Assembly: GCA_002422315.1 (NCBI GenBank) | Contig: DIUJ01000051.1 | Coordinates: 24,887-88,886, forward strand | Source: Bacteroidetes bacterium UBA6161 | GTDB lineage: Bacteria; Bacteroidota; Bacteroidia; NS11-12g; UBA955 | Direction: 5' to 3' | Length of the DNA stretch: 64,000 nt | Shown: positions 1 through 64,000 of the stretch, in pieces | Position numbering within the stretch: position 1 is the stretch's first letter | How the letters are laid out: every line of letters begins with the position of its first letter | Notes under the pieces: model-generated | Databases searched by the model: none | What the model saw: the letters and a program-made list of their open reading frames with translations, nothing else | What the model was told of the DNA's origin: nothing | Position numbers and translations under genes: made by a program

Positions 1-318
1 AATGTGTGGATAGGCGAGGGGGTATGGATAGACAACTTAGAATTGGTAGAAATACAATCCAATGTGTGTATTTCCCAAGGTGCTTTGCTTTTATGCGGAA
101 ACCACAATTACAGCAAATCTGCATTTGATTTAATCAGCAAGCCAATTGTTTTAGAAAGAGGGGTTTGGATAGGGGCCAAAAGCGTTGTTACAGGTGGTGT
201 GGTTTGTAAAGACCATTCTGTATTAGCTGCTTTAAGTTTATGCAGTGCCAATACCGAAGCATATAGCATTTACCGAGGCAATCCTGCCGTAAAAGTTAAA
301 GATAGAAACATTGAATAA
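1..318 (+). CDS. Hexapeptide-repeat (left-handed beta-helix) acetyltransferase, C-terminal fragment; 5' end lies outside the window
   Basis: Frame is open to the window edge. Repeated hexapeptide-like segments (VWIGEGVWI, RGVWIGAKSVVTGGVV). Overlaps the start of a GT2 gene by 8 nt, as in polysaccharide loci. Confidence 0.7.
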   Translation, partial: NVWIGEGVWIDNLELVEIQSNVCISQGALLLCGNHNYSKSAFDLISKPIVLERGVWIGAKSVVTGGVVCKDHSVLAALSLCSANTEAYSIYRGNPAVKVKDRNIE

Positions 319-1081
319 TCCGAAAATTAGTATTGTAACGGTGGTGTTTAATGCCGAAAAAACCATAGCCCAAGCTATAGAATCGGTTGTAAATCAAACT
401 TATGGGAATATAGAATATATAGTTGTAGATGGCAAGTCTACAGACAATACTCTAGCAATCATACAAAGTTATTCTACGCAGATTAGCCATTGTGTTAGCG
501 AACCCGATAAAGGCTTGTACGATGCCATGAACAAAGGAGTTGCTTTAGCTTCTGGTGATGTGGTTGGAATACTAAATGCAGATGATTTTTTAGCAGACAA
601 TACCGTGATAGAAAAAATTGCAAATTTGTTTGCTCAAAACCCAGGAATAGATGCAGTTAGTACTGATGTTGCAATTTACAAAGGAGAAGACTTTTCTAAG
701 CCATGGAGATACTATGCTGCAAAGTCTTTCCGAAAATGGCAGTTTTTAATGGGTATTCAGCCGCCGCATCCTGGCTTTTATGTAAAAAGAGAGTTTTATG
801 AAAAGTATGGGAATTACAGGACAGATTTTAGAATAGCAGCAGACTTTGACTTAATGTTAAGGTTTATTTACATTCATGCCTGCAAGGTCCTGTATTCGCC
901 TATATTGAGTGTAAAAATGCGGGATGGAGGAATTAGTAGTAAAGATTTTAAAAGCAAACTTAGGATGAACCAAGAAGTACAGAAATCTTTATCTGACAAT
1001 AAACTCCCTGCTTACCGTATTTTTATTTGGTTAAAGTATTGTATTAAAATTTGGCAATTGGTATTTGTACCTAAATCATAG
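311..1081 (+). CDS. Family 2 glycosyltransferase
   Basis: N-terminal ISIVTVVFNAEKTI, VVDGKSTDNT, DKGLYDAMNKG and LNADD segments typical of GT2 (GT-A fold, DxD-type). Confidence 0.85.
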   Translation: MNNPKISIVTVVFNAEKTIAQAIESVVNQTYGNIEYIVVDGKSTDNTLAIIQSYSTQISHCVSEPDKGLYDAMNKGVALASGDVVGILNADDFLADNTVIEKIANLFAQNPGIDAVSTDVAIYKGEDFSKPWRYYAAKSFRKWQFLMGIQPPHPGFYVKREFYEKYGNYRTDFRIAADFDLMLRFIYIHACKVLYSPILSVKMRDGGISSKDFKSKLRMNQEVQKSLSDNKLPAYRIFIWLKYCIKIWQLVFVPKS

Positions 1082-1343
1082 GGGGGGCTGAACTTTCTTT
1101 ACATTATATATTTTAATTTGTATCTTATTTGATATTGTTCTTATACTTTTAATATTGTACTTTAGCTATTATGAAATGTAGTTTATAAGTTAAAATAAAA
1201 TTTGAACAAGTATCATTTTCTATATCTGTATACGTTACATTGTATAAGTTGTTTAGTGTGTTTTGAAAGTTTATGATTCTGAATCTTTAATTACCCAATT
1301 TATGTTGTGTTTTTATTTTAAACTACAGGGTTATTAGATAAAA

Positions 1344-2024
1344 TTAAGAAATAATCCTTCCATCCTCCATTACTATGTTCCTCTGTGTTTTATCTGCAAA
1401 GTTTTGATCGTGAGTTACAACTAGTAAAGTTTTATTGTTTGTATTTACTAAATCATTGAAAATGTTAAATACAATGTCAGTGTTTTTGCTATCTAAATTT
1501 CCAGTAGGTTCGTCGCACATTAGTATTAGGGGGTCGTTTATCATTGCTCTAGCAATTGCAACTCTTTGTTTTTCACCACCAGAAACTTGATGAGCCATTT
1601 TCTTGGCAAGTCTTTCAATGCCCAATTTCTTAAGTAATTCGTATGCATTGTGTTCCAGTTCTTGTTCGGTTAATTTATTGGCTTTAATTCCAGGAAGCAT
1701 TACATTTTTCAATACGCTAAACTCATTCAGTAAATAATGAAATTGAAATACAAATCCGATTTTTTCATTTCTCACCAATGCCAATTGAGATTCTGTCTTT
1801 CCCGCCATCAACTCATTGTCTATCCAAAGTTCTCCGTTGTACTCGGTATCCATAGTAGAGAGTATGTAAAGCAAGGTGGATTTTCCGCAACCCGATTTTC
1901 CAGTTACGGAAACAAATTCCCCTCTATTTATTGTAAACGAAAGGTCTTTTAAAACATCAATTTTTACAGGATCGTAAAATGATTTATTAATGGATTTTAC
2001 TTCTAGAGCGATTTCTTTATTCAT
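1344..2024 (-). CDS. ABC transporter ATP-binding protein (MacB/LolD-like)
   Basis: Walker A GKSGCGKST, ABC signature VSGGEKQRVAIARA, Walker B LILMCDEPTGNLD, H-loop VTHD. Confidence 0.9.
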   Translation of the reverse strand: MNKEIALEVKSINKSFYDPVKIDVLKDLSFTINRGEFVSVTGKSGCGKSTLLYILSTMDTEYNGELWIDNELMAGKTESQLALVRNEKIGFVFQFHYLLNEFSVLKNVMLPGIKANKLTEQELEHNAYELLKKLGIERLAKKMAHQVSGGEKQRVAIARAMINDPLILMCDEPTGNLDSKNTDIVFNIFNDLVNTNNKTLLVVTHDQNFADKTQRNIVMEDGRIIS

Positions 2025-2025
2025 T

Positions 2026-3285
2026 TTATTTACCTCTAATAATTTCTACAGGATCTACTACACTAGCTTTTCTGGAAGGAAACCAGCCTGCAAAATAAGT
2101 AGTGACTATAGCAAAAATCACTGCAATGGTATAATATTGTATGCCATAGTCTACTGGATAAGTTTCTATGCTAGGTAGTGCCGCAGAATCAAATGGGATA
2201 TGGTCTATAATTATTGAAAAAACAAGTCCCAACAATGCTCCTATAATTGCACCACTTAATCCAATACTTAATGAAATTGCAATGAATATTTTTTTTACAT
2301 CAGAACCTGAAAATCCTGTTGCCTTTAGGATGGCAATGGTATCCATTTTTTCATAGATCATCATATTCAGTATATTATAAATGCCAAATCCAGCTACTAT
2401 TAATAGCACAATCCCTACTGCAAAAGAAATTATTGTTCTGGCACTACTACCTGTTTCAAATTGAGCATTTGCTGTTTGTATATCTTCTGCATCTATTTTA
2501 AAGAGTGTAGCATATTCCTTTGCCAATTCTGGAGCCTTGTCTATGTCGTATAGTTTGATTTGGATGTCGCTCATATAGGTACTAGACTCCCCTAGCAATT
2601 TTTGACAGGTAGTCAAACTTACATAACTTTGTATTTTGTCTAATTCCGCCATCCCTGATTGAAAAAACCCTACAACTTTGAGAGAAAATTGCTCTCCTTT
2701 TGCAGTGGTAACTTGTATCATATCTCCCTTTTTTGCTAGCATTTTATCTGCAACTCCTTGCCCTAAAATAATGCTATTAGAGCGGTAATCTAAATCCAAG
2801 GCATTGCCACCTACAATATAGTCTTCAAATTGAAACAATTTGGACTCTTGTTTTACTTCAATCCCATTGACTACTCCATTGAGTTGGATATTTCCTAGAT
2901 TGTAAAAAACTTGCGCGGAAAGTTTTGGAGCTACTCCAAAAACACGAGAGTCTTTTTCTAGTCTTTTGAAAATAGTTTCAACATTATAGATTTCTTTTCT
3001 TGCATTTGCTGGCTTGATAGAATGGATTAAATGATGGAAGTTCTTATAAGTGGAATCTAATTCTACCGGTTGATAATCAGATGGGCGAATATCGTTGTAA
3101 AGACGAATATGCGGGGTTCTATTTAAAACTAATCCATCCAAAAGTGTATTTAAACCTTCCATAAAGCCCAAAAGAGAAACGAAAAAAGCGACACTAAAAG
3201 CTACCCCAATAGCTGCAACTAAAGTTTGTTTTGAACGTGCTAGGAGCAAAGCTTTTGCTATTTCGAAAATGTGCTTTATTTTCAT
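2026..3285 (-). CDS. ABC transporter permease, FtsX/MacB family
   Basis: N-terminal TM helix, large periplasmic domain and a C-terminal cluster of 3 TM helices. Only 1 nt separates it from the downstream ATPase gene. Confidence 0.85.
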   Translation of the reverse strand: MKIKHIFEIAKALLLARSKQTLVAAIGVAFSVAFFVSLLGFMEGLNTLLDGLVLNRTPHIRLYNDIRPSDYQPVELDSTYKNFHHLIHSIKPANARKEIYNVETIFKRLEKDSRVFGVAPKLSAQVFYNLGNIQLNGVVNGIEVKQESKLFQFEDYIVGGNALDLDYRSNSIILGQGVADKMLAKKGDMIQVTTAKGEQFSLKVVGFFQSGMAELDKIQSYVSLTTCQKLLGESSTYMSDIQIKLYDIDKAPELAKEYATLFKIDAEDIQTANAQFETGSSARTIISFAVGIVLLIVAGFGIYNILNMMIYEKMDTIAILKATGFSGSDVKKIFIAISLSIGLSGAIIGALLGLVFSIIIDHIPFDSAALPSIETYPVDYGIQYYTIAVIFAIVTTYFAGWFPSRKASVVDPVEIIRGK

Positions 3286-4367
3286 TCTTTTGGAAGATTG
3301 ATTTTTGAATTCGCATTTATTCCGCTAAGAATTTCAACAGTGTTGTAATTTTTAAAACCAGTTTTTATAGTACGAATTGAACCATCTTCCAATATCACAG
3401 AAGTATCATTTAATAAATAATTGGTAGGAATCGTAAGTACATTGGATTTTTCATTTACAATGATATTTGCCTCTAAAGTAAGGTTTGGGTAAAGTACTTC
3501 TGGAGCTTTTGTGAAAACGGCTTCTACCCTAAAGGCTCTTTTTCTTTCATCCATCATTGGGTAAATGAAATTTACAACTGCTTCAAATGTTTGGTTTTCA
3601 TAGCTATCCAAACGTATGATTACTTTTTGTCCTTTTTTTAATTTTACGATATCTAGTTCATCTACATTAAATTCTATAATAAAATCACGTTCTCCTATTA
3701 TTGCTAATGGTGTAATCCCATTGGTTAATTCTCCTTTTTTGGCATTGATTTTATACACTACTCCATCCAATTCACTTTTAATTGTCAAATCATGCTTAGT
3801 GAATTCTGCTATTTTAAGGTTGTTTTTACTTTGTTCAGAAGTTAGTTTTAGTAAGCGATTGAGATCCTCGTAGGCAACTTTTGCTTTTTTCAAATTTGCT
3901 TTCGCATTTTCATAACTGAGTTCTTGTTGTTCCAGTTGAATTTTAGATCCAATATTTTGCTTCCAAAGGTTTTGCTGCCTTTGTAGGAGTATAGAATCGT
4001 TTGTTACTTTCTTTTGTGCTAAATCTATTCCATTTTTAGCTTCCAAAAGTTTATACATATTCTTTTCATAATCATTTGTAAATGCCGTAGTCTGAGCATT
4101 TTCAGCGGTTAATATGGTACTGTTATTTTCGAGTTGAAAAAGTGGAGTACCTTGCCTTACGGTATCGCCTTCTTTTACAAAAATAGTTTCAATTTTCCCA
4201 TTAAGCTCCGCATATACCTCATATTGATTGTTACTTTTCACAATTCCTGCGGCATATATACTTTCTGTAATGTGGGATATAGAGGGGCTAATTGATGAAG
4301 TAGAATTGTTACATCCTATAACTATAAAAAAAAGTATAAATGGGACGAATTTTAAATAATTGTGCAT
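3282..4367 (-). CDS. HlyD-family periplasmic adaptor (membrane fusion protein), lipoprotein-like N-terminus
   Basis: Signal/lipobox-like FFIVIGC, biotinyl-lipoyl-like segment (VKEGDTVRQGTPLFQLE), long coiled-coil middle and beta-barrel C-terminus. Overlaps the permease gene by 4 nt. Confidence 0.8.
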   Translation of the reverse strand: MHNYLKFVPFILFFIVIGCNNSTSSISPSISHITESIYAAGIVKSNNQYEVYAELNGKIETIFVKEGDTVRQGTPLFQLENNSTILTAENAQTTAFTNDYEKNMYKLLEAKNGIDLAQKKVTNDSILLQRQQNLWKQNIGSKIQLEQQELSYENAKANLKKAKVAYEDLNRLLKLTSEQSKNNLKIAEFTKHDLTIKSELDGVVYKINAKKGELTNGITPLAIIGERDFIIEFNVDELDIVKLKKGQKVIIRLDSYENQTFEAVVNFIYPMMDERKRAFRVEAVFTKAPEVLYPNLTLEANIIVNEKSNVLTIPTNYLLNDTSVILEDGSIRTIKTGFKNYNTVEILSGINANSKINLPKE

Positions 4368-4574
4368 TCCTTCTAGTGTATTTATTTAGATGTTGTTAAG
4401 TAGCAATAGTTTCTTATATTCGTCACGAATAATGTCTTATAATCTTTGTTTCAATTTCAAAAATAGAGAATTTCATCTCTTCATATGCAATGTAAGCAAT
4501 TAAATTAATAAAACGAAATATTAGTCTCAAAGCTTCCAAAGAAATCTCAGAACCAAAAATTGATAAATTTTTTT

Positions 4575-6191
4575 TTAAGGTTCTATAATTATTTTTTGAG
4601 TCGCTTTTTCATAAGGGGTATCAATGGTTAAAATGTATATGCCACCTTTGGCTAAATTATCAATTTTTCGTTTATAAATATTTTCTCCTATTTTTAAATT
4701 TGTGAATACTTTGTCTTCAATTTTTTTGCCATCTACACTATACAAAGAAATTTTTGTATCCGCTATTTGGGTAAGATTGAATTTTACTAAGAAATCTCCG
4801 TCATTTGGATTTGGATATACCTGCAATTGCAATGTTCCTATACTTTGGTCGTTTAATTTATGTGTAGAAACTGTGTTATTATTTGTCAAATAGACTTTAA
4901 ATATTTGGCTACTAGCACTACTCTCTACTCCCGTATTTATCCAAAAAATATTCTTTGCCGAACTATTTATTCCTCCATAAATATAGCCAACTAATGTACT
5001 ATCGGCAGTTATTTGGTCCAAATTCAATACTTTATTATTAAAGTGTGGAATATTTAAGTTTGGGATAAATTCTGCACCTGCTCCTAAAAATTGAGGCATT
5101 TCGCTTGGTAATTTATATTCAGCCATCATGCCATTTGCATCTATTGTAACCCTTGCAATGGTTTTTACAAATGGTACATTATTGTCTTGAACCAAAGTGC
5201 CTGAACTGTCATAATATTGAGCAATGCCACCAAAAAACACATTGTGCATTTCGTTATTTGTAGCTGAATATAAAGGCAACACAGCACAATGGTAATGGTT
5301 GTAATATTGTTGGAATGTATTATTTACCGCATAATTTGCACTATCAATAGTCACAGAGTTTAAGAAAGGTAAATCTACTGTTTGTTGGAAAACTCCTGAA
5401 AACATTGTTATTCCTTCTTCACCATTTGGCAATATTTGTGCTTCTGCATTGTAATCTCTTCTATGTAAATTTACACTGTCTAAATAGGAGGGTAAATGAT
5501 TAATAGAAATTGCTGAACCATTGTCTGTAATGGTAAATTTTCTAATCGCATTTGTATATTCTTGTATAAAACCTGGTCCATTGTTGGGTCCCATTGGATT
5601 ATAGCGTCCAATAAATTTTTGACCACCTAACAAATAAAAGTCATTATTTATTTTCTTTAAACGTCCTCCAGTTACTTGTAATTTAGGGTCTGTAATCTGA
5701 CGAAAATACGATACAAAACTTGTATTGTTAATTACAGCATTGATTACATCAGACACTTTAATTGCTGTAAGGTATGGAAATGTAGTGTGGTCGGCCGCTG
5801 TAGTGCTATAACCATAGCCACCAGTGCAATATAGGTAATCTCCTTGTTGGTAAAATTGCATATTGGTAGAACTCATTTGTTCTTGTATGGCTACTGGCAA
5901 TGAGCTAAGTGGGGCAGTCCATTTTTGTTGTAAAATCGGGTCTATTACTATAAGTTGGTTGTTATGTCCTGCTATATCAAACGAAGCAAAAGGTTGTCTT
6001 CTATGCAGCCCATCTAATCTGCCACCTACAATAAGCCATTTGTTATTGTGTTGTCCAAAAGCATAAGATTGAAGCCCTCCTAATTCGGCAATGTTTAAGG
6101 GCTCAATTACAACATTAAATGGTACGCTTTGTCCAAATACAGTTAGATTCAATAGGATTAATCCCAATATTGTTGTTAATTTTTTTCTCAT
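4575..6191 (-). CDS. Secreted protein with T9SS C-terminal sorting domain (beta-propeller/kelch-like body)
   Basis: N-terminal signal peptide. The C-terminal ~80 aa contain LQVYPNPNDGDF...GIYILTIDT...KIIIEP, typical of type A T9SS CTDs. Confidence 0.65.
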   Translation of the reverse strand: MRKKLTTILGLILLNLTVFGQSVPFNVVIEPLNIAELGGLQSYAFGQHNNKWLIVGGRLDGLHRRQPFASFDIAGHNNQLIVIDPILQQKWTAPLSSLPVAIQEQMSSTNMQFYQQGDYLYCTGGYGYSTTAADHTTFPYLTAIKVSDVINAVINNTSFVSYFRQITDPKLQVTGGRLKKINNDFYLLGGQKFIGRYNPMGPNNGPGFIQEYTNAIRKFTITDNGSAISINHLPSYLDSVNLHRRDYNAEAQILPNGEEGITMFSGVFQQTVDLPFLNSVTIDSANYAVNNTFQQYYNHYHCAVLPLYSATNNEMHNVFFGGIAQYYDSSGTLVQDNNVPFVKTIARVTIDANGMMAEYKLPSEMPQFLGAGAEFIPNLNIPHFNNKVLNLDQITADSTLVGYIYGGINSSAKNIFWINTGVESSASSQIFKVYLTNNNTVSTHKLNDQSIGTLQLQVYPNPNDGDFLVKFNLTQIADTKISLYSVDGKKIEDKVFTNLKIGENIYKRKIDNLAKGGIYILTIDTPYEKATQKIIIEP

Positions 6192-6492
6192 AATGTATGT
6201 TGCATATTTATACTGTAAATTTATTTCTTTAAATACTGCTGAATTGTAACATAAGTCACTTAACGCTGTAATACGTAGTTATACTGTAGGGTAGTTTCAA
6301 TGTCTAATTGCTTTTTAGAGGAATTGATATAATAATTTGAACTAATAGAGTAGTCTAACATAAGATTACTTTAAGGTTAAAAGTAGGGTAGAGTTTACGA
6401 TTTTTTTTAGTATACCCCTTTTGTTATTGATTATTAATTATAGATTTAAGCAAACCTTTTTACATAAACATATGCGTGTATCCGCAAAGGGT

Positions 6493-6741
6493 TTAATGTA
6501 AATTACGTTTCTCTAATTCCTTTTTCAAAGCTTCATATTTCTTTGGTTTTTTTAAAAATAGGTATATAAAGTACAATGGAATTAGTGTAAGAAAGCCCCA
6601 AGAATTTGCAGCTACACTATAAATGATTACACCGACTAAAAACCCAATAAAAAAAGCATCAATAATTGGTGAAGGTTTATTAATTTTTGCTCTTTCTAGC
6701 AGTTCTTTGTCTGTTAATTCTAGCAATTCTTTGTGATCCAT
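6493..6741 (-). CDS. Small membrane protein (2 predicted TM helices), unknown function
   Basis: 82-aa ORF with a hydrophobic core (PIIDAFFIGFLVGVIIYSVAANSWGFLTLIPLYFIYLFL). A partial copy of the island leader box lies about 160 nt upstream. Confidence 0.4.
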   Translation of the reverse strand: MDHKELLELTDKELLERAKINKPSPIIDAFFIGFLVGVIIYSVAANSWGFLTLIPLYFIYLFLKKPKKYEALKKELEKRNLH

Positions 6742-6903
6742 ATGGTTAAATTAATTATGTTTATCTGGTTTTAATTTACTTTTAATATCTGTTAAAATCG
6801 GTTTGACTTTGTATATGATATACCTGTATGTCTGAGCTGTGTCCTTTTACCTCAAGACAAAAAAATGCTCTGTTCTAGAATCTTGCAGGGAAGTCATTTC
6901 TTT

Positions 6904-6930
6904 GCATTCGGCGGGATTACATGTCTAAAA
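6904..6930 (-). repeat. Partial copy of the cassette leader box (GCATTCGGCGGGATTACATGTCTAAAA on + strand)
   Basis: Near-identical to 11303-11329 and similar to 9945-9973 and 11955-11983. It lacks the adjacent TAnnTTTG box. Confidence 0.6.
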
Positions 6931-7247
6931 CCCAAATTAATCCAATAAGAATTTTATAATTGGATTGCTACAAAGATAGGTGTCCAAATGCTTTATGCAA
7001 ATCCTTAGATTTTTTGGCAGTTTGTCGTCTTGTCTATGCGAAGTTCCCCTAAGGGCATTGAATATAGGAGGTGTTATGGGTTTTTACTCTTTCTGGGTTT
7101 ACAATATCCTTGTTTTTTTATCTTGTTTTGTATTAGTACCTATCCTTTCTATTTAATATTCAATCCTATAAAATAGAATATTCGTTTTATACACTACTAT
7201 GTATTGCATAGTACATTTTTATACATAGATTTGCAGGGTAGGAAAAA

Positions 7248-7595
7248 GTGTACAGAATGGGTAAAGAAATTGACAAAGAGAATATTCAAAGTCAGATGCG
7301 AAAAGGCTTGTTGGAATACTGCGTATTGGGTATGTTGCATCATCATGAGTTGTATCCGGGCGATATGATTACGGAGTTGAAAAAAGCAGGGTTAGTAATT
7401 TTAGAAGGAACACTTTACCCACTTCTTACCCGATTAAAAAATGGTGGCTACCTGCAATATCGTTGGCAAGAAAGCCAATCGGGACCTCCTCGCAAATATT
7501 ATGCACTTACAGAAGAAGGTAAAAATCTTTACAATCATCTACACAAAACCTGGAATGAAATCTCAGAATCCGTAAACCAAATCAATCAAAAATAA
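7248..7595 (+). CDS. PadR family transcriptional regulator (start may be the ATG at 7257)
   Basis: Winged-helix segment LLEYCVLGML...YPGDMITEL...EGTLYPLLTRLKNGGYL...PPRKYYALTEEG is the PadR signature. Confidence 0.85.
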   Translation: MYRMGKEIDKENIQSQMRKGLLEYCVLGMLHHHELYPGDMITELKKAGLVILEGTLYPLLTRLKNGGYLQYRWQESQSGPPRKYYALTEEGKNLYNHLHKTWNEISESVNQINQK

Positions 7596-7606
7596 GACAC
7601 AACCTT

Positions 7607-9370
7607 ATGGAAAAAGTAATTTATATAAACATGGGAGGCAGGGTGATTCCCATAGAAGAGAAGGCAGCTGCAAAGTTAGAAGCTTATTTTGAAAAGCTTA
7701 AATCTACCTTTACGAAAGAAGAGGGTGCTACAGAAATTTTAGAAGACATTGAAAGTAGATTTTCTGAACATTTTCAAGAAAAATTAGATTTGGGCAAGGC
7801 CTGTATCCAACAAACGGATGTGGCGCAAGTTATTGAAATTATGGGTCATCCCGAAGATTTTGAGGATAATCCTTCTGACGATACTTTGGAGGAACCAAAA
7901 ATTGAAAGGAGATTCTATAGAAACAACAACGATAAAGTAGTGGCAGGAGTATGTAGCGGATTGGCAGATTTTTTTGCCATAGATCCTGTTTTTGTGCGCA
8001 TTATTTTTGTGGTAGCAGTGATTGGGGGCTTAGGTATTGGGGTGTTAGTTTATCTATTGCTTTGGATTTTAGTTCCTCTAAAATCAGCTACTGAAAACAG
8101 ACATTCCAAACTATTTAGAAGCAGAGACAACCGAATTTTGGCAGGTGTATCAGGTGGCTTGGGTCATTATTTTGGCATTAGTCCTAATATCCCTCGCTTG
8201 ATTTTTTTATTTCCCTTTGTGCTTTCTATTTTTTCGGGGTTAATTTTCTTCCCTTTTGGTGTACCGGGTATGATTTTGACTTTAGGAAGCTTGGGCAGTT
8301 CGGTTGTTATCATTTATTTAATTATGTGGTTTGTAATTCCAGAAGCAAAAACCCGTACACAAAAAATGCAAATGCAAAGGGAGGAGGTAAATATTCAAAA
8401 CATTATAAAAACTGTGAAAGAAGACGCCAAAATTATTCGTGATAAGGCAAGTACACAGGGCAAAAAACTGGGAGAAGAAATGGAAGAAATGGCAAGTCAA
8501 TTGAAAAATAATTTTGAAAAAAATGCCTCTAAGTTTAAAAACGAAAGCCTTGATTTTTCAAAAAAAGCGGAACAAAAAGCCAAGCAAATGGAACAGGAGT
8601 TGAAGGATAGTTTGAATCGCAAGGACAACCCCTTGATACGCTTTTTGACCGTTGTTGGGTTCATAGTAATGGGCCTTGTTTTTGTGACTTTTCTGTTGCT
8701 GTTTCTGGGATCTGTGTTTTTTGCCACACTTGCAGAGCCTTTTTTATCCTACATCACCTATACCGAAGCTGATAAGTGGCTTTTTTATGCCATTGTTATA
8801 GGTTTCCCATTTCTGCTGTTTTGGAGCTCTGGTTTTGGTTTAGTAAAAATGTTTACAGGTAAAAATATTGCTCTTACCGTGGTAAATGTTATCACTACTT
8901 TTTTATGGATAGGGCTTATTTCCTCCGTGGTTTTTTTGACATGGAACTACAGTAAAAACTATAGATACAAAATGGAATTATCAAACGAAATTTTGATGAA
9001 AAAAGATAGCGAAATATCTTCAAGAATAACTATTAAAAGTACAACCCTACCGAAGGGTTTCAGGCTGTTTTCTTATACAAACAAAATGATGATGAAGGCA
9101 GACACCTTGTATCTCAAAAATGTGAGTTACAAAATTACGCGTACAGATGATTCTTTGCTTAGGGTATTTGCAGAAGGCGATGTATTCCATCACAGCACAC
9201 AAAGCAATTTGAATTTGCTCACCACTCATGAAGGATTAAAATGGGAAGGCAACACTTTGTATTTGCCAAGTTATAGCAAACTGCTACCTGGAGAAAAGCT
9301 AAACACAAAACATATTACCTACCACATACACCTGCCCAAGAATTTGGAATACGAGGCAGATTTTTTTTAG
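7607..9370 (+). CDS. PspC domain-containing membrane protein
   Basis: Two PspC-like segments (KVVAGVCSGLADFFAIDPVFVRIIFVV and RILAGVSGGLGHYFGISPNIPRLIFLF) with multiple TM helices. It follows padR, as in many Bacteroidota. Confidence 0.8.
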   Translation: MEKVIYINMGGRVIPIEEKAAAKLEAYFEKLKSTFTKEEGATEILEDIESRFSEHFQEKLDLGKACIQQTDVAQVIEIMGHPEDFEDNPSDDTLEEPKIERRFYRNNNDKVVAGVCSGLADFFAIDPVFVRIIFVVAVIGGLGIGVLVYLLLWILVPLKSATENRHSKLFRSRDNRILAGVSGGLGHYFGISPNIPRLIFLFPFVLSIFSGLIFFPFGVPGMILTLGSLGSSVVIIYLIMWFVIPEAKTRTQKMQMQREEVNIQNIIKTVKEDAKIIRDKASTQGKKLGEEMEEMASQLKNNFEKNASKFKNESLDFSKKAEQKAKQMEQELKDSLNRKDNPLIRFLTVVGFIVMGLVFVTFLLLFLGSVFFATLAEPFLSYITYTEADKWLFYAIVIGFPFLLFWSSGFGLVKMFTGKNIALTVVNVITTFLWIGLISSVVFLTWNYSKNYRYKMELSNEILMKKDSEISSRITIKSTTLPKGFRLFSYTNKMMMKADTLYLKNVSYKITRTDDSLLRVFAEGDVFHHSTQSNLNLLTTHEGLKWEGNTLYLPSYSKLLPGEKLNTKHITYHIHLPKNLEYEADFF

Positions 9371-9487
9371 TGTGCTTTTATAGTAAAAATTATACTAATC
9401 TAACGCAAACAAAAGCCTCTTTTAGTAAGCCTTTATTCAAGTGCTTTTTTGTAGAAATCCTGCTTTTTTACGGTTGTAAAAGGGGGG

Positions 9488-9518
9488 GTGCACTTGTCCG
9501 CCGAAGGAGGGAGCTACG
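9488..9518 (-). repeat. Cassette 3' box, copy 1 (GTGCACTTGTCCGCCGAAGGAGGGAGCTACG on + strand)
   Basis: Lies 22 nt downstream of the 9541 stop codon in gene orientation. Related boxes lie downstream of four other minus-strand genes. Confidence 0.7.
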
Positions 9519-9540
9519 AATGTAATGGACTGTTTTACTA

Positions 9541-9891
9541 TTAGTTTATTTTGATTAACCTGTAAAATGTAAGTCCTTTTCGTGACTTGGCAATTTTCCC
9601 ATTTTTATCAAATGTCCAAACATTATGAAATTTCTGCACTGTATTATTGTCCTTTAAGACCACTTTGTTTCCTTTTATAGTCCAACTGCCTTTGGCAATT
9701 ATTTTTTTGTCAGAAACAGAGAAGTCTTGGTAATAATAGGTTCGGTCTGAATTAATTGTCAACTTAATTTGGGAAGGGTCGTTAGAACAAACACCATAGG
9801 TGCCTATAAATTGGTTGACACTAGTGTTTGAAAATGATGACATTAGTATTGCCATTGTTAATATTGTAAGAGTTTTCATTGTTTTTTTCAT
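9541..9891 (-). CDS. Small secreted protein, paralog 1 (116 aa), unknown function
   Basis: Signal peptide MKKTMKTLTILTMAILMSSFS. Differs from the 11550-11900 product at only a few residues. Confidence 0.6.
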   Translation of the reverse strand: MKKTMKTLTILTMAILMSSFSNTSVNQFIGTYGVCSNDPSQIKLTINSDRTYYYQDFSVSDKKIIAKGSWTIKGNKVVLKDNNTVQKFHNVWTFDKNGKIAKSRKGLTFYRLIKIN

Positions 9892-9936
9892 AGTTATTTG
9901 TTTTTAAATTGCTCTTGTTTTAAATGTGTTATAATG

Positions 9937-10005
9937 TCAGTTTCGCACATTGGGCGGGATTACACTTCTAAAAACCTTCTTATTGTTTTCAAAAATAGAA
10001 AAAAC
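9937..10005 (-). promoter_or_regulatory. Cassette 5' box, copy A1: putative Bacteroidota -7 element (TATTTTTG, complement of 9990-9997) plus conserved leader
   Basis: Conserved with 11276-11361, 11946-12013 and 13464-13522. Contains a match to the TAnnTTTG -7 consensus in gene orientation. No conserved -33 element was seen. Confidence 0.45.
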
Positions 10006-10337
10006 TACTTTACTCCCCACTTTTTAATGGTTTTTATTTATTGGATTTAAAGTTTAAGAGCAAAATATTTTGGAAATTCAGGTGTCTAAAATGTTCTTAA
10101 AACACCATTTAAAAGGGGTTTAATTACAATTTAAAATATCTTGAAGTTACCCAATACACCCTAAAAGCGGGAGAGCTTTTGTTTTTTATAAACGATGTTA
10201 TCCAATGCAATTCTTAGCATTTTAAGCATACCTAAATGGAGTCTGAAAAATTATATTTTTAAAGTAGAGTACCTTAAAATACCTTTAAAGAAGTCGTTTT
10301 TTTCTAAAAGTTCAATAATCTGTGTTTTTTAAGAGAT

Positions 10338-10391
10338 GTGCACTTGTCCGCCTTAGGAGGAACAGCTACGCCTTAGGATGAACAGCTACGG
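10338..10391 (-). repeat. Cassette 3' box, copy 2, with an internal 20-bp tandem duplication (10351-10370 / 10371-10390)
   Basis: GTGCACTTGTCCG then CCTTAGGAGGAACAGCTACG CCTTAGGATGAACAGCTACG. Lies immediately downstream of the 10421 stop. Confidence 0.7.
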
Positions 10392-10420
10392 CTGTTTGCA
10401 TTAGAGGTTTTATTCTCTCG

Positions 10421-11263
10421 TCATTTTCTAACAAGTTTATAAATTAGTTTGTTAAGTTGTAATAACTCTCCTGCTTCTTCGTCTCCTTTTGTGTTATATA
10501 AAAAAGTTGTGTCTTTTTTAATTTCAAATGCATACCAAGTTGAATTTCTTTCACTTGCTTTAAAAGCTATTCCATCCAAAATAGTTTCTGGTCCACCCAT
10601 AAAATCCGTAAATACATAATAGCTATTAAATCCGGGCATACCAATCATAATACCATTGTTTTTAAAAGAAACATTTGTCTTGTTATCAGAACTGTCGATT
10701 AATGTATAATCTCCTTTAAATAATTTCTGGTTCACTATGTATTGGAGTCCCCAACCTGCATCATTGTCTGACTGTTTGTCAGCAACCTTTGAAAAAAGTT
10801 TTTTGTCTATGAGTTTGTTGTCTTTGTTGTAATGATATAAAGCCAAATATGTCTGATTTGAAATATTTTCATGCCCAAGTTCATAATAGTTTGACTTGTT
10901 CTCGTAGTCTATAAGATTTGACTTTAAGCTATTCTCTAAATTGCCTGTAATTGAATAAACTGTAAAGTTGTCTCCTTCGTGATTATTCCTACTAACTCCA
11001 ACAAATGCGCTGTCAACTTGATTTTTTATGTCAATAATTATAGTAACAACACCATCAAATTTCTCGGCTGATTTTAAAGGAGATTTTGTTGATTCAATAG
11101 ATTTAATGTAGTCAGTCAATACCCAAACACCATTAAAAACTCCACTAAATTTTCCTTTTAAGTCGTCTACTTCCATTGTTTCAATGTTGACATTAGAAGT
11201 CTTTTGATTTGAACAACTTGTCAAAATAATTAAGGTCAAAAATATATGTGTTATATGTTTCAT
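10421..11263 (-). CDS. Lipoprotein, unknown function (280 aa from the ATG at 11263; the track ORF starts at an upstream TTG)
   Basis: MKHITHIFLTLIILTSCSNQ is a signal peptide plus lipobox Cys. No recognisable catalytic motif. Confidence 0.6.
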   Translation of the reverse strand: MKHITHIFLTLIILTSCSNQKTSNVNIETMEVDDLKGKFSGVFNGVWVLTDYIKSIESTKSPLKSAEKFDGVVTIIIDIKNQVDSAFVGVSRNNHEGDNFTVYSITGNLENSLKSNLIDYENKSNYYELGHENISNQTYLALYHYNKDNKLIDKKLFSKVADKQSDNDAGWGLQYIVNQKLFKGDYTLIDSSDNKTNVSFKNNGIMIGMPGFNSYYVFTDFMGGPETILDGIAFKASERNSTWYAFEIKKDTTFLYNTKGDEEAGELLQLNKLIYKLVRK

Positions 11264-11275
11264 TGTTGGTTTGTT

Positions 11276-11361
11276 TCTATTACTGCCCAACGGCAGTTTC
11301 CCGCATTCGGCGGCATTACATGTCTAAAAACCTTCGTATTGTTTTCAAAAATAGAAAAAAC
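11276..11361 (-). promoter_or_regulatory. Cassette 5' box, copy B (fullest version): TATTTTTG (complement of 11346-11353), leader hairpins CCGC-N5-GCGG and ACTGCC-GTTG-GGCAGT
   Basis: Direct reading in gene orientation gives ...TATTTTTGAAAACAATACGAAGGTTTTTAGACATGTAATGCCGCCGAATGCGGGAAACTGCCGTTGGGCAGTAATAG... Confidence 0.45.
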
Positions 11362-11505
11362 ACCTCATTGTGTTTCAGTTTAACAACTTTATTTTAAGTA
11401 AAATTTATCTAACCAAACAAATGCCTCTGTTAAAAGCCCTATGTGGGAGTGGGATTTTGAGAAGAAAACCTTCTTTTTTATGGTTTTAAAAGGGTTATGT
11501 ATTTG

Positions 11506-11528
11506 TACGTCATAGGAGGGAGCTACGG
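11506..11528 (-). repeat. Cassette 3' box, copy 3 (degenerate)
   Basis: GTACGTCATAGGAGGGAGCTACGG, downstream of the 11550 stop. Confidence 0.6.
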
Positions 11529-11549
11529 ATGGAATAGGCTGTTTTACTA

Positions 11550-11900
11550 TTAGTTAGATTTGGTTAACCTGTAAAATGTAAGTCCTTTTCGTGACTTGGC
11601 AATTTTTCCATTTTTATCAAATGTCCAAACATTATGAAATTTCTGCACTGTATTATTGTCCTTTAAGACCACTTTGTTTCCTTTTAAAGTCCAACTGCCT
11701 TTGGCAATTATTTTTTTGTCAGAAACAGAGAAGTCTTGGTAATAATAGGTTTGGTCTGAATTAATTATCAATTTAATTTGGGAAGGGTCGTTAGAACAAA
11801 CAGCATAGGTGCCTATAAATTGGTTAACACTCGTGTTTGAAAATGATGACATTAGTATTGCCATTGTTAATATTGTAAGAGTTTTCATTGTTTTTTTCAT
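11550..11900 (-). CDS. Small secreted protein, paralog 2 (116 aa)
   Basis: Near-identical to the 9541-9891 product. The nucleotide duplication extends into both flanks (11539-12013 vs 9530-10005). Confidence 0.6.
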   Translation of the reverse strand: MKKTMKTLTILTMAILMSSFSNTSVNQFIGTYAVCSNDPSQIKLIINSDQTYYYQDFSVSDKKIIAKGSWTLKGNKVVLKDNNTVQKFHNVWTFDKNGKIAKSRKGLTFYRLTKSN

Positions 11901-11945
11901 AATTATTTGTTTTTAAATTGCTCTTGTTTTAAATGTGCTATAGTG

Positions 11946-12013
11946 TCAGTTTCGCGCATTGGGCGAGATTACATGTCTAAAAACCTTCTTATTGTTTTCA
12001 AAAGTATAAAAAC
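11946..12013 (-). promoter_or_regulatory. Cassette 5' box, copy A2 (TACTTTTG, complement of 11999-12006)
   Basis: Near-identical to 9937-10005. Confidence 0.45.
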
Positions 12014-12370
12014 TTGCTGGATTGGGTTTTACTAAAGGGCTTTTATTTTCCTGATTTAAAAAATGGGGCTAAATTCTATTTGAAATTCAGGTCTCTTAAA
12101 TGGTCTTAATATGCCTTTTACAAGGGTTTTAATTACAATTTGAAATATCTTGAAGCGACCCGAATACTGCCCCAAGTAGAAAAGGTGGTGGCTTTTTGTA
12201 AAACCCAATTTGCTGAATTCAAACGAGCCATTTAACGGCATTTTTTTTACAAATAAAATTTGCCAAAACTAAGTTACAGTGAGCCTGTCGAACTGAAAAA
12301 GCTTGTATTGAAGTCATTTTTTTGCTTTGAAAATTCAAATTTGAAGGTTTTGGAAGAGTTGTGCAAAAGT

Positions 12371-12394
12371 TTCGCCAAAGGAAGAACAGCTACG
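12371..12394 (-). repeat. Cassette 3' box, copy 4 (TTCGCCAAAGGAAGAACAGCTACG)
   Basis: Downstream of the 12417 stop. It is part of a ~145-bp stretch nearly identical to 13911-14053. Confidence 0.7.
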
Positions 12395-12416
12395 TTTGTT
12401 AGCAGTAGTGGTTCTA

Positions 12417-13397
12417 TTAGTCGTTCGTCTTATTGTCAAACAGTTCGTGCAATTTTTGTTGTAACAGTTTCTTGTCAGGCAGTTGTGTTTTGTATTCTGA
12501 AATCATTGTCGGGGAAAGGCTTCTGCTTAAAGCATACTCAACAACTTCACTGTCTTTGTCCTTGCAAAGTAAAACCCCAATGCTCGGATTTTCATTCGGC
12601 TTCTTAACGTCTCTGTCTAATGCTTCTAAGTAAAAGTTAAGCTGTCCCAAGTGGTCGGGTTTAAATTTGTCTGCTTTAAGTTCAAATGCCAGCAAACATT
12701 GAAGGCCACGGTGGTAGAAAAGCAAGTCAATGTAAAAGTCGCTTTTACCAACTTGCAACTTATATTCTTCTCCTATGAACAAAAAGTCCTTACCAAGTTC
12801 GAGAATGAAGTTTTTCATTTGTCTTACAAGTCCACGCTGTAAATCGCTCTCACTATGTGGGTCGGGTAAGTTCAAAAATTCAAATATGTAGCTGTCTTTG
12901 AATGTGTTTGAAATGTTATTATTACTTTCTCTCACCGCTGGCGAGAGTTTTGCATTGCCTATCATCGTCCGCTCAAAGAGGCTTGCCGAAATTTGTCGGT
13001 CGAGTTCTCGTTTGCTATAATTTTCTTGCTTTACATACTTGAGGTAAAACTCGATTTCTTCAATGGTTTTACATCTTGAAAAAATCAGCAGATTGTTTGT
13101 CCAGCTAATTTCTCTCACCAGTGGTGAGAGTTTTGGGAAGTCTTTATAAGTCTCATAAAATTGCTTCATTCTCCAAATGTTTTTGTCGGAGAAGCCTTTT
13201 ATATCTGGTTCGTGTGTCTGTATGAAGGTTGCTAATTCAGTTACTACAGAGTCGCCCCATTCTGATTGTTCAATCTTTTTACTGATATATTCTCCGATAT
13301 TCCAATAAAGGTCTATTAGTTCAGCGTTTACGGCTTTAATAGCATTAGTCCGAGATTGTTTAATTAGCTGAATTATGTCCGTAAAGCGATTGTTCAT
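12417..13397 (-). CDS. DUF1016 / YhcG-type PD-(D/E)xK nuclease-domain protein
   Basis: N-terminal region (AVNAELIDLYWNIGEYI...WGDSVV...FSDKNIWRMKQFYETY) and C-terminal core (FYIDLLFYHRGLQCLLAFELKADKFKPDHLGQLNFYL) match my recollection of the YhcG/DUF1016 family. Confidence 0.75.
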   Translation of the reverse strand: MNNRFTDIIQLIKQSRTNAIKAVNAELIDLYWNIGEYISKKIEQSEWGDSVVTELATFIQTHEPDIKGFSDKNIWRMKQFYETYKDFPKLSPLVREISWTNNLLIFSRCKTIEEIEFYLKYVKQENYSKRELDRQISASLFERTMIGNAKLSPAVRESNNNISNTFKDSYIFEFLNLPDPHSESDLQRGLVRQMKNFILELGKDFLFIGEEYKLQVGKSDFYIDLLFYHRGLQCLLAFELKADKFKPDHLGQLNFYLEALDRDVKKPNENPSIGVLLCKDKDSEVVEYALSRSLSPTMISEYKTQLPDKKLLQQKLHELFDNKTND

Positions 13398-13463
13398 TTT
13401 TTACTTCTATATGCTACAAATTTATGTTTTTTCAGTCGTCTTTCTCTTTTGGAACCGCTTTTC

Positions 13464-13522
13464 TGCTATTACTGCTAACGGCAGTTCGTCTAAAAACTCT
13501 ATTTTCGTTTTCAAAAATAGGG
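13464..13522 (-). promoter_or_regulatory. Cassette 5' box, copy C (short variant lacking the first leader hairpin; TATTTTTG, complement of 13512-13519)
   Basis: CTGCTATTACTGCTAACGGCAGTTCGTCTAAAAAC...CAAAAATAG. The hairpin ACTGC-N5-GCAGT is retained. Confidence 0.45.
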
Positions 13523-13730
13523 GAACTTGCTTGATTGGGAGCTATTAGAGGGCTTGTATTTTTCTGCTTTATAAAATGAGGTTGAATTTTGTAGAAAATT
13601 CAAAAGGCTTAAATTGCCTTAAAATACCTTTTAAAAGGGTTTTAAATACTATTTAAAATATCTTGAAGCGACCCAAATACTGCCCCAAGTAGAAAAGGTG
13701 GCGGTTTTTTGTAAAATCCAATTTACTGAA

Positions 13731-13877
13731 CCCAAATTCTGCATTAGAAAATTCTAATGCTGAAATGACGAAAAAATTGCTTTTTGAGCAATTTTTTGTC
13801 AGGGTTAACCCAGACAAAATCTTTGATTTTCGTCAGCCCGAAGGGCAAAATACGCTAATGCGTATTTTGGGTTAAAC
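13731..13877. mobile_element. MITE-like palindromic insertion (~147 bp) in the cassette spacer
   Basis: Present here but absent from the otherwise collinear spacer at 12220-12235. Imperfect terminal inverted repeats CCCAAATTCTGCATTAG (13731-13747) and CTAATGCGTATTTTGGG (13855-13871). Internal hairpins. Confidence 0.5.
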
Positions 13878-14029
13878 TCAAACGAGCCATTTTATGGCAA
13901 TTATTTTTACAGGTAAAATTTGCCAAAACTAAGTTACAGTGAGCCTGTCGAACTTAAAAAGCCTGTAATGAAGTCATTTTTTGCTCTGAAAATTCAAATA
14001 TGAAGGTTTTGAAAGAGTTGTGCAACAGT

Positions 14030-14053
14030 TTCGCCAAAGGAAGAACAGCTACG
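14030..14053 (-). repeat. Cassette 3' box, copy 5 (TTCGCCAAAGGAAGAACAGCTACG)
   Basis: Downstream of the 14078 stop. Identical core to 12371-12394. Confidence 0.7.
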
Positions 14054-14077
14054 GCTATTGTGCGTTCGTGTTTTTTG

Positions 14078-14923
14078 TTAACTTTCGATAAATTGTTTAA
14101 GTCTGTCTAACTTACTTATGTCAAAATGTTGAACAAGATTTATTTTAACCTCCTCTAATGAGGACATTGATTTTGATTTTTTATATTCTTGTGTTTTTAT
14201 CAATAAAATAGGTATGAGATAATCTTTTCCAGAAACAATTCTTAACATGTTATCTGTATTTATTGACCATTTGCCAATGAATTCAGCTAGTTTTAATTCG
14301 TATGTTTCCTGTCCAGCAATAGAAATAGCTTCTTGTCGTAAAGATTCAATATCTTGATTAACCAAATTAGAATCTAAAACAAGTTGATCATTATTTTTAA
14401 TATGGTACTTATTTGCGTTAAAAAGAGTGAATCTACCACCCAAAGAATTGACAATAGCAAAATGTATAAAAAGATTCATTAAACATTCTGAATATTGACC
14501 TAGCCAGTTGTTAAAATTAATTTCATTTTTTAGTTCTTCTTTTGACTTTGTGCCACAATTGAGATATATAAAATTGCAAGTTGATTGTTCATCAATTAAA
14601 AAATTCTCGATGCAATATCTATCAAGTACAAATAAATTCTCTATTTCATTTTTTTCACCTTTAATTACACCTATATCTCCATCAATAATAAAAACTTTTT
14701 TTCTGTCTCCTTTTGGTTCGTTTATACATCTTTCTATAACTTTTTTCTTACAACCTAAGGGGGTTACATCATTAATTTTTATTTCCGGTGTTAACAATCT
14801 TAAAAATAAAGCCTTATAAAACTCTCTGTCTTTAGTCTCATCCTCTGTATAAATATCAACATCATTTCGGTATGTTAAAAAAGTTGATACAAGTCGCTTG
14901 GTTTCATCTGTATATCTTAGCAT
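14078..14923 (-). CDS. ariB: DUF4435/TOPRIM-like protein, AriB-like (putative PARIS effector)
   Basis: N-terminal YTEDETKDREFYKALF (acidic motif followed by FY) and VFIIDGDIG (DxD) fit a TOPRIM/DUF4435 layout. It sits 12 nt downstream of an ABC-type ATPase gene, which is the AriA-AriB order. Confidence 0.6.
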   Translation of the reverse strand: MLRYTDETKRLVSTFLTYRNDVDIYTEDETKDREFYKALFLRLLTPEIKINDVTPLGCKKKVIERCINEPKGDRKKVFIIDGDIGVIKGEKNEIENLFVLDRYCIENFLIDEQSTCNFIYLNCGTKSKEELKNEINFNNWLGQYSECLMNLFIHFAIVNSLGGRFTLFNANKYHIKNNDQLVLDSNLVNQDIESLRQEAISIAGQETYELKLAEFIGKWSINTDNMLRIVSGKDYLIPILLIKTQEYKKSKSMSSLEEVKINLVQHFDISKLDRLKQFIES

Positions 14924-14935
14924 TTAAACTTGTAA

Positions 14936-16330
14936 TTAGTTGTTTAATTTATTAAGGTCTTGACAAAATTGCTCACGCTTAATTTTGGAAATAATTGAAG
15001 GAGAATGAGTCGCAAGTATAAATTGTGTTTTAGGACTTGCTTCCATAATGGAATCAACAAATATTTCTTGCCATGCTATGTGAAGTGATAGTTCAGGTTC
15101 GTCTATTATAAAAATACCTGATGGTTTTTGATCCTCTTCAAAGATTAAATGAGCAATCATTATAATAATTTGCTTTTCGCCCGATGATAGTTCAAATACA
15201 TTAGCAAGTTTATTGTTTCTTAACCTAACTTTTATTTCTCCATCTGGAGCTATAATAAGTGATTTTTTTCCTTCTTTAAGAAAGTTTGTAGCAATGTCTT
15301 CAAGTTTTTTTATAGGTGTTCTTAGATTACTAATTTGCTCTTGATATTGTTGACTATAATTAATTAAGTCATCTATTCTTTTTAGTTGAGAACCATTATT
15401 GAACCACGTCCTAATTATATTTATGTATTCATCTTGGAATTTGTTGATTATTTCCTTGCTATTTTCTTTCTTTTTCTCGTATTCTATGTTTTGTTTTACA
15501 ATATTCTCTATTTTACTGAAAAAAGAATTTACATCATAATTCAAATAATCAATACCTAGATTAGTAACAGCCGCAGTAACTTTTTCCTTTCTCTCTTGGA
15601 GTGCTTCTACAGTTGAGGGTATTGGTTCAAGATTGTAATCAGATATAAAACTGAATGATTGTTTGAAAATTTTCTTTTTAAATTCTTCACTAATTTGCGG
15701 TTGTCTCTGAGCAATTTTTCTAAAATAATCATAAACTAGCATTTGAACCTCCTCAAGACTTGAATCTATAGCTGGTGGCTCTGGATAGCCTTCATAATTT
15801 CTTTTTACTCTTTGATTAATTCCATGACGTCTTGTTTTAAATCTAAAGTCTATAAACCTACCCTCATATATTCTCCGGTCAAGCCCCAAAAACTTAGGTG
15901 TTGCTATTTCTCGAATTTTTTTTGTAATCTCTAGGTTATCAAAATACTCTCTATGTCTTTGTTCTGTAATCGAAAATTCCTCAATATCATACGGTTCATC
16001 ATTTCGTAGAAATCTGGGCATAGGTTCGCTCTCAACTTTTTCATTGTTGAATATAAATTCAATTTTAAAAGTCGCTGTTTTTTTATCCTGCTCTGCTCTT
16101 ATTACTATATCCTTTTCATCAGAATTCGAACTGCAAACAACCTCGCAGTATTTATAATTAATTTGATTAAGATAATTATATGATGGTGAAGTTAATCCGA
16201 GAATTAGTTTTAGTGCACTAGTCTTTCCTGAACCATTTATTCCAATTAGAAATGTAAGTTCTGAATAAAATTTGATGTCAAAGTTCAAATAGTCATGAAC
16301 ACCTTCTGCTTTAAATGAGTTTATTTTCAT
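14936..16330 (-). CDS. ariA: AAA_15/21-type ABC ATPase, AriA-like (putative PARIS sensor)
   Basis: Walker A GINGSGKTS near the N-terminus, long helical insertion, C-terminal SSGEKQ signature, Walker B IFIIDEPELSLH, H-loop ATHSP. Confidence 0.65.
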   Translation of the reverse strand: MKINSFKAEGVHDYLNFDIKFYSELTFLIGINGSGKTSALKLILGLTSPSYNYLNQINYKYCEVVCSSNSDEKDIVIRAEQDKKTATFKIEFIFNNEKVESEPMPRFLRNDEPYDIEEFSITEQRHREYFDNLEITKKIREIATPKFLGLDRRIYEGRFIDFRFKTRRHGINQRVKRNYEGYPEPPAIDSSLEEVQMLVYDYFRKIAQRQPQISEEFKKKIFKQSFSFISDYNLEPIPSTVEALQERKEKVTAAVTNLGIDYLNYDVNSFFSKIENIVKQNIEYEKKKENSKEIINKFQDEYINIIRTWFNNGSQLKRIDDLINYSQQYQEQISNLRTPIKKLEDIATNFLKEGKKSLIIAPDGEIKVRLRNNKLANVFELSSGEKQIIIMIAHLIFEEDQKPSGIFIIDEPELSLHIAWQEIFVDSIMEASPKTQFILATHSPSIISKIKREQFCQDLNKLNN

Positions 16331-16521
16331 GTTATGGATTTTTCGTTTTTGTTATTTTTCTAGTTTTTAGAATGACGCCAACTTACTTCTAACCCTTCCT
16401 TCATCCAACATATACAACCAAATTCTATTGCATAAGCCTGAAAAGTGTCAGGTTTTATTTTTCAGCCCCACAAACATACTCCCTTTTTACATAAATACAA
16501 GTAATTCAATGCATAAAAAAA

Positions 16522-16537
16522 GGGAGCAATTGCTCCC
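16522..16537. terminator. Bidirectional intrinsic terminator-like palindrome (GGGAGCAATTGCTCCC flanked by A-run and T-run)
   Basis: Perfect 16-nt palindrome preceded by AAAAAAA and followed by TTTTT. Lies between the hsdM 3' region and the ariA upstream region. Confidence 0.6.
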
Positions 16538-16649
16538 TTTTTACTTTAGTGTTGAAAATTTTAGTTGTCCACTATGCTTACTTCTACGGCTATGGGTTCG
16601 GGGCTAGTGTTTTGAAAAATCAAATAATCGCCCGATGTGCCAAGGGTTT

Positions 16650-16775
16650 GTAACAAGTAGTCTTCATTTAGTAACAAGCAGTCTTCATTTAGTAACAAGT
16701 AGTCTTCATTTAGTAACAAGTAGTCTTCGATTTGTAACAAGTAGTCTGCAATTAGTAACAAGTAGTCTGTGTTTT
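16650..16775. repeat. Six head-to-tail 21-bp direct repeats (consensus GTAACAAGTAGTCTTCATTTA)
   Basis: Units start at 16650, 16671, 16692, 16713, 16734 and 16755. The first 14 nt are almost invariant and the last 7 nt drift in units 4-6. Confidence 0.95.
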
Positions 16776-17132
16776 GGTAATAAAATTGCGGTGAGAGGTA
16801 GTAAAATCATAGTAAAGACCAATAAAACTGCATTGTAAAGTGGCAAAATGAGGGCAAGGAGTAGTTAAACTCAAGTGAGCAGTAGATAGGTAGTAATTGG
16901 GTTTAATAGGATTGTGATTAAACCCAATAAAATTACAGAAGATAGTGGTGCGAAGATTTAGCGCACTTGGTATTTGCGCATTTATACAGCCTAAAAAGGC
17001 ATGCAAAGCACTAAAATTGCAGTATGGAGTAGATTTTACTTTCTGAGAGTTGGGGGCTGCTATGCTCTTTGTATAGCTTGGGATTAAGGGTTGGGTCGTG
17101 CGAATTGTAAATGTGCTTGACTACTGCGTTGG

Positions 17133-18656
17133 CTATTCTTCTCCGTTTATGGTTTCCATTATTTCTTTAAAGCTATTTAATCCTGCTTCAATATTTTCAA
17201 TGATTTCGTTTGCTAATACATCAGGGTCTGGCAAGTTATCTAAGTCGGTGAGGCTTTTGTCCTTTATCCAAAATATGTCTAAGTTGGTTTTGTCACGCTC
17301 AATGATTTCCTGGTACTTGAATTTTCTCCAACGTCCTTCAGGGTTTTCTTCGCTCCACGTTTCTACTCTTTTGTTTCTGTTTTCGGGATTGTAGCATTTT
17401 ACAAAGTCTTTCAAATGCTCCGAAGTCATTGGGTTTTTCTTGAGTGTGTGGCTTATGTTACTGCGATAATCATAAATCCAGACTTCTTTTGTCCAAGGGT
17501 CTTTGGAAGCAGGTTTGTTGTCGAAAAACAACACATTTGCTTTTACACCTTGTGCATAGAAAATCCCTGTCGGCAATCGTAAAATGGTGTGTAGTTCGGT
17601 GGTTTTTAACAATTCTTTACGCACTGTCTCACCTGCACCACCTTCAAACAAAACATTGTCGGGCAAAACTACGGCTGCTTCGCCTGTGAGTTTGAGTAGC
17701 GTTTTTATGTGTTGCAAAAAGTTCAGTTGTTTGTTGGCTGTGGTTGCCACAAAGTCCTGACGGTTGATAATGTAGTCTTGCTTTTCTTGTTTGCCTTCTT
17801 CGTTGGTAATGGTCATACTGCTTTTTTTACCAAAAGGCGGATTGGCAAGTACATAATCAAAACGCTGACCATTGTCGGAAATCAAGGCATCTGCCGATGA
17901 AATCAAGGGCTCGCCATCTATCTCGCCAATGTTGTGCAGAAACATATTCATCAAGCACATTCTGCGGGTGTTGGCTACAATCTCGTTTCCGTAAAATGTT
18001 TTATTTTTCAAAAACTCTTTTTCCTCTTTGTCTAATTCATGGGCTTTGATAAAATCATAAGCCGCCAAAAAGAAACCGCCCGTGCCACAAGCAGGGTCAT
18101 TTATGGTTCGCATGGGTTTGGGGCGAACACAAGCCACCATAGCTTTGATTAAGGAACGAGGCGTAAAATATTGTCCTGCACCTGAGCTTCCACTACTATC
18201 CATAGCGTTTTTCTCTAAAAGGCCTTCGTATATTTTCCCTTTGATGTCTGCACCCATCAATGTCCATTCCTCTTTGTCAATCATATCAATGATTTTTAAA
18301 AGCCTGGAAGGGTCTTGAATTTTGTTTTGGCTCTTGACGAATATCTGACCTAATGTGCCTTTTTCACTTCCCAAACTGCGAAGCATTTGGTTGTAAAAAG
18401 TTTCTAACTCCAAGCCACGTTTTTGCGAAAGCGTTTGCCAGTCGCAGGTTTCGCCTTTGGGGTCTTCTTCGCCTTGGGCGTTTTTTAGTTTGGGGAATTT
18501 TAGTCCTTTGCTGTATGGCGGCTTGTTGAGTTCATCTGCCATTTTCAGGAAAAGCAAATAGGTGATTTGCTCCAGATAATCACCATAACCCACGCCATCA
18601 TCACGAAGGACATTGGCGAAATTCCACACTTTTGATACGATTGCACTTTCTGACAT
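17133..18656 (-). CDS. hsdM: Type I restriction-modification system, DNA methyltransferase subunit M
   Basis: HsdM N-terminal domain (VWNFANVLRDDG...YLEQITYLLFLK), SAM motif DPACGTGGF, catalytic NPPFG. Confidence 0.93.
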   Translation of the reverse strand: MSESAIVSKVWNFANVLRDDGVGYGDYLEQITYLLFLKMADELNKPPYSKGLKFPKLKNAQGEEDPKGETCDWQTLSQKRGLELETFYNQMLRSLGSEKGTLGQIFVKSQNKIQDPSRLLKIIDMIDKEEWTLMGADIKGKIYEGLLEKNAMDSSGSSGAGQYFTPRSLIKAMVACVRPKPMRTINDPACGTGGFFLAAYDFIKAHELDKEEKEFLKNKTFYGNEIVANTRRMCLMNMFLHNIGEIDGEPLISSADALISDNGQRFDYVLANPPFGKKSSMTITNEEGKQEKQDYIINRQDFVATTANKQLNFLQHIKTLLKLTGEAAVVLPDNVLFEGGAGETVRKELLKTTELHTILRLPTGIFYAQGVKANVLFFDNKPASKDPWTKEVWIYDYRSNISHTLKKNPMTSEHLKDFVKCYNPENRNKRVETWSEENPEGRWRKFKYQEIIERDKTNLDIFWIKDKSLTDLDNLPDPDVLANEIIENIEAGLNSFKEIMETINGEE

Positions 18657-18657
18657 A

Positions 18658-18978
18658 TTATTCGCTTTCTAATTCTGTAATTAATTCGACAATGTTCTTT
18701 GGAGTTAAAAATTCCGTTTTAAAGTATTCAGAATAATTTTTTCTAATTTCCCGTCTATAAATTGAAGCTTCTTTACCTAAAGTGTTTGCCTGTTCTTCCT
18801 CAATTAACTGGTAACCTTTTATTGCTTTTAATGATATTGATAGCCTGTTTTTAAATTTTTTATTATCTCTTTCGAGTTGACGAATTTTCTTAATATCACG
18901 CTGGAGAATAAAACTCGTTATAATCCCAACTAAGGCTACAATTAAGCCGCCAATTGCTATAAAATCTGAACTGTTCAT
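18658..18978 (-). CDS. Small single-pass membrane/coiled-coil protein (106 aa from the ATG at 18978) wedged between hsdS and hsdM
   Basis: MNSSDFIAIGGLIVALVGIITSFIL is a TM helix, followed by a charged helical tail. There are 1-nt gaps to both neighbours. The longer track ORF (to 19107) would overlap hsdS. Confidence 0.5.
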   Translation of the reverse strand: MNSSDFIAIGGLIVALVGIITSFILQRDIKKIRQLERDNKKFKNRLSISLKAIKGYQLIEEEQANTLGKEASIYRREIRKNYSEYFKTEFLTPKNIVELITELESE

Positions 18979-18979
18979 A

Positions 18980-20497
18980 CTATTTCTTGCTTTTCTTTTT
19001 AATGGTTGATTTTTTCTTCTCTTGTTCTTTTGCCAATTTCTCGGCTTGTATTTTTTTGAGCAATTCGCTGGCAGGTTCGTAATCTGCTGCGGCTTTGCAC
19101 TGGGCAATTTCTGCCTGGCTTAGTAGCTTGCCTTCAAAGGCTTTTTTGAGAATGCTTTGGCGAAGGGCTTCGGCTTTTTCTATGCTTTCGTTTATGCTTT
19201 GCTCCATTTTATCGCAAACCGATAAACGGCTTTCTATTTCTTGAACGATTTGGGTTTGTTCTTGAAGTGAACAGATATTAATATGAACACTTCGTACAGA
19301 TATTTTATCAATTGTTGGATTACCAACACCTTTCACGTACGATTTTATTTCTTTTTCTTGATGGAAATTTTTCAATTGATAAAATAAAAACTGACTTGAT
19401 ATTAATTTAATTCTTAAGGCAAATAAATTCATAGCCAAAGAAGCTTTACGATTAAGCATTGGCATTAAATAAACTCTACCAGCATTTCCGATTTTACCAA
19501 TTAAAATTTCATTGCCATACAATTTTGATTTAGAGAGAAAATTGTAACCGTGTTTGTTCACATATTTCAAGTCGTTTTTAAAATCTTGCTTCTCAAAATT
19601 TGTTGCCCTTATCATAATTGCATAATCAGGTATATCAGTAAGTGTAACATTTGATTTTAAAACTTCATAGCTTCCGTTTGCGTGATAATCTGTTAAATCT
19701 GAAATTACATCAGCAATTTGGCATTTACTCCAATTAACTGGGGTTTTGAATTCTGCTTTGTAATCGGAAATTACAGATATATCCAATTTGCTTGGTTTTC
19801 TTGGCTTAGTTTCAACCTTCCCATTCTTCTCCCAATCTTTCACCGCTTTTTTCCAATCTTCCATTTGTTGGTTGTAGTGGTTTTGGCGTTCTTCTTTTAT
19901 TTGTTTTAAAAGTGCTGACGCTGTGGGTAGGTGGGTTTGTTTTGCTCGCCATTCTTTGGTGAGTTCGCCCTCAAACGCCTTTTTCAACACCGCCTGCCGA
20001 TACACTTTCAGTTGCTCTTGTGCTTTTTTAAAATTGGCTATGCCGTTGTCTAAATCGGAAAAGAGTTCTTCTGTTTTTGATAAAATAGCATTTTGCACCA
20101 CCAATGGCGGAAGCAGTATTTTTTTCTTTGCGTAGACAGAAATCCAATACCTTTTGTGTGTGTCGTTACGCACTCGGTTTACTTGTATGCAGTTGAACAA
20201 ATACTTCATATTTACAAGTTTGCTCGTTGGTACAAGTATTTTCATTGCAGAAGATTTCACCTTAAATGGAAAATCTACAAATTGAGTTGCGGTAGTGAAA
20301 TCATCAAAAATAATGGTTGGCAATTCATTAAAAATGCCGTCTGTTTCATTTGTGTAACCTTTAATAAATGATTTGCCCGCTGTCAATACAGGGGTTTTAA
20401 AATTATCACTATACTTCGTACTTTTTACTATGTATTTTGTCGGTTGTTCATAGTCCAACAAATCTTCAAAAGTGCATTCAATCCAATCTTCTCTCAT
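18980..20497 (-). CDS. hsdS: Type I restriction-modification system, specificity subunit S
   Basis: Two variable target-recognition regions separated by the duplicated conserved helices YRQAVLKKAFEGELT and LRQSILKKAFEGKLL. Confidence 0.9.
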   Translation of the reverse strand: MREDWIECTFEDLLDYEQPTKYIVKSTKYSDNFKTPVLTAGKSFIKGYTNETDGIFNELPTIIFDDFTTATQFVDFPFKVKSSAMKILVPTSKLVNMKYLFNCIQVNRVRNDTHKRYWISVYAKKKILLPPLVVQNAILSKTEELFSDLDNGIANFKKAQEQLKVYRQAVLKKAFEGELTKEWRAKQTHLPTASALLKQIKEERQNHYNQQMEDWKKAVKDWEKNGKVETKPRKPSKLDISVISDYKAEFKTPVNWSKCQIADVISDLTDYHANGSYEVLKSNVTLTDIPDYAIMIRATNFEKQDFKNDLKYVNKHGYNFLSKSKLYGNEILIGKIGNAGRVYLMPMLNRKASLAMNLFALRIKLISSQFLFYQLKNFHQEKEIKSYVKGVGNPTIDKISVRSVHINICSLQEQTQIVQEIESRLSVCDKMEQSINESIEKAEALRQSILKKAFEGKLLSQAEIAQCKAAADYEPASELLKKIQAEKLAKEQEKKKSTIKKKSKK

Positions 20498-20500
20498 ATC

Positions 20501-21769
20501 CTACTTAGTCATTATTTTTTCAACTACACTTGTTACACTTCCAGGCATTGAGGGAGAAGAATCATCTTTTAGTAAGCCTGTATCTGCTCTACTGAATAGA
20601 GATTGTAAAACTAATTGCCTGTCGGCATCTTCAACATTGCCATCTTTCTTTAATGCTAAGTATAAATAAGTTAATTGTTCTCGTTCTTCGGCATCACGTG
20701 CTAAGTGAAATGAGCTAAAACTCAATTTGGCTAAAATCCTAATTCCATAAGCCAATAATGAAATGAATGTAATAAAAACGATTGACCATTTAATTGCTGT
20801 ACCTGCACTTTCAAATATTTTACCAATTGAATCATTGGCAATTGTACCCAATAGAAAATACAATAACCCTGTCGCAAAGACAACCAAAGCAACCAACCAC
20901 ATTATATATTTTTTACCATCACGTTTTAAAGCCAAAACTCTTTTGCTCCAATAATCGGCAGGCGATTTTAATCGTAATAAATCTCTATAAGTTTTCTCTA
21001 AATCTGTGCGGTGTTTTAATGTATCGTCAACAAATTTTTGATGATTGTTTTTTGCCTCATCATACCAAGTATCGAACGATGTTTCTTTGTCTTGCTTTGT
21101 TTCATCAATAGATTTTGCATAGTGTTCACTCTTTTGTTTTGCCTCAGCTAAATAACTATTTAAATGCTCTTCAGATTTGGATAAATATTTACTAAAGTCA
21201 TTTCTAATTTTCGATAATGAAGACTTTTCTGCATTTCGTCTTTCAGCAATATCAGTATGGTCTTTTCTTATAAACTCGTATGCGATTAAGTAGGCAGTTA
21301 AACTTTTAGCGTTGTTTGGCGAAATGTTTTGATTGGTCGAAAAGGCATTAAGGAAATTGAAAATTTCTTGGTTGTATTCTGGTTGTTCAACATTTACTTT
21401 TATTAAAAAATCAGTTTCAGGGCAGTCATATGTATAAGTATTAGTTGCTTGATTTAAGATATTCTTAGAAATATTATCCCATTTGTTTACCAACTGGTTT
21501 TCATTCCAAGAGGATGAATTTGCTATTATTTGCTCTAAACTGGCTATTGAAGTTTTAAAGTAATTTATTGAAGTTTGAAGAGTAGAAGGTACATTTTCCA
21601 TAGAAGTCCAACCATCATATTGCTTTTTAAAATAAAGATAAATAGCAGAAAAGGATTCTAATCTTTCATTAATTCTTACTAGATTGAAATTTATATCGAC
21701 ACTAACCTTATCGAACCATTCTGGTGATTGAGAGTTGCTTATAGCTGTTCTAAGTTCTTTTATAGTCAT
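20501..21769 (-). CDS. Uncharacterised protein: ~310-aa soluble N-terminal region, two TM helices and a ~75-aa conserved-looking tail (422 aa from the ATG at 21769)
   Basis: TM segments YIMWLVALVVFATGLLYFLLGTI and WSIVFITFISLLAYGIRILAKL. The upstream extension in the track ORF overlaps the preceding gene, so ATG 21769 is preferred. Confidence 0.6.
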   Translation of the reverse strand: MTIKELRTAISNSQSPEWFDKVSVDINFNLVRINERLESFSAIYLYFKKQYDGWTSMENVPSTLQTSINYFKTSIASLEQIIANSSSWNENQLVNKWDNISKNILNQATNTYTYDCPETDFLIKVNVEQPEYNQEIFNFLNAFSTNQNISPNNAKSLTAYLIAYEFIRKDHTDIAERRNAEKSSLSKIRNDFSKYLSKSEEHLNSYLAEAKQKSEHYAKSIDETKQDKETSFDTWYDEAKNNHQKFVDDTLKHRTDLEKTYRDLLRLKSPADYWSKRVLALKRDGKKYIMWLVALVVFATGLLYFLLGTIANDSIGKIFESAGTAIKWSIVFITFISLLAYGIRILAKLSFSSFHLARDAEEREQLTYLYLALKKDGNVEDADRQLVLQSLFSRADTGLLKDDSSPSMPGSVTSVVEKIMTK

Positions 21770-21783
21770 TGTTAAACTGATGA

Positions 21784-22614
21784 TTAAAATAATTGGGTTT
21801 GTATTTCTCTTTTTGGATAGAACACACCAATAATGACAAAAGGATTTTTTGACCTTCGGGTGTGCCATTCTTTGGTGGTACCCAAAAAGAAATAGAGATC
21901 TTTGTTGTTGATAAAGTTGGTTTCGTATTGTTCACGCACTTTTTCAAGAGCTTGTTCTTCGTTACCATTAGCACTTTTTAAGCATTTCCAATATAATTGT
22001 CCTATTTCCCAATCTTCAATCATCAGATTGCTTATTTTTCCCGTTTCATCTTCAAATTTGTATTTAAACTTAAAAGGCACTTTAGGGAAAGGCTCTTTTT
22101 CGGAGTTGTTTTCTTTGGGAAACAAAGTTATTTGGTTTTGCAAAGCTTTCCACACTGGTTTCCAATCGTCTTCGTCTTTCTCTATAATCAGCTTATGTAT
22201 TTTAGTTGGTTTAAAAGTAGCCAACGATTTGTTTTTAGGGGCTTTGCTTTCATCAATTAAGGTTTGCAAATTGGTATAGACATTGTTCAAGCAAAGTTGC
22301 TTTCTAATATGCCAATTGCTATCTGTATTAATGGTTTCGCCTATGACCAAATCCTTAAATTCATAATCTTGTGGCGAAAAACTTTCGGGTCTAAAGTCGT
22401 CTGTTCTTTCTTTTAAATCGAGCTCAATCCAAGTATATTTGGTTTGTTTAACTTTCCCCATTGATTTTAAACCCTTCAAAAAACTCAAAGGCATAGGATA
22501 AATTCGTAACCATTCGCCATTTTCCAAAACGCCTGCTGTACATACCAATTCATCATAACTTCTAGAGGGAAGTGGATAAGTGGTAACTGTTAGTAAGACT
22601 TTTTTACGAGGCAT
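21784..22614 (-). CDS. Uncharacterised 276-aa protein embedded in the type I R-M operon
   Basis: Long uninterrupted ORF, 2 nt downstream of the DUF488 gene and 14 nt upstream of the next gene. I recognise no motif. Confidence 0.6.
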   Translation of the reverse strand: MPRKKVLLTVTTYPLPSRSYDELVCTAGVLENGEWLRIYPMPLSFLKGLKSMGKVKQTKYTWIELDLKERTDDFRPESFSPQDYEFKDLVIGETINTDSNWHIRKQLCLNNVYTNLQTLIDESKAPKNKSLATFKPTKIHKLIIEKDEDDWKPVWKALQNQITLFPKENNSEKEPFPKVPFKFKYKFEDETGKISNLMIEDWEIGQLYWKCLKSANGNEEQALEKVREQYETNFINNKDLYFFLGTTKEWHTRRSKNPFVIIGVFYPKREIQTQLF

Positions 22615-22616
22615 TG

Positions 22617-23501
22617 TTATAAATGAATAAGTTCATAATTAAATTGGGGTAATTCACATATTGCCTCTGCTAAGTGTTTGCGGTGGCATTGGCAAATGTC
22701 TTTTTCAAAACACGTAATTGCGACCCTGCTGTGTTCTTTAATTAGGTTAAGAATCTTTTCTTGTTCAGTTAGTGTTTTCGGAATTACTGTTTTTTTATAT
22801 TCTTCAAACAATACATCATAATCTTTTTGGGTGTTTAATTCTTTTCTTTTATCTGAAACAATACCCACCTCAGGTATATGTAAAAATTGTATTCCCACCC
22901 CTTCGCAAGCCATTTTTAATTGTGATTTGCTAAAACCATACTTCATACTGAAAGAATTTTTGCGCACATCACACAACACTTTTACATCAGCTTTTATTAA
23001 TTTATTTAGATATTGCTCAATACTAACACCCTCGTAACCAATTGTAAAAAGAGCATTTGTTTTAGAAGAGGGCTTTTGTTTTTCTACCTTTTCAAGTTCT
23101 TCTACACTTAATATATGATGAGCAATTTTACTATTTATAGCATAATAGGGATGGTTTCGATAGGTATGTTTTATTAAATAATCAGATGATTTACCACTAA
23201 AATTATTTTTTAATTCTAGTAATGCCTTTTTATCTTCTAATGTCAATTCTCCTAAATAGGTTTGGTTTGTAGTTTTTTTCCAGTATTTTTCACCTTCCTC
23301 TACCCATTCATATTTTTTCATTGTTGCTAAGTCTGCATTAGCTTGAAATGAAAAACAGCCATATTTATAGGGTACAAAGTTATAACTTGGATTTTTTTGA
23401 TAGATTCCAAAAAGCATCAATAACTTTTGAAGTTGAAATTTTTCGAGCTCTCCTCCAAAGGTTTCTATAAGTGACAATATAATTTTTCTTCTATAGTACA
23501 T
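22617..23501 (-). CDS. DUF488 domain protein with an N-terminal ~140-aa extension (possible Panacea/SocA-like winged helix)
   Basis: The C-terminal half, FTIGYEGVSIEQYLNKLIKADVKVLCDVRKNSFSMKYGFSKSQLKMACEGVGIQFLHIPEVG, fits the DUF488 pattern (TIGhs...DVR..P.S....F....L). The N-terminal QLQKLLMLFG...VPYKYGCFS resembles DUF4065/Panacea. Confidence 0.65.
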   Translation of the reverse strand: MYYRRKIILSLIETFGGELEKFQLQKLLMLFGIYQKNPSYNFVPYKYGCFSFQANADLATMKKYEWVEEGEKYWKKTTNQTYLGELTLEDKKALLELKNNFSGKSSDYLIKHTYRNHPYYAINSKIAHHILSVEELEKVEKQKPSSKTNALFTIGYEGVSIEQYLNKLIKADVKVLCDVRKNSFSMKYGFSKSQLKMACEGVGIQFLHIPEVGIVSDKRKELNTQKDYDVLFEEYKKTVIPKTLTEQEKILNLIKEHSRVAITCFEKDICQCHRKHLAEAICELPQFNYELIHL

Positions 23502-23538
23502 TTAATTCTATTTTTTTTTAAAAAGCAAAGTTAAAGAT

Positions 23539-26352
23539 TTACGCTGCCAACACCTCGTTTAATTCTTCAATAATCTGCGTCATTTCAGCACCAAAAAGTT
23601 GGTACATTCTGCCTCGTCCGCCCTTTTCGTCAAAGGGTGTAAGGTCAAGGTCTTCAACTTCAATGTGATACGAGTTTACGACGTGATTTTTTAGGTCACG
23701 TAGCCAGTCCATTTGTTCTTTTGTAAATCGGTTGTGCTTGCCTGCATTTTGTTTAAAAATCCAGTTTTTAAAATTATCGTCAATGGTTTTGTCAAAAGGT
23801 TTTAGTTCGCTGTCTATACCGCAAGCCCTTCGTATGAGAGAAACCAAAGAAGTCAATTCGTCAATCGGTTGTTTGCTTTTCACATCTTCCAATTGGCTGT
23901 ATGCTGCCCAAACATAATCTGGGGCAAGCATTGGTTTGTCTAACTTCAACTTGTCAAACACTTCCTTTATCATTTTAAAGGTAATGTTTCTGCGGTTGTA
24001 GGGTTGTTTGTAAAAAATAGTAAGTGCTGCAACTTCGTCTTTATTTGCTTCCAGATATTCGCTAAAATCTTTTACAATTTCCTTTGCCTTATCCACCGAA
24101 GTGGTGTCCCATTCCGATTTGGTTACGGTGTCTATGTTGTGGCTGTCTATGATTTGCTCGTGTTCTTGATGAACTTTTTCAATGTAATCGTTCAGTTTGC
24201 CATTGAAGGTAGAAGCAGCCGTTTCTATCAATTCCTTTTGTGCCGTTTGCTTCGCATGTTCTATCAAAGCAGGGTTGCGGTCTTGCTCAGGAATGGATTC
24301 AATAATGAGTTTTGCCTTTTCTTCAATTTCGTCTTGGTCAAAAGCCGATAGCAATTCCTTGCTGATTTGTTTCAGATTTTTGCCCTTGCTGTGTTCCAGT
24401 AGTTTCTCTTTTTCCTTGTCAGTGATTTGCTTTTCCAAACGGATAAGACGGTTTGCCAACGAAAGAAACAAATCTTCTTCGGCTACCCCCATAGTAACCG
24501 CTCCCAAAAGGTCTTTGAGTGCTACGGTGGGTTTGCGTTCCAGTGGTCGGCTATCAGTTTTCTTGGATTTGATAACGCCTACGGCATCTACAATGATAAA
24601 ATGAGTTTTGGCACCAGCGGTTTTCGATACCATTTGCAAAGCATCTTTGTTAATGGTGCGTGTGCCTCTGCCTTTCATTTGCTCAAAGTAGTTCACGCTT
24701 TTTACATCACGCATAAAGAGCAGCACTTCCAAAGGTTTTACATCCGTGCCTGTGGCAATCATATCTACCGTAACGGCAATGCGTGGGTAGTAGGAATTGC
24801 GGAAACGATTCAGCACCGATTTGGGGTCTTCTTGTATTTTGTAAGTGAGTTTTTTGCAGAAGTCGTCTCCTTCATCAAATTCATTCCGAATGATTTTGAT
24901 AATATCGTCTGCATGGCTATCGGTTTTGGCAAATACTAAGGTTTTTGGTACTTCGTATTCTCCGTTTTCGTCTTTTCGGTTGGGGAAAATTTCGGTTTGC
25001 AAGGCCTTTTTAAACTCTCGGATAATGTTTCGGATTTGGCTTGGGTTTACTACCTTTTTATCCAGTTCGTTTCGGGTATATTCGGTGTCTTCGTCTTCTT
25101 GTGCCCAGCGGGTTTTTCGGGTGAGTTTGTCTCGTCTGTCCACATACCAACCTGCCTGAATTTTACTGCCTTTTTGCGAAATATCCGTTTCAATGGTGTA
25201 GACATCATAGGGTACATTTACGCCATCCACTACCGATTCCTCATAAGTGTATTCACTCACCACATTTTCCTCAAAAAAACCAAAGGTTCGTTTGTCTGGT
25301 GTAGCAGTTAAACCAATCAGAAAAGCATCAAAATAATCCAATACTTGTTTCCAAAGGTTGTAAATAGAACGGTGGCACTCATCAATTACAATAAAATCAA
25401 ATTGTTCAATCGGCACTTTGGGGTTGTAATCCACCGGAATGGCTTGTTTCTTTTCCCTTTGTTGCTCCATCCAAGTAGATTCATTCGGGTTGGTATCTTC
25501 TGCACCTTCTTCCAGTTCTTCGCCTTTTAAAATGGCATACATCCGTTGAATGGTAGAAATGCACACTTGACTATCAGAAGCGATATAGCTTGAAGTCAAA
25601 CGCTGTACATTGTATAGCTCTGTAAATTTGCGGTTGCTTTCATTGGGTTGGAAAGCCATAAATTCTTGCTCGGCTTGTTCGCCCAAATTTTTGGTGTCCA
25701 CCAAAAACAAAATGCGTTTGGCTTTGGCGTGTTCCAATAAGCGATAGACAAACGTGGCAGCCGTAAATGTCTTTCCTGCACCCGTAGCCATTTGAATCAA
25801 GGCTTTGGGTTTGTTCTTTTTGAAAGAAGTTTCCAGATTTTTAATCGCCATAATTTGAGCAGGGCGAAGCCCTGCCTCATTTAAAGCAGGAATATCTAAC
25901 AATCTTGCGCGTAAACTTTTGTCTTTTTGCAACCAGTCTGCCAGCGTTTCGGGTTTGAAAAACCAAAACAGGTTTCTACCTCTTGGTTTAGGGTCTCTCA
26001 AATCTCTAAAGCGTGTAATTGTCCCTGTGCTTTCAAACACAAAAGGTAAAGGGTCGTTGTCTAAATATTTCAGTTTAGCGTTGGCATATTCTAGGGATTG
26101 GTCTTCTGCAACAGTGAGTTTATGTCCTTCGTCTGCTTTTTTGGCTTCAATAATTCCAACAGGTTTTTTGTCTACAAAAAGTACATAGTCTGCAAAGCCC
26201 GAAGCAGCTTGATACTCTCTCACGGCAACACCTCTGCCAGCTCCTAAGTCCACTTCGTTTTTTGATTGAACAATCCAACCCGCTTCTTTCAACATAAAGT
26301 CGATTTTGTCTCGTGCAATTTGTTCAGGATTTTGATTTTTATCTATACTCAT
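23539..26352 (-). CDS. hsdR: Type I restriction-modification system, restriction/helicase subunit R
   Basis: N-terminal PD-(D/E)xK region (ADYVLFVDKKPVGIIEAKK), SF2 motif I QMATGAGKTFTA, motif II VIDECHRS, downstream helicase motifs (GLTATP, MIATGTDV). Confidence 0.93.
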   Translation of the reverse strand: MSIDKNQNPEQIARDKIDFMLKEAGWIVQSKNEVDLGAGRGVAVREYQAASGFADYVLFVDKKPVGIIEAKKADEGHKLTVAEDQSLEYANAKLKYLDNDPLPFVFESTGTITRFRDLRDPKPRGRNLFWFFKPETLADWLQKDKSLRARLLDIPALNEAGLRPAQIMAIKNLETSFKKNKPKALIQMATGAGKTFTAATFVYRLLEHAKAKRILFLVDTKNLGEQAEQEFMAFQPNESNRKFTELYNVQRLTSSYIASDSQVCISTIQRMYAILKGEELEEGAEDTNPNESTWMEQQREKKQAIPVDYNPKVPIEQFDFIVIDECHRSIYNLWKQVLDYFDAFLIGLTATPDKRTFGFFEENVVSEYTYEESVVDGVNVPYDVYTIETDISQKGSKIQAGWYVDRRDKLTRKTRWAQEDEDTEYTRNELDKKVVNPSQIRNIIREFKKALQTEIFPNRKDENGEYEVPKTLVFAKTDSHADDIIKIIRNEFDEGDDFCKKLTYKIQEDPKSVLNRFRNSYYPRIAVTVDMIATGTDVKPLEVLLFMRDVKSVNYFEQMKGRGTRTINKDALQMVSKTAGAKTHFIIVDAVGVIKSKKTDSRPLERKPTVALKDLLGAVTMGVAEEDLFLSLANRLIRLEKQITDKEKEKLLEHSKGKNLKQISKELLSAFDQDEIEEKAKLIIESIPEQDRNPALIEHAKQTAQKELIETAASTFNGKLNDYIEKVHQEHEQIIDSHNIDTVTKSEWDTTSVDKAKEIVKDFSEYLEANKDEVAALTIFYKQPYNRRNITFKMIKEVFDKLKLDKPMLAPDYVWAAYSQLEDVKSKQPIDELTSLVSLIRRACGIDSELKPFDKTIDDNFKNWIFKQNAGKHNRFTKEQMDWLRDLKNHVVNSYHIEVEDLDLTPFDEKGGRGRMYQLFGAEMTQIIEELNEVLAA

Positions 26353-26487
26353 ATTGTCGTCTGTCTATGGTGCTTTGGCAAAAAACAGCTCTTTTAGTTT
26401 TTTCAGCCTTGGCTTTGTATGTCGGCATAAACCAAATGTGCTGTTTGTGCGTTTGCCTTTTTACAATGCCGCCCAACTCTTTTATAC

Positions 26488-26501
26488 ACGCAATATTGCG
26501 T
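26488..26501. promoter_or_regulatory. Perfect 14-bp palindrome ACGCAATATTGCGT in the hsdR/arsR divergent intergenic region
   Basis: Read directly. A related imperfect palindrome, TCGTAATATTGCGA, lies at 26773-26786 and abuts the arsR ATG. Confidence 0.35.
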
Positions 26502-26787
26502 ATATTTTTCTTTTAAAACAAGTTTATTAGTTCACATATTCTTGTATGGGTATCTCGTAATGAACTATTTGCATTCTTTTATGCATTCTTTTAAATGGCT
26601 TATTTACTTTATTCTCTTACACATTGCCCAATTTATAGATTTTAGATTGCCCAGTCGTTGGATTATTTCTTATTTGTTGGAGTATTTTTACTTACAATTT
26701 CTCTGTTACCTAGATTAATTTTTACGTATTGATCCCCAAAAAGAAAATATATTTTTTTATTTCTCTAAGAAATCGTAATATTGCGAT

Positions 26788-27111
26788 ATGGGAATAACAA
26801 AGACGGAAGGTTTTGAACCTGCACTTTTACAGCATGTGGTGGTGCTTAAAGCTCTCGCGCACCCCGCCCGACTTGCCATTTTATTGCATATCTTGCAAAG
26901 TAAGTCGTGTATTTGTACCGATTTAGTAAAAGAATTGAACCTTGCACAGTCCACTATCTCCAAGCATTTGGCAGAGCTAAAAACTGCAAACCTTATTCAA
27001 GGAAGCATAGAGCAAAATTCCTACTGTTATTGTATAAACCCAACAGAACTCACAAAAATTTCTAATTTTATTCAAAATTTAATACCCATTCAAAACTTTA
27101 ATTGCTGTTAA
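26788..27111 (+). CDS. arsR: ArsR/SmtB family metalloregulator
   Basis: wHTH LKALAHPARLAILLHIL, CxC metal site SCICTDLVKEL and STISKHLAELK. Confidence 0.9.
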   Translation: MGITKTEGFEPALLQHVVVLKALAHPARLAILLHILQSKSCICTDLVKELNLAQSTISKHLAELKTANLIQGSIEQNSYCYCINPTELTKISNFIQNLIPIQNFNCC

Positions 27112-27113
27112 GT

Positions 27114-27626
27114 ATGAACACAAACAATCCTTTCCCAAGAATGCACGTCTCTTTGTATGTAAACAATTTGGCTGCTACTGTAAATTTTTACAATCAGTTT
27201 TTTGGCCAAGCGGCCACTAAAATAAAACCCGGCTATGCCAAGTATGTACTAGAAAAGCCAAGCCTTATTATTTCGTTTATAGAAAACCCAGAAAGGGTAC
27301 AGGCTCATTTTGGGCATTTGGGTTTTCAGGTAGAAACCCAAGAAGCCATGCAAGCTGCCTTGGAAGCGGCCAAAAAACAAGGTTTGGTAAGTAAAGAGGA
27401 GCTAGGTACTTCTTGTTGTTATGCGGTACAAGACAAGTTTTGGGCTACAGACCCAGATGGGGTTCAGTGGGAAGTTTATTATTTTCATGAAGATGCGGAG
27501 TTTAACGATCCCCATTACGAAACCCAAGATGCGAGTGCATGTTGTATGCCTCCGGTTTCTGAAGCAAAACCAAAGAAAACCATCCAAGAGATAGTATCCT
27601 GTACCCCAAATAGTGGTTGCTGCTAG
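27114..27626 (+). CDS. arsI: ArsI/CadI-family glyoxalase-fold metalloenzyme (candidate C-As lyase)
   Basis: VOC/glyoxalase fold with vicinal cysteines in GTSCCYAVQDKFWATDPDGVQWEVY. Cys-rich C-terminus (CC...C...CC). ATG at 27114 preferred over the track's TTG at 27102. Confidence 0.7.
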   Translation: MNTNNPFPRMHVSLYVNNLAATVNFYNQFFGQAATKIKPGYAKYVLEKPSLIISFIENPERVQAHFGHLGFQVETQEAMQAALEAAKKQGLVSKEELGTSCCYAVQDKFWATDPDGVQWEVYYFHEDAEFNDPHYETQDASACCMPPVSEAKPKKTIQEIVSCTPNSGCC

Positions 27627-27629
27627 TAT

Positions 27630-28241
27630 ATGAAAAGTGTAGAGGAGTTTTATCAAGAAATCAAAGGGATTTCTATAGGCCAACAAAGGCAGGAGCTTTT
27701 GTTAGAAATAGCAAAGGGAATACAGCAGAATCTCGATAAAAACATAAGACTTAATCTTTTGTTTGTATGCACCCACAATTCCAGAAGGAGTCAATTTGGG
27801 CAGCTTTGGGCTTCTTATTTTAGCCAGATATTAGGCTTTTCGGAGTATATTTCTTGTTTTTCTGCAGGAACAGAAGCCACGGAATGCAATATTCGCACCA
27901 TACGAGCCCTTGAAAGTGCAGGGTTTAGGGCGCAGTTTAGCGTGTGCCAGCCAAACCCCAAGTACGATCTGTTTTCAGGCAAGGAAGTTAGTCCTATTCG
28001 ATTGTTTTCTAAAACTATTGACGATAGTTCTTTGCCCAAGGAAAACATCGTAGCCCTTATGACCTGCTCCGATGCAGAAGAAAATTGCCCGTATGTAAAT
28101 GGAACACTTTTGAAATTTAGTTTAAACTATAAGGATCCCAAAGAATTTGACAACACCCTTGAGGAAAAAGAAGCGTATTGGCTAAAAAGTAAGGAAATAG
28201 CTTCGGAGATATTATTTATTTTAAAACACTTAAAAAAATGA
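27630..28241 (+). CDS. arsC: Arsenate reductase, LMW phosphotyrosine-phosphatase family
   Basis: P-loop CTHNSRRS (CX5R) and downstream TCSDAEENCP. Carries an N-terminal ~35-aa extension. Confidence 0.85.
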   Translation: MKSVEEFYQEIKGISIGQQRQELLLEIAKGIQQNLDKNIRLNLLFVCTHNSRRSQFGQLWASYFSQILGFSEYISCFSAGTEATECNIRTIRALESAGFRAQFSVCQPNPKYDLFSGKEVSPIRLFSKTIDDSSLPKENIVALMTCSDAEENCPYVNGTLLKFSLNYKDPKEFDNTLEEKEAYWLKSKEIASEILFILKHLKK

Positions 28242-29269
28242 CAGACAAAAAAACAGGAATTGGTTTTTTCGAAAAATACCTAAGTATATGGGTAGCTGCA
28301 TGTATTGTGATAGGCGTGGTTTTAGGATCCTTGTTCCCGGGGGTATTTCAAGTTCTTACCCATATACAAGTTTCTGGTATTAACCTACCCATTGCCATAT
28401 TGGTTTGGGCGATGATTTTTCCAATGATGGTTCAAATAGATTTTGGTTCCTTGGGCCAAAGCATGCAATTTAAGAAAGGTTTGTTTCTTACGCTGTTTAT
28501 CAATTGGGTTTTGAAACCCCTTTCCATGGCATTGTTTGCTTGGGTGTTTTTCAAGTATTTGTATGCTGCTTTCCTAAGTCCAGAGCAAGCACAAGAATAT
28601 ATTGCAGGAGCCATTTTGTTAGGCGCAGCACCATGCACAGCTATGGTATTTGTATGGTCTTTTTTAACCAAGGGCAATGCCAACTATACCTTAGTTCAAG
28701 TAGCGGTAAACGACATTGTATTGTTAGTTCTATTTGTGCCCATTGTTTCTTTACTCATTGGGGTTAGCGATATACACATACCCTACGATACCCTTTTTTA
28801 TTCTGTAGTATTGTTTGTATTGTTGCCCCTATTGGCAGGTTTTTTTGCCAATAAAATACTTGTTAGAAAAAAAGGGAAAGAATGGTTTCAGCAGAGCTTT
28901 TTACCGGGTTTAAAACCTATATCTATTCTTGCACTGCTGCTTACTTTAGTGTTAATTTTTGCATACCAAGGGCCACAAATTGTCTCAAATCCTTGGAATA
29001 TATTTTTGATAGCCATACCATTAACCATACAAACCTATTTTATATTTTTTACCACATGGATTATGGGCCGAAAGTTAAGATTAAACAAAGACATCGCTGG
29101 GCCATCGGCTCTGATAGGTGCTAGTAATTTCTTTGAGTTGGCGGTAGTAGTTGCTATTTTGCTTTTCGGGATAGATTCGGGAGCGGTTTTGGCAACAGTG
29201 GTAGGGGTGCTTATAGAGGTGCCTGTAATGCTAAGTTTGGTATGGTGGGTTAATAAACAAAAGGGGTAG
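28238..29269 (+). CDS. acr3: ACR3-family arsenite efflux permease
   Basis: About 10 TM helices with FFEKYLSIWVAACIV and the conserved GAAPCTAMVFVW segment. Overlaps arsC by 4 nt. Confidence 0.9.
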   Translation: MTDKKTGIGFFEKYLSIWVAACIVIGVVLGSLFPGVFQVLTHIQVSGINLPIAILVWAMIFPMMVQIDFGSLGQSMQFKKGLFLTLFINWVLKPLSMALFAWVFFKYLYAAFLSPEQAQEYIAGAILLGAAPCTAMVFVWSFLTKGNANYTLVQVAVNDIVLLVLFVPIVSLLIGVSDIHIPYDTLFYSVVLFVLLPLLAGFFANKILVRKKGKEWFQQSFLPGLKPISILALLLTLVLIFAYQGPQIVSNPWNIFLIAIPLTIQTYFIFFTTWIMGRKLRLNKDIAGPSALIGASNFFELAVVVAILLFGIDSGAVLATVVGVLIEVPVMLSLVWWVNKQKG

Positions 29270-29326
29270 AATGCAGTTAGGAATTCCGCCTAAAAATTTT
29301 CCCTAATTCAGGATTGGCCTAATTAT

Positions 29327-29367
29327 TCTTTTACTTTTTGGCGATGACCGGTTGGGAATTGTAGATT
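29327..29367. repeat. 41-bp direct repeat, copy 1 (TCTTTTACTTTTTGGCGATGACCGGTTGGGAATTGTAGATT)
   Basis: Identical, by direct reading, to 30181-30221. Confidence 0.9.
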
Positions 29368-29441
29368 GAAGATTTCAGATTGAAGATTGTAGATTGAAGA
29401 TTGTAGATTGAAGATTGTAGATTGAAGATTGTAGATTGAAG
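29358..29441. repeat. Six tandem 14-bp repeats (ATTGTAGATTGAAG; unit 2 is ATTTCAGATTGAAG)
   Basis: Units start at 29358, 29372, 29386, 29400, 29414 and 29428. The cognate position in the second copy (30213-30236) carries a different short repeat (TAGATTTT-like). Confidence 0.9.
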
Positions 29442-30180
29442 ATTTTTTAGCCGTGGTTAGTGCTATGCATGGTTATGGCAAGGTTTTCGGTTTCGCATAT
29501 CCTCGGTCTTCGGCTTCGCTCAGACACCGAGGGGCGGATAGTTTCATTCTTTGCTTGGTGTTTGCCACCAACCAGCTAATAAAAATTGACCTAGGCTTTC
29601 AGCCTGCGGTGCTTGTATTATGTCAAATAACCTAAGGCCTTGCCTTAGGTTAGACTAAGCTAGGCTTTCAGCCTATGAAAGTACAGTCAATCATCCGCTA
29701 CCTCGCCCTGAAAGGGCAACTTATCTCCGCTCAAGGCAAGGCCTTGGGGTATAAAAAAGCAACAACAATTTACGCCCTGAAAGGGCAGCTTAGTCTACAT
29801 AGCTACACTGTAAACCTATTGTAGGACGAGTCAATATTGAGCCCGGCTCAATCTTCCCACATTTTGCCCCAATAAAGCGGCATTATTACCCGAAAATTCT
29901 TTAACGGAAACGATTACTTAATTCCTATGGTTTAAACCGTGGGCTAGAATTTAATAAAATTGCATTTGGCAATGAAGCACCAAAGGTGCGCAATCAATAG
30001 CATAGCCTGAAAGGGCTATGAAAGAAATCAAGCAACCATAATAAAAGCGCCAAAGGTGCGCAATAATGTATGCTTTTTGCATTAGCACCCAGAAATTCTT
30101 TAACTTTCCCATAAGGTTGGTGTTACTTGTTTATCAATTTGTTGCGCGACAACTATCACTCTTAAATAAGCCTTTATTTG
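29442..30180. other. ORF-poor, comparatively GC-rich region densely packed with short stem-loops (candidate structured RNA or cluster of REP-like palindromes)
   Basis: At least a dozen 5-7 bp hairpins read directly, e.g. CCTCGGT...ACCGAGG, AGGCTTTCAGCCT (x2), CCTAAGGccttgCCTTAGG, GCCCTGAAAGGGC (x2), ATTGAGCccgGCTCAAT, GCACCAAAGGTGC, ATAGCCtgaaagGGCTAT. Only one 60-aa ORF. Confidence 0.5.
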
Positions 30181-30221
30181 TCTTTTACTTTTTGGCGATG
30201 ACCGGTTGGGAATTGTAGATT
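30181..30221. repeat. 41-bp direct repeat, copy 2
   Basis: Identical to 29327-29367. Both copies are followed by short tandem repeats and then TTTTTAGCCNTGGTTAG. Confidence 0.9.
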
Positions 30222-30397
30222 TTTAGATTTTAGATTTTTCCCGTTTTTTTTTAGCCCTGGTTAGAATTTCATGTCCTCAACTTGTTGCAGGACCACCAAG
30301 CAAACGGTAAAATTGAATACTTTAGTTTTCGACCAAAGTCTTCAATTCCCACAGATTTCTAATTTTTTCTTGTTACTCTAATGCTTAACTTTGCAGC

Positions 30398-30601
30398 ATG
30401 TTAGCATCCTTCGTAATTATTTTAGCAGTTATACTTGTTGCAGCCCTAGGGGTTGGGGTAAGATTACTTTTTGTAAAAGACGCTGCGGTGAGAGGTACAT
30501 GTGCATCTCAGAGCCCTTTTTTGAACAAAGAAGGAGAGTCTTGTAGCTACTGTGGCAAGCCCGCAGGTGAAAAGTGCGATACCGAAATTAAAGGGGCCTA
30601 A
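30398..30601 (+). CDS. Small membrane protein with a Cys-rich tail, unknown function
   Basis: TM helix LASFVIILAVILVAALGVGV, then C...CSYCGKPAGEKC. Confidence 0.45.
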   Translation: MLASFVIILAVILVAALGVGVRLLFVKDAAVRGTCASQSPFLNKEGESCSYCGKPAGEKCDTEIKGA

Positions 30602-30770
30602 TAGTTCCTTTGTAACACAAAAGGCCCGATTAAGGTTATTTCGCCTTCGCAACCAATACATTTTTCAATTCGTTTTAAGCGTTATTGTACCACACAGTTT
30701 AGCTTATTCTTTCCCGGTTTATTGTATCACTTTTTTGTTAGAAAAATGATTGGTTAATGAATTCTGTAAC

Positions 30771-30983
30771 TTATTCTGCTTTCTTAGCAGGACATGTTTT
30801 TATACCTAAAACGGAATAAAGTGGGCAAAATCCAATTAGACTAGTAAGTACAAAAACAGCAGCAGCTACGAGTAATACAATTCCCAAAGTGCCTGATATA
30901 GTTTCGTTGTAGTATAAAAATCCTACGATTGCAGCAATTATCAAACGGATAATTTTGTCTGCGTTTCCCATGTTTGTTTTCAT
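30771..30983 (-). CDS. DUF2892 (YgaP-like) small membrane protein (start likely the ATG at 30983)
   Basis: NADKIIRLIIAAIVGFLYY...LVLTSLIGFCPLYSVLGIKTC matches the DUF2892 pattern (two TM helices, CP.Y..LG motif). Confidence 0.7.
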   Translation of the reverse strand: MKTNMGNADKIIRLIIAAIVGFLYYNETISGTLGIVLLVAAAVFVLTSLIGFCPLYSVLGIKTCPAKKAE

Positions 30984-31243
30984 TTTGTTAATTATTTGTA
31001 TTTCAAAGGTATTAAAATATCTCATAAGAGTATATAATTCTTTTTTCAACTATTTATATCCTAATTATTGGAGAGCTCCCAATAGCATAAAACAAGTAAT
31101 TTCATATACCCTAAGAATACCTATTCGCATATCCGTGTAAAAATCTAATGTTGGAAATTTGGGATAAATCATAAAACAGAATATTTATCATATTTTAGGT
31201 TTAAGAATTCTTGTAAACTTGCAGAAACATTATAGTATTAAAT

Positions 31244-31648
31244 ATGAAAATCACAACAGAAAGCAAGCTTATTGAAATAAAAAAAGCTTTTAGTTCACAT
31301 TACCCTGGTCTTAAAATAGAATTCTTCATAGACAAGAACAATGACGGAAATTTAACTGCCGATGAGAAATATAGCGAAGGCGAAAGTCTTTTGTCAGAAA
31401 TAAGTAATTCAACCAACAGCATTTTAGACATGTCGAAACATACTACCGCAGCTGATTTGGAAAATGCATTTAAAGAACACTTTGCGGTAATGGTACAAGT
31501 ATTTCGTAAAAGTGGGTCAGCGTGGTTGATGACAAGCGCAAGCGATAGTATTGCCCTTAGTGAGTTGAGTAACCAAGCACTACAGAGTACAATGCCGAGT
31601 GCAGGGGAGGCCCCTTTGGATGCAATGGATAGAATGGAATTGGAGTAA
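31244..31648 (+). CDS. Hypothetical protein (134 aa)
   Basis: Isolated ORF with ATG start. No motif recognised. Confidence 0.45.
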   Translation: MKITTESKLIEIKKAFSSHYPGLKIEFFIDKNNDGNLTADEKYSEGESLLSEISNSTNSILDMSKHTTAADLENAFKEHFAVMVQVFRKSGSAWLMTSASDSIALSELSNQALQSTMPSAGEAPLDAMDRMELE

Positions 31649-31733
31649 TGCCTAAGTTAATTCGTGAAAGTATTTTTTTTATTTATATTAATTCAGGATT
31701 AATTGTATGTTCGCATCTTAAATTTAATAAAAC

Positions 31734-32384
31734 ATGAAAATACTAAAACTATTGACTTTCGCACTGTTAGTTTCTGTTGTATCTTTAACTAGTTGTGAAA
31801 AAGAAGGCCCCGCTGGCAAAGATGGAATTGCTGGTATAGACGGTAAGGACGGCGCAGATGGAGAAGACGGTAAAGATGGATTGAATGGAGAAAAAGGCTT
31901 GGATGGTAAAGATGGTATAAACGGTAAAGACGGAATAGACGGCAAAGATGGAGTGGATGGCAAAGACGGCACTGCCCAATTAAAGGTTTTTAACTTTAGC
32001 GTATCACAAACCAGCTGGACAAATTCTGGCACTGCCAATCAGGTTGGGGCATATACCTTTTATAACTACACAAATCCACAGATTACTCCAGCCATGTTGG
32101 ATTCTAGTATGGTTATGGTATACCAGGTTATTGCAAATAAATTATTGCCCTTGCCAAGAGTTCTATTTACTGGAACAGGAACAGTATTAAATCTAAACTA
32201 TGAGATTTCACCAGGCCTTGTAGAATTAAAAATCTTTGCAAATGATTGGGGACAGTATTTACTTACCGGTACATCCTTATTTAGATTGGTTATAATTCCT
32301 GCCAATGCTGCATCTGTCCCTGGATTTAGTTGGGATAATTACGAAGAGATAGTAAAAAAGTATGCATACAAAGAAACAATCTAG
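31734..32384 (+). CDS. Lipoprotein with a collagen-like G-X-Y triple-helix repeat region
   Basis: Signal plus lipobox (SLTSC), then about 19 uninterrupted GXY triplets (GPAGKDGIAGIDGKDGADGEDGKDGLNGEKGLDGKDGINGKDGIDGKDGVDGKDG), then a ~135-aa globular C-terminal domain. Confidence 0.8.
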   Translation: MKILKLLTFALLVSVVSLTSCEKEGPAGKDGIAGIDGKDGADGEDGKDGLNGEKGLDGKDGINGKDGIDGKDGVDGKDGTAQLKVFNFSVSQTSWTNSGTANQVGAYTFYNYTNPQITPAMLDSSMVMVYQVIANKLLPLPRVLFTGTGTVLNLNYEISPGLVELKIFANDWGQYLLTGTSLFRLVIIPANAASVPGFSWDNYEEIVKKYAYKETI

Positions 32385-32433
32385 TTTATAAAAACAAGGT
32401 TTTGGGGAGTGCTTATCCCTCACATTTTTTTAA

Positions 32434-32466
32434 ACCCCGAAACACTCTTTCGGGGTTTTTTATTTA
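32434..32466 (+). terminator. Rho-independent terminator (AACCCCGAAAcactcTTTCGGGGTT plus T-run)
   Basis: 10-bp stem followed by TTTTTTAT, about 50 nt after the 32384 stop. Lies between convergent genes. Confidence 0.8.
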
Positions 32467-32476
32467 CAAAACTTTA

Positions 32477-34423
32477 CTATTTGCTTTGCAAAAACAAACT
32501 TAGATTGGCTACTCTAAAAATAAATTTATGAGATTGTAAGTCCTTTTTTTGCATTAATTTATCCCAGTCTTTTTCTAATTTCGACTGAATAATAAAGGGG
32601 TTGTTTGTGTCCAAACAAAGGGATTTTAGGTTTTCTTCTTGTAAGAGGTTCCAAGCTATGTCGGGCATACTGTAACCTTTCTTATCTTTACGCCAAGCAA
32701 TTTGCTTGGGTATTAAGTTTTCTACGGATTTTCTAAGAATATACTTACTCCAGCCCTTGTAAATTTTTTGACTTGCTGGAATAGAGAAAGCGAGTTTTGC
32801 TAAATTTTTATCATCGGCAAAAGGGTTGCGAGACTCTATGCCGTGCCACATGCTACTGCGGTCTTCCCATTGAAGCATTTCTCTAAGTCTTTGACCATAA
32901 TAATCCTGCCAAAGTGCTTGGTTTAGGTTGTTTGGATAGCTTTCCAAAGCCAAAGATCTGTTTTGGTATAACTCTAAAAACTCTGGTTTGATGTACTTAA
33001 GCCAATCTTTGGAAACTTTAGCTAACTGCCATGCCAAGCTAGGGGGGAGTATATTGATACCAAATTGTCTAAGTATCCATTTGTTTAGTTCACTTGCAGA
33101 AACAGGCGAATTATGTAAATGAGTAAACAAAGAAATTTTTTGGCCCAAACTAGATTCTGCAAAGAAGCTGTAATAGTAGGTGCCATATCCTGCAAAAAGT
33201 TCGTCTGCTCCTTGGCCATTGAAAAGAACTTTGACTCCTTGTTTGTTTACTTTTTCTAACAATTGCATGTGGGCCAAATTGTTGTATCCTAATAATGGAG
33301 AGTCGTTACAATGCTGAAGCAAAGGCAGATGTGTGTGAAATTCAGCGGGATTAATGTTTTGAATGTGGTGTTCTGCATGTAGATTTTGAATGCCAATTTT
33401 TTGCCAACTGCTCTCATCATAACTACTTACACCGCTATTTGCAGAAAATAATTGCAAGGGTGTTTTGGGTTGTGACTTGGCAGCTAAATGTACTAAAATG
33501 CTACTATCTATACCGCCACTGTAAGCAAACCCGATAGGTACATCGGAAACCATTCTAGAAGAAACAGAAGCTTGTAATTGCTGCAAAAGGGATTCTGCAG
33601 AAACAATAGATTGGTTTGTAAAATTGGCTTGGCTTGTATATTTTTCTAGGGTAAAAGCGCCCGAAAGTAGGTCTAATTGAAAGAGGGTACCAGCCTCTAA
33701 TTCTTTTACTTGCCCATAAAAATGCTGTGTATCGCAGCTTATCTTGCTATTTACCAAATAGTCGAATATAGGGGCTTCTTGTATGTTTTTGTTTGGTAAA
33801 ATATTTCCTATAAACGCTTTAGGTTCGGAGGCAAAGCCAAAGTAGGCGGAGTTTTGTACATAGTAAATTGGCTTTACGGCATTATAATCTCTTGCTCCAA
33901 AAAGTATTTTTTTTTCGGTATCACATATCACAAAAGCAAAGAAGCCATTTAATCTAGACAGCATTTCTTGGCCCCAAGCTTGGTAAGCTACAAGCAATAC
34001 TTCGGTGTCGGATTCTCCAGCAAAAGAATAACCTTTTTGCAAAAGTTCTTGCTTTAATTCCTGGCTATTAAAAATTTCTCCATTATATACCAGCCAAATA
34101 TTTTTTTGTGGGTTGCACATCGGCTGATGCCCTTTTTCGCTCAATTCTCGAATAGCTAATCTTCTGTGAGCAAAAAAAACAGATTGGTTTTGTTCAAGGA
34201 CTGATTGTATGGGTTGAGAAGGGGTAAAGGGGAGAGAAGAGGTAAAGGAAATTGTTTTAGAACCAGAAAAAGAGGTGGCTAGCAATGAACTTTCGTTAAA
34301 ACTAACATAGCCTTCGTCGTCGGGGCCTCTATGAGCCAAAGCATTGTTCATACTTTGAATCCATTCAAATTTTACCTTATTTGGCTTCTCAGAAAAATCT
34401 ACAAAACCGCTTATTCCACACAT
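32477..34423 (-). CDS. asnB: Asparagine synthase (glutamine-hydrolysing)
   Basis: N-terminal MCGI Ntn-amidotransferase nucleophile and PP-loop AYSGGIDSS in the synthetase domain. Confidence 0.85.
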   Translation of the reverse strand: MCGISGFVDFSEKPNKVKFEWIQSMNNALAHRGPDDEGYVSFNESSLLATSFSGSKTISFTSSLPFTPSQPIQSVLEQNQSVFFAHRRLAIRELSEKGHQPMCNPQKNIWLVYNGEIFNSQELKQELLQKGYSFAGESDTEVLLVAYQAWGQEMLSRLNGFFAFVICDTEKKILFGARDYNAVKPIYYVQNSAYFGFASEPKAFIGNILPNKNIQEAPIFDYLVNSKISCDTQHFYGQVKELEAGTLFQLDLLSGAFTLEKYTSQANFTNQSIVSAESLLQQLQASVSSRMVSDVPIGFAYSGGIDSSILVHLAAKSQPKTPLQLFSANSGVSSYDESSWQKIGIQNLHAEHHIQNINPAEFHTHLPLLQHCNDSPLLGYNNLAHMQLLEKVNKQGVKVLFNGQGADELFAGYGTYYYSFFAESSLGQKISLFTHLHNSPVSASELNKWILRQFGINILPPSLAWQLAKVSKDWLKYIKPEFLELYQNRSLALESYPNNLNQALWQDYYGQRLREMLQWEDRSSMWHGIESRNPFADDKNLAKLAFSIPASQKIYKGWSKYILRKSVENLIPKQIAWRKDKKGYSMPDIAWNLLQEENLKSLCLDTNNPFIIQSKLEKDWDKLMQKKDLQSHKFIFRVANLSLFLQSK

Positions 34424-34510
34424 TTATTTAAGGTACTAATATTAACTTTCAAATTAACCCCATTTTTTATTATTTGCAAATAATTACCTTGGAGTAAAGG
34501 GCAATTGTTA

Positions 34511-35842
34511 TTAATAAAAAGCCAAAGGCATGCCTGCAGCTATTTCTTGTACAGAATTGTTTTCGAATACGGAAACTCCGTTTACAAAAGTTTGTACGAT
34601 AGAAGTATTAAAAACCTGTCCTTCCAAAGGGCTCCATTCGCATTTGTAAAGTATGTTTTGGGGGCTTACTTTATAGGGCGAATTGGGGTTTACCAATACA
34701 AGGTCGGCATAATATCCTTCTCTTATGAAGCCCCTGTCTTGAATTCGAAAACACTGGGCAGGCGCATGACACATTTTTTCTACTACTCTTTCTTTGCTTA
34801 TTACCCCTTGCAGGGCTTTTTCTAGCATCATTTGTAGGGAATGCTGAACCAAAGGAAGCCCACTTGGAGAGTTTGGGTAGTCTTTGTTCTTTTCTTCCAA
34901 GGTATGCGGAGCGTGGTCGGTAGCTATAATATCTATTTGGTTGTTTAACAGGCCGTTCCAAACCCCATTTTGATCTTCTTTAGACTTAATGGCTGGGTTG
35001 CACTGAATTTTAGAACCTAAGCTTTGGTACATACTTTGGTCAAACCAAAGGTGGTGCACACAAGCTTCGGAGGTTATTCTTTTATTTTCCAATGGGCCTT
35101 TTTCAAATAAGTCCACTTCCATTGCAGTAGAAATATGGAGAATATGCAATCTTGTATTGTATTTTTTTGCAAGCGAAACAGCCATGCTGCTAGAAATGAA
35201 ACAAGCTTCATGGTTTCGAATGATAGGGTGTTCAGTAACAGGGATATTCCCATTCCATTTTTCTTTAGCTATTTCCATGTTTTTACGAATGCTTGCTTCG
35301 TCTTCGCAATGAGTAGCAATAAGCTTGTCGCATTTAGAAAAAAGATTGGAAAGTACACTTTCATTGTCTACCAGCATATTGCCAGTAGAGGAACCCATAA
35401 AAACCTTTACACCGCATACCCTTGTGTCATTTAGGGCAAGTACATCTTCTAAGTTGTCGTTTGTAGCACCAAAGAAAAAAGAATGGTTTGCGGGGCTAAC
35501 TTTCGCTGCCACAGCAAATTTATGGTCCATTTCCATTTGGTTGGTGGTTTGTGGATTGGTATTGGGCATTTCCATAAAGGTGGTGGTTCCGCCTGCTACC
35601 GCTGCTTTAGATTCTGTGGCAATAGTAGCTTTGTGGGTTAGCCCTGGTTCTCTAAAATGTACTTGGTCGTCTATAACCCCGGGTAGTAGCCAAAGACCAC
35701 TGGCATCTATCACATTGTCGGCATGTATAAGAGAGCCAGCTGCTGTAATTTTTTCAATTCTTTGCCCTCTAATCAAAACATCGGCTTCAAAACTTTTTCC
35801 TTCGTTGATTAATAGCGCGTTACTTATTTTTAGGGTTTTCAT
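34511..35842 (-). CDS. pyrC: Dihydroorotase / cyclic amidohydrolase
   Basis: DDQVHFREPG metal-binding segment, VFMGSSTG and IIATDHAPH motif. Adjacent to pyrF. Confidence 0.8.
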   Translation of the reverse strand: MKTLKISNALLINEGKSFEADVLIRGQRIEKITAAGSLIHADNVIDASGLWLLPGVIDDQVHFREPGLTHKATIATESKAAVAGGTTTFMEMPNTNPQTTNQMEMDHKFAVAAKVSPANHSFFFGATNDNLEDVLALNDTRVCGVKVFMGSSTGNMLVDNESVLSNLFSKCDKLIATHCEDEASIRKNMEIAKEKWNGNIPVTEHPIIRNHEACFISSSMAVSLAKKYNTRLHILHISTAMEVDLFEKGPLENKRITSEACVHHLWFDQSMYQSLGSKIQCNPAIKSKEDQNGVWNGLLNNQIDIIATDHAPHTLEEKNKDYPNSPSGLPLVQHSLQMMLEKALQGVISKERVVEKMCHAPAQCFRIQDRGFIREGYYADLVLVNPNSPYKVSPQNILYKCEWSPLEGQVFNTSIVQTFVNGVSVFENNSVQEIAAGMPLAFY

Positions 35843-35847
35843 ACTTC

Positions 35848-36660
35848 TTAACTTAATTTTTCAACCCAAGTTTGCATTTGAGACTGTAATTCTTTGGCAG
35901 CATTGCTAGCTTTTTGTGCATAGTCTTCACCATTTCCTGCATATAAAATCCCTCTGGAAGAGTTTACCAAAAGTCCTATTTGGTCATTTGCCCCATGGGT
36001 ACTCACTTCGTCTACAGTGCCTCCTTGTGCTCCTACCCCGGGTACGAGTAAGAAATGCTCGGGTATTATTTTTCGGATATTGGATAGCTCAGATGCTTGT
36101 GTTGCTCCTGTTACAAACATCAGGTTATCGGGATTTCCCCATTTGCATACGGTTTCTATTACGGTTTCAAAAAGTCTTTTTTGGTTGAACTCTAAATGCT
36201 GAAAATCTTTGGAGCCAGTGTTAGAGGTAAGGGCCAAGCAAATTATCCATTTGTCTTTAAATTCTAAGAAAGGTCTTAGGCTGTCTTCCCCCATATATGG
36301 AGCTACTGTAACCGCGTCGAAATCCATGTGGTCAAAAAAGGCTTTGGCATACATACTGGAAGTATTGCCAATATCGCCTCGCTTTGCATCGGCTATACTG
36401 AAAGTGTTTTTAGGGATAAAAGATTTTGTTTGTTCCAATATTTCCCACCCTTTGGCACCATATTGTTCAAAAAATGCAGTATTTAATTTGTAAGCCACAC
36501 TACAAGGAAGGGTTGCTTCTATAATGTTGCGGTTAAATTCTATTAAGGAATCTGGATGCTTAGGGAAATGTATTGGTAGCTTATTCACTTCGGGGTCTAT
36601 GCCAGTACATAGGTATGATTTTTTATGTAGAATAGACTCTACTAGTGCTGCTCTTTTCAA
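35848..36660 (-). CDS. pyrF: Orotidine-5'-phosphate decarboxylase (type 2)
   Basis: LCTGIDPE, FSIADAKRGDIGNTSSMYA and LLVPGVGAQGG motifs. Confidence 0.85.
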   Translation of the reverse strand: MKRAALVESILHKKSYLCTGIDPEVNKLPIHFPKHPDSLIEFNRNIIEATLPCSVAYKLNTAFFEQYGAKGWEILEQTKSFIPKNTFSIADAKRGDIGNTSSMYAKAFFDHMDFDAVTVAPYMGEDSLRPFLEFKDKWIICLALTSNTGSKDFQHLEFNQKRLFETVIETVCKWGNPDNLMFVTGATQASELSNIRKIIPEHFLLVPGVGAQGGTVDEVSTHGANDQIGLLVNSSRGILYAGNGEDYAQKASNAAKELQSQMQTWVEKLS

Positions 36661-36738
36661 AATGGTATATTTATTAGGTTAGGTGAAAAAAAATAAGTTA
36701 AATTTGGCCACATTTTTATACGTGCAAAAAAACATAAA

Positions 36739-38418
36739 ATGAAGTTTAAAATCATTATCTTTTCTATATTTTTATTTTCCAATGTCCAACTAAGGAGCCA
36801 AGGGGAGCAAGGGGGTAAGTTTTCTGGTAATTTTGAAACAAATGTCAATTTTTATGAAAGAGACGATAGGATAGGGGCAAACACCGAGGTGTATAAAAAG
36901 GCAAAAAGCAGTGTAGACGCATGGTTGTTTTTGAATTATGAACTCAATGGTTTTCAGTTTTCTGCAAGGTTCGATGGTTTTCAGAACTCTCCTTTACTCA
37001 ATCCTCAAGGGATGTATACCAAGCAAGGTTTAGGCTTTTGGCAAGTGTCTAAAACCATTGATAAATACCAAATTACAGCAGGTTATTTCTACGAGCAATT
37101 CGGTTCGGGAATGCTTTTTAGAGCTTATGAAGACAGGAATATAGGCATAGACTTTGCTATTCAAGGAGTAAAAGTAAAAGCAAACCTAAATGAGAACTTA
37201 AAATTAAAAGTATTTTCGGGACAACAAAAAGGCAATATTTTAACTAGCGATAGATTTGATGTAACCCCACAAGTGCTTACCGGCATGAATCTAGAACAAA
37301 GGGTGAATATAAAAGATGTTACATTAGATTTGGGAGCATCGGCAATCAATAAGGTTTTAGACAATGCTACGCTAAATAGACTAGTAACCGATATTAATGC
37401 CCTGCCTCTGGAATCGAGGTTTTTACCTAAATACAATACCTATAGTTTTAATGGATATGGAACCATGCAGTACAAAAACCTCTCGCTATACGGAGAATAT
37501 TGTTACAAAACCCCCGAAGCTATTTTTGATTTAAACAACAACATGTACAATTCTGACGGGAACATAATTTTTGGCTCTGCTTCCTACTCGGCACAAGGTA
37601 TAGGTAAAAAGAAAAAAAGCAGTATAGGGTTTAATACACAATACAAAAGGATAGATAATTTTAGATTTAGAACCACCCCATACGAAACCCTATTGAATGG
37701 CATGGTGTCTTACCTGCCATCAATTACCCGCCAAAACACCTACAGATTATTAGCGCGATATAATTCTGTAGTGCAAGAGCAAGGAGAGCAAGCTTTTCAA
37801 GCAGATTTGGTATTTACACCTATAAAAGGAACCACTTTTATAGCCAATGCCTCCTATGTAGAAAGTTTAAAACAAAATGGCTTGAACAATGCTCCTCAGA
37901 AGCTATATCACGAGTTGTATTTCGAAGTGCAACACAAATTTAAAAGAAACGACAAAGGCCAACAATGGGCGGTGAAAGGTGGGGTTCAAAATATTTTTTA
38001 CAACCAAGATGTTTACGAAGTAAAGCCAGGTGCGAAAAATGTAAGGGCTAGCACACCCTTTGCAGAGGTAACCTACAAGTTTAAAAAGACAAAATCTTTT
38101 AGGCTAGAGACACAGTATTTGGAAACCAAACAGGATTTGGGTAGTTTCATAAACTTGATTTTAGAATATAATATGGCTCCACATTGGTCTTTTGCAATAG
38201 GCGATATGGTAAACCACAAACCCTACAGAAGTGCCAATACTACAGTCTCCGACGAAATTATTCATTACTACAGCGCTTTTATTGGCTATACCCAAGGGGC
38301 AACTAAAGTAACTATAGCTTATATAAAACAGGTAGAAGGGGTAAACTGTACAGGAGGTATATGTAGGGTAGAACCTGCATTTAGTGGACTTCGGGTAAAT
38401 ATGTCTTCTTCTTTTTAA
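36739..38418 (+). CDS. Predicted outer-membrane beta-barrel protein, unknown function
   Basis: Signal peptide, alternating beta-strand-like pattern throughout, and a C-terminal aromatic residue (…NMSSSF). Confidence 0.5.
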   Translation: MKFKIIIFSIFLFSNVQLRSQGEQGGKFSGNFETNVNFYERDDRIGANTEVYKKAKSSVDAWLFLNYELNGFQFSARFDGFQNSPLLNPQGMYTKQGLGFWQVSKTIDKYQITAGYFYEQFGSGMLFRAYEDRNIGIDFAIQGVKVKANLNENLKLKVFSGQQKGNILTSDRFDVTPQVLTGMNLEQRVNIKDVTLDLGASAINKVLDNATLNRLVTDINALPLESRFLPKYNTYSFNGYGTMQYKNLSLYGEYCYKTPEAIFDLNNNMYNSDGNIIFGSASYSAQGIGKKKKSSIGFNTQYKRIDNFRFRTTPYETLLNGMVSYLPSITRQNTYRLLARYNSVVQEQGEQAFQADLVFTPIKGTTFIANASYVESLKQNGLNNAPQKLYHELYFEVQHKFKRNDKGQQWAVKGGVQNIFYNQDVYEVKPGAKNVRASTPFAEVTYKFKKTKSFRLETQYLETKQDLGSFINLILEYNMAPHWSFAIGDMVNHKPYRSANTTVSDEIIHYYSAFIGYTQGATKVTIAYIKQVEGVNCTGGICRVEPAFSGLRVNMSSSF

Positions 38419-38491
38419 ATTTCTATACAGTTGAAAACTAGATTTGCCCATAAAATAAAGCAATTGTAGATTTCGTTTCATAAATATCAAA

Positions 38492-40948
38492 ATGCTAAAA
38501 TTCAACACAACAAAATTATTTATACTGTTCCTTTTTGTTTTGCTGCTTAATCTGAACAAAGCGTCTGCACAATTTTATTCAGAGTGGTCGCAAGTTTCCA
38601 AAATGAAAAAAGAAGAAATAGCAGAAAAAATATTCTTAGAATCTGAAACAGACTTGGGTTTAATTTCAAAAAATCCTAAACTATGTATCAATGCATATTC
38701 TGTAAAACTAAAGAACTTTGCTGGAGCATCGCAAGCTGCTTCGGTTGTAAATATGTGGACCGACATAGGGGAATTGTATATGGTAAAACCCGAATACAAA
38801 TTTTTCGAGGATACCTTTTTTCAAAATTTACAATTTATAGACCACTTGATTTTGGAAACAGACTTAAGTGATTCCAATATCTTGTATGCTGCATCCAAAA
38901 TTCCTAATTTACAGAAAATTACTTTAGTATTAACAGAAGAGCCACAGGACTGGGATTTTATATTCTATTTTCAAAAAATTGCCAACCTACACATTTATGG
39001 TAATTTTTTACCTGAATCTTTGCATGCCTTAGGCGAGAAGCTCCTGTATTTTCACTCCTTACAAGAATTGGGTTTAAGTGTAGATTATGCAACCGATTTG
39101 CCAAGGAATTTCAACTTGTTGGCAAACCTTAAAGCCTTAAAGTTGTACGACAACCAAAGCCGTATAAATAGGAAAAACATGTTGCAAGTACAGCCCGAAA
39201 TATTTTCAATTTTTGGAAAACTTGGCAATGGACAAGCTGCTACTATAGATATAATGTATTTTGCCGAAGACTATGGACTTACCTTTAGGGAAAACAAATA
39301 CGTAGAACAAATATGGGAGGGAAATAGAGGCCCTTATGAATCCCCTAACAACAATGAATCAGGAACGAGTTTGGTAAAAAGGCACAAGTCGAAGCTTGCC
39401 AAACCTTCCTTTATGCAATCTGAATTTCCAAAGAATCCCGTAGAAGGTTTGAATATTCCATCTGAGGTTTTTGAAATAAATACCGAACAACAGAATATAC
39501 TGCATACACATAGCGGACTAAATTTGTTTATACCCGCACTTGCGGTGAAGGATGCCAATGGTTTGCCATTTAAAGGCAGCGCTTTTGTTTCCATTAGAAC
39601 CCTTACAGATCCTCTTGATGCAGCATTTAGGGGCTTGGACTTGTGCTTAAGTCCGAAGGTTCCTTCTCCTTTTTACTCTCTAGATAGATTTGTGGAGATA
39701 GAGTTATCGGATGGGAATTTTGCCCTGCAATTGGATCCTCATATAAATTACAAACTGGATTTTCCATCTCAGGACTCCTTATCCGCTCTCTTTTATTTGG
39801 ATAATGAGTTTAAATCTTTTGTTGACAATGAATTATACAAACAAGCCGTTGTAGATCCCCAATTAGAGAATTCAATAATTCCTCAGCGCTACGACGAGTG
39901 GTCGCGAAACCCCAATACTGTTCATCTTTATAAGTTAGATAACCGAACTTTTGACCAGCGCTTTTATAGCACAGAGACGTTTTTCTTATTTGATGAAGAG
40001 AGTAAACAAGAGAAATATGTTAAGAAAGACCAATATTTAACAGGCAAAACATACTATTGGGAAAAGGAAAATGCATCGCAGCAAGTGGTAAGAATTAAAT
40101 CAGGGAAGACCCTATTTAAAGTAAAAAAGGTAAATCCGAAATCGAAAAAGAAAGGAGATATATTTTTTCAAATCCTTGACCCAAATGTATTGTTTTCAGA
40201 GTTTAAAGTTTTTGGGCCAAATCTATTTAAGCTAGAGGATACTCTAACAAGTAAGTTTTTTGGAGCAAATTATACTCGTTCGCAAGTGTATTCCGATATA
40301 AGAATAGAAGAAGACAAAACAAATAGTACATGGAATTTGATTCTGAAAACAGAGGAAGGTTTTAAAGTCTTGAAAATTAGTTCTATTATATATAAACCCA
40401 ATGGTAAGCCATTGAATTTGAAGAAATCCAAAAAGATATTCCAAAAATATAAGAGAATACTTAGGCAAAGAGAGCTTTCCTTTAATGAATTTGTAAAACA
40501 GAGGCAAGTAGATTATGTATCGTTTTATCAAAAAAGACAGCAAGATTGGGAGAAAAAACAAACATTTAAGTCTGCATTTGTAAGGAAAACAGGGGTTTAT
40601 TCCATGCTTAGAACCACGGAAGACACTACGCAAAACGAACAATTCTTTATTACTTTCTTAGATCAAAATGGCTTGCCAATAGACATTAGGAAGCTTTTTT
40701 GGGTAAGTAAGCATTTTAATACTGTACAAGAACTGGGCTTGGGCGATGTAAGTTTAAATCAAAAGGAAACAAGTTTGATTTTCTGTGTAGATTACAATGG
40801 GAATATGCATTACATAGCTGGTGAAGCATTTCGCTCCAAGAATTATAAAGAGGGTAGTTTGTACAATATTTACATGCAGTCTATGGGCCAAATGCCAAGA
40901 AATATTCAAGAATTTAAGTCACTAATAAAGTACGATAAACTTCACTGA
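38492..40948 (+). CDS. Large secreted hypothetical protein with an LRR-like segment
   Basis: Signal peptide (LFVLLLNLNKASA). Residues ~130-220 show leucine-rich-repeat-like periodicity (LQKITL...LQELGLS...LKALKLYDN). Confidence 0.5.
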   Translation: MLKFNTTKLFILFLFVLLLNLNKASAQFYSEWSQVSKMKKEEIAEKIFLESETDLGLISKNPKLCINAYSVKLKNFAGASQAASVVNMWTDIGELYMVKPEYKFFEDTFFQNLQFIDHLILETDLSDSNILYAASKIPNLQKITLVLTEEPQDWDFIFYFQKIANLHIYGNFLPESLHALGEKLLYFHSLQELGLSVDYATDLPRNFNLLANLKALKLYDNQSRINRKNMLQVQPEIFSIFGKLGNGQAATIDIMYFAEDYGLTFRENKYVEQIWEGNRGPYESPNNNESGTSLVKRHKSKLAKPSFMQSEFPKNPVEGLNIPSEVFEINTEQQNILHTHSGLNLFIPALAVKDANGLPFKGSAFVSIRTLTDPLDAAFRGLDLCLSPKVPSPFYSLDRFVEIELSDGNFALQLDPHINYKLDFPSQDSLSALFYLDNEFKSFVDNELYKQAVVDPQLENSIIPQRYDEWSRNPNTVHLYKLDNRTFDQRFYSTETFFLFDEESKQEKYVKKDQYLTGKTYYWEKENASQQVVRIKSGKTLFKVKKVNPKSKKKGDIFFQILDPNVLFSEFKVFGPNLFKLEDTLTSKFFGANYTRSQVYSDIRIEEDKTNSTWNLILKTEEGFKVLKISSIIYKPNGKPLNLKKSKKIFQKYKRILRQRELSFNEFVKQRQVDYVSFYQKRQQDWEKKQTFKSAFVRKTGVYSMLRTTEDTTQNEQFFITFLDQNGLPIDIRKLFWVSKHFNTVQELGLGDVSLNQKETSLIFCVDYNGNMHYIAGEAFRSKNYKEGSLYNIYMQSMGQMPRNIQEFKSLIKYDKLH

Positions 40949-40949
40949 C

Positions 40950-42467
40950 ATGCTAGAGCAAATATCTACCCCGCTTTTGTTTGTGGGTATTTTGGTTTTG
41001 TATTTTTTGGTCTTGGTGTGGATAGGGAGGCGCACTAGTGCCCAAGGCGACAATACTACTTTTTTTACAGGAAATAGAAGCTCCCCGTGGTATTTGGTAG
41101 CGTATGGTATGATTGGGGCTTCCCTCTCCGGAGTTACATTTTTGTCCATACCAGGCGATGTGTTGTTTAGTGGTTTTTCATATATGCAATTGGTAGCTGG
41201 CTATATAGCAGGCTATTTGGTAATTGCATTTGTTTTGTTGCCTGTGTATTACAAATTGAATTTAACCACAATTTATGGTTATTTAGAGCAAAGGTTTGGG
41301 AGGAACGCATACAAAACAGGGGCTTTTTATTTTCTTTTGTCTAGGTCTATAGGTTCTGCTTTTAGGTTGTTTTTGGTAGCTTTGGTTCTTCAAACATTTA
41401 TCTCAGACCCTCTAGGTTTTCCTTTTGAAGCTACAGTTCTTGTTACTATCATACTCATTTGGGTGTATTCGTTTAAGGGTGGGATAAAAACCATAGTATA
41501 TACCGATACCCTCCAAACCACCTTTATGCTACTTTCCTTAGGCATCAGTTTAGTTTATTTATGGCAACAAATCCAACTTTTGGAACCCAATAGCAGTGTT
41601 TGGCAGCAGGTGGGTGAAATGGGTATGGATTATTGGCTCGTGTGGGAACCTAGCGCGAAGAATCATTTCTTGAAGCATTTTTTTGGTGGTATGTTTATAA
41701 CCATCACAATGACCGGATTAGACCAAGACATGATGCAAAAAAATTTAACATGTAAAAGTTTAAAAGAGTCACAAAAAAATGTATTGTGGATGAGTTCCTT
41801 GCTGGTGCCTGTAAATTTTCTTTTTTTGCTTCTTGGCTCTTTGTTGTATGTGTATGGGAGCAAAGTAGGTTTTTTGCAAATCGAGACTCTTGCAGAAGGA
41901 AAAAAAATATGGATGCAAAATGCTGGAATAATTAGTTCAGATAAGGTTTTTGCTGTAATAGCAGCATATGAATTACCTGTTTTTGCTGCTTTACTTTTTT
42001 TTGTAGGTTTGGTAGCTGCTGCTTATTCTACCGCCGATTCGGGCCTTACAGCCCTAACTACTACCTTTTGTGTAGATTTTTTAGGATTTAAAGAAGGGAA
42101 AGGTACTGTAAAACAAAGATATTGGGTTCATTTTGCATTTTCTATGCTGCTATTTGTAATGATAATAGTATTCAAAAAACTGAACAATGAGGCTGTAATT
42201 AAGGAACTTTTTACAATAGCGGGATATACTTATGGGCCCTTGTTAGGCATGTTTACATTTGGGTTATTGCATAAACATAAAACTAGGGATATGTGGATTC
42301 CAATTGTATGTGTGCTTTCACCTTTGTTTACCTTTGTTTTACACCACTATAGCGAGATTTTATTTAATGGATATGTATTTGGTTTTGAGCTGTTATTGGT
42401 AAATGGCTTTATAACCTATTTGGGTCTTTGGGTATTGTCGTGGAGAAGAAACAAAAGCCAGTTTTAA
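40950..42467 (+). CDS. Sodium:solute symporter (SSS) family transporter
   Basis: About 13-14 TM helices. N-terminal FFTGNRSSPW and GASLSGVTFLSIPG segments are typical of SSS proteins. Confidence 0.7.
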   Translation: MLEQISTPLLFVGILVLYFLVLVWIGRRTSAQGDNTTFFTGNRSSPWYLVAYGMIGASLSGVTFLSIPGDVLFSGFSYMQLVAGYIAGYLVIAFVLLPVYYKLNLTTIYGYLEQRFGRNAYKTGAFYFLLSRSIGSAFRLFLVALVLQTFISDPLGFPFEATVLVTIILIWVYSFKGGIKTIVYTDTLQTTFMLLSLGISLVYLWQQIQLLEPNSSVWQQVGEMGMDYWLVWEPSAKNHFLKHFFGGMFITITMTGLDQDMMQKNLTCKSLKESQKNVLWMSSLLVPVNFLFLLLGSLLYVYGSKVGFLQIETLAEGKKIWMQNAGIISSDKVFAVIAAYELPVFAALLFFVGLVAAAYSTADSGLTALTTTFCVDFLGFKEGKGTVKQRYWVHFAFSMLLFVMIIVFKKLNNEAVIKELFTIAGYTYGPLLGMFTFGLLHKHKTRDMWIPIVCVLSPLFTFVLHHYSEILFNGYVFGFELLLVNGFITYLGLWVLSWRRNKSQF

Positions 42468-42560
42468 CTTATAAATGGAAATTATTTAATAGTTTATTAA
42501 TTAATTTGTGCGTATAGTTGTAATTTTACGACTTATATACCCACAAACAACAAACTCTAT

Positions 42561-43211
42561 ATGTGCTTTTCCGCAACAGCCAGTTTTGTAGCCAGCGCTT
42601 CACTTATAGCTACAGGCTATGCTACCATAAAAAACACCTCTACAAAAGAACAAGTTCCTTTTGCTTCCATCCCCATATTATTTGGTGTGCAGCAAGGTAT
42701 TGAGGGTTTTGTATGGCTCTCGCTTCAGCAAGCAGAATTTCAGGCTATACACAACGTCACGGTGTATGGATTTTTATTTTTTGCACAAGTTTTCTGGCCT
42801 TTTTGGGTTCCTTTTTCTATTTGGCTTATAGAGAAAAATGCTCTAAGGAAAAAAATCCTTTCTGTTATCTTGTTTCTGGGGACAATAGTGGCAATGTATT
42901 TGGCCTATTGTTTGGTGGTATTCGAGCCTGTTGCAAGTATTCATAATCACCATATAATGTATACTCTCAATTTTCCCGCTTATTTTTGGTGGTTTAGTGG
43001 TTTGTTCTATTTTGTACCAACAGTATTGCCTCCATTTTTTTCTTCGATAAAAAAGATGGTTTGGTTAGGGATTCTTGTTTTTTTGTCTTTTTTAGTTTCT
43101 AAGTTATTTTTCTTTGAACAATTAATTTCTGTTTGGTGTTTTTTTGCAGCAACTATGAGTGTTGTAGTTTGGTATGTTTTAAAAAAGAACCCACTAAAAG
43201 CTATTTTGTAG
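42561..43211 (+). CDS. Polytopic membrane protein, unknown function
   Basis: Six or more hydrophobic helices. No catalytic motif recognised. Confidence 0.5.
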   Translation: MCFSATASFVASASLIATGYATIKNTSTKEQVPFASIPILFGVQQGIEGFVWLSLQQAEFQAIHNVTVYGFLFFAQVFWPFWVPFSIWLIEKNALRKKILSVILFLGTIVAMYLAYCLVVFEPVASIHNHHIMYTLNFPAYFWWFSGLFYFVPTVLPPFFSSIKKMVWLGILVFLSFLVSKLFFFEQLISVWCFFAATMSVVVWYVLKKNPLKAIL

Positions 43212-43341
43212 CAAAATAATGAAGTTCTAAAACAAGTATTCGAAACAAAGATTCTTTACTCTGAAATTGGAGAATGTATGGGGAGTTGTTTCCAATATTT
43301 TTTTTAACTTGCACAACAAAATAACAGGAGTTTTAAAAGGG

Positions 43342-43743
43342 ATGTCTTTAGCTATAAATTTACTCAAAGAGAAAGGTTTGAAGGTTACCGAACAGAGGGC
43401 TTCTGTTTTGCAAAAGCTTTCACAGCATTCACATCCTCAGTTATTAAACGAGCTACAAGAGGCCTTGGGGCAGGGCATGAACAGGATTACTTTGTACCGG
43501 GTTTTAAATGATTTAGAATCTGTATCTCTAATAAAAATATTCTTTGGAGCCGATGGTCAAAAGTATATTGAGTTGAAACAGGGTCAGAGCAGCAATCACA
43601 AATTGTCACATCTTCATTTTCAGTGCTCAGAATGTCAGCATTTGTATTGTGTAGAAAATGTAGAAGTATTTGGATTGCCAGAAGGTTTTAGTATTAAGAG
43701 CGACAAAACAGTATTGGCTGGTATGTGTAACAATTGCCAGTGA
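43342..43743 (+). CDS. Fur-family metalloregulator (ATG at 43342 preferred over the track's TTG at 43267)
   Basis: LKVTEQRASVLQKL winged helix, ITLYRVLNDLE, paired CxxC motifs (CSECQ ... CNNCQ). Confidence 0.8.
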   Translation: MSLAINLLKEKGLKVTEQRASVLQKLSQHSHPQLLNELQEALGQGMNRITLYRVLNDLESVSLIKIFFGADGQKYIELKQGQSSNHKLSHLHFQCSECQHLYCVENVEVFGLPEGFSIKSDKTVLAGMCNNCQ

Positions 43744-43780
43744 TTTTTTATTTTAGTATTTAAGTAGCACCATACAAACC

Positions 43781-45265
43781 GTGAGCGGAATAAAAAAATT
43801 AGCCAAACAAACACTAACCTATGGGGTTAGTAACATTTTGTCTAGGTCTGTAAATCTACTCTTAACCCCTTTGTATACTTATTTCTTAGCCGATGCTTCT
43901 GAGTATGGAGAGGTTTCTGTCTTTTTTGTTTTTACTGCTTTTTTGTTTGTGTTTTTTACATTGGGAATGGAAACTGCTTTTTTTAATTTTGCTAAAAAGC
44001 AAGAAAATTCTCGAGCCTCTTTTTCCAATGCTTTTTATGCATTACTGGCATTTTCTTTGTTTTGGTTTCCTGTGGGTTTTTACTTTTCTACTGATTTGGC
44101 CCATATGGCAGAGTTTCCTGAGCGTAGCTTGGTGGTAAAAATGCTTGTACTTATATTGTTTTTTGATGCTATGGCAGCATTGCCATTTGCATTGCTTAGA
44201 CAACAAAACAAGGCGATAAATTATGTTAAAATAAAAATAGCATCTACTGTATTTAATGTAATAATGAACCTTGTGCTAATAGCAGGGTTGTTTTTTTTAC
44301 ACAAGGTTGTGCCCTTGCCTTTCAATCCCCAGGATTATTTTATAGAATTTATATTTCTATCTAACGTGCTTTCCTCTTTGTTTGCGTTGTTGGTTTTGGT
44401 TCCTTATTTTAAGCCTTTTTTAGGTCCTTGGGACCCCGCTCAAATGTTCAAAATGTTAAGGTATTCTTTGCCATTGGTTTTGGTAGGTTTTGCAGGTATG
44501 ATAAATGAGACATTAGACAGGGTTCTCTTAAAGTATTTGCTGGCAGAAGATATTGCAAATTCTGAGGTTGGAATTTATAATGCATTTTACAAGATAAGTT
44601 TGGTGGTTACTTTATTTATCCAATCTTTTCGTTATGCGGCAGAACCTTTCTTTTTTGGAAAATCAGAAGACCAAGATGCCAAATTGGTGTATGCTAAAGT
44701 TATGGATTATTTTGTTTGGATTTGCGGCTTTATAGTAATGTTAACTATTGTTTTTTCTCCGCTGTTAAGTAAACTAATTATTCGTAAAGAAGTTTATTTT
44801 GAAGGAGGCAGGGGGATGTCTGTAGTGCCTATCCTTTTGTTGGCAAATTTGTTTTTAGGGGTGTATTATAATTTGTCTATATGGTATAAAATTACCCAAA
44901 AAACTATGGTTGGAGGTTGGGTATCTTTATTTGGTGCTCTTTTGACCATTGGTTTTAATTTGCTATGGATTCCCACACTTGGCTTTGTAGGCTCCGCTTG
45001 GGCAACACTTGTAGCCTATTTCGCAATGACAATCCTGAGTTTTATTTTGGGTTCTATATACTATCCGGTACCTTATTCTAAGTGGAAATTGTTTTTCAAT
45101 TTTAGCTTTTTAACACTAGTAACTTGTTGGATACATTTTATGCCACCCCCTATGGTTTGGGTAGTTTTAACAGCTTTCCTCTATTTAATTTTCTTTGCAA
45201 TTATTGAAAGACCCGACAAAAACCCTAAATTTGCACGTTTTTTTTTAAGAAATGACAAAAATTAA
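43781..45265 (+). CDS. MOP-superfamily polysaccharide/oligosaccharide flippase (Wzx/MurJ-like)
   Basis: About 14 TM helices. N-terminal [29 protein letters not shown] is typical of the polysaccharide biosynthesis protein family. Confidence 0.7.
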
Positions 45266-45686
45266 AGTAATAAATAAGTCTACGAATGTACTACCAAGTT
45301 ACCAAACACCAGGTTCTGCGGGCATGGATTTAATGGCAAATTTGGAGCATTCTATGGTTCTAAATCCAGGCGAAAGAGTATTGGTTCCAACGGGTTTGTA
45401 TATGGAGCTTCCTATTGATAAAGAAGCACAGATAAGACCAAGAAGTGGTTTGGCATTTAAGCATGGCATAACAGTACTTAATTCCCCCGGGACTATAGAT
45501 TCTGATTATAGAGGAGAAATTAAAGTACTTTTAATAAACCACGGATCAGAAGCTTTTGAAATTAAAAATGGGGAAAGAATAGCCCAAATGGTGATAGCAA
45601 GTGTGCATCAAATTTCTTGGGAATTAGAAGAAACACTAAGCGAAACAGAAAGAGGAGCAGGTGGCTATGGCCATACTGGAAAATAA
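45252..45686 (+). CDS. dut: dUTP diphosphatase
   Basis: [27 protein letters not shown] and [10 protein letters not shown] motifs. Confidence 0.93.
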
Positions 45687-45703
45687 ATAATAAAAAAGAA
45701 AAA

Positions 45704-46708
45704 ATGAAGATTATAGTACCTATGGCAGGTATGGGAAAAAGAATGAGACCCCATACACTTACTATTCCCAAGCCACTTGTGCCTATTGCAGGCAAGCCTA
45801 TTGTGCAAAGATTGGTAGAAGATATTGCAGAAATATGCAACGAAAAAATTGAAGAAGTTGCATTTGTAATAGGAGATTTTGGCAAAGAGACAGAAGCTGC
45901 CTTGTTGCAAATAGCAGAAAATATAGGAGCCAAAGGACGTATTTGTTTTCAGCAAGAAGCCCTTGGAACAGCACATGCTGTTATGTGTGCTGCAGAGTCT
46001 CTAGAAGGGGAGGTGATTGTGGCATTTGCCGATACTCTTTTTAGAGCAAAATTTGATTTTGATAGAAACAAAGATGGTATGATATGGGTGCATAGCGTTC
46101 AAGACCCCAAAGCTTTTGGTGTTGTAAAATTAGATACCAATGGGGTAATTACCGATTTTGTAGAAAAACCACAAGAGTTTGTTTCAGATTTGGCCATTAT
46201 TGGGATTTATTACTTTAGAGATGGACAAAATCTAAAGCAAGAAATACAATATCTATTGGATAATAATATAAGAGAAAAAGGGGAGTTTCAGCTTACCAAT
46301 GCTTTAGAAAATATGAAAAGCAAGGGCATGCAATTTGTTCCCGGCAAAGTGGATGAATGGCTAGACTGTGGGAACAAGGATGCTACGGTATACACCAACC
46401 AAAGGGTTTTACACAATAGGGCTGCGGAATTCAAATTGGATACAGAGAGGTTTGGTAGCAGCGTGAAAATAATAGAACCTTGTTTTATAGCTCCTTCTGC
46501 TGTAATCAAAAATTCAACTATTGGACCTTACGTTTCTATAGGCGAAAATTCAACCATAGAAAATTCAACCATAGGAAATAGCATTATTCAAAACAATTCA
46601 TCTTTGAATAATATGGATATGAAAGACTCTATGATAGGGAATTTTGTAATTATGGATGGAAAAAGTAAAAGTTTTAGCATAGGCGACTATTCTACTTTAC
46701 TTGGATAA
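45704..46708 (+). CDS. Sugar-phosphate nucleotidyltransferase with C-terminal hexapeptide-repeat domain (ATG at 45704)
   Basis: MKIIVPMAGMGKRMRP (GxGxR pyrophosphorylase signature). C-terminal repeated IGxNSxIENSTIG hexapeptides. Confidence 0.8.
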   Translation: MKIIVPMAGMGKRMRPHTLTIPKPLVPIAGKPIVQRLVEDIAEICNEKIEEVAFVIGDFGKETEAALLQIAENIGAKGRICFQQEALGTAHAVMCAAESLEGEVIVAFADTLFRAKFDFDRNKDGMIWVHSVQDPKAFGVVKLDTNGVITDFVEKPQEFVSDLAIIGIYYFRDGQNLKQEIQYLLDNNIREKGEFQLTNALENMKSKGMQFVPGKVDEWLDCGNKDATVYTNQRVLHNRAAEFKLDTERFGSSVKIIEPCFIAPSAVIKNSTIGPYVSIGENSTIENSTIGNSIIQNNSSLNNMDMKDSMIGNFVIMDGKSKSFSIGDYSTLLG

Positions 46709-46756
46709 CAATTACTTTTAATCTACTTTTGTACATTGCCTTGTGGGAATGATACT

Positions 46757-48352
46757 ATGCTAAAGTTATTGACTTTTCAACTGAGGGTATTCCCTCTATT
46801 TTTCTTATTCTCTTTGTCTTGTAACTCTGTACGGAACCAAACTGCACAGAACAATTCCTCGGTACCTGTTGTACCCGAGTATGCCACAGAAGAAAGATAT
46901 ACTTCTTATCTTTTTCAGGCACAGCACCTTGTGTTAGAAAAGGAATTTGTGAAAGCAAAAAACATGCTTCTAACCGCAATGGGGATTTGGCCAAATATAG
47001 CAGAAACACACTACCGTTTGTCTCAGGTATACATGCCACTAAATCAATATGATTCTGCTTTGCTGTTTGCACAAAATGCATCTAGATTAGATAAAAACAC
47101 GAATATTTGGTATGTTTTTCAGATAAAAGAAGTGCTATTGGCTCAGAACAAAGAACTAGAGGCAGTAGCTATTGTAGAAAAAAACCTGCCTCAAAACATG
47201 GGGTCCAAAGACTTTATTTTAGAACTAGATGCTTTGTATTCCAAAACCAAACAATGGAATAAGAAAGAAAAGATGTGGCAAACCCTTGTTAAAAACTCCA
47301 AAGATTCAGAATTCGCAAAACGCGGTCTTGCTTCTAGCTTGTATATACAGGAAAAATTTTCAGATTTATATCCTATATCCAAAGATTTAGTAGCTATAAA
47401 CGACTTGGATGGCGAATACCTCTTGTGGATGGCGTGGGCTATGTACCACAAAGGCGCAAAGGAAGAATTAAAACATTTTTTGGAAACAAAATCCCACATG
47501 CCTTTTGTCTCTGCTTCTCAGCCATTCTACAAAGAGGCTTATATGCTGTCTAAACAAATTCAAAACCCAAGCCTAGTTCAAGTTTTTTTTGAAAAAAGCA
47601 TACTGAAAGAAGAAAATAATTCAGACTTAGCACTTGATTTTTTATCCTATTGGAGCAAGAATAATACCCAGAGTAGCCAATTGTCAGAAAGCTTTTTAAT
47701 GAAAATCACCAATCAGTTCCCTACTTTAACTCCCTTTAAAGCAGAACTAGTTTCATATTATTTGCAAGAAAATGAACCTTTAAAGGCTGTCTCTATTTGG
47801 AACCAAAGTTTGGAGGGTCAAGACGAGAATTTAAAAATTTTATATGCGTATTTGCTTACAGGTCAAAGACAAGAATATCTAAAACTAAGTACACAGATAG
47901 AAGAAAAAGAACCTCTTTCGAATGCTGCATTTTTTGTACAGTTTTTGAATTATGAAAAGTTGTCTCTTCAAGAAAAAGAAAACTGGTTGGCAGAAAAAAC
48001 AATCTATTTGGACAAAGAAAATGAAAAAATAAAAAATGCCATAGCTGTTTTTGAGACATTCAAAAAAGAACCATCCCAAGGAGTTTTGCCGGAATATTTG
48101 GCCCAAATATCACTTTTGTATAGTTTGGAAGAAGTAAAAGCAAGCCCAGCTTTAAATAAATTTATAAAGGCATGGAATTTGTTTAATCAAGGGCAAGAAT
48201 TGCAAGGCGTGGAAATGTTGAATAGTTTAGAAAATACCTTGAATAAAGTTCCGTTATTTTGTTACGTTTATTCTAGCGCGTTACAACATATAGGACAAAA
48301 AGAAAAAGCACAAATATGGCAACAAAACAAAATAAATTTAGGTTGGTACTAA
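46757..48352 (+). CDS. TPR-like repeat protein, probable lipoprotein
   Basis: Signal plus Cys (FLFSLSC). Helical-repeat composition with TPR-like segments (AETHYRLSQVYMPLNQYDSALLFAQNA). Confidence 0.5.
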   Translation: MLKLLTFQLRVFPLFFLFSLSCNSVRNQTAQNNSSVPVVPEYATEERYTSYLFQAQHLVLEKEFVKAKNMLLTAMGIWPNIAETHYRLSQVYMPLNQYDSALLFAQNASRLDKNTNIWYVFQIKEVLLAQNKELEAVAIVEKNLPQNMGSKDFILELDALYSKTKQWNKKEKMWQTLVKNSKDSEFAKRGLASSLYIQEKFSDLYPISKDLVAINDLDGEYLLWMAWAMYHKGAKEELKHFLETKSHMPFVSASQPFYKEAYMLSKQIQNPSLVQVFFEKSILKEENNSDLALDFLSYWSKNNTQSSQLSESFLMKITNQFPTLTPFKAELVSYYLQENEPLKAVSIWNQSLEGQDENLKILYAYLLTGQRQEYLKLSTQIEEKEPLSNAAFFVQFLNYEKLSLQEKENWLAEKTIYLDKENEKIKNAIAVFETFKKEPSQGVLPEYLAQISLLYSLEEVKASPALNKFIKAWNLFNQGQELQGVEMLNSLENTLNKVPLFCYVYSSALQHIGQKEKAQIWQQNKINLGWY

Positions 48353-48357
48353 ACAAA

Positions 48358-49179
48358 ATGACTCACACAAGAAGTATGCATTCATATTTATATCTGTTTT
48401 TATTGTCTTTGTTATTTGTGGTTTCGTGCAAAAGCAAAAAAAATATAGGAGTAACATCTAAAAACGAAACGGTTGAAAATTTGCTGAAAGACAGTGCTAC
48501 AGATGAAAACAAGTTGGCGGTATTTGCTGCTAACTATTCAAATTGGCAAACCTATTCCGCAAGGGGGAGTGTGGGATTTGAGGGGAATGGCAATAGCCTT
48601 TCTGCAAACTTGAGTTTTAGGATGTACAAAGACAGCCTTATCTGGGCTTCTGTAAATATGTTAGGAGGAATAGAAGTAGCAAGGATACTAATAACCCAAG
48701 ACTCTATTTTTATAATGGATAAGATGAATAGGAATGTAAAAATTGCCCCGCTAGATAAAATGCAAGAAATTGCAGGCGCAAGACTTTATGTAAGCGAGGT
48801 TCAAAATTTAATACTTGGAAACCTCTTATTTGAGATAAATAAATACAGGTACTTTGATGGGGAAACAAAAGAGGAGTTTTATGCCAAGGGAAAAAATAGA
48901 AACATAGAAGTTATTCATAAATACTTAATTAGTGGATTGCTTATAAAAGACATGTCTCTTCAAACAACCGTAGGGAGTAAGGAGAAGCTTGAGATAAAGT
49001 ACTCCAGCCACACCCAAACAAACATATTTAATGTGCCTCAACAAATGGAAATTACTTCGCAAGCTACAGATCTAAAAGGAATGAAAGTAATTCTTAATTT
49101 TAGTCAACCTGAATTTAATAAAGAAAATTTAATGTTCCCTTTTAATATTCCAAGTAATTATGAAAGAGAGCAATTATAA
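48358..49179 (+). CDS. LolB-like/DUF4292-like lipoprotein
   Basis: Lipobox (LLFVVSC). The position between a TPR protein and an M23 peptidase matches a gene order I recall as conserved in Bacteroidota. Confidence 0.5.
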   Translation: MTHTRSMHSYLYLFLLSLLFVVSCKSKKNIGVTSKNETVENLLKDSATDENKLAVFAANYSNWQTYSARGSVGFEGNGNSLSANLSFRMYKDSLIWASVNMLGGIEVARILITQDSIFIMDKMNRNVKIAPLDKMQEIAGARLYVSEVQNLILGNLLFEINKYRYFDGETKEEFYAKGKNRNIEVIHKYLISGLLIKDMSLQTTVGSKEKLEIKYSSHTQTNIFNVPQQMEITSQATDLKGMKVILNFSQPEFNKENLMFPFNIPSNYEREQL

Positions 49180-50407
49180 AAAGCTGGTTTTTATTTTATT
49201 CTTTTTATGCAGTGTGTATGCTATGCAAGGGCAAACAAGGGCACAACTAGAGCAAAAAAAGAAACAAACAGAAAAAGAAATTGCCCTTACCAAAAAAATA
49301 TTAGAACAGACAGGGAGACAGAAGTCAGACAATCTTCATGCTTTAAATGTGTTAAGAAATTTAATTAAAGCAAGAGAAAGGTTGATTTATACGCTCAATA
49401 AACAAGTAGACAAGGTAAGTGATGAACTTGTACAGCAAAAAGAAACATTGCTACAACTCGAAAAACAGTTGGCAGTGGAGAAAAGCAATTATGCCAAACT
49501 GCTTAAAAACACCTACAAAACCAAAGGGCAATACCACGAATTTAATTATATTTTTTCTTCTTCAAATCTCACACAAGGCCTAACAAGAATTAAGTTCTTA
49601 AATAGGATAAACAACGAACAACAAAGACTATTAAAGTCTATAGACGAAAAAACCAAAGAAATACTTGCCCGCATAGAATTGCTAGAGAAATTAAAAATTG
49701 AAAAAGAACATTTGCTTACAGAAAGAGTAGTTGAAAGAGAGCAATTAGAGATTGATAAGGGCGAAAAAGATAAAATAGTACAAACCCTTAGTGGGAAAGA
49801 AAAAGAGTTGAAGCAGAAATTAGAAAAGCAGCAAAAGGCTTTTAATGACTTAGATAATCAAATCAAAAAAGCAATTGCAAAGGAAATGGAAGAGGCAAGG
49901 AAACGCAGAGAAAAAGAAGAAGCAGAAAGGAAAAGAAAAGCATCTGAAAACAAAGCGCCTGCAATAGCTGAGACCCCTAAAGAAAATGTATTAAGTAATG
50001 AATTTTGGGGGAATAAGCGCAAATTGCCTTGGCCGGTAGAAAGAGGTTTTATAAGTCAGAAATTTGGTCAATTTGCACATCCTACTTTAGCAGGTATATA
50101 CATGGAGAATAATGGGATAGATATAGCGGTAGAACAAGGTGCACAAGCTAGAAGTGTTTTTAGAGGAGAGGTAAGCGCTGTTTTTTCTGTCCCAGGAATG
50201 GGCACTGCGGTATTAGTAAATCATGGAGACTACTATACTGTATATGCAAGATTGAGCGAAGTATTTGTAAAACAAGGGCAAAGCTTACAGCTTAAAGAAC
50301 CTATTGGTCTTGTATTAAGCGATGAAAATGGGAAAACCGAATTGCATTTTGAGGTTTGGAAAAACCAAGAAAAACAAAACCCCGAACATTGGCTAAGCAA
50401 CCGTTAG
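49160..50407 (+). CDS. M23-family peptidoglycan metalloendopeptidase / EnvC-like murein hydrolase activator
   Basis: Signal peptide and long coiled coil. C-terminal LytM domain (NNGIDIAV...GDYYTVYARL...ELHFEVW). Confidence 0.85.
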   Translation: MKESNYKKLVFILFFLCSVYAMQGQTRAQLEQKKKQTEKEIALTKKILEQTGRQKSDNLHALNVLRNLIKARERLIYTLNKQVDKVSDELVQQKETLLQLEKQLAVEKSNYAKLLKNTYKTKGQYHEFNYIFSSSNLTQGLTRIKFLNRINNEQQRLLKSIDEKTKEILARIELLEKLKIEKEHLLTERVVEREQLEIDKGEKDKIVQTLSGKEKELKQKLEKQQKAFNDLDNQIKKAIAKEMEEARKRREKEEAERKRKASENKAPAIAETPKENVLSNEFWGNKRKLPWPVERGFISQKFGQFAHPTLAGIYMENNGIDIAVEQGAQARSVFRGEVSAVFSVPGMGTAVLVNHGDYYTVYARLSEVFVKQGQSLQLKEPIGLVLSDENGKTELHFEVWKNQEKQNPEHWLSNR

Positions 50408-50865
50408 GAGAGCAGCTTTTGACGTAAATAAAACTCCAATTGACTGTTGGCTGTTTTTAGTTCCTCTATCAATCTCGCATTTTCTCTTCTCAAAAACAAA
50501 AGTTCATGTGCTTGGAAAATACTAGTTCTTAAATAATCTACATTCCAAGGTTTTTGAATAAACTTGAAAATATTGGTATCGTTCACTCCTTCTATCACTA
50601 CGTTAATATCGGAATATGCAGTAATAATGATTCGGGGAATTTCTGGTTTTAGTTTCACAACTTCACGAAGAAACTCTACTCCGGACATGCCCGGCATTTT
50701 TTGGTCAGTCAAAACAACTTCTATGTCTTGTTTTCTGAACAGTTCTAAGCCCTCTAAAGCATTCTCCGCAGTGAAAATAGTGAAATCTCGTCTGAAATTA
50801 GCCTTAAATGACGTTAAATTATCTACTTCGTCGTCTACATACAGGATGGTTGGTGTGTTTGTCAT
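50404..50865 (-). CDS. Response regulator (receiver domain with short C-terminal helix)
   Basis: ILYVDDE, acceptor VVLTDQKMPGMSG, IIITAY and KPW motifs. Confidence 0.8.
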   Translation of the reverse strand: MTNTPTILYVDDEVDNLTSFKANFRRDFTIFTAENALEGLELFRKQDIEVVLTDQKMPGMSGVEFLREVVKLKPEIPRIIITAYSDINVVIEGVNDTNIFKFIQKPWNVDYLRTSIFQAHELLFLRRENARLIEELKTANSQLEFYLRQKLLS

Positions 50866-50997
50866 TTGTGTATTTGTTTGTTTATCAGTGTAATAATGGT
50901 ACTACTCACATTGCCTTGATAAGTTTTGAGTACACGAATATAAATAACTCAGAGATAAACTATTTATTTGCCAATGTACAACTGTTGAGAAGTACAC

Positions 50998-53331
50998 ATG
51001 ACACAAACACACAAACACACATTTCTGCGTTCGGCTCGAACAGCAGATGAAAAATCATTTATACCCATACTTTTTGATATAAAAGTAGAGGAGTCTTTGT
51101 ATGCATTTGAGAAACTGTTATCCGACAATCCTCATTTGACAATACACAACGAAATTATTAGCCAATTAGAAGAGCTTGTAAAAACCTTAGAGCCAAGTAA
51201 GAAGTTTAACAATCACGAACTGGCAGTGGAAGTAGAAAAACTTTTGGGCAATTACAATGAGTTTAATTACGGCAATTGGTTTTACTACCCTTGGAGCGGA
51301 AGAGTTGTTCACATGCTCCCGGAAAAAGAATTTGTACTTTGTAGAACAGGTAGAAATGTATACAAAATCACTCCAGAAGAAAGGGATATACTGTCTCATA
51401 AAAAAATCGGTATAATTGGTCTTTCTGTGGGCCAAAGTGTTGCCCTTACAATTGCTATGGAAAGAATAGCTACTGAAATTAGGTTGGCTGATTTTGATAT
51501 TTTAGAACTTTCTAATCTGAATAGAATAAGAACAGGAGTACATACTATAGGTATAAAAAAAGTACATGCTGTTGCCAGAGAAATCTCGGAAATAGATCCA
51601 TATATAAAGGTAGTATGTTTCGAAGAAGGTTTAAATGAATCCAACTTAGATGATTTTTTTATTCAAGGAGGTAATTTAGACTTGTTAATTGAAGAGTCCG
51701 ATGGTTTTGATATAAAAATACTAAGTAGAGTGAAAGCCAAGCAGTATCGTATTCCTGTATTGATGGAAGCAAGCGACAGGTGCATGGTGGATGTAGAAAG
51801 ATTTGATAGAGAACCAGAAAGACCCATTTTGCATGGCTTGGTTAAACATTTGGACCTTGAGGTGCTAAAATCTTTGAAAACCAACGAAGATAAAATCCCC
51901 TATATGCTAGATATTTTAGGTATAGATACCTGTTCCGCAAGGTTAAAAGCTTCTATGATAGAAATTGAACAAACAATTAATACATGGCCACAATTAGCCT
52001 CTGCAGTAACAATGGGAGGGGGTATTACTGCCGATGTAGCAAGAAGATTGTTGTTAAATCAATTTACGGAAAGCGGTAGATACCATGTAGACATAGAGGA
52101 ATTAATAGGCAATAAAAAGATAGAGAATAAAGAAAGCAAGGAAATATACAGTCAAGAAACATATAAAGAGCAATCTATTCACGCAGTTAAAGATTGGATT
52201 AAAGAACATTTTAGGCCCGAATATATTTATCCTATTCCTGAAACTACATTGAAAAAGATTGTAGAAGCTGCTATTTTAGCTCCATCAGGAGGCAATGCTC
52301 AGCCTTGGTTTTGGTTTAGTGTTGATTCCTATTTGTTCTTATTAAACCCATACGAAGCACACCAAAGCATTTTAGGTTTTAAGAATAGAGCCCTGTATTA
52401 TGCGCAAGGAGCAGCAATAGAAAATTTGGTTATTAAAGCATCGGAACTAGGTTTTGAAGCAAAAATAGAATACTTCCCAGAAAAATTAGGGAATCCTCAA
52501 ATTATTGCCCAAATACATTTCAAACCCAAAACAAAATCCTATTTCGTGGAAGGTTTGGCAAAGTATATTCCTGTTCGATTAACCAATAGGGCAAATGGAG
52601 AAAGGCTACCCATAAGCCAAAACAGACTTCAACAAATCGTACTATGTGTAGAAGAAGACAATGCGAGTTTGGATTTTATTACCGACACTAAACATTTGGA
52701 TCTCTTGAAATACACTCTAAGCCAAACAGAAAGAATTAGAATACTAGAAGAAATGGGGCATAGAGACTTTGTAAATGAAATAAGATGGAGTAGAGAAGAA
52801 GCTTTTGCCAAAAAAGATGGAATAGAACTTCCTTCTATAGAGTTAAAAGAAAGTGAAAAAGCAGGTCTTTTTGTGGCAAGAAGTCCAGAAGTAATTTCCT
52901 TATTGCGTTCTTGGAATTTGGGAAATGCATTTACAAAATTAACAAGCAAAAATATAGATAGTGCTTCGGCAATTGGAATACTAAGAATAACAGGCGCAGA
53001 TCCTCAGGCAAATATTTTGGCAGGAAGAATTGTAGAGAGAATATGGCTTCAGGCAGCACACTTGGGGTTGAGTTTTCAGCCTGTTTCTGCATCTGTATTT
53101 ATGTATCAAAGAGTGATAGAAGGCAATGGGGAAGGGGTGTCGGAGTTTTTTGTAAATGAATTACTAAATTTACATGAAGATTATCTAAAATCGCTTCATC
53201 AAGATAAAAACAAAGACCCTATCGCTTTTATTTTTAGACTTAGTAAAGCAGAGACAGAAACCATGCGTTCTATACGCAAACCAATAGAGGAAGTGATGGA
53301 GATATTTAACCACCAATTGATTGAAAACTAA
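50998..53331 (+). CDS. ThiF/E1-like adenylyltransferase fused to tandem nitroreductase-like domains (Rv1355c-like architecture)
   Basis: Rossmann IGIIGLSVGQSVA followed by RLADFDILELSNLNR (E1 motif). C-terminal half contains ILAPSGGNAQPW, typical of nitroreductase folds. Confidence 0.7.
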   Translation: MTQTHKHTFLRSARTADEKSFIPILFDIKVEESLYAFEKLLSDNPHLTIHNEIISQLEELVKTLEPSKKFNNHELAVEVEKLLGNYNEFNYGNWFYYPWSGRVVHMLPEKEFVLCRTGRNVYKITPEERDILSHKKIGIIGLSVGQSVALTIAMERIATEIRLADFDILELSNLNRIRTGVHTIGIKKVHAVAREISEIDPYIKVVCFEEGLNESNLDDFFIQGGNLDLLIEESDGFDIKILSRVKAKQYRIPVLMEASDRCMVDVERFDREPERPILHGLVKHLDLEVLKSLKTNEDKIPYMLDILGIDTCSARLKASMIEIEQTINTWPQLASAVTMGGGITADVARRLLLNQFTESGRYHVDIEELIGNKKIENKESKEIYSQETYKEQSIHAVKDWIKEHFRPEYIYPIPETTLKKIVEAAILAPSGGNAQPWFWFSVDSYLFLLNPYEAHQSILGFKNRALYYAQGAAIENLVIKASELGFEAKIEYFPEKLGNPQIIAQIHFKPKTKSYFVEGLAKYIPVRLTNRANGERLPISQNRLQQIVLCVEEDNASLDFITDTKHLDLLKYTLSQTERIRILEEMGHRDFVNEIRWSREEAFAKKDGIELPSIELKESEKAGLFVARSPEVISLLRSWNLGNAFTKLTSKNIDSASAIGILRITGADPQANILAGRIVERIWLQAAHLGLSFQPVSASVFMYQRVIEGNGEGVSEFFVNELLNLHEDYLKSLHQDKNKDPIAFIFRLSKAETETMRSIRKPIEEVMEIFNHQLIEN

Positions 53332-54029
53332 TGTACCAATTTAAAGCATTTAAAGCCACGGAAGAACCTGATTTATGCCAGCAATTTAAAGCAGGACATG
53401 TTCAAGTACTCATAGACTACGGTATCGCAAATGTTACAACAAACAACGATGCTTGGATGCAAGACGATCTGGTATATGGGGTAGTGGCAATTGACACTTA
53501 TACCAATCAGTTAGTAGGTGGGATAAGGGTTCATATTTCTAATGTGAGTAATCAATTACCAGTGGAAATGGCGGTTGGTAAAATGGATCCTACAATCTAT
53601 AAAGTGGTACAACTTTTTAGAGAGAATGGAGGGGCAGGAGAACTGTGTGCACTTTGGAACTCCAAAAGTGTATCTGGGAAAGGAATAAGTTTACTTCTTA
53701 CAAGAGCAGGTATTTCAATCATTAACCAATTAAAATTTCAAACATTAATGGGGATTTGTGCAGATTATACTTTGAAAATGTTTCAACAAGTTGGATTTAG
53801 AGTAAATGAAAGTTTAGGATTAAATGGCGGTTTCCCTTACCCAAATGAGACTTATATTGCTAAAGTTCTTGGTATAATGAATGCCGTTACTCTCGAAACA
53901 GCAATGCCAGAGGACAAAAAGCGGATGACATCTTTAAGGATTGACCCAGAACAAAATGCTGTAGAAAATACCCCCAAGGGGACCATAAGTATTAAATATT
54001 CGCTCATAATTAATAAGAATAAAGGATGA
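53331..54029 (+). CDS. Hypothetical protein, possibly GNAT-fold acyltransferase
   Basis: Start overlaps the preceding stop (TAATG). SGKGISLLLTRAGI resembles the GNAT motif A (Q/R-x-x-G-x-G/A). The assignment is weak. Confidence 0.35.
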   Translation: MYQFKAFKATEEPDLCQQFKAGHVQVLIDYGIANVTTNNDAWMQDDLVYGVVAIDTYTNQLVGGIRVHISNVSNQLPVEMAVGKMDPTIYKVVQLFRENGGAGELCALWNSKSVSGKGISLLLTRAGISIINQLKFQTLMGICADYTLKMFQQVGFRVNESLGLNGGFPYPNETYIAKVLGIMNAVTLETAMPEDKKRMTSLRIDPEQNAVENTPKGTISIKYSLIINKNKG

Positions 54030-56179
54030 AAAAGTTTTTAAAAATAACGGGATTGTTCCTATTTGTCCTTTTTAGAATTAATGTGTATGCTTCCAGTATA
54101 TACGAAAAAGAGGGGAATAATTTTATTGAAGAGATTTTTTATTATACAGATAAGACAAATAGCCTAACTATTAATCAAGTAAAAGATTCGTCGCATCTAT
54201 TTAAGAAATCCCAAAAAGATGTTTTGAATTTTGGTATTAGCAAGAACGCACATTGGATTAAGGTTCAGGTAAAAAACAAATCTTCTAAAAAGAATCTTAT
54301 CTTTTCTTTAAACCAGCCGATAATTGATGAAGTTTGGTTTTATAAATTAGAAAAGGATAGCAGTTTTTCTGAAATATCGTATGGAGAATATTTGCCTTTT
54401 TCAAATAGGTATTATCAAAGTACAGATTATTTGTTTGATATAACTTTGGAACCGGGTGCTAAACAGGTTTATTATTTAAAAGTTAAAAGCAAAGAAAATT
54501 GTCAAATACCAATTTATGTTAGTACAATTAGAAATGTTTATAATTTCAGTTTGTATAAGTCTTTGGCCTCTGGAATTTATATTGGGATAATGGTTGTAAT
54601 GATCTTTTACAACCTATTTATATTTTTCATTTTTAGAGACATAAGTTATGTCAAATATTCCGGATATATTATTTTGGTATTGCTAACCCAGGTTAGTTTG
54701 CAAGGATATACTTTTCAATTTTTGTGGCCCAATTTCCCCCAGTTAGCTATATACAGTCCTTTCTTATTGCCTTCTTTGGTTGGGATAGCAGGTTTGGAGT
54801 TTTTCAAAGATTTCTTAAAGCTTAAGGAAACATATAAGCAGGCGCATTTTTTCTCCTTTTTCTTTTTAGTTCCTTATACGGTTTCTATTGTTTTAGGGTT
54901 TACAGGAGGGTATAATCTTAGCTTTATGATCATGGAGGTGAATGCAGCTATGGTTTCAATATTTATGTTGGTTATAGCATATATTGTTTACAAAAGGGGG
55001 TTTAAACCTGCCAGGTTTTTTCTAATTGGGTGGTCTGTTTTTCTTATAGGAATTTGCATTTATGTAATGAAAGATTTTGAAATCCTGCCTTACAATAACT
55101 TTACTAGATATACCATGCATATTGGTTCGGGTATTGAAGTGGTATTGTTGTCTTTTGCATTGGCAGATAAAATAAACATATTGAAAAAAGAAAAAGAAGA
55201 GTCACAAGCCAAGGCATTACATATTTCTTTGGAAAACGAACGCTTGGTCACAGAGCAAAACATAGAATTGGAACAAAAAGTAAAGGAAAGAACCCAAAAG
55301 CTAGAAATAGCAAATACTCAATTGACAGACACACTTCAAAACCTACAAAGTGCACAAATGCAGCTTATTGAGTCGGAAAAAATGTCTTCTCTTGGACAGC
55401 TTACCGCCGGAATTGCCCATGAAATAAACAATCCTATAAACTTTGTAAGTGCTAATATTTCTCCTCTTAAACTGGATATTCAAGACCTAATAGCAGTAAT
55501 TAATACTTACGACGAACTATTGACAAGCAGCGATGTAGAAAAAATACTAGCTAAAGTTGTTAAACTCAAGGAAGATATAAATTATGAGTTGGTATTGTCT
55601 GAAATTCAGCATTTGCTTCATGGTATAGAAGATGGTGCAAAAAGAACTTCTGAAATTGTAAGAGGTTTGAAAAGTTTTTCTCATTTGGATGAAGCTGAGC
55701 AAAAACCTGCAGATATAAATGAAGGTATTCGCTCTACTCTTGTGTTATTAAAAAATAGCTTGGTAGCTGAAATTGATCTTAGCACTCATTTGGCAAATCT
55801 GCCCTTGGTAGAGTGTTTTCCAGGTAAAATGAACCAAGTATTTATGAATATTTTAAGTAATGCAATACAGGCTGTGAAATCCAAATCTGTGCTCAAAGAT
55901 GAGTTTATTAGGGTTACAACCAGAGAAATAAATGACTATGCCGTAATTGAAATTGAAGATTCTGGCCCAGGAATACCCAAGGCTGCACAAATTAGGATAT
56001 TTGAACCCTTTTACACTACCAAACCCGTTGGGGAAGGTACCGGTTTGGGCTTGAGTATTGTTTTTAATATTATAAAAAAACACAATGGTTCTATTGAACT
56101 TGATTCAGAAGAAGGTCGTGGAACTAAGTTTACCATTCGTATCCCAATTAAAGGAAACCCAGAAAATATAACGTCATGA
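54026..56179 (+). CDS. 7TMR-DISM sensor histidine kinase
   Basis: Signal peptide plus extracellular domain, seven TM helices, coiled coil, H-box AGIAHEINNPINF, N-box MNILSNAIQA, G1 DSGPGI, G2 GTGLGLS. Confidence 0.85.
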   Translation: MKKFLKITGLFLFVLFRINVYASSIYEKEGNNFIEEIFYYTDKTNSLTINQVKDSSHLFKKSQKDVLNFGISKNAHWIKVQVKNKSSKKNLIFSLNQPIIDEVWFYKLEKDSSFSEISYGEYLPFSNRYYQSTDYLFDITLEPGAKQVYYLKVKSKENCQIPIYVSTIRNVYNFSLYKSLASGIYIGIMVVMIFYNLFIFFIFRDISYVKYSGYIILVLLTQVSLQGYTFQFLWPNFPQLAIYSPFLLPSLVGIAGLEFFKDFLKLKETYKQAHFFSFFFLVPYTVSIVLGFTGGYNLSFMIMEVNAAMVSIFMLVIAYIVYKRGFKPARFFLIGWSVFLIGICIYVMKDFEILPYNNFTRYTMHIGSGIEVVLLSFALADKINILKKEKEESQAKALHISLENERLVTEQNIELEQKVKERTQKLEIANTQLTDTLQNLQSAQMQLIESEKMSSLGQLTAGIAHEINNPINFVSANISPLKLDIQDLIAVINTYDELLTSSDVEKILAKVVKLKEDINYELVLSEIQHLLHGIEDGAKRTSEIVRGLKSFSHLDEAEQKPADINEGIRSTLVLLKNSLVAEIDLSTHLANLPLVECFPGKMNQVFMNILSNAIQAVKSKSVLKDEFIRVTTREINDYAVIEIEDSGPGIPKAAQIRIFEPFYTTKPVGEGTGLGLSIVFNIIKKHNGSIELDSEEGRGTKFTIRIPIKGNPENITS

Positions 56180-57270
56180 GCAATAAAATAACCATACTAT
56201 ACGTAGACGATGAAGTGCATAACCTTAATTCGTTTAAAGCTTCTTACAGAAGAGAATGGCAGATTTTTACTGCTGAAAATGCGGCAAAGGCTTTAGAAGT
56301 AATTAAAAACAATGAAATTTCTGTGGTTTTAAGCGATCATCTTATGCCCGGTAAAACTGGGGTTGAGCTATTAGAAGAAATAGCAGCGCTGTATCCAGAT
56401 ATCTCTCGTATCTTAATCACAGCCCACGCAGAAACTCACTTGATTCAGAATGCAGTAAACAGAGGCAGGATTCATTATTTTTTAGAAAAACCATGGAACA
56501 ATGAAACGCTCAAGCAAGCAATTATAAGTTGTTATAAAATTTATTTAACCCAAAAGGAGTTGAAAGAAAAAAATATTCTTTTAGCCCGAGCCAATGAGGA
56601 ATTGAGCCGTTTTGTATATAGCGCATCTCATGAAATGAGAGCGCCTCTTATGTCTATACTTGGTCTTGTAAAACTCTCTGAATCCGAAAATGATTTGAAA
56701 GAATTGCACCATTATTTTGAATTAATTAATGAAAGTGCACTGCAATTAGATGGGTATATTCTAAGCATTATTGAATACTATAAAAACAAGAACATAGAGA
56801 CAGTTTTTAAAGAAATTGACTTAAATCAAGTTTTTGCTGAAATTAAAAAAGAGTATCTGAAAAATATAGATATTTCCATACATTTGAATATTATACAAAA
56901 TGCACCTTTGTACTCAGATCCCCATAGATTAAAAATAGCCCTGGGAAATCTTATTACAAGTGCAATTGCTTATCATAAAGATCCTTTAGATTTAAAAGAA
57001 TTAACAATGGAGTTCGTAATATCAGAAAACAAGTTGGAGTTTAGTGTTGGTCTAATTTCCAACGGTGTACTTTTTGACTTCGTAAATCAAGTCTTTAAGA
57101 AGTTCTTTTCTGAAATAGATGCCAAACAAAGTGCCGAGTCTTTTTTAATGAATTTGTTCTTGTTTAAAGAAGCACTGCAAATGCTAAAAGGAAATATTGT
57201 GGAAGTTGCAACAGATTCGATAAAAGATTCTTTTTATAAAATTACCATACCCAATCAATATTTGAGTTAA
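56176..57270 (+). CDS. Response-regulator receiver fused to a HisKA domain with a degenerate ATPase domain
   Basis: ILYVDDE / VLSDHLMPGKTG receiver, H-box SASHEMRAPL and N-box-like LGNLITSAIAY. No DxGxG or GxGLGL boxes are visible. Confidence 0.75.
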   Translation: MSNKITILYVDDEVHNLNSFKASYRREWQIFTAENAAKALEVIKNNEISVVLSDHLMPGKTGVELLEEIAALYPDISRILITAHAETHLIQNAVNRGRIHYFLEKPWNNETLKQAIISCYKIYLTQKELKEKNILLARANEELSRFVYSASHEMRAPLMSILGLVKLSESENDLKELHHYFELINESALQLDGYILSIIEYYKNKNIETVFKEIDLNQVFAEIKKEYLKNIDISIHLNIIQNAPLYSDPHRLKIALGNLITSAIAYHKDPLDLKELTMEFVISENKLEFSVGLISNGVLFDFVNQVFKKFFSEIDAKQSAESFLMNLFLFKEALQMLKGNIVEVATDSIKDSFYKITIPNQYLS

Positions 57271-57662
57271 TGCAGAATAAGCCCTCTTTTTTTCTAATAG
57301 ACGATAGCAGAATAGATCTTTTTATCACAAAAAAGTTTCTACAGCGTCACCGAGTGTCGGATGCTATTCGTTTGTTTGAAAATCCTACAGAGGCTCTTGC
57401 AGCAATAGAATCTAAGGAAAATTTGCCAGACATTATTTTATTGGATATAAAAATGCCTGAATTAGATGGTTTTGAATTTGTAGACAAAATTGAAAAGGTG
57501 TTTGCCGATTCTACCCATGAGTTTAAAGTAATTATGCTTTCTTCTACTTTGGATTTTAGAGACGAGGAAAGGGCATTGTCGCATCCTATAGTTTTTAAAT
57601 TATTAGAAAAACCTTTAAACATGGAAGATTTGCAAATTATCTTGCAACAATTAGGATGGTAA
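57270..57662 (+). CDS. Stand-alone CheY-like response regulator
   Basis: FFLIDDS, LLDIKMPELDG, MLSS and EKP motifs. Start overlaps the upstream stop (TAATG). Confidence 0.85.
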   Translation: MQNKPSFFLIDDSRIDLFITKKFLQRHRVSDAIRLFENPTEALAAIESKENLPDIILLDIKMPELDGFEFVDKIEKVFADSTHEFKVIMLSSTLDFRDEERALSHPIVFKLLEKPLNMEDLQIILQQLGW

Positions 57663-57750
57663 ATCCTCTCTTTCTTGTTGATTGGGGATAAATATTTTGC
57701 CCTAGTTTGCTAGGTTCAAACTACATTTGTTTATTCATATTTTTTTACGA

Positions 57751-59214
57751 ATGTTCTCATTAACACAAATTAAAGCAGTATATTTTCTAGGAATTGGAGG
57801 GATAGGTATGAGTGCCTTAGCTCGGTATTTTATAAAAAAAAATATAGCAGTGTTTGGATACGATAAAGTTAGAACTGCACTTTGTGAAAAGCTAGAAACA
57901 GAAGGGGCAAGTATCCATTACATAGAAGATATTTCCCAAATACCTCATGTTTTTCATACTCCTAGCTCAGAATATTTGGTAGTTTACACTCCTGCAATAC
58001 CAGCCAATTCTGTAGAGTTGGGCTTTTTCTTAAATCAAGGAATTGATTTACAAAAAAGAGCACAGGTTTTGGGTATGATTTCACATAACTCTTTTACAAT
58101 TGCAATTGCTGGAACCCATGGCAAAACTACAACCTCTTCTATGTTTGCTACTGCATTGTATCATGCAGGAATAAATTTCACAGCTTTCCTAGGGGGGCTT
58201 AGTGTAGATTTAGGTTCTAATTATTTCGATTTTAATCAAGGATCCTCCTTGGTAGATAAAATAAATTTTGAAGAATGTGATTTTTCGCCCCAATTGTTTT
58301 TGAATACAGATGGAAGCCCAAAAGATGTAGTTTTAGTAGAGGCAGATGAGTACGATAGATCTTTTTTAAGTTTAAGCCCTTCTTTGGCTTTACTTACCTC
58401 TACCGATGCAGACCACTTGGATATATACCAAGAAGCACAAGGAGTAACCAAAGGTTTTCAAGATTTTGTAAATAAAATTTTGAGTGGCGGTGCTTTACTG
58501 TTTTTCGAAACTACAAATATTTCCAAACCTCTTTCTATTCAATCTTTTTCATACGGTTCTAGTTTAAACAATGATTTTTCTTGCCATAACATGAAATATG
58601 AGAAGGGGGATTTCTCTTTTGATTTTGTAAAAAATGAACAGCGTTTTAAGTATAAACTAGGGATAGATGGAATGCACAATGCTTGGAATGCTACTGCTGT
58701 TCTAGCTGCTTTCGATATACTTGGACTAGGTGCCGAAAAGGCAAGTTTGGGACTGGAGAAATTTAAAGGTGTAAACAGAAGGTTTCAGCTGGTATTTGAA
58801 TCTCCGAATTTTACTCTAATAGACGATTATGCCCACCACCCTACAGAGCTGGATGCAATCATATTGTCTGTAAAAGAGAAGTATCCCAATAGGAAAATAA
58901 CTGGTGTTTTTCAGCCTCATCTGTTTTCTCGTACCCGTGATTTTTTAAATGAGTTTGCGAAGAGCTTGTCTGTTTTAGATGCTTGTTTTCTCTTAGAAAT
59001 TTACCCGGCAAGAGAACTCCCTATTCCTGGGGTTACTTCAGCACTTCTTGCTACTAAAATACCAGGATGCAAAGGGGTTTTTTCTCCTACAGATTTCCTG
59101 AACAAAATGTCAGAAAATGTTCCTCCTATACTCTTGGTACTAGGTGCTGGAGATATTGATTTATTAGTTCCTTCTCTAAAAGAAATTTATGAAACTGCCA
59201 ATTCAAATAAATAA
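57751..59214 (+). CDS. murC: UDP-N-acetylmuramate--L-alanine ligase
   Basis: YFLGIGGIGMSALA, GTHGKTTTSSM and DDYAHHP motifs. ATG at 57751 preferred. Confidence 0.93.
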   Translation: MFSLTQIKAVYFLGIGGIGMSALARYFIKKNIAVFGYDKVRTALCEKLETEGASIHYIEDISQIPHVFHTPSSEYLVVYTPAIPANSVELGFFLNQGIDLQKRAQVLGMISHNSFTIAIAGTHGKTTTSSMFATALYHAGINFTAFLGGLSVDLGSNYFDFNQGSSLVDKINFEECDFSPQLFLNTDGSPKDVVLVEADEYDRSFLSLSPSLALLTSTDADHLDIYQEAQGVTKGFQDFVNKILSGGALLFFETTNISKPLSIQSFSYGSSLNNDFSCHNMKYEKGDFSFDFVKNEQRFKYKLGIDGMHNAWNATAVLAAFDILGLGAEKASLGLEKFKGVNRRFQLVFESPNFTLIDDYAHHPTELDAIILSVKEKYPNRKITGVFQPHLFSRTRDFLNEFAKSLSVLDACFLLEIYPARELPIPGVTSALLATKIPGCKGVFSPTDFLNKMSENVPPILLVLGAGDIDLLVPSLKEIYETANSNK

Positions 59215-59965
59215 GAAAATTCTTCTATCGGGGTTCCTAATAATTTTTGCTTTACTTTATTTTTGGACTAATACAAAGCACAACAAAGTAGTTTGTAACG
59301 AGGTTAAAATTGTACTCAAACCAGAAGGGAGCAGCTTGTTTTTAGATAAAGCAACTGTGTCTAAAATTGCCTCTGGCTCAGAATCCGTGCACGACCTAAT
59401 TGGAAAAGATATGCAAAGTATAAACCTGTTTGCATTACAAAAAAACCTCTCTCAAAGCCCATTTGTAGAAAAAGCATCTGTGTTTTTGGATTATAAGGGT
59501 ACCTTAAGCATCCATGTGGTTCAGAAAATCCCCTTGTTTAGGGTGATTAATCAACAGGGTAGTAGTTATTATGTAGAGAAAAATGGATTCAAGATACCCC
59601 ACATACCACAGCATGCTGTTAGAGTGCCCGTAATATCAGGTTATATAGAAGAAAAACTTGCCGATTCTACGTACGCAAAGTCGGACATATTGCAGGGCGC
59701 GGTAGTATTTTTCAATTATTTAGATGGGAATGAATTTTGGAAAGCTCAAATAGAACAAGTATATGTAGATAAATTTAAAGATTTCTTGTTGATTCCTAAG
59801 GTAGGAAACCATACAATTGTATTGGGTAAAACAGACAACCTGGTAGGCAAGCTAGACAAGCTTTATACCTTTTATAAGCAAGGACTACAGAATGTGGGAT
59901 GGGATAAATACAGTTCCATTTTTCTGAACTTTGAAGGACAGGTTGTGGCAAAAAAAAGAAACTAA
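59189..59965 (+). CDS. ftsQ: Cell division protein FtsQ
   Basis: N-terminal TM helix plus POTRA-like region, positioned between murC and ftsA. Confidence 0.8.
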   Translation: MKLPIQINKKILLSGFLIIFALLYFWTNTKHNKVVCNEVKIVLKPEGSSLFLDKATVSKIASGSESVHDLIGKDMQSINLFALQKNLSQSPFVEKASVFLDYKGTLSIHVVQKIPLFRVINQQGSSYYVEKNGFKIPHIPQHAVRVPVISGYIEEKLADSTYAKSDILQGAVVFFNYLDGNEFWKAQIEQVYVDKFKDFLLIPKVGNHTIVLGKTDNLVGKLDKLYTFYKQGLQNVGWDKYSSIFLNFEGQVVAKKRN

Positions 59966-59982
59966 ATTAGAAAAATTTTTAT

Positions 59983-61299
59983 ATGGAAAATACAAGTCAT
60001 ACGAATCAAATTGTGGTAGGGTTAGACATAGGAACTACCAAAATATGTGCAATAGTAGGGGAGAAGAATGCCAATGGCAAAGTAAATATACTTGGGGTTG
60101 GGAAAGTTTCGTCATTAGGTGGCGTAACCGAAGGGATGGTTTCCAATATAAGTAAAACTTCTGAGGCTATAAGAAATGCTTTGCAAATCGCTGCAATGCA
60201 ATCCAAGGTTAAAATAGAAAATGTATTGGTGGGTATTGCCGGAAAACACATTAAGAGTTTTACCCATACCCAAACGGTATATAGATTTAATCCAGATTCT
60301 GAAATTACTGCAAAAGAATTAGAGGAGAAAAGAGAGGAAATGAGAAGAATGGTGCCAGAAACCGGCAGTAAAATATTGCATGTTTTGCCTCAGGATTACA
60401 TAATTGACGGTATACATACAGATAATCCAGAAAACATGTCTGGAGTTAAGTTGGAAATTAATTACCATATCATAACAGGCCAGGTTTTGGCTGCTCAAAA
60501 TATCTTTAAATGCGTAGAGAAAGCCGGTTTGGAAATGGAAGATATAGTGGTAGAACCTGTGGCATCTGCCAAAGCTGTTTTGACCGAAGATGAGATGGAG
60601 AATGGTGTAGCTATAGTAGATATTGGTGGCGGTACTACAGATATTGCTGTTTTTCATAAAGGCAGGATAAGACATACCGCGGTAATTCCAATAGGAGGGC
60701 AACTTATTACTCAAGATGTAAGCCATGCTTTCAGGGTAATGGAATCGCAAGCAGAAAAAATGAAAGTGAAATACGGCAATGCAATTCCTACTTTGACCGC
60801 ACAAAATCAACTTATTGTTGTTCCCGGTATAAATGGGAGTACCCCAAAGCATGTGAGTGTAAGGAATTTGTCTAAAGTTATTAATGCTAGACTTACAGAA
60901 CTTTTTGAAGCAGTAAACAAAGAAATTCACCGTTCGGGTTATGCCCCCAATTTAATTGCAGGAATAGTACTTACAGGGGGGGGCGCAGAACTTAAAAATA
61001 TTCAAAACTATTTGGAATATGTTACAGGAATAGACGTTAAAATTGGTTACCCTAACCAACATATTGCAAAAGGAATTAACAACGAAGTGACTAGTCCTCT
61101 ATTTGCTACTGGCACAGGCTTGGTTATATACGGATTAGAGGGAGTAGAGTCGCAAGCAAACATCCCAATGGTAGAGCCAGCAAAGAAAAAAGAAACAAGC
61201 AACGAACAAAAGCCTGGATTGTGGAAGAATATTATCAACTTTACTGGTAGTCTAAAAGGAATACTTGTAGATGAACCAGAAGAGGATGCCAAACTATAA
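59983..61299 (+). CDS. ftsA: Cell division protein FtsA
   Basis: VGLDIGTTKICAIVGE, VDIGGGTTDIAVF and VLTGGGAEL actin-fold motifs. Confidence 0.93.
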   Translation: MENTSHTNQIVVGLDIGTTKICAIVGEKNANGKVNILGVGKVSSLGGVTEGMVSNISKTSEAIRNALQIAAMQSKVKIENVLVGIAGKHIKSFTHTQTVYRFNPDSEITAKELEEKREEMRRMVPETGSKILHVLPQDYIIDGIHTDNPENMSGVKLEINYHIITGQVLAAQNIFKCVEKAGLEMEDIVVEPVASAKAVLTEDEMENGVAIVDIGGGTTDIAVFHKGRIRHTAVIPIGGQLITQDVSHAFRVMESQAEKMKVKYGNAIPTLTAQNQLIVVPGINGSTPKHVSVRNLSKVINARLTELFEAVNKEIHRSGYAPNLIAGIVLTGGGAELKNIQNYLEYVTGIDVKIGYPNQHIAKGINNEVTSPLFATGTGLVIYGLEGVESQANIPMVEPAKKKETSNEQKPGLWKNIINFTGSLKGILVDEPEEDAKL

Positions 61300-61329
61300 A
61301 AATTAAATCAAACGTAAAATAATAAAACT

Positions 61330-62667
61330 ATGTTTACAGTAGACTTGCCCAAAGACAATGCCAACATTATTAAAGTAATAGGTGTAGGTGGTGGCGGAGG
61401 AAATGCCGTAAAACACATGTATGGTAAAGGTATTCAGGGGGTTGATTTTTTTGTATGCAACACCGATGCCCAATACCTTCAAATAAACCCGGTGCCCAAC
61501 AAAATCCAAATAGGGAAAACTATCTCTGAGGGATTGGGTGCTGGTTCCAAACCAGAAGTAGGCAAACAATGTGCCCTAGAAAGTATAAAAGAGATTGAGG
61601 AAATGCTTTTGGGTAATGCCAAAATGGTATTTATTACCGCTGGTATGGGAGGAGGAACAGGAACCGGAGCCGCTCCTGTAATAGCACAACTTGCAAAAGA
61701 CAATGGTGTGCTTACAATTGGTATTGTTACCACCCCTTTCAAAAATGAAGGCCCAATGCGTAATAAACTTGCATTAGATGGTATAGAAGAACTTAGACCC
61801 AATGTGGATGCATTACTTATAATCTCGAACGATAGGATTTTGCAAATGTATGGCGATCTGAAAATTTCTCAAGCTTTTGCAAAAGCCGATGACGTGTTAC
61901 TCGTTGCCGCTAAAGGAATTGCAGATATAATTACAGTAGCAGGTAACAATAATGTGGATTTCAGAGATGTTCAAACCGCTATGAAAAATAGTGGAAGAGC
62001 CATAATGGGTATGGGCTTTTCTGATTCTGAGAATAGAGCCCTAGATGCTGCCGCTAAAGCCATGCTTTCCCCTTTGTTAGACGATGGTAATATAGATGGT
62101 GCCAAACATATTTTGCTCAATATTTCCTACGAAAGAGAAGAGCCCTATGCAAGCGAATTAGAACAGATATTAAGCTATTTTCAAAATGAAGCAGGTCAAA
62201 ATGCCATACTTAAGTTTGGTATTACAGAAATGAATGGACTCGGTGACGGCCTTCAAGTTACTGTTATTGCTACTGGTTTTGATAACGATACCCTTATAGA
62301 TCTTCTAGAAGAAGACAATGTTGTTTTGGACGATATGAATGAAGGCTCTATTGAAGTAACTTTTGAAGAAGAGAAACAAGAAGTATTAACTGGATTGGAC
62401 TTGTTTAATTCTCCAGGTGCATTTGGCGATAGAGGCTCTGTAAATATACCTTTCGACACCTTCGACAACGCATCCTTTTCTCCTTCAAAAGACAATACCC
62501 AAGAAAAAGAAGGAATATATAAACCCGCCTACCTTCGCATGAATATTCAACTTGATGAAGTAGATGTGGAAGAACGATCTGCACAAAAACTTTTCTTGGA
62601 AGACAAGGATGGTGAAGTTTCTTTAAAAGAGTCTAAAAATAAATTTTTAAATAAAGATTTAGATTAA
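61330..62667 (+). CDS. ftsZ: Cell division protein FtsZ
   Basis: IGVGGGGGNAV and tubulin signature AGMGGGTGTGAAP. Long disordered C-terminal linker. Confidence 0.95.
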   Translation: MFTVDLPKDNANIIKVIGVGGGGGNAVKHMYGKGIQGVDFFVCNTDAQYLQINPVPNKIQIGKTISEGLGAGSKPEVGKQCALESIKEIEEMLLGNAKMVFITAGMGGGTGTGAAPVIAQLAKDNGVLTIGIVTTPFKNEGPMRNKLALDGIEELRPNVDALLIISNDRILQMYGDLKISQAFAKADDVLLVAAKGIADIITVAGNNNVDFRDVQTAMKNSGRAIMGMGFSDSENRALDAAAKAMLSPLLDDGNIDGAKHILLNISYEREEPYASELEQILSYFQNEAGQNAILKFGITEMNGLGDGLQVTVIATGFDNDTLIDLLEEDNVVLDDMNEGSIEVTFEEEKQEVLTGLDLFNSPGAFGDRGSVNIPFDTFDNASFSPSKDNTQEKEGIYKPAYLRMNIQLDEVDVEERSAQKLFLEDKDGEVSLKESKNKFLNKDLD

Positions 62668-62750
62668 TACAGCATAGGTATACAAGAAGTACAAACGTAT
62701 ACCGAACTCTTTCCCCAAATTAAGTAGCTATTTTTTAAATGTATAAAAAA

Positions 62751-62781
62751 AGGTTGTTGGAAAATCCAACAACCTTTTTTT
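62751..62781. terminator. Bidirectional rho-independent terminator (AGGTTGTTGGaaaatCCAACAACCT flanked by A- and T-runs)
   Basis: 10-bp perfect stem between the convergent ftsZ and 62802 genes. Confidence 0.8.
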
Positions 62782-62801
62782 GTATTATTTTGATGTTAAC
62801 C

Positions 62802-64000
62802 TTATTTCAAAACTTGGATTTTTGCGAATGCAGAAACATTTTGAGAATTTGTTAATTTTACATAGTAAGTTCCGTTTACTAAATTTGAAGTAGAGATGGT
62901 ATTGTTTAATACAGACCAGTTTCCTTCAGATACTACAGAACCACTTACAGAATAGATTGTATATTTTGCTTCGTTAAACATGTCAGTATCTATGGTTACA
63001 TTTCCAGCAGTTGGATTTGGGAAAACTGAAGAGTTTGACAACATAATAGATTTAACAGAGGATAACTCTTGTGCAGGAAGCATAACAACCGTACCATTGT
63101 TTAGGGCTGCATAAAAACCAAATGCAGGACCATTTTGGTTTTCGCTTGGAGTTAAAAATCCGCTAGCAAATACCAAAGCAGTATTGCCACCTAATCCTGT
63201 AAGGTCTGCTTGGTAACGTAACAACACAGTTTCGTTGTTATCTGCGGTAGTGATATCTAGCATGTAAGATTGAGGATCTACACTTAAATAACCTGCAAAA
63301 TCTCCATATTTTAAATTGTCAACTAAAACTGTTTCTCCAGTTAGTACATCCACAGTAAATACATCTGTTGCACCATGGAAAGCCAACAAGCCAACTTTGT
63401 CTTGAGCATCTGCAGCGATTTTCGCACCAGAGTAAACAAATAGGTTAAAGGCGGTATTTTCACTGTCTGGGTTAGCTTTAAATGAAGCAGGATTTAATAC
63501 GCCATTTGCAACTAAAATGTAGTTTTCATTCTCTTCTAGTTGGTATGTAAAATCGGCCAAAATATCATCAGCTGAAGAAGATGAAGAAGGTGCAATTCCA
63601 ATAGAAATGTCAGTATTTGCATCTACTTCTACAAAGCCTGTAGCTTTTCTGAACTCAAAATTGTCAAGTAAAAGTTCGCCATTTAGATATACATCAACAT
63701 TGTTAGCAGCAGGGTCGGCAGAGTTATGGATTACTTGCACTTTTGCTTTTGGTTTGTAATCTTCCAATTCTAAAACCGTACCATTGTTTAATGCTACAAA
63801 AATCCCGAAAGAAGGGCCGTCTTGGTTGTTTTCTGGGCTTAAATAGCCAGAAGCAAACACAGTAAGAACACTTCCTGCCAATCCATTAAGGTCTGCTACT
63901 TTGCTAAAAACAGGCGTAGAAGAACCAGCTACAGTAATATCTAGTATGTATAGGTTTTCGGGAACATTAAGGTAAGAACTAGCAGAAGTATATGCTAAAT
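62802..64000 (-). CDS. Secreted repeat protein (DUF4397-like repeats) with T9SS C-terminal sorting domain; N-terminus probably beyond the window
   Basis: Repeated VQVIHNSADPAANNVDVYLNG-type modules. C-terminal VFPNPTAGNVTID...GTYYVKL...KIQVLK. The frame appears to stay open upstream of the first Met (63881). Confidence 0.7.
   Translation of the reverse strand, partial: LAYTSASSYLNVPENLYILDITVAGSSTPVFSKVADLNGLAGSVLTVFASGYLSPENNQDGPSFGIFVALNNGTVLELEDYKPKAKVQVIHNSADPAANNVDVYLNGELLLDNFEFRKATGFVEVDANTDISIGIAPSSSSSADDILADFTYQLEENENYILVANGVLNPASFKANPDSENTAFNLFVYSGAKIAADAQDKVGLLAFHGATDVFTVDVLTGETVLVDNLKYGDFAGYLSVDPQSYMLDITTADNNETVLLRYQADLTGLGGNTALVFASGFLTPSENQNGPAFGFYAALNNGTVVMLPAQELSSVKSIMLSNSSVFPNPTAGNVTIDTDMFNEAKYTIYSVSGSVVSEGNWSVLNNTISTSNLVNGTYYVKLTNSQNVSAFAKIQVLK

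Follow-up and report, generated by a model that had tools for sequence, protein, structure and literature searches.

Two catalogued modules in a probable cargo slot of a type I restriction-modification operon from a Bacteroidetes bacterium

Accessory defence genes can be nested among type I hsd genes, as is the case for PrrC in the EcoprrI hsd cluster and for other genes embedded in restriction-modification (R-M) loci. Another gene of relevance here, AbiZ of Lactococcus lactis pTR2030, was reportedly described by Durmaz and Klaenhammer in 2007. Lactococcal AbiZ was reported to cooperate with the phage holin, resulting in premature lysis, a phenotype that comes from Lactococcus only (PMC13064643, PMC6356687). 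The PanAT systems are toxin-antitoxin pairs with a Panacea/DUF4065 antitoxin, which carries a GPV signature motif (Kurata et al. 2022, PMC8832971). The candidate PDC-M19 of PADLOC-DB v2 (Payne, Hughes, Fineran & Jackson 2024) is the cassette FAM_02799>>FAM_02993, listed in Table S8 of Payne et al. 2024 (bioRxiv 10.1101/2024.01.29.577857). It was found by "guilt-by-embedding" and is a bioinformatic candidate without described domains, mechanism or phenotype; seven embedded systems were assayed in that work, and PDC-M19 is one of 145 candidates outside those seven (bioRxiv 10.1101/2024.01.29.577857). No mention of PDC-M19 by name was found in the literature searched.

The locus described here lies in a window of 64,000 nucleotides of Bacteroidetes bacterium UBA6161 (contig DIUJ01000051.1), which is the whole stretch of DNA that was analysed. 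With a probability of about 0.7, the 3,041 nt from the hsdR stop to the hsdS start (23538..20498) are a cargo slot with variable content in a type I R-M operon of the EcoEI_R_C type, occupied in this case by two independent, already catalogued modules. Both modules would presumably serve in anti-phage defence.

The type I R-M operon and its cargo

The operon is encoded on the minus strand and comprises seven co-directional genes, from hsdR to hsdM, separated by gaps of 37, 2, 14, 3, 1 and 1 nt. The gene row and the gaps given in the initial annotation matched the ORF list and the junction sequences exactly. The upstream backbone gene of the cargo slot, hsdR (23539..26352, 937 aa), encodes a type I restriction subunit with an EcoEI_R_C-type C-terminus; it matched ResIII, EcoEI_R_C, SWI2_SNF2 and HSDR_N in Pfam and REase_I in PADLOC. 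The cargo consists of gene A (22617..23501, 294 aa), gene B (21784..22614, 276 aa) and an AbiZ-like gene (20501..21769, 422 aa). On the downstream side, the specificity subunit gene hsdS (18980..20497, 505 aa) matched Methylase_S (Pfam) and Specificity_I (PADLOC). It is followed by a small ORF (18658..18978, 106 aa) and by the methyltransferase subunit gene hsdM (17133..18656, 507 aa), with Pfam matches to N6_Mtase and HsdM_N and a PADLOC match to MTase_I (E 1e-189). HsdR, HsdS and HsdM are all present and full length, with the same lengths as their homologues in the sister operons L005, L088 and L095.

The identical seven-gene row was observed in three independent metagenome samples; therefore, it is no assembly accident. 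The sequences from these samples were the same or nearly identical, and represent one lineage.

The comparison with sister operons bears directly on the nature of the insert. In L095, whose HsdR and HsdM share 91% and 92% amino acid identity with those of the window, the slot is empty: A, B and the AbiZ-like gene are all missing and hsdS begins right at the stop codon of hsdR. Other sister operons carry A-B only (L004 and L005), the AbiZ-like gene together with DUF433/PIN (L088), or a 489-aa unknown protein followed by the AbiZ-like gene (L090). Taken over the close relatives, this junction and the one between hsdS and hsdM were found to hold nothing, PDC-M19, AbiZ-like, DUF433/PIN, Fic/RhuM (PDC-S23) or GmrSD-like genes. 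The GC3 of the cargo was 0.22-0.33, compared with 0.40-0.44 for hsdR and hsdM. The earlier description of the 3-kb insert as defence-type accessory cargo is thus borne out by a relative that has a 91% identical HsdR and nothing at the junction; as to the defence character, all three cargo genes matched PADLOC defence or candidate models.

The small ORF sits in a further slot, at the hsdS/hsdM junction. Its longest form starts from a TTG and has 149 aa, while the 106-aa ATG form is the one found in public calls and in six variant homologues; the 90% identity cluster contains seven variant sequences, 6/7 of them of 106 aa. A hydropathy scan located one TM segment, an N-terminal helix, as had been noted initially, and the family search gave no match beyond a weak, TM-only one to a holin PHROG. 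This ORF is present in L095 at 90% identity despite the absence there of A, B and the AbiZ-like gene, and is independent of these three.

The arrangement resembles the EcoprrI hsd cluster in that accessory defence genes are nested among type I hsd genes. It differs in that no PrrC model was among the PADLOC matches of the three cargo proteins and the small ORF, and the cargo of the present operon is also found outside R-M loci. The initial annotation had further proposed that the cargo guards the R-M system or is guarded by it. Nothing in this analysis points to either role, and no sign of a functional coupling of the cargo to the R-M enzyme was detected.

Anatomy of the A-B pair

By profile comparison, A and B are identified as a member of PDC-M19. 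Gene A matched PDC-M19A (PDLC04505) with E 2.3e-126 (residues 1-294 on profile positions 1-294/294) and gene B matched PDC-M19B (PDLC04508) with E 1.1e-113 (residues 1-276 on 1-269/269). Both profiles are covered end to end in the same gene order, and the embedding in a type I R-M operon is of the kind that was used in the discovery of the candidate. No structural difference was observed. The initial annotation could not place the cargo in any named defence system; A-B belongs to this PADLOC candidate, and the third gene to the AbiZ/DUF6161 family. What is added here to PDC-M19 are the predicted folds of its proteins, a deep linkage of DUF488 and tandem-OB proteins, a promoter-like box of its own and its independence from the AbiZ-like neighbour.

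DUF488 is a very large family of unknown function, with E. coli YeaO among its members. It belongs to the RapZ-C-DUF488-DUF4326 clade, with a rhodanese/phosphatase-like, Rossmann-like domain. An action on sugar-phosphate or nucleic-acid termini is predicted for this clade. In gene A, the DUF488 domain (PF04343) that had been recognised earlier was confirmed by Pfam at aa 160-280 (nt 22662-23024, E 9e-23). PF22751 (DUF488-N3a) scored 20.6 bits against gene A, below the cut-off of 27, and is precomputed for many close homologues. The residues G155, Y156, D178-V-R180, C264, E266 and C272-H-R274 were invariant in the window copy and in 11 distant B-linked DUF488 proteins. Judging by this conserved GY/DVR/CxE/CHR site, the domain is predicted to be catalytically intact.

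The N-terminal domain of A spans approximately aa 1-146 (nt 23064-23501). When the AF2 model of A (pLDDT 89.4) was searched with Foldseek, the top PDB match was chain 7yk3_D of a DarTG complex (probability 1.0, TMt 0.53). A marginal match (E 0.007) was also obtained between aa 3-100 and positions 163-258 of the PADLOC DarG profile. These two matches, one of them marginal and the other with the 7yk3 chain assumed to be DarG, suggest a weak resemblance to the DarG C-terminal domain. DarG itself combines a macrodomain with a toxin-binding C-terminal domain, and the logic of A-B may be analogous, since here too an enzymatic domain is fused to a putative partner-binding domain and the partner would deal with ssDNA. 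In contrast to DarTG, the two domains of A come in the opposite order, its partner B has an OB-fold and the enzyme is a DUF488 protein. No match to the DarT ADP-ribosyltransferase or to the DarG macrodomain was found in A or B with Pfam and PADLOC, and A-B was rejected as a DarTG member, as it lacks both.

A similar comparison was made with PanAT. A-B is likewise a two-gene cassette with an unrelated partner, found in phages and plasmids, and Pfam SocA_Panacea matched the N-terminal domain in 15 of 35 homologues of A. In contrast to PanAT pairs, all of these matches were weak and below threshold (best E 7e-4), and the window copy gave no Panacea (PF13274) match even at E up to 1. At the position inferred to be equivalent, the window copy reads G48-C49-F50 instead of the GPV signature, and the A family keeps these residues almost invariably. 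A also differs in its extra conserved enzyme domain, and more distant pairs have no Panacea-like domain. With the PF13274 threshold not reached and the GPV motif not kept, A-B was not classed as a PanAT pair, and the Panacea assignment is a weak one. Overall, protein A looks like a Panacea/DarG-CTD-like domain fused to a predicted DUF488 enzyme, a description that is new.

Gene B matched no Pfam or NCBIfam family. Its AF2 model (pLDDT 91.6) gave RPA, CST, HIN-200 and Teb1 as top Foldseek matches, and baculovirus LEF-3 was also retrieved; the TM-scores of these OB-fold matches were low (0.2-0.4). On the basis of this model, protein B is described here for the first time as a predicted tandem (dual) OB-fold protein resembling RPA and HIN. 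Across 91 sequences with identities as low as 32%, P14, R37, D73, R75 and W202 were invariant. The window copy did not match Pfam DuOB (PF22557), which was found only in the B homologues of Gordonia phages and Sulfolobus plasmids, marginally and below threshold (E ~0.002).

Distribution, promoter and possible roles of A-B

The initial annotation had treated the three cargo genes as one defence trio, with the membrane protein as the candidate effector. Under this reading, a DUF488 enzyme, its partner and a membrane effector would form a single system functionally coupled to R-M. The three genes lie on the same strand with gaps of only 2 and 14 nt, and their arrangement is repeated in the three metagenome samples; however, these samples come from the single lineage mentioned above. 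Among the 80 genomes with the A-B pair, A was directly upstream of B wherever the locus was informative (78/78), and none of the 80 had the AbiZ-like gene. The latter gene occurs without A-B in L088-L091, either in the same slot of sister operons or alone, and where A-B lies on a plasmid, a phage or a viral contig, no DUF6161 gene accompanies it. Judged by co-occurrence, the trio is already refuted, and as a functional system it has hardly any probability left.

Type I R-M loci account for a minor part of the A-B distribution. Eight of the 80 copies are embedded in operons of this EcoEI_R_C-type family. Counting type I R-M genes of every kind, of which at least three architectures were seen, 14 copies have them nearby; the other 66 loci do not. 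Neighbour clustering revealed no third conserved partner, and the only recurrent neighbours were hsdR/S/M (11-12 loci) and metG (6 loci), the pair lying directly after metG in six Flavobacteriaceae. Immediate neighbours were defence-like in only ~10% of cases, and include Abi_2/HEPN, HEPN/Toprim-associated, ImmA/IrrE-like and other defence genes. With 14/80 copies near type I R-M, homologues of A-B lie largely outside defence islands, an outcome which the initial annotation had counted against its own proposal.

The pair is patchy, being present in at least 594 of 185,579 species genomes, is often carried on mobile elements and is not a housekeeping unit. In Gordonia phages, gp43 is the B homologue and gp42 a DUF488 protein, adjoining the immunity repressor; in Gordonia prophages, the pair is directly downstream of the repressor, on the same strand and with a 1-nt overlap. 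DUF488 and B are also neighbours on Rhizobium, Pseudomonas and Calothrix plasmids, and adjoin in 30 of 31 informative IMG/VR viral contigs. Altogether, the adjacency spans Bacteroidota, Cyanobacteria, Proteobacteria plasmids, Gordonia prophages and viral contigs. In many lineages, the DUF488 gene has no Panacea-like domain and is convergent to B.

A Bacteroidetes-type -7 promoter box, TAACTTTG (23526..23533, minus strand), was identified as a motif match in the 37-nt gap between hsdR and A, 32 nt 5' of the ATG of A. The motif TAnnTTTG occurs 11-32 nt 5' of the A start in 30/59 loci, and in 22 of these exactly at -12, against a background chance of ~2% per 46 nt. No box of this type was found before B, the AbiZ-like gene, hsdS, the small ORF or hsdM. 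The cargo had been considered almost certainly co-transcribed with the R-M genes. For A-B this is too strong, because of the conserved -7 box in the gap before A, and read-through from hsdR is possible. For the AbiZ-like gene the proposal stands in a softer form: read-through is likely, since this gene has no -7 box of its own. Taken as a unit, A-B appears to be autonomous, with its own promoter-like box, and to move between chromosomes, plasmids and prophages.

The analysis shows the modularity of the cargo, its domain and fold assignments, the linkage of DUF488 with B and a relative with an empty slot; every biochemical step of both modules, and the anti-phage function too, we infer. Protein B would bind ssDNA or DNA ends, serving either as a sensor or to arrest growth as a toxin. 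The DUF488 enzyme would act on the nucleic-acid substrate of B, or reverse an effect produced there, and the Panacea-like domain would tether or neutralise B until infection upsets the balance. This specific mechanism, with its DarTG-like logic, is put forward tentatively.

Alternatively, A-B could primarily be a toxin-antitoxin or addiction module along the lines of PanAT/DarTG that stabilises its carrier element, be it an R-M operon, a plasmid or a prophage, and not a dedicated system against phages, with B as the toxin and A as a dual antitoxin acting by Panacea-like binding and DUF488 reversal. The resemblance of the A N-terminal domain to Panacea and to the DarG C-terminal domain is in line with this, as are the compact layout, with the antitoxin-like gene first and a gap of 2 nt, and the location on conjugative plasmids, beside integrases and in the immunity regions of prophages. 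Panacea antitoxins bind directly to many unrelated toxins and so neutralise them, and for a dual mode there is the precedent of DarG (PMC8832971). However, Pfam and Foldseek revealed no recognisable toxin or enzyme domain in B, the Panacea hallmarks are as weak as described above, and the convergent DUF488 genes without a binding domain fit a classical operon poorly. Moreover, toxin-antitoxin and defence roles are mutually compatible. As the primary role, this is considered rather unlikely.

Still less probable is a role in the DNA metabolism of mobile elements or their host, by protection or processing of ssDNA or DNA ends, or in countering host defence, the R-M slot being a case of hitch-hiking. 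The likeness of B to ssDNA-binding RPA, CST and LEF-3 would agree with it, and on Rhizobium pRL8, a conjugative plasmid, A-B is found close to a toprim/DUF3991 gene and to a helicase gene of very large size. The 66 loci away from type I R-M and the six after metG also fit. Against this stand the patchy distribution and the defence genes among the neighbours; the share of loci beside type I R-M (14/80) is far above chance, which was roughly estimated at ~1%, and the prophage site after the immunity repressor is typical of prophage defence genes.

The AbiZ-like gene and the meaning of the slot

The third cargo gene matched Pfam DUF6161 above the curated cut-off (E 8.6e-61) and PADLOC AbiZ over positions 41-386/398 (E 2.8e-24). 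Its longest ORF has 455 aa and overlaps B by 85 nt; the 422-aa start of the public gene calls was used, and one such call (P0391, 422 aa) is 100% identical to it. The two TM segments noted initially were confirmed by a hydropathy scan at aa 287-313 and 322-349 (nt 20723-20911), C-terminal to a helical, cytoplasmic N-region. From its family matches and its occurrence without A-B, the gene is identified as an independent single-gene module of the AbiZ/DUF6161 family, and not as the effector of the DUF488 pair.

A BLASTP comparison was made with a DUF6161 protein encoded beside abiA on a Lactococcus plasmid, presumably AbiZ itself. The alignment, with 30% identity and E 2e-19, was confined to the C-terminal 180 aa; the TM stretch fell on the equivalent hydrophobic stretch, and the N-terminal half could not be aligned. 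Apart from the HMM-level matches, the gene has in common with lactococcal AbiZ of pTR2030 a size of ~420 aa, the single-gene organisation and a pair of C-terminal TM helices ahead of a conserved tail. In addition to the limited alignment, it differs in its host, Gram-negative Bacteroidota instead of a Gram-positive organism, and in lying inside an R-M operon with no promoter box of its own. The protein would most likely act as its lactococcal counterpart, permeabilising the membrane together with a phage holin and so causing premature lysis.

The locus does not hold a new three-gene system. It indicates that R-M operons of the EcoEI_R_C-type family have defined junctions, hsdR/hsdS and hsdS/hsdM, which probably serve as exchangeable cargo slots. 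The PDC-M19 candidate gains a testable anatomy: a conserved putative DUF488 enzyme, a predicted tandem-OB partner retained across phyla, phages and plasmids, and, in this lineage, a Panacea/DarG-like binding domain. The DUF488/tandem-OB pair occurs in bacteria, in Sulfolobus conjugative plasmids and in actinophage and other proviral genomes. It is conceivable, with some doubt, that it represents an ancient and widely mobile two-gene conflict module, in which the OB protein recognises ssDNA or DNA ends and DUF488 processes nucleic-acid termini or a nucleotide-sugar adduct, with a Panacea/DarG-like, DarTG-style dual control in Bacteroidota. If A-B is active, DUF488 would gain a function, the first one under the reading as an ancient conflict module, and the known defence systems might be extended by a mechanism directed at DNA ends or ssDNA.

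Gene order and identity of the cargo

Seven co-directional genes were found on the minus strand between positions 17133 and 26352, namely hsdR (26352..23539, 937 aa), gene A (23501..22617, 294 aa, with Pfam DUF488 at residues 160-280), gene B (22614..21784, 276 aa), a third cargo gene (21769..20501, 422 aa, Pfam DUF6161, two transmembrane (TM) helices by hydropathy), hsdS (20497..18980, 505 aa), a small ORF (18978..18658, 106 aa, one TM helix by hydropathy) and hsdM (18656..17133, 507 aa). The gaps of 37, 2, 14, 3, 1 and 1 nt described in the initial annotation were confirmed by the ORF coordinates and the junction sequences. The identities of hsdR, hsdS and hsdM were backed by Pfam and PADLOC, and the starts of the 422-aa and 106-aa proteins are those in public gene calls of identical proteins. 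The identical gene row was present in three metagenome samples (JGI 3300001605, SRR5323089 and SRR942940). In the JGI 3300001605 copy, hsdR was called in two pieces of 671 and 185 aa (L084:5412-8231), which could represent a frameshift variant or an assembly error; the gene is intact (937 aa) in both the window and the SRR5323089 copy. Third codon positions were richer in A and T in the cargo genes (GC3 0.22-0.33) than in hsdR and hsdM (0.40-0.44).

A and B matched the PADLOC profiles PDC-M19A (E 2e-126) and PDC-M19B (E 1e-113) from end to end. The name PDC denotes systems predicted as "phage defence candidates" because they are embedded in BREX, DISARM or type I R-M loci (guilt-by-embedding); Table S8 of Payne et al. 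2024 (bioRxiv 10.1101/2024.01.29.577857) lists PDC-M19 as cassette CAS_00089 (FAM_02799>>FAM_02993). It is a bioinformatic candidate in that study, the assays of which covered other systems, and no mention of PDC-M19 by name was found in the literature searched. The third gene matched Pfam DUF6161 (E 9e-61) and the PADLOC AbiZ profile (E 3e-24, positions 41-386 of 398). Over its TM-containing C-terminal 180 residues, it was 30% identical (E 2e-19) to a DUF6161 protein encoded beside abiA on a Lactococcus plasmid. AbiZ has been reported to work with the phage holin, increasing membrane permeability and causing premature lysis (PMC13064643; PMC6356687). The three genes, a combination that the initial annotation could not place in a named system, are thus assigned to PDC-M19 (A and B) and to AbiZ/DUF6161 (the third gene, hereafter AbiZ-like).

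Independence and setting of the two cargo modules

Relatives of B were sought with 19 closer sequences in one genome per GTDB species and were detected in at least 594 genomes, of which the best 80 loci were examined for their neighbourhoods. A was located immediately upstream of B in all 78 of these loci having upstream sequence, and the AbiZ-like gene was present in none of the 80. A single three-gene system, as initially proposed, is rejected on the co-occurrence in these loci; the proposal of defence-type cargo within a type I R-M operon stands. Clustering of all neighbouring ORFs from the 80 loci revealed no third conserved partner of A-B, the sole recurrent neighbours being hsdR/S/M (11-12 loci) and methionyl-tRNA synthetase (six Flavobacteriaceae). 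DUF6161 homologues occur without A-B in sister operons, with the gene orders hsdR-DUF6161-DUF433-PIN-hsdS-hsdM (Galbibacter), DUF6161-hsdS-GmrSD_N-hsdM and hsdR-489aa-DUF6161-hsdS-Fic-DUF6946-hsdM-integrase. A Polaribacter homologue stands alone, likewise without A-B.

The closest relative of the operon backbone was locus L095, with HsdR, HsdM and small ORF 91%, 92% and 90% identical to those of the window, respectively. There, the hsdR stop directly abuts hsdS; the DNA identity to the window is approximately 85% up to position 23539 and picks up again inside hsdS. A-B was the only cargo of the slot in locus L004 (HsdR 88%) and in Psychroflexus salis (carrier strain CGMCC 1.12925). Since the slot is empty in L095 and carries A-B only in the latter two, the segment 23538..20498 (3,041 nt) is regarded as cargo occupying a slot with exchangeable content. 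In copies embedded in R-M operons, HsdR and B identities drop in parallel, from 88/91% to about 56-60/59-65%, so that the cargo can be retained over long periods besides being exchanged. Between hsdS and hsdM there is a second slot, occupied by the 106-aa ORF in the window (18658-18978, minus strand) and in L095 (L095:9001-9321), and elsewhere by Fic/RhuM (PADLOC PDC-S23/S05) or a GmrSD_N protein (HEC-05-like). This single-TM ORF, of which the trio-free L095 has a 90% identical copy, received no family assignment from domain searches.

A Bacteroidetes-type -7 box (TAnnTTTG; background chance about 2% per 46 nt) was found 11-32 nt upstream of the ATG of A in 30 of 59 loci, and at exactly -12 in 22 of them. 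In the window, the box is TAACTTTG (23533..23526), inside the 37-nt hsdR-A gap, and none was found there before B, the AbiZ-like gene, hsdS, the small ORF or hsdM. Having its own promoter-like box, A-B looks like an autonomous cassette with its own putative promoter, and the AbiZ-like gene probably relies on transcription from upstream. As judged from these motif matches, obligatory co-transcription of the cargo with the R-M genes, inferred in the initial annotation, is too strong a reading for A-B, which read-through from hsdR may also reach, and is probable for the AbiZ-like gene. In 22 genomes (loci L013-L077) the box ends just 4 nt before the ATG, implying a leaderless or near-leaderless mRNA for the free-standing cassette; in R-M-embedded copies it sits 22-32 nt upstream of A. 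The strict -33/-7 pattern TTTG-N-TAnnTTTG occurred at chance level in the window, the -7 box alone being informative only across loci. A scan of the operon for sigma-70 promoters and terminators, with a model ill-suited to Bacteroidota, also gave chance-level results.

Immediately downstream of hsdM, two genes separated by 12 nt (14078-16330, minus strand) encode an AriA-like ABC-type ATPase (464 aa, AAA_15/AAA_21; PADLOC AriA E 2e-27) and an AriB-like DUF4435 protein (281 aa; PADLOC AriB E 1e-16). Their GC3 was very low (0.18-0.20), and by sequence they form a PARIS-like pair. Between hsdM and the AriA-like gene, a gap of 800 nt contains a perfect palindromic hairpin flanked by A/T runs (16517-16542), terminator-like on both strands, and a 21-nt tandem repeat of 5.7 copies (16650-16768). 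The island extends beyond the R-M operon, as the minus strand further on carries a gene of the YhcG/DUF1016 PDDEXK nuclease family (12417-13397, 326 aa). Two paralogue-looking 116-aa ORFs (9541-9891 and 11550-11900, minus strand) gave weak DUF5004 matches, and a 289-aa ORF between them had no family match. On the other side, divergent from hsdR, an arsenic-resistance-like operon (26788-29269, plus strand) comprises genes for an ArsR-family HTH protein, a glyoxalase-fold protein, a 203-aa protein and an SBF/ACR3-like permease, and forms the right-hand limit of the defence island. The permease gene is closely followed, at 29358-29444, by 6.2 copies of a 7/14-nt tandem repeat (ATTGTAGATTGAAG). 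The host belongs to the Bacteroidota: a T9SS sorting domain is encoded in the window, and the nearest named relative in the genome scan was a Flavobacteriales MAG.

Folds and conserved residues of A and B

B gave no Pfam, NCBIfam or PDB sequence match, and in PHROG it matched only a family of unknown function. Neither single-sequence nor profile searches of the PDB gave a match for A, its N-domain or B. The AlphaFold2 model of B, built from 91 sequences, was confident (pLDDT 91.6). Its best structural matches were tandem-OB DNA binders (archaeal RPA filament, CST, HIN-200 domains and Teb1), along with baculovirus LEF-3 in a viral library. As the TM-scores were low (0.2-0.4), these matches support a tandem-OB architecture for the modelled protein and nothing finer. 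Pfam DuOB ("dual OB") was matched marginally by two distant homologues, one among 93 scanned members and one further. Residues P14, R37, D73, R75 and W202 of B were invariant down to 32% identity.

The model of A was also confident (pLDDT 89.4), and its best PDB match was a chain of 187 residues from the M. tuberculosis DarTG complex (7yk3; probability 1.0, TMt 0.53, 185 columns). Residues 3-100 marginally matched positions 163-258 of the PADLOC DarG profile, beyond the macrodomain. When 35 A N-domains were scanned singly, 15 matched Pfam SocA_Panacea weakly (best E 7e-4) and that of the window did not. Panacea domains are promiscuous antitoxins, able to neutralise many toxins by binding them directly, and DarG has been named as an antitoxin with a dual mode (PMC8832971). 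In the window copy, the position presumed equivalent to the Panacea signature GPV reads G48-C-F. Owing to this difference and to the missing Pfam match, the N-domain was labelled Panacea/DarG-CTD-like and not a member. These likenesses to antitoxins also fit a pure toxin-antitoxin or addiction role of A-B, a rival reading that we consider fairly unlikely.

The DUF488 half of A resembled Rossmann-like folds of the tetrapyrrole-methylase and dual-specificity-phosphatase kind in the structural search. This agrees with the classification reportedly made by Burroughs and Aravind in 2023, which is said to place DUF488 in a RapZ-C-DUF488-DUF4326 clade within the rhodanese-phosphatase superfamily, with sugar or nucleotide groups and DNA ends as predicted substrates in conflict systems. 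No functional account of the domain was found in the DUF488 literature searched. Residues G155, Y156, D178-V-R180, G213, C264, E266 and C272-H-R274 were invariant in the window A and 11 distant B-linked DUF488 partners, which argues for a conserved, predicted catalytic site.

DUF488-B linkage and proposed roles

Within the best 80 loci of the at least 594 B-carrying genomes, 14 A-B pairs (about 17%) adjoin type I R-M genes, in at least three architectures. Of the remaining immediate neighbours, roughly one in ten is defence-like (among them Type III and IIG enzymes, HerA, PD-Lambda-1 and ABC ATPases), and the others are ordinary genes. One distant DUF488-B pair adjoins an HTH/ImmA-like pair and an Abi_2/HEPN gene. 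In an R-M-embedded copy (L059:8164-10744), A and B lie approximately 950 nt apart and the match to B begins at residue 24, which may reflect an insertion or a disrupted B. A Gammaproteobacteria MAG (L067) carries two A copies within 10 kb (9111-10816 and 19336-20217), the second at the edge of the stretch seen.

DUF488 and B adjoin each other well outside Bacteroidota, too. Seven temperate phages of Gordonia, no other phage record having an A-like DUF488, encode a B homologue (gp43) that follows the immunity repressor immediately and in the same orientation, with a 1-nt overlap. Convergent with it is gp42, a stand-alone DUF488 protein (Pfam E 1e-29) misannotated as "HipA toxin". In Nymphadora, gene 42 (L002:5819-6271) overlaps gp43 by 10 nt at the 3' ends. 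Nymphadora gp44 ("immunity repressor") was rejected as an A homologue, since it showed no BLASTP similarity and the true DUF488 partner is gp42. Of the 31 informative IMG/VR viral contigs carrying B, 30 have DUF488 beside it, as a fusion with the N-domain upstream of B or as a stand-alone convergent gene. For two distant B representatives (P0270 and P0240), the contigs were too short for neighbours. The pair was also found on plasmids of Rhizobium, Pseudomonas, Burkholderia, Massilia, Streptomyces and Calothrix, and a B homologue adjoins an integrase on a Sulfolobus conjugative plasmid. A DNA-metabolism or anti-defence role on mobile elements is a further rival reading, which we consider unlikely.

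Starting from the modular architecture, the folds, the DUF488-B linkage and the conserved site, which the analysis demonstrates, a mode of action can be proposed. B may bind ssDNA or DNA ends, and the DUF488 domain would act chemically on the same nucleic-acid or nucleotide substrate. In Bacteroidota the Panacea-like domain could tether or neutralise B, which would give the pair a DarTG-like logic. The AbiZ-like protein, if it behaves as AbiZ does, would most likely hasten the lysis of infected cells. There is no sign that either module guards the R-M enzyme or is guarded by it, as had been suggested at first. The locus adds a further case to the known embedding of defence cargo in type I R-M operons, and its cargo consists of two already catalogued families, the candidate PDC-M19 and an AbiZ-like one. 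PDC-M19 is now given a testable anatomy.

Follow-up and report, generated by a model that had tools for sequence, protein, structure and literature searches.

The hairpin-rich stretch at positions 29442-30180 of a Bacteroidota contig is very probably a nest of selfish, hairpin-forming DNA repeats located between acr3 and a membrane-protein gene, and not one RNA gene. Its organization is like that of the BIMEs, the bacterial interspersed mosaic elements of E. coli and Pseudomonas. It contains at least six modules (A, B, C, D, F and E) that are unrelated to one another and present in 6 to ~80 copies each in the 3-Mb genome, and each module is a member of a family that is dispersed or tandemly amplified in that genome. 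Closely related strains either carry the complete block, lack it or carry a larger version, and two of its modules, D and E, are tied to a family of Y1 HUH genes. Of the two alternatives raised by the first-pass annotation, a large structured RNA or an accumulation of REP/BIME-like elements, it is thus the second that holds.

Composition of the spacer and its modules

The stretch had been described as GC-enriched, dense in hairpins and free of ORFs longer than 60 aa, and each of these observations stands, including the positions and motifs of the hairpins. The G+C content is 42.2%, as compared with 35.2% for the window (the whole 64,000-nt stretch of DNA that was analysed), which corresponds to the 98th percentile of 739-nt windows, and the longest ORFs encode 60, 53, 50 and 49 aa. 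Ten perfect hairpins (stem of at least 5, loop of 3-7, at least three G-C pairs) are present, as compared with 1.1 ± 1.0 (maximum 5) in 200 dinucleotide shuffles and 0.7 ± 1.2 per other 739-nt window of the 64 kb, where the second-densest spot holds 5. The folding energy z-score is -4.2 on the plus strand and -4.4 on the minus strand, and the excess of structure is therefore strand-symmetric. The hairpin sequence families reported earlier are direct repeats spaced 69-70 nt apart, and the long-range complementary pair AAGGCCTTGCCTT/AAGGCAAGGCCTT is an inverted repeat (I2). The listed motifs are all present but do not form one unit: two copies of GCCCTGAAAGGGC, two copies of AGGCTTTCAGCCT and the AAGGCCTTGCCTT/AAGGCAAGGCCTT pair lie within module D, and AGCCTGAAAGGGCT and two copies of G(C/A)(G/C)CCAAAGGTGCGCAAT lie within the core of module E. 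In addition, a 46-nt direct repeat that is absent from the first-pass annotation (29322-29367 and 30176-30221, 96% identical) frames the block and is followed by variable heptamer repeats. The features are listed in Table 1.

Table 1. Features of the spacer and its bordering genes (window coordinates)
Feature	Position	Strand	Basis
acr3 (arsenite efflux, SBF/ACR3 family)	28238..29269	+	Pfam SBF 128.7 bits; ORF list
Module A copy 1, 46-nt direct repeat	29322..29367	+	Direct repeat D4, 96% identity, spacing 854
Tandem 14-mer (two heptamers, GATTGAAGATTGTA) x6	29358..29441	+	Repeat family D1
TTTTTTAGCCGTGGTTAG, end of duplicated A-heptamer-tail segment	29443..29460	+	Direct repeat D11; copy 2 at 30247-30264; empty-allele alignment
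Module B, hairpin CCTCGGT...ACCGAGG (29501-29532), core GGTCTTCGGCTTCGCTCAGACACC	29476..29540	+	Dispersed and tandem family
Module C, hairpin TTGGTG-TTTGC-CACCAA (29555-29571), GGTTGGTG-N5-CACCAACC family	29545..29585	+	51 blastn matches
Module D, quasi-palindromic REPIN-like element	29586..29800	.	nhmmer, ~13 loci, each matched on both strands
Isolated perfect hairpin ATTGAGC-CCG-GCTCAAT, not placed in a family	29836..29852	.	Hairpin scan
Module F, low-copy dispersed repeat, 6-7 copies	29850..29925	+	Genome searches
Module E, extended	29926..30105	-	Core 29975-30064; 55 nhmmer matches on 24 contigs
Acido-Lenti-1 (RF01687), sub-threshold match	29976..30020	-	28.9 bits, E = 5e-5
Module A copy 2, short heptamer tract and TTTTTTTTTAGCCCTGGTTAG	30176..30264	+	Direct repeats; empty-allele alignment
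67-aa Cys-rich membrane protein gene, right spacer border	30398..30601	+	ORF list; no Pfam match

The left border of the spacer is formed by acr3, the last gene of an ars operon, which lies outside the element. The acr3 gene is itself horizontally mobile, and the best ACR3 match among the species genomes is 63% identical. Module A is found in 6-7 copies in the genome, every one of them inside similar mosaics, and contains TTTG-N21-TAGATT, which, judged from its sequence, may be a Bacteroidota-type promoter. The heptamer tract behind it is hypervariable, with roughly 2 to 14 units across seven strain alleles. For module B, 54 blastn and 56 nhmmer matches were obtained, and its core motif GGTCTTCGGCTTCGCTCAGACACC is present in 30 exact copies. 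The generic motif of module C, a component of several long-period tandem arrays, occurs 41 times per strand, both strands counting identical sites as the motif is palindromic. No transposase gene of the kind that defines an autonomous IS200/IS605 element is present at the locus, where no ORF exceeds 60 aa in 29270-30397.

When compared with its own genome, the 739-nt stretch gave 88 partial matches, in which only pieces recur and never the whole, and the repeat depth along the sequence breaks up into distinct blocks. Palindromic units combined with other motifs, as in BIMEs, are found in the window and, with the modules in other orders, on contigs C12, C38, C73, C37 and C6, and tandem arrays or reshuffled mosaics are frequent. 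The hairpin motifs occur 10-82 times each genome-wide, with an expectation of <0.02 per strand. The first-pass annotation had named hundreds of scattered intergenic copies among the results that would speak against an RNA, and this is largely what was found, with copies in the tens instead of the hundreds. Repeats with at least three copies account for 3% of the genome and for 20% of its crude non-coding DNA, and 40 long-period tandem arrays are present.

One large structured ncRNA of the GOLLD/ROOL/OLE/HEARO class, encoded by the 740 nt, would account for the high hairpin density, the raised G+C content in an AT-rich genome and the z-score of -4.2. We consider it extremely unlikely. An Rfam scan of the 64-kb window gave no match at gathering thresholds; the best sub-threshold match covers 45 nt, and a permissive search otherwise returned chance matches (snoRNA, CPEB3 and miRNA). 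The modules recur singly and in differing orders and are never conserved as a unit, and the opposite strand folds as well. In DNA searches, the 739-nt block gave no match in 40 relatives, and none in phage and plasmid collections; two close strains also lack it, and in three others inserts break it up.

An assembly or binning artefact, in which repeats of a metagenome-assembled genome would have been joined into a chimera, is extremely unlikely. In its favour, many repeat copies are located at contig ends (14 of 55 matches of E and 17 of 56 matches of B), which indicates that these repeats break the assembly. Against it, an independent JGI assembly contains the block and the two genes that flank it at 99.4% identity, and variants of the block are present in three further assemblies from other samples.

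Among known systems, the block is close to the REP clusters and BIMEs of E. coli and Pseudomonas (PMC3733652), which likewise are extragenic clusters of several palindromic units and other motifs, vary between strains, are located mostly in convergent or co-directional spacers and reach tens to hundreds of copies. In contrast to BIMEs, the units found here are longer (a 95-nt three-hairpin E and a 215-nt four-hairpin D) and no GTAG or CGTC tetranucleotide foot adjoins the hairpins of either module, the conserved flanks being AGCTTA for D and GCGMAAT / TGATTNCG for E. They also stand among members of four or more unrelated families and are often amplified into tandem arrays of 90-580 nt.

Strain alleles and the assembly of the block

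Alleles of the spacer were retrieved with the 67-aa gene by exact-protein look-up from seven independent assemblies of close strains. The spacer measures 1128-1135 bp in block-bearing alleles and 268 and 280 bp in two strains (L119/L120), in which the block is missing and the sole A copy is copy 1, the right-hand context of copy 2 also matching these empty alleles. In three other strains the spacer is 1394-1453 bp long and the block is enlarged by two further inserts. In three strains an insert of ~240 nt is located at 29827/29834, just upstream of the isolated hairpin, and contains another hairpin family and a second copy of B. The empty alleles could be deletions and not ancestral states.

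The block may also have been gained or lost in one step, as an 854-bp unit, through homologous or site-specific recombination between the A copies (Campbell-type insertion of a circle that had been excised from a different A-bounded mosaic, or unequal crossing-over); we regard this as a possible but not the favoured route. It agrees with the duplication at both borders of the 46-nt module A, the heptamer tract and TTTTAGCCNTGGTTAG, which at ~90-140 nt is far too long for a target-site duplication, with the retention of exactly one A in empty alleles, and with the recurrence of the arrangements A-tail-B-A and B-A-E-D on contigs C12 and C73. On the other hand, no donor locus with an equal module order is present in the assembly and no recombinase gene lies inside or beside the block, and the extra small inserts in other strains indicate that single modules move alone too. 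A one-step origin would be a rival only to the route by which the cluster was assembled, and not to the identity of the modules.

Modules D and E, Y1 enzymes and Acido-Lenti-1

REPIN/RAYT systems and REPtrons have been described in a body of work that includes Nunvar (2010), Bertels and Rainey (2011) and Ton-Hoang (2012). Module D contains two AGGCTTTCAGCCT hairpins (29593 and 29661) and, in opposite orientation, two GCCCTGAAAGGGC-AGCTTA hairpins (29705 and 29774), with the hairpin sequence GCCCTGAAAGGGCAGCTTA and internal palindromes at 29628-29652 and 29732-29746; its DNA fold z-score is -3.8. As in a REPtron, copies of D bracket a Y1 HUH gene: the single-copy, IS200-like gene at C83:13744-14196, which encodes 151 aa, is located between D copies at C83:13526-13746 and 14269-14478, and these flanks are 90% identical over 218 nt. 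Gene-less dispersal is likewise observed, for D at ~13 loci and for E in its 55 matches. Homologues of the Y1 protein are encoded in 60 of 151 genomes of the order, and similar GC hairpins are present on both sides of the gene at 10 of the 13 loci inspected. The exact 13-mer GCCCTGAAAGGGC lies within 400 nt (mostly within ~100 nt) of Y1 homologues in five other genera (G041, G051, G008, G047 and G055), and the reversed control pattern was found nowhere.

The C83 protein contains the motifs NHIH, KWQ and YIQNQEEHH and the C-terminus ...EYEIEYDETYLWND, and scores 41.9 bits against the NCBIfam IS200 model, below the cut-off of 55 bits. By motifs and length only, it fits TnpA-Y1 subclass 1.2 (PMC6006769), with which it has in common a length of ~150 aa, WQ, Y---Q--HH and the C-terminal tail ...EYDE.YLW.D, as well as a low copy number and the occurrence in Bacteroidota; its HUH motif is NHIH, as opposed to DH[IV]H in the subclass. 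Subclass 1.2 has been given as lacking REPs and the end structures typical of IS200 (Quentin, Siguier, Chandler and Fichant, 2018; PMC6006769), whereas conserved hairpin repeats flank the gene here and at the 10 of 13 related loci.

Module E is a three-hairpin REP-type unit of ~95 nt, with the core AAGCACCAAAGGTGCGCAAT - CATAGCCTGAAAGGGCTATG - spacer - AAGCGCCAAAGGTGCGCAAT and the GCRCCAAAGGTGCGCAAT hairpins, and its minus strand is co-directional with Y1 genes where such genes adjoin E elsewhere. Its nhmmer matches include tandem arrays and are not independent events. The genomic placement of E is as for REPs: of the spacers that contain it, 17 are convergent, 14 co-directional and 2 divergent, so that most copies are at the 3' ends of genes. 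Copies of E are oriented 5 times in the same and 9 times in the opposite direction relative to neighbouring genes. When E was searched across the order with one mismatch allowed, relatives were at background, like the reversed control, a result that shows only the expansion of E in this genome.

The stems of E are kept by compensatory changes, as in REPtrons. Within the genome, stem variability is 0.055, 3.5x below the 0.19 of unpaired columns. The covariation score is 0.269 as compared with 0.126 ± 0.018 in shuffles. Both sides are changed in 23 cells as compared with 11.1 ± 2.2 in shuffles, and for neither measure did any of 500 shuffles reach the observed value. Cells are paired in 81.9% of cases as compared with 28-49% in slid registers, and in the central helix 5 of 7 pairs are altered on both sides. 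On the plus strand 39 cells carry G-T wobbles and none carries an A-C mismatch, which points to a strand-specific single-stranded form, RNA or DNA; relative to the Y1 gene, the strand with the wobbles is the antisense one.

In the genome itself (89% complete), a search for genes flanked by E gave nothing but one spurious ORF within an array. No Y1 gene is adjacent to E there, and the enzyme acting on E is therefore either the product of the D-flanked gene in trans, or encoded by a gene missing from the assembly, or no longer present. The second Y1 gene, on contig C33, was considered as the partner of E and rejected; it has different hairpins and resembles an ordinary IS200-type insertion. A scan of metagenome contigs for the 20-mer AAGCRCCAAAGGTGCGMAAT of E gave 80 loci from unrelated organisms of 26-58% G+C, 17 of which encode a Y1 protein (14 with 45-52% identity to the C83 protein and three partial ones with 41-42%). 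In 12 of these 17 loci the start of E precedes the stop codon's end by 1-4 nt, with a constant strand relation, and in a thirteenth (L209) the gene end is frameshifted. Inverted E is frequent upstream of the gene, so that E-type units are found on both sides of Y1 homologues, as they are in Terriglobia. Module E is thus shown to be the Bacteroidota version of a ~95-nt three-hairpin unit that elsewhere abuts the stop codons of Y1 genes, with an inverted copy upstream.

The same unit leads to Acido-Lenti-1 (RF01687; Weinberg et al., 2010; PMC2864571), of which E is a divergent relative. That family is described as an sRNA of obscure function in Acidobacteria and Lentisphaerae, and its description makes no connection to a transposase. 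In both, an 8-bp hairpin is joined through a CUA..AU..CG linker to a 5-bp hairpin whose loop is U-rich, and both occur in many copies per genome, in tandem arrays and in inverted pairs. Acido-Lenti-1 as defined in Rfam is half of the three-hairpin unit: its model covers two of the three hairpins of E, the central hairpin and one terminal hairpin. The copy in the window matches the full model (1-46) with both helices formed, at a score below the gathering score of 37, and copies of E elsewhere in the genome reach 27.9-34.3 bits. E-like units on GC-rich metagenome contigs reach 38.8-47.1 bits, above the gathering score, and, having been retrieved with the 20-mer of E, they link E to true members of Acido-Lenti-1. 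Among the order's 151 genomes, none gave an Acido-Lenti-1 match above threshold. In a Terriglobia MAG, both copies of the Y1 gene are flanked on both sides, within 54 nt and in inverted orientation, by Acido-Lenti-1 matches (35-43 bits). Motif and gene also go together between genomes: two genomes have both, and two have neither.

REPIN/RAYT systems and REPtrons (PMC3733652, PMC6006769) are similar in that a low-copy Y1 HUH gene is bracketed by repeats that are also dispersed without a gene, in their inverted doublets and in that repeat and enzyme co-vary between lineages. They differ in the enzyme, which here is not a class-2 TnpA-REP but IS200-like (with subclass-1.2 motifs), and the unit of gene plus ends is present twice in the Terriglobia genome, which is IS-like behaviour. 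It appears likely that Acido-Lenti-1 is not primarily an RNA gene but part of a ~95-nt DNA unit that constitutes the ends and the REP-like offspring of subclass-1.2 Y1 enzymes and that spans at least Bacteroidota, Acidobacteriota and Lentisphaerota, with E and D in the window as its gene-less Bacteroidota descendants.

Alternatively, the modules, above all E, could act as RNA and be kept for that reason, either as sRNAs or as hairpins of a 3'-UTR or leader, with a role in stabilising or ending the acr3 transcript or in tuning the downstream 67-aa gene. Rfam lists Acido-Lenti-1 as a probable sRNA with covariation, the G-U-compatible wobbles are restricted to one strand, E is mostly at gene 3' ends, and many REPs are transcribed, as argued from G-T pairs (Di Nocera et al., 2013; PMC3733652). 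In addition, acr3 is immediately followed by the cluster, and a sigma-70 promoter and terminator scan, which is uninformative for a Bacteroidota genome, predicts no intrinsic terminator for the plus strand. We nevertheless judge a role as RNA to be unlikely: in two strains the spacer functions although the block is missing, neither orientation of E is preferred with respect to its neighbours, the wobble-bearing strand is the antisense one, and where the unit is linked to a gene it overlaps the stop codon and has a mirror copy ahead of the start codon, which is how the ends of transposons are arranged and not how an RNA gene is. A role as RNA would also be compatible with mobility at the DNA level.

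Spread of the modules and what it means

Module B probably depends on another enzyme, a small GIY-YIG nuclease, as suggested by the genomic context of a 105-aa single-domain GIY-YIG gene (C50:31496-31813) that is preceded by B-type hairpins and followed by a tandem array. Genome-dispersed hairpins that flank a small GIY-YIG gene are also a feature of the Ssn nucleases and their NTS/SRM repeats (Chenal et al., 2025; PMC11893778). The degenerate SRM pattern of that study is found 0 times in the region and twice genome-wide, as compared with 2-6 times in shuffles, and is not enriched. The solved structures closest to the 105-aa protein are those of the UPF0213 proteins BH0048 and EF2693, and the Ssn clade is cd10448.

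For modules D and E, a model can be proposed by analogy with TnpA of IS200/IS608 and the TnpA-REP of E. coli. In this model, the Y1 enzyme would recognise the hairpins in single-stranded DNA and cut and rejoin the DNA beside them, and gene-less copies would be spread in this manner. Fresh copies would insert beside older ones, and recombination between repeated modules, such as the two A copies located 854 bp apart, would add, delete and reshuffle whole blocks. If acr3 or the downstream gene were affected at all, this would be a by-product.

The stretch is to be annotated as repeat DNA, and the false lead of a new large RNA is thereby removed. If the model is true, repeat-rich metagenome-assembled genomes, whose contigs are broken by such repeats, could be better annotated and assembled, and the subclass-1.2 enzymes would gain a testable substrate, which would be useful for single-strand-DNA tools. 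The empty, filled and over-filled alleles provide a clean natural experiment on repeats that are still moving in a Bacteroidota population.

Composition of the block and its repeats across the genome

The hairpin-dense block lies in the spacer between acr3, the final gene of the ars operon, and a gene for a 67-aa membrane protein. The first-pass annotation had described it as G+C-enriched, rich in stem-loops and poor in ORFs, which holds in each respect: its G+C content reaches 42.2%, in the 98th percentile of 739-nt windows, where the window as a whole has 35.2%; dinucleotide shuffles yield 1.1 +/- 1.0 perfect GC-rich hairpins, whereas the block has 10; nowhere else in the 64 kb do hairpins cluster nearly as densely; and its longest ORF is 60 aa. 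Every motif family reported earlier was found, as was the long-range complementary pair; a 46-nt direct repeat bracketing the block had been missed, both copies of which lead into a heptamer tract and TTTTAGCCNTGGTTAG. The two strands show the same excess in folding energy (z = -4.2 and -4.4), a first hint of DNA palindromes rather than a strand-specific RNA.

Features of the block, its strain alleles and related loci (unprefixed coordinates refer to the window; C, contigs; L, fetched loci or strain alleles; G155, a Terriglobia MAG)
Feature	Location	Size or copies
Spacer	acr3 stop (29269) to 67-aa ORF (30398)	1128 bp
Block	29442-30180	739 nt
Direct repeat	29322-29367, 30176-30221	46 nt
Heptamer tracts	29358-29441, 30222-30240	
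Module A	29322-29367	6-7 copies in genome
Module B	29476-29540	about 55 hits in genome
Module C	29545-29585	about 50 hits in genome
Module D	29586-29800	about 13 loci in genome
Module F	29850-29925	6-7 copies in genome
Module E	29926-30105, core 29975-30064	55 hits on 24 contigs
Larger strain insert	29827/29834 (in L121:1302-2728; also L117, L123)	~240 nt
Smaller strain insert	about 29954 (in L117:2518-4003 and L123:2524-4003)	107 nt
Relative of larger insert	C73:19189-19377	
Y1 gene	C83:13744-14196	single copy
D copies flanking it	C83:13526-13746, 14269-14478	
tRNA gene	C83:13123-13195 (L107:624-696)	
Second Y1 gene	within C33:30000-31300 (L102)	
GIY-YIG gene	C50:31496-31813, within C50:31300-31927 (L108)	
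Other small GIY-YIG genes	C49:559-1227, C14:15339-15554	
Tandem array with E	C5:30643-33109 (L111)	eight 290-nt units
Terriglobia units	G155 C11:147402-148485, C12:330743-332053 (L309, L310)	two

The block is a mosaic. Its own genome (2.99 Mb, 34.8% G+C) holds 88 partial matches to the 739 nt, and the per-base repeat depth divides them into separate modules, which occur in different orders on five contigs (C12, C38, C73, C37 and C6) and are also arrayed in tandem with periods of 90-580 nt. The exact hairpin motifs have 10-82 genome copies, where fewer than 0.02 per strand are expected, and repeats of at least three copies make up 3% of the genome and one fifth of its (crudely defined) non-coding DNA. 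No match to the block was found in 40 relatives of the same family and order, nor in phage and plasmid collections. Long-period tandem arrays number 40 in the genome (42-1278 nt; 28 kb in total); in one array, on contig C5, every unit combines E with two other hairpins, one of them C-like.

Polymorphism among close strains

Alleles of close strains were retrieved from independent assemblies via exact-protein look-ups of both flanking genes. In two strains the block is missing and the spacer, 268 or 280 bp long, contains a lone A copy; a further assembly carries the same block (99.4% identity), and in three strains the spacer measures 1394-1453 bp. The block thus exists, can be dispensed with and has varied recently, which rules out both an assembly artefact and an essential RNA gene. 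The large structured RNA that had been put forward is also rejected: an Rfam scan at gathering thresholds returned no matches, only pieces of the block recur, and it is absent or altered in close strains.

The three longer alleles share an insert of a long hairpin family (GGAATGTCATGGTGAGGCTCTCGAACCA...) and a second module B copy, 81-86% identical to a segment of contig C73; blocks of several modules thus move together. A further insert (CCCAAAATACGC...AATTGGGG), confined to two of these alleles, looks like a MITE, with terminal inverted repeats that are imperfect and a duplicated TTTAA; it has related pieces elsewhere in the genome. The heptamer, (T/G/C)AGATT(G/T), is expanded in the window as six 14-mers, and across the close-strain alleles (L117-L123) the tract after A has between about 2 and 14 units. 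A possible TTTG-N21-TAGATT promoter in A precedes the tract and the 67-aa gene follows it, so that the tract might alter expression of that gene.

Nuclease genes associated with the modules

Module D contains GCCCTGAAAGGGC twice, AGGCTTTCAGCCT twice and the long-range pair, and is quasi-palindromic, all copies matching the D model on both strands. A Pfam Y1_Tnp search of the genome identified a single-copy IS200-like Y1 HUH gene on contig C83 that is bracketed by full D copies (90% identical over 218 nt), the outermost hairpin starting 7 nt after the stop codon. Its 151-aa product passes the Pfam cut-off, fails the NCBIfam IS200 cut-off and, judged by its motifs (NHIH, WQ and YIQNQEEHH), length, C-terminal tail (...EYDETYLWND) and low copy number, fits TnpA-Y1 subclass 1.2, which has been described without REPs and without IS200-type ends (Quentin et al. 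2018, PMC6006769). Homologues are present in 60 of the 151 genomes of the order (1-5 copies each), and similar short GC hairpins flank the gene on either side in 10 of 13 loci inspected. The exact 13-mer GCCCTGAAAGGGC adjoins a Y1 homologue in five genera (G041, G051, G008, G047 and G055), and its reversed control occurs nowhere. On sequence grounds, this arrangement is the signature of a putative REPtron, that is, a Y1 HUH gene bracketed by its own dispersed hairpin repeats. The D-flanked gene sits between a tRNA gene (76 bits, about 330 nt away) and a pnp-like gene. A second Y1 gene, on contig C33, encodes a 162-aa protein 37% identical to the first, has unlike hairpins (ACCCCGTAGGGGT upstream and GCTCCTACGGAGC downstream) and ~120-nt duplicated segments of its surroundings on its flanks, and looks like an ordinary IS200-type insertion.

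The core of E has the order AAGCRCCAAAGGTGCGMAAT - CATAGCCTGnnAGGGCTATG - spacer - AAGCRCCAAAGGTGCGMAAT. Its stems are 3.5 times less variable than its loops and spacer, and A-T, G-T and G-C, but never A-C, occur at the middle stem pair. The sole notable Rfam match is that of the E minus strand to Acido-Lenti-1 (RF01687; 28.9 bits, gathering score 37), with further copies at 27.9-34.3 bits. No gene flanked by E was found in its own genome. A scan of metagenome contigs with an E 20-mer returned 80 loci from unrelated organisms (26-58% G+C), most with full-length E, and 17 of these encode a Y1 protein (14 with 45-52% identity to the C83 protein, three partial at 41-42%). In 12 of the 17, the start of E falls 1-4 nt before the stop codon ends, its minus strand always being co-directional with the gene; frequently there is also an inverted E, placed 40-110 nt upstream of the start or following as a doublet. 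E-type units on GC-rich contigs exceed the Acido-Lenti-1 threshold (38.8-47.1 bits). Among the genomes of Lentisphaera marina and three Acidobacteria, reached through loci fetched earlier, two have Acido-Lenti-1 matches (37 and 23) and the same two have Y1 homologues, the others having neither. Both Y1 copies of the Terriglobia genome have inverted matches (35-43 bits) within 54 nt on both sides, with a three-hairpin unit directly 3' of the stop codon. The published description of Acido-Lenti-1 notes only occasional proximity to group II introns, and its link to subclass-1.2 Y1 genes is unpublished as far as the searchable literature shows. In G155, the complete unit (inverted three-hairpin ends and Y1 gene) occurs twice with near-identical flanks, so the element acts like an autonomous insertion sequence there; each unit adjoins a tandem array of Acido-Lenti-1 units with a 168-223-nt period.

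Twelve E units, gene-adjacent or from the window, covary when aligned: the score for compensatory changes is 0.269 against 0.126 +/- 0.018 (reached in none of 500 shuffles), pairing holds in 81.9% of cells, compared with 28-49% when the register is slid, and five of seven central-helix pairs changed on both sides. A role of the modules at the RNA level is less likely; G-T wobbles confined to one strand leave room for it. Genome-wide, G-T wobbles fill 39 cells of the terminal E hairpins, and A-C none, on the strand that in gene-linked relatives is antisense to the Y1 gene. It is thus the strand opposite to the gene's sense that pairs better, an asymmetry that could mark the DNA substrate strand or an antisense RNA.

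B-type hairpins flank a 105-aa GIY-YIG gene (UPF0213-like) on contig C50, and GGAATTTCGCTATCTGAGCGGAGCCGAAGACA units are repeated in tandem downstream. The arrangement recalls the Ssn/NTS partnership (Chenal et al. 2025, PMC11893778), but we do not file B as an Ssn system because the SRM pattern published there is not enriched in the genome and the nearest solved relatives of the protein are UPF0213 proteins. Further small GIY-YIG genes lie beside other hairpin arrays on C49 (a 465-nt tandem duplicate) and C14, and such genes and hairpins may form a second nuclease-repeat partnership in this genome. The palindromic C pattern, GGTTGGTG-N5-CACCAACC, has 41 matches per strand; no partner gene was identified for C, F or A.

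Origin of the block and comparison with REP systems

The other initial proposal, an accumulation of REP- or BIME-like elements (BIME, bacterial interspersed mosaic element), is supported by the multi-copy motifs, the reshuffled modules and the link of D and E to Y1 genes. By analogy with IS608 TnpA and E. coli TnpA-REP, the Y1 enzyme would act on single-stranded hairpins of D and E, yielding gene-less copies that would pile up side by side, and recombination between repeated modules would gain, lose and reshuffle whole blocks. The duplicated border segment (A, heptamers and tail; ~90-140 nt) exceeds the length expected of a target duplication, which points to such recombination. Like classical REPs, E sits mostly in spacers between convergent (17) or co-directional (14) genes, with only two divergent spacers. 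In contrast to classical REP/RAYT systems, the enzyme would belong to the IS200-like subclass 1.2 branch and not to class 2, the units have three hairpins in 95 nt (E) or four in 215 nt (D), the GTAG or CGTC foot is absent, and heavy tandem amplification sets the locus apart. The window contributes only orphan, gene-less copies and is itself a fairly ordinary example; the locus would work like a BIME/REP cluster whose REPtron lies elsewhere in the genome.
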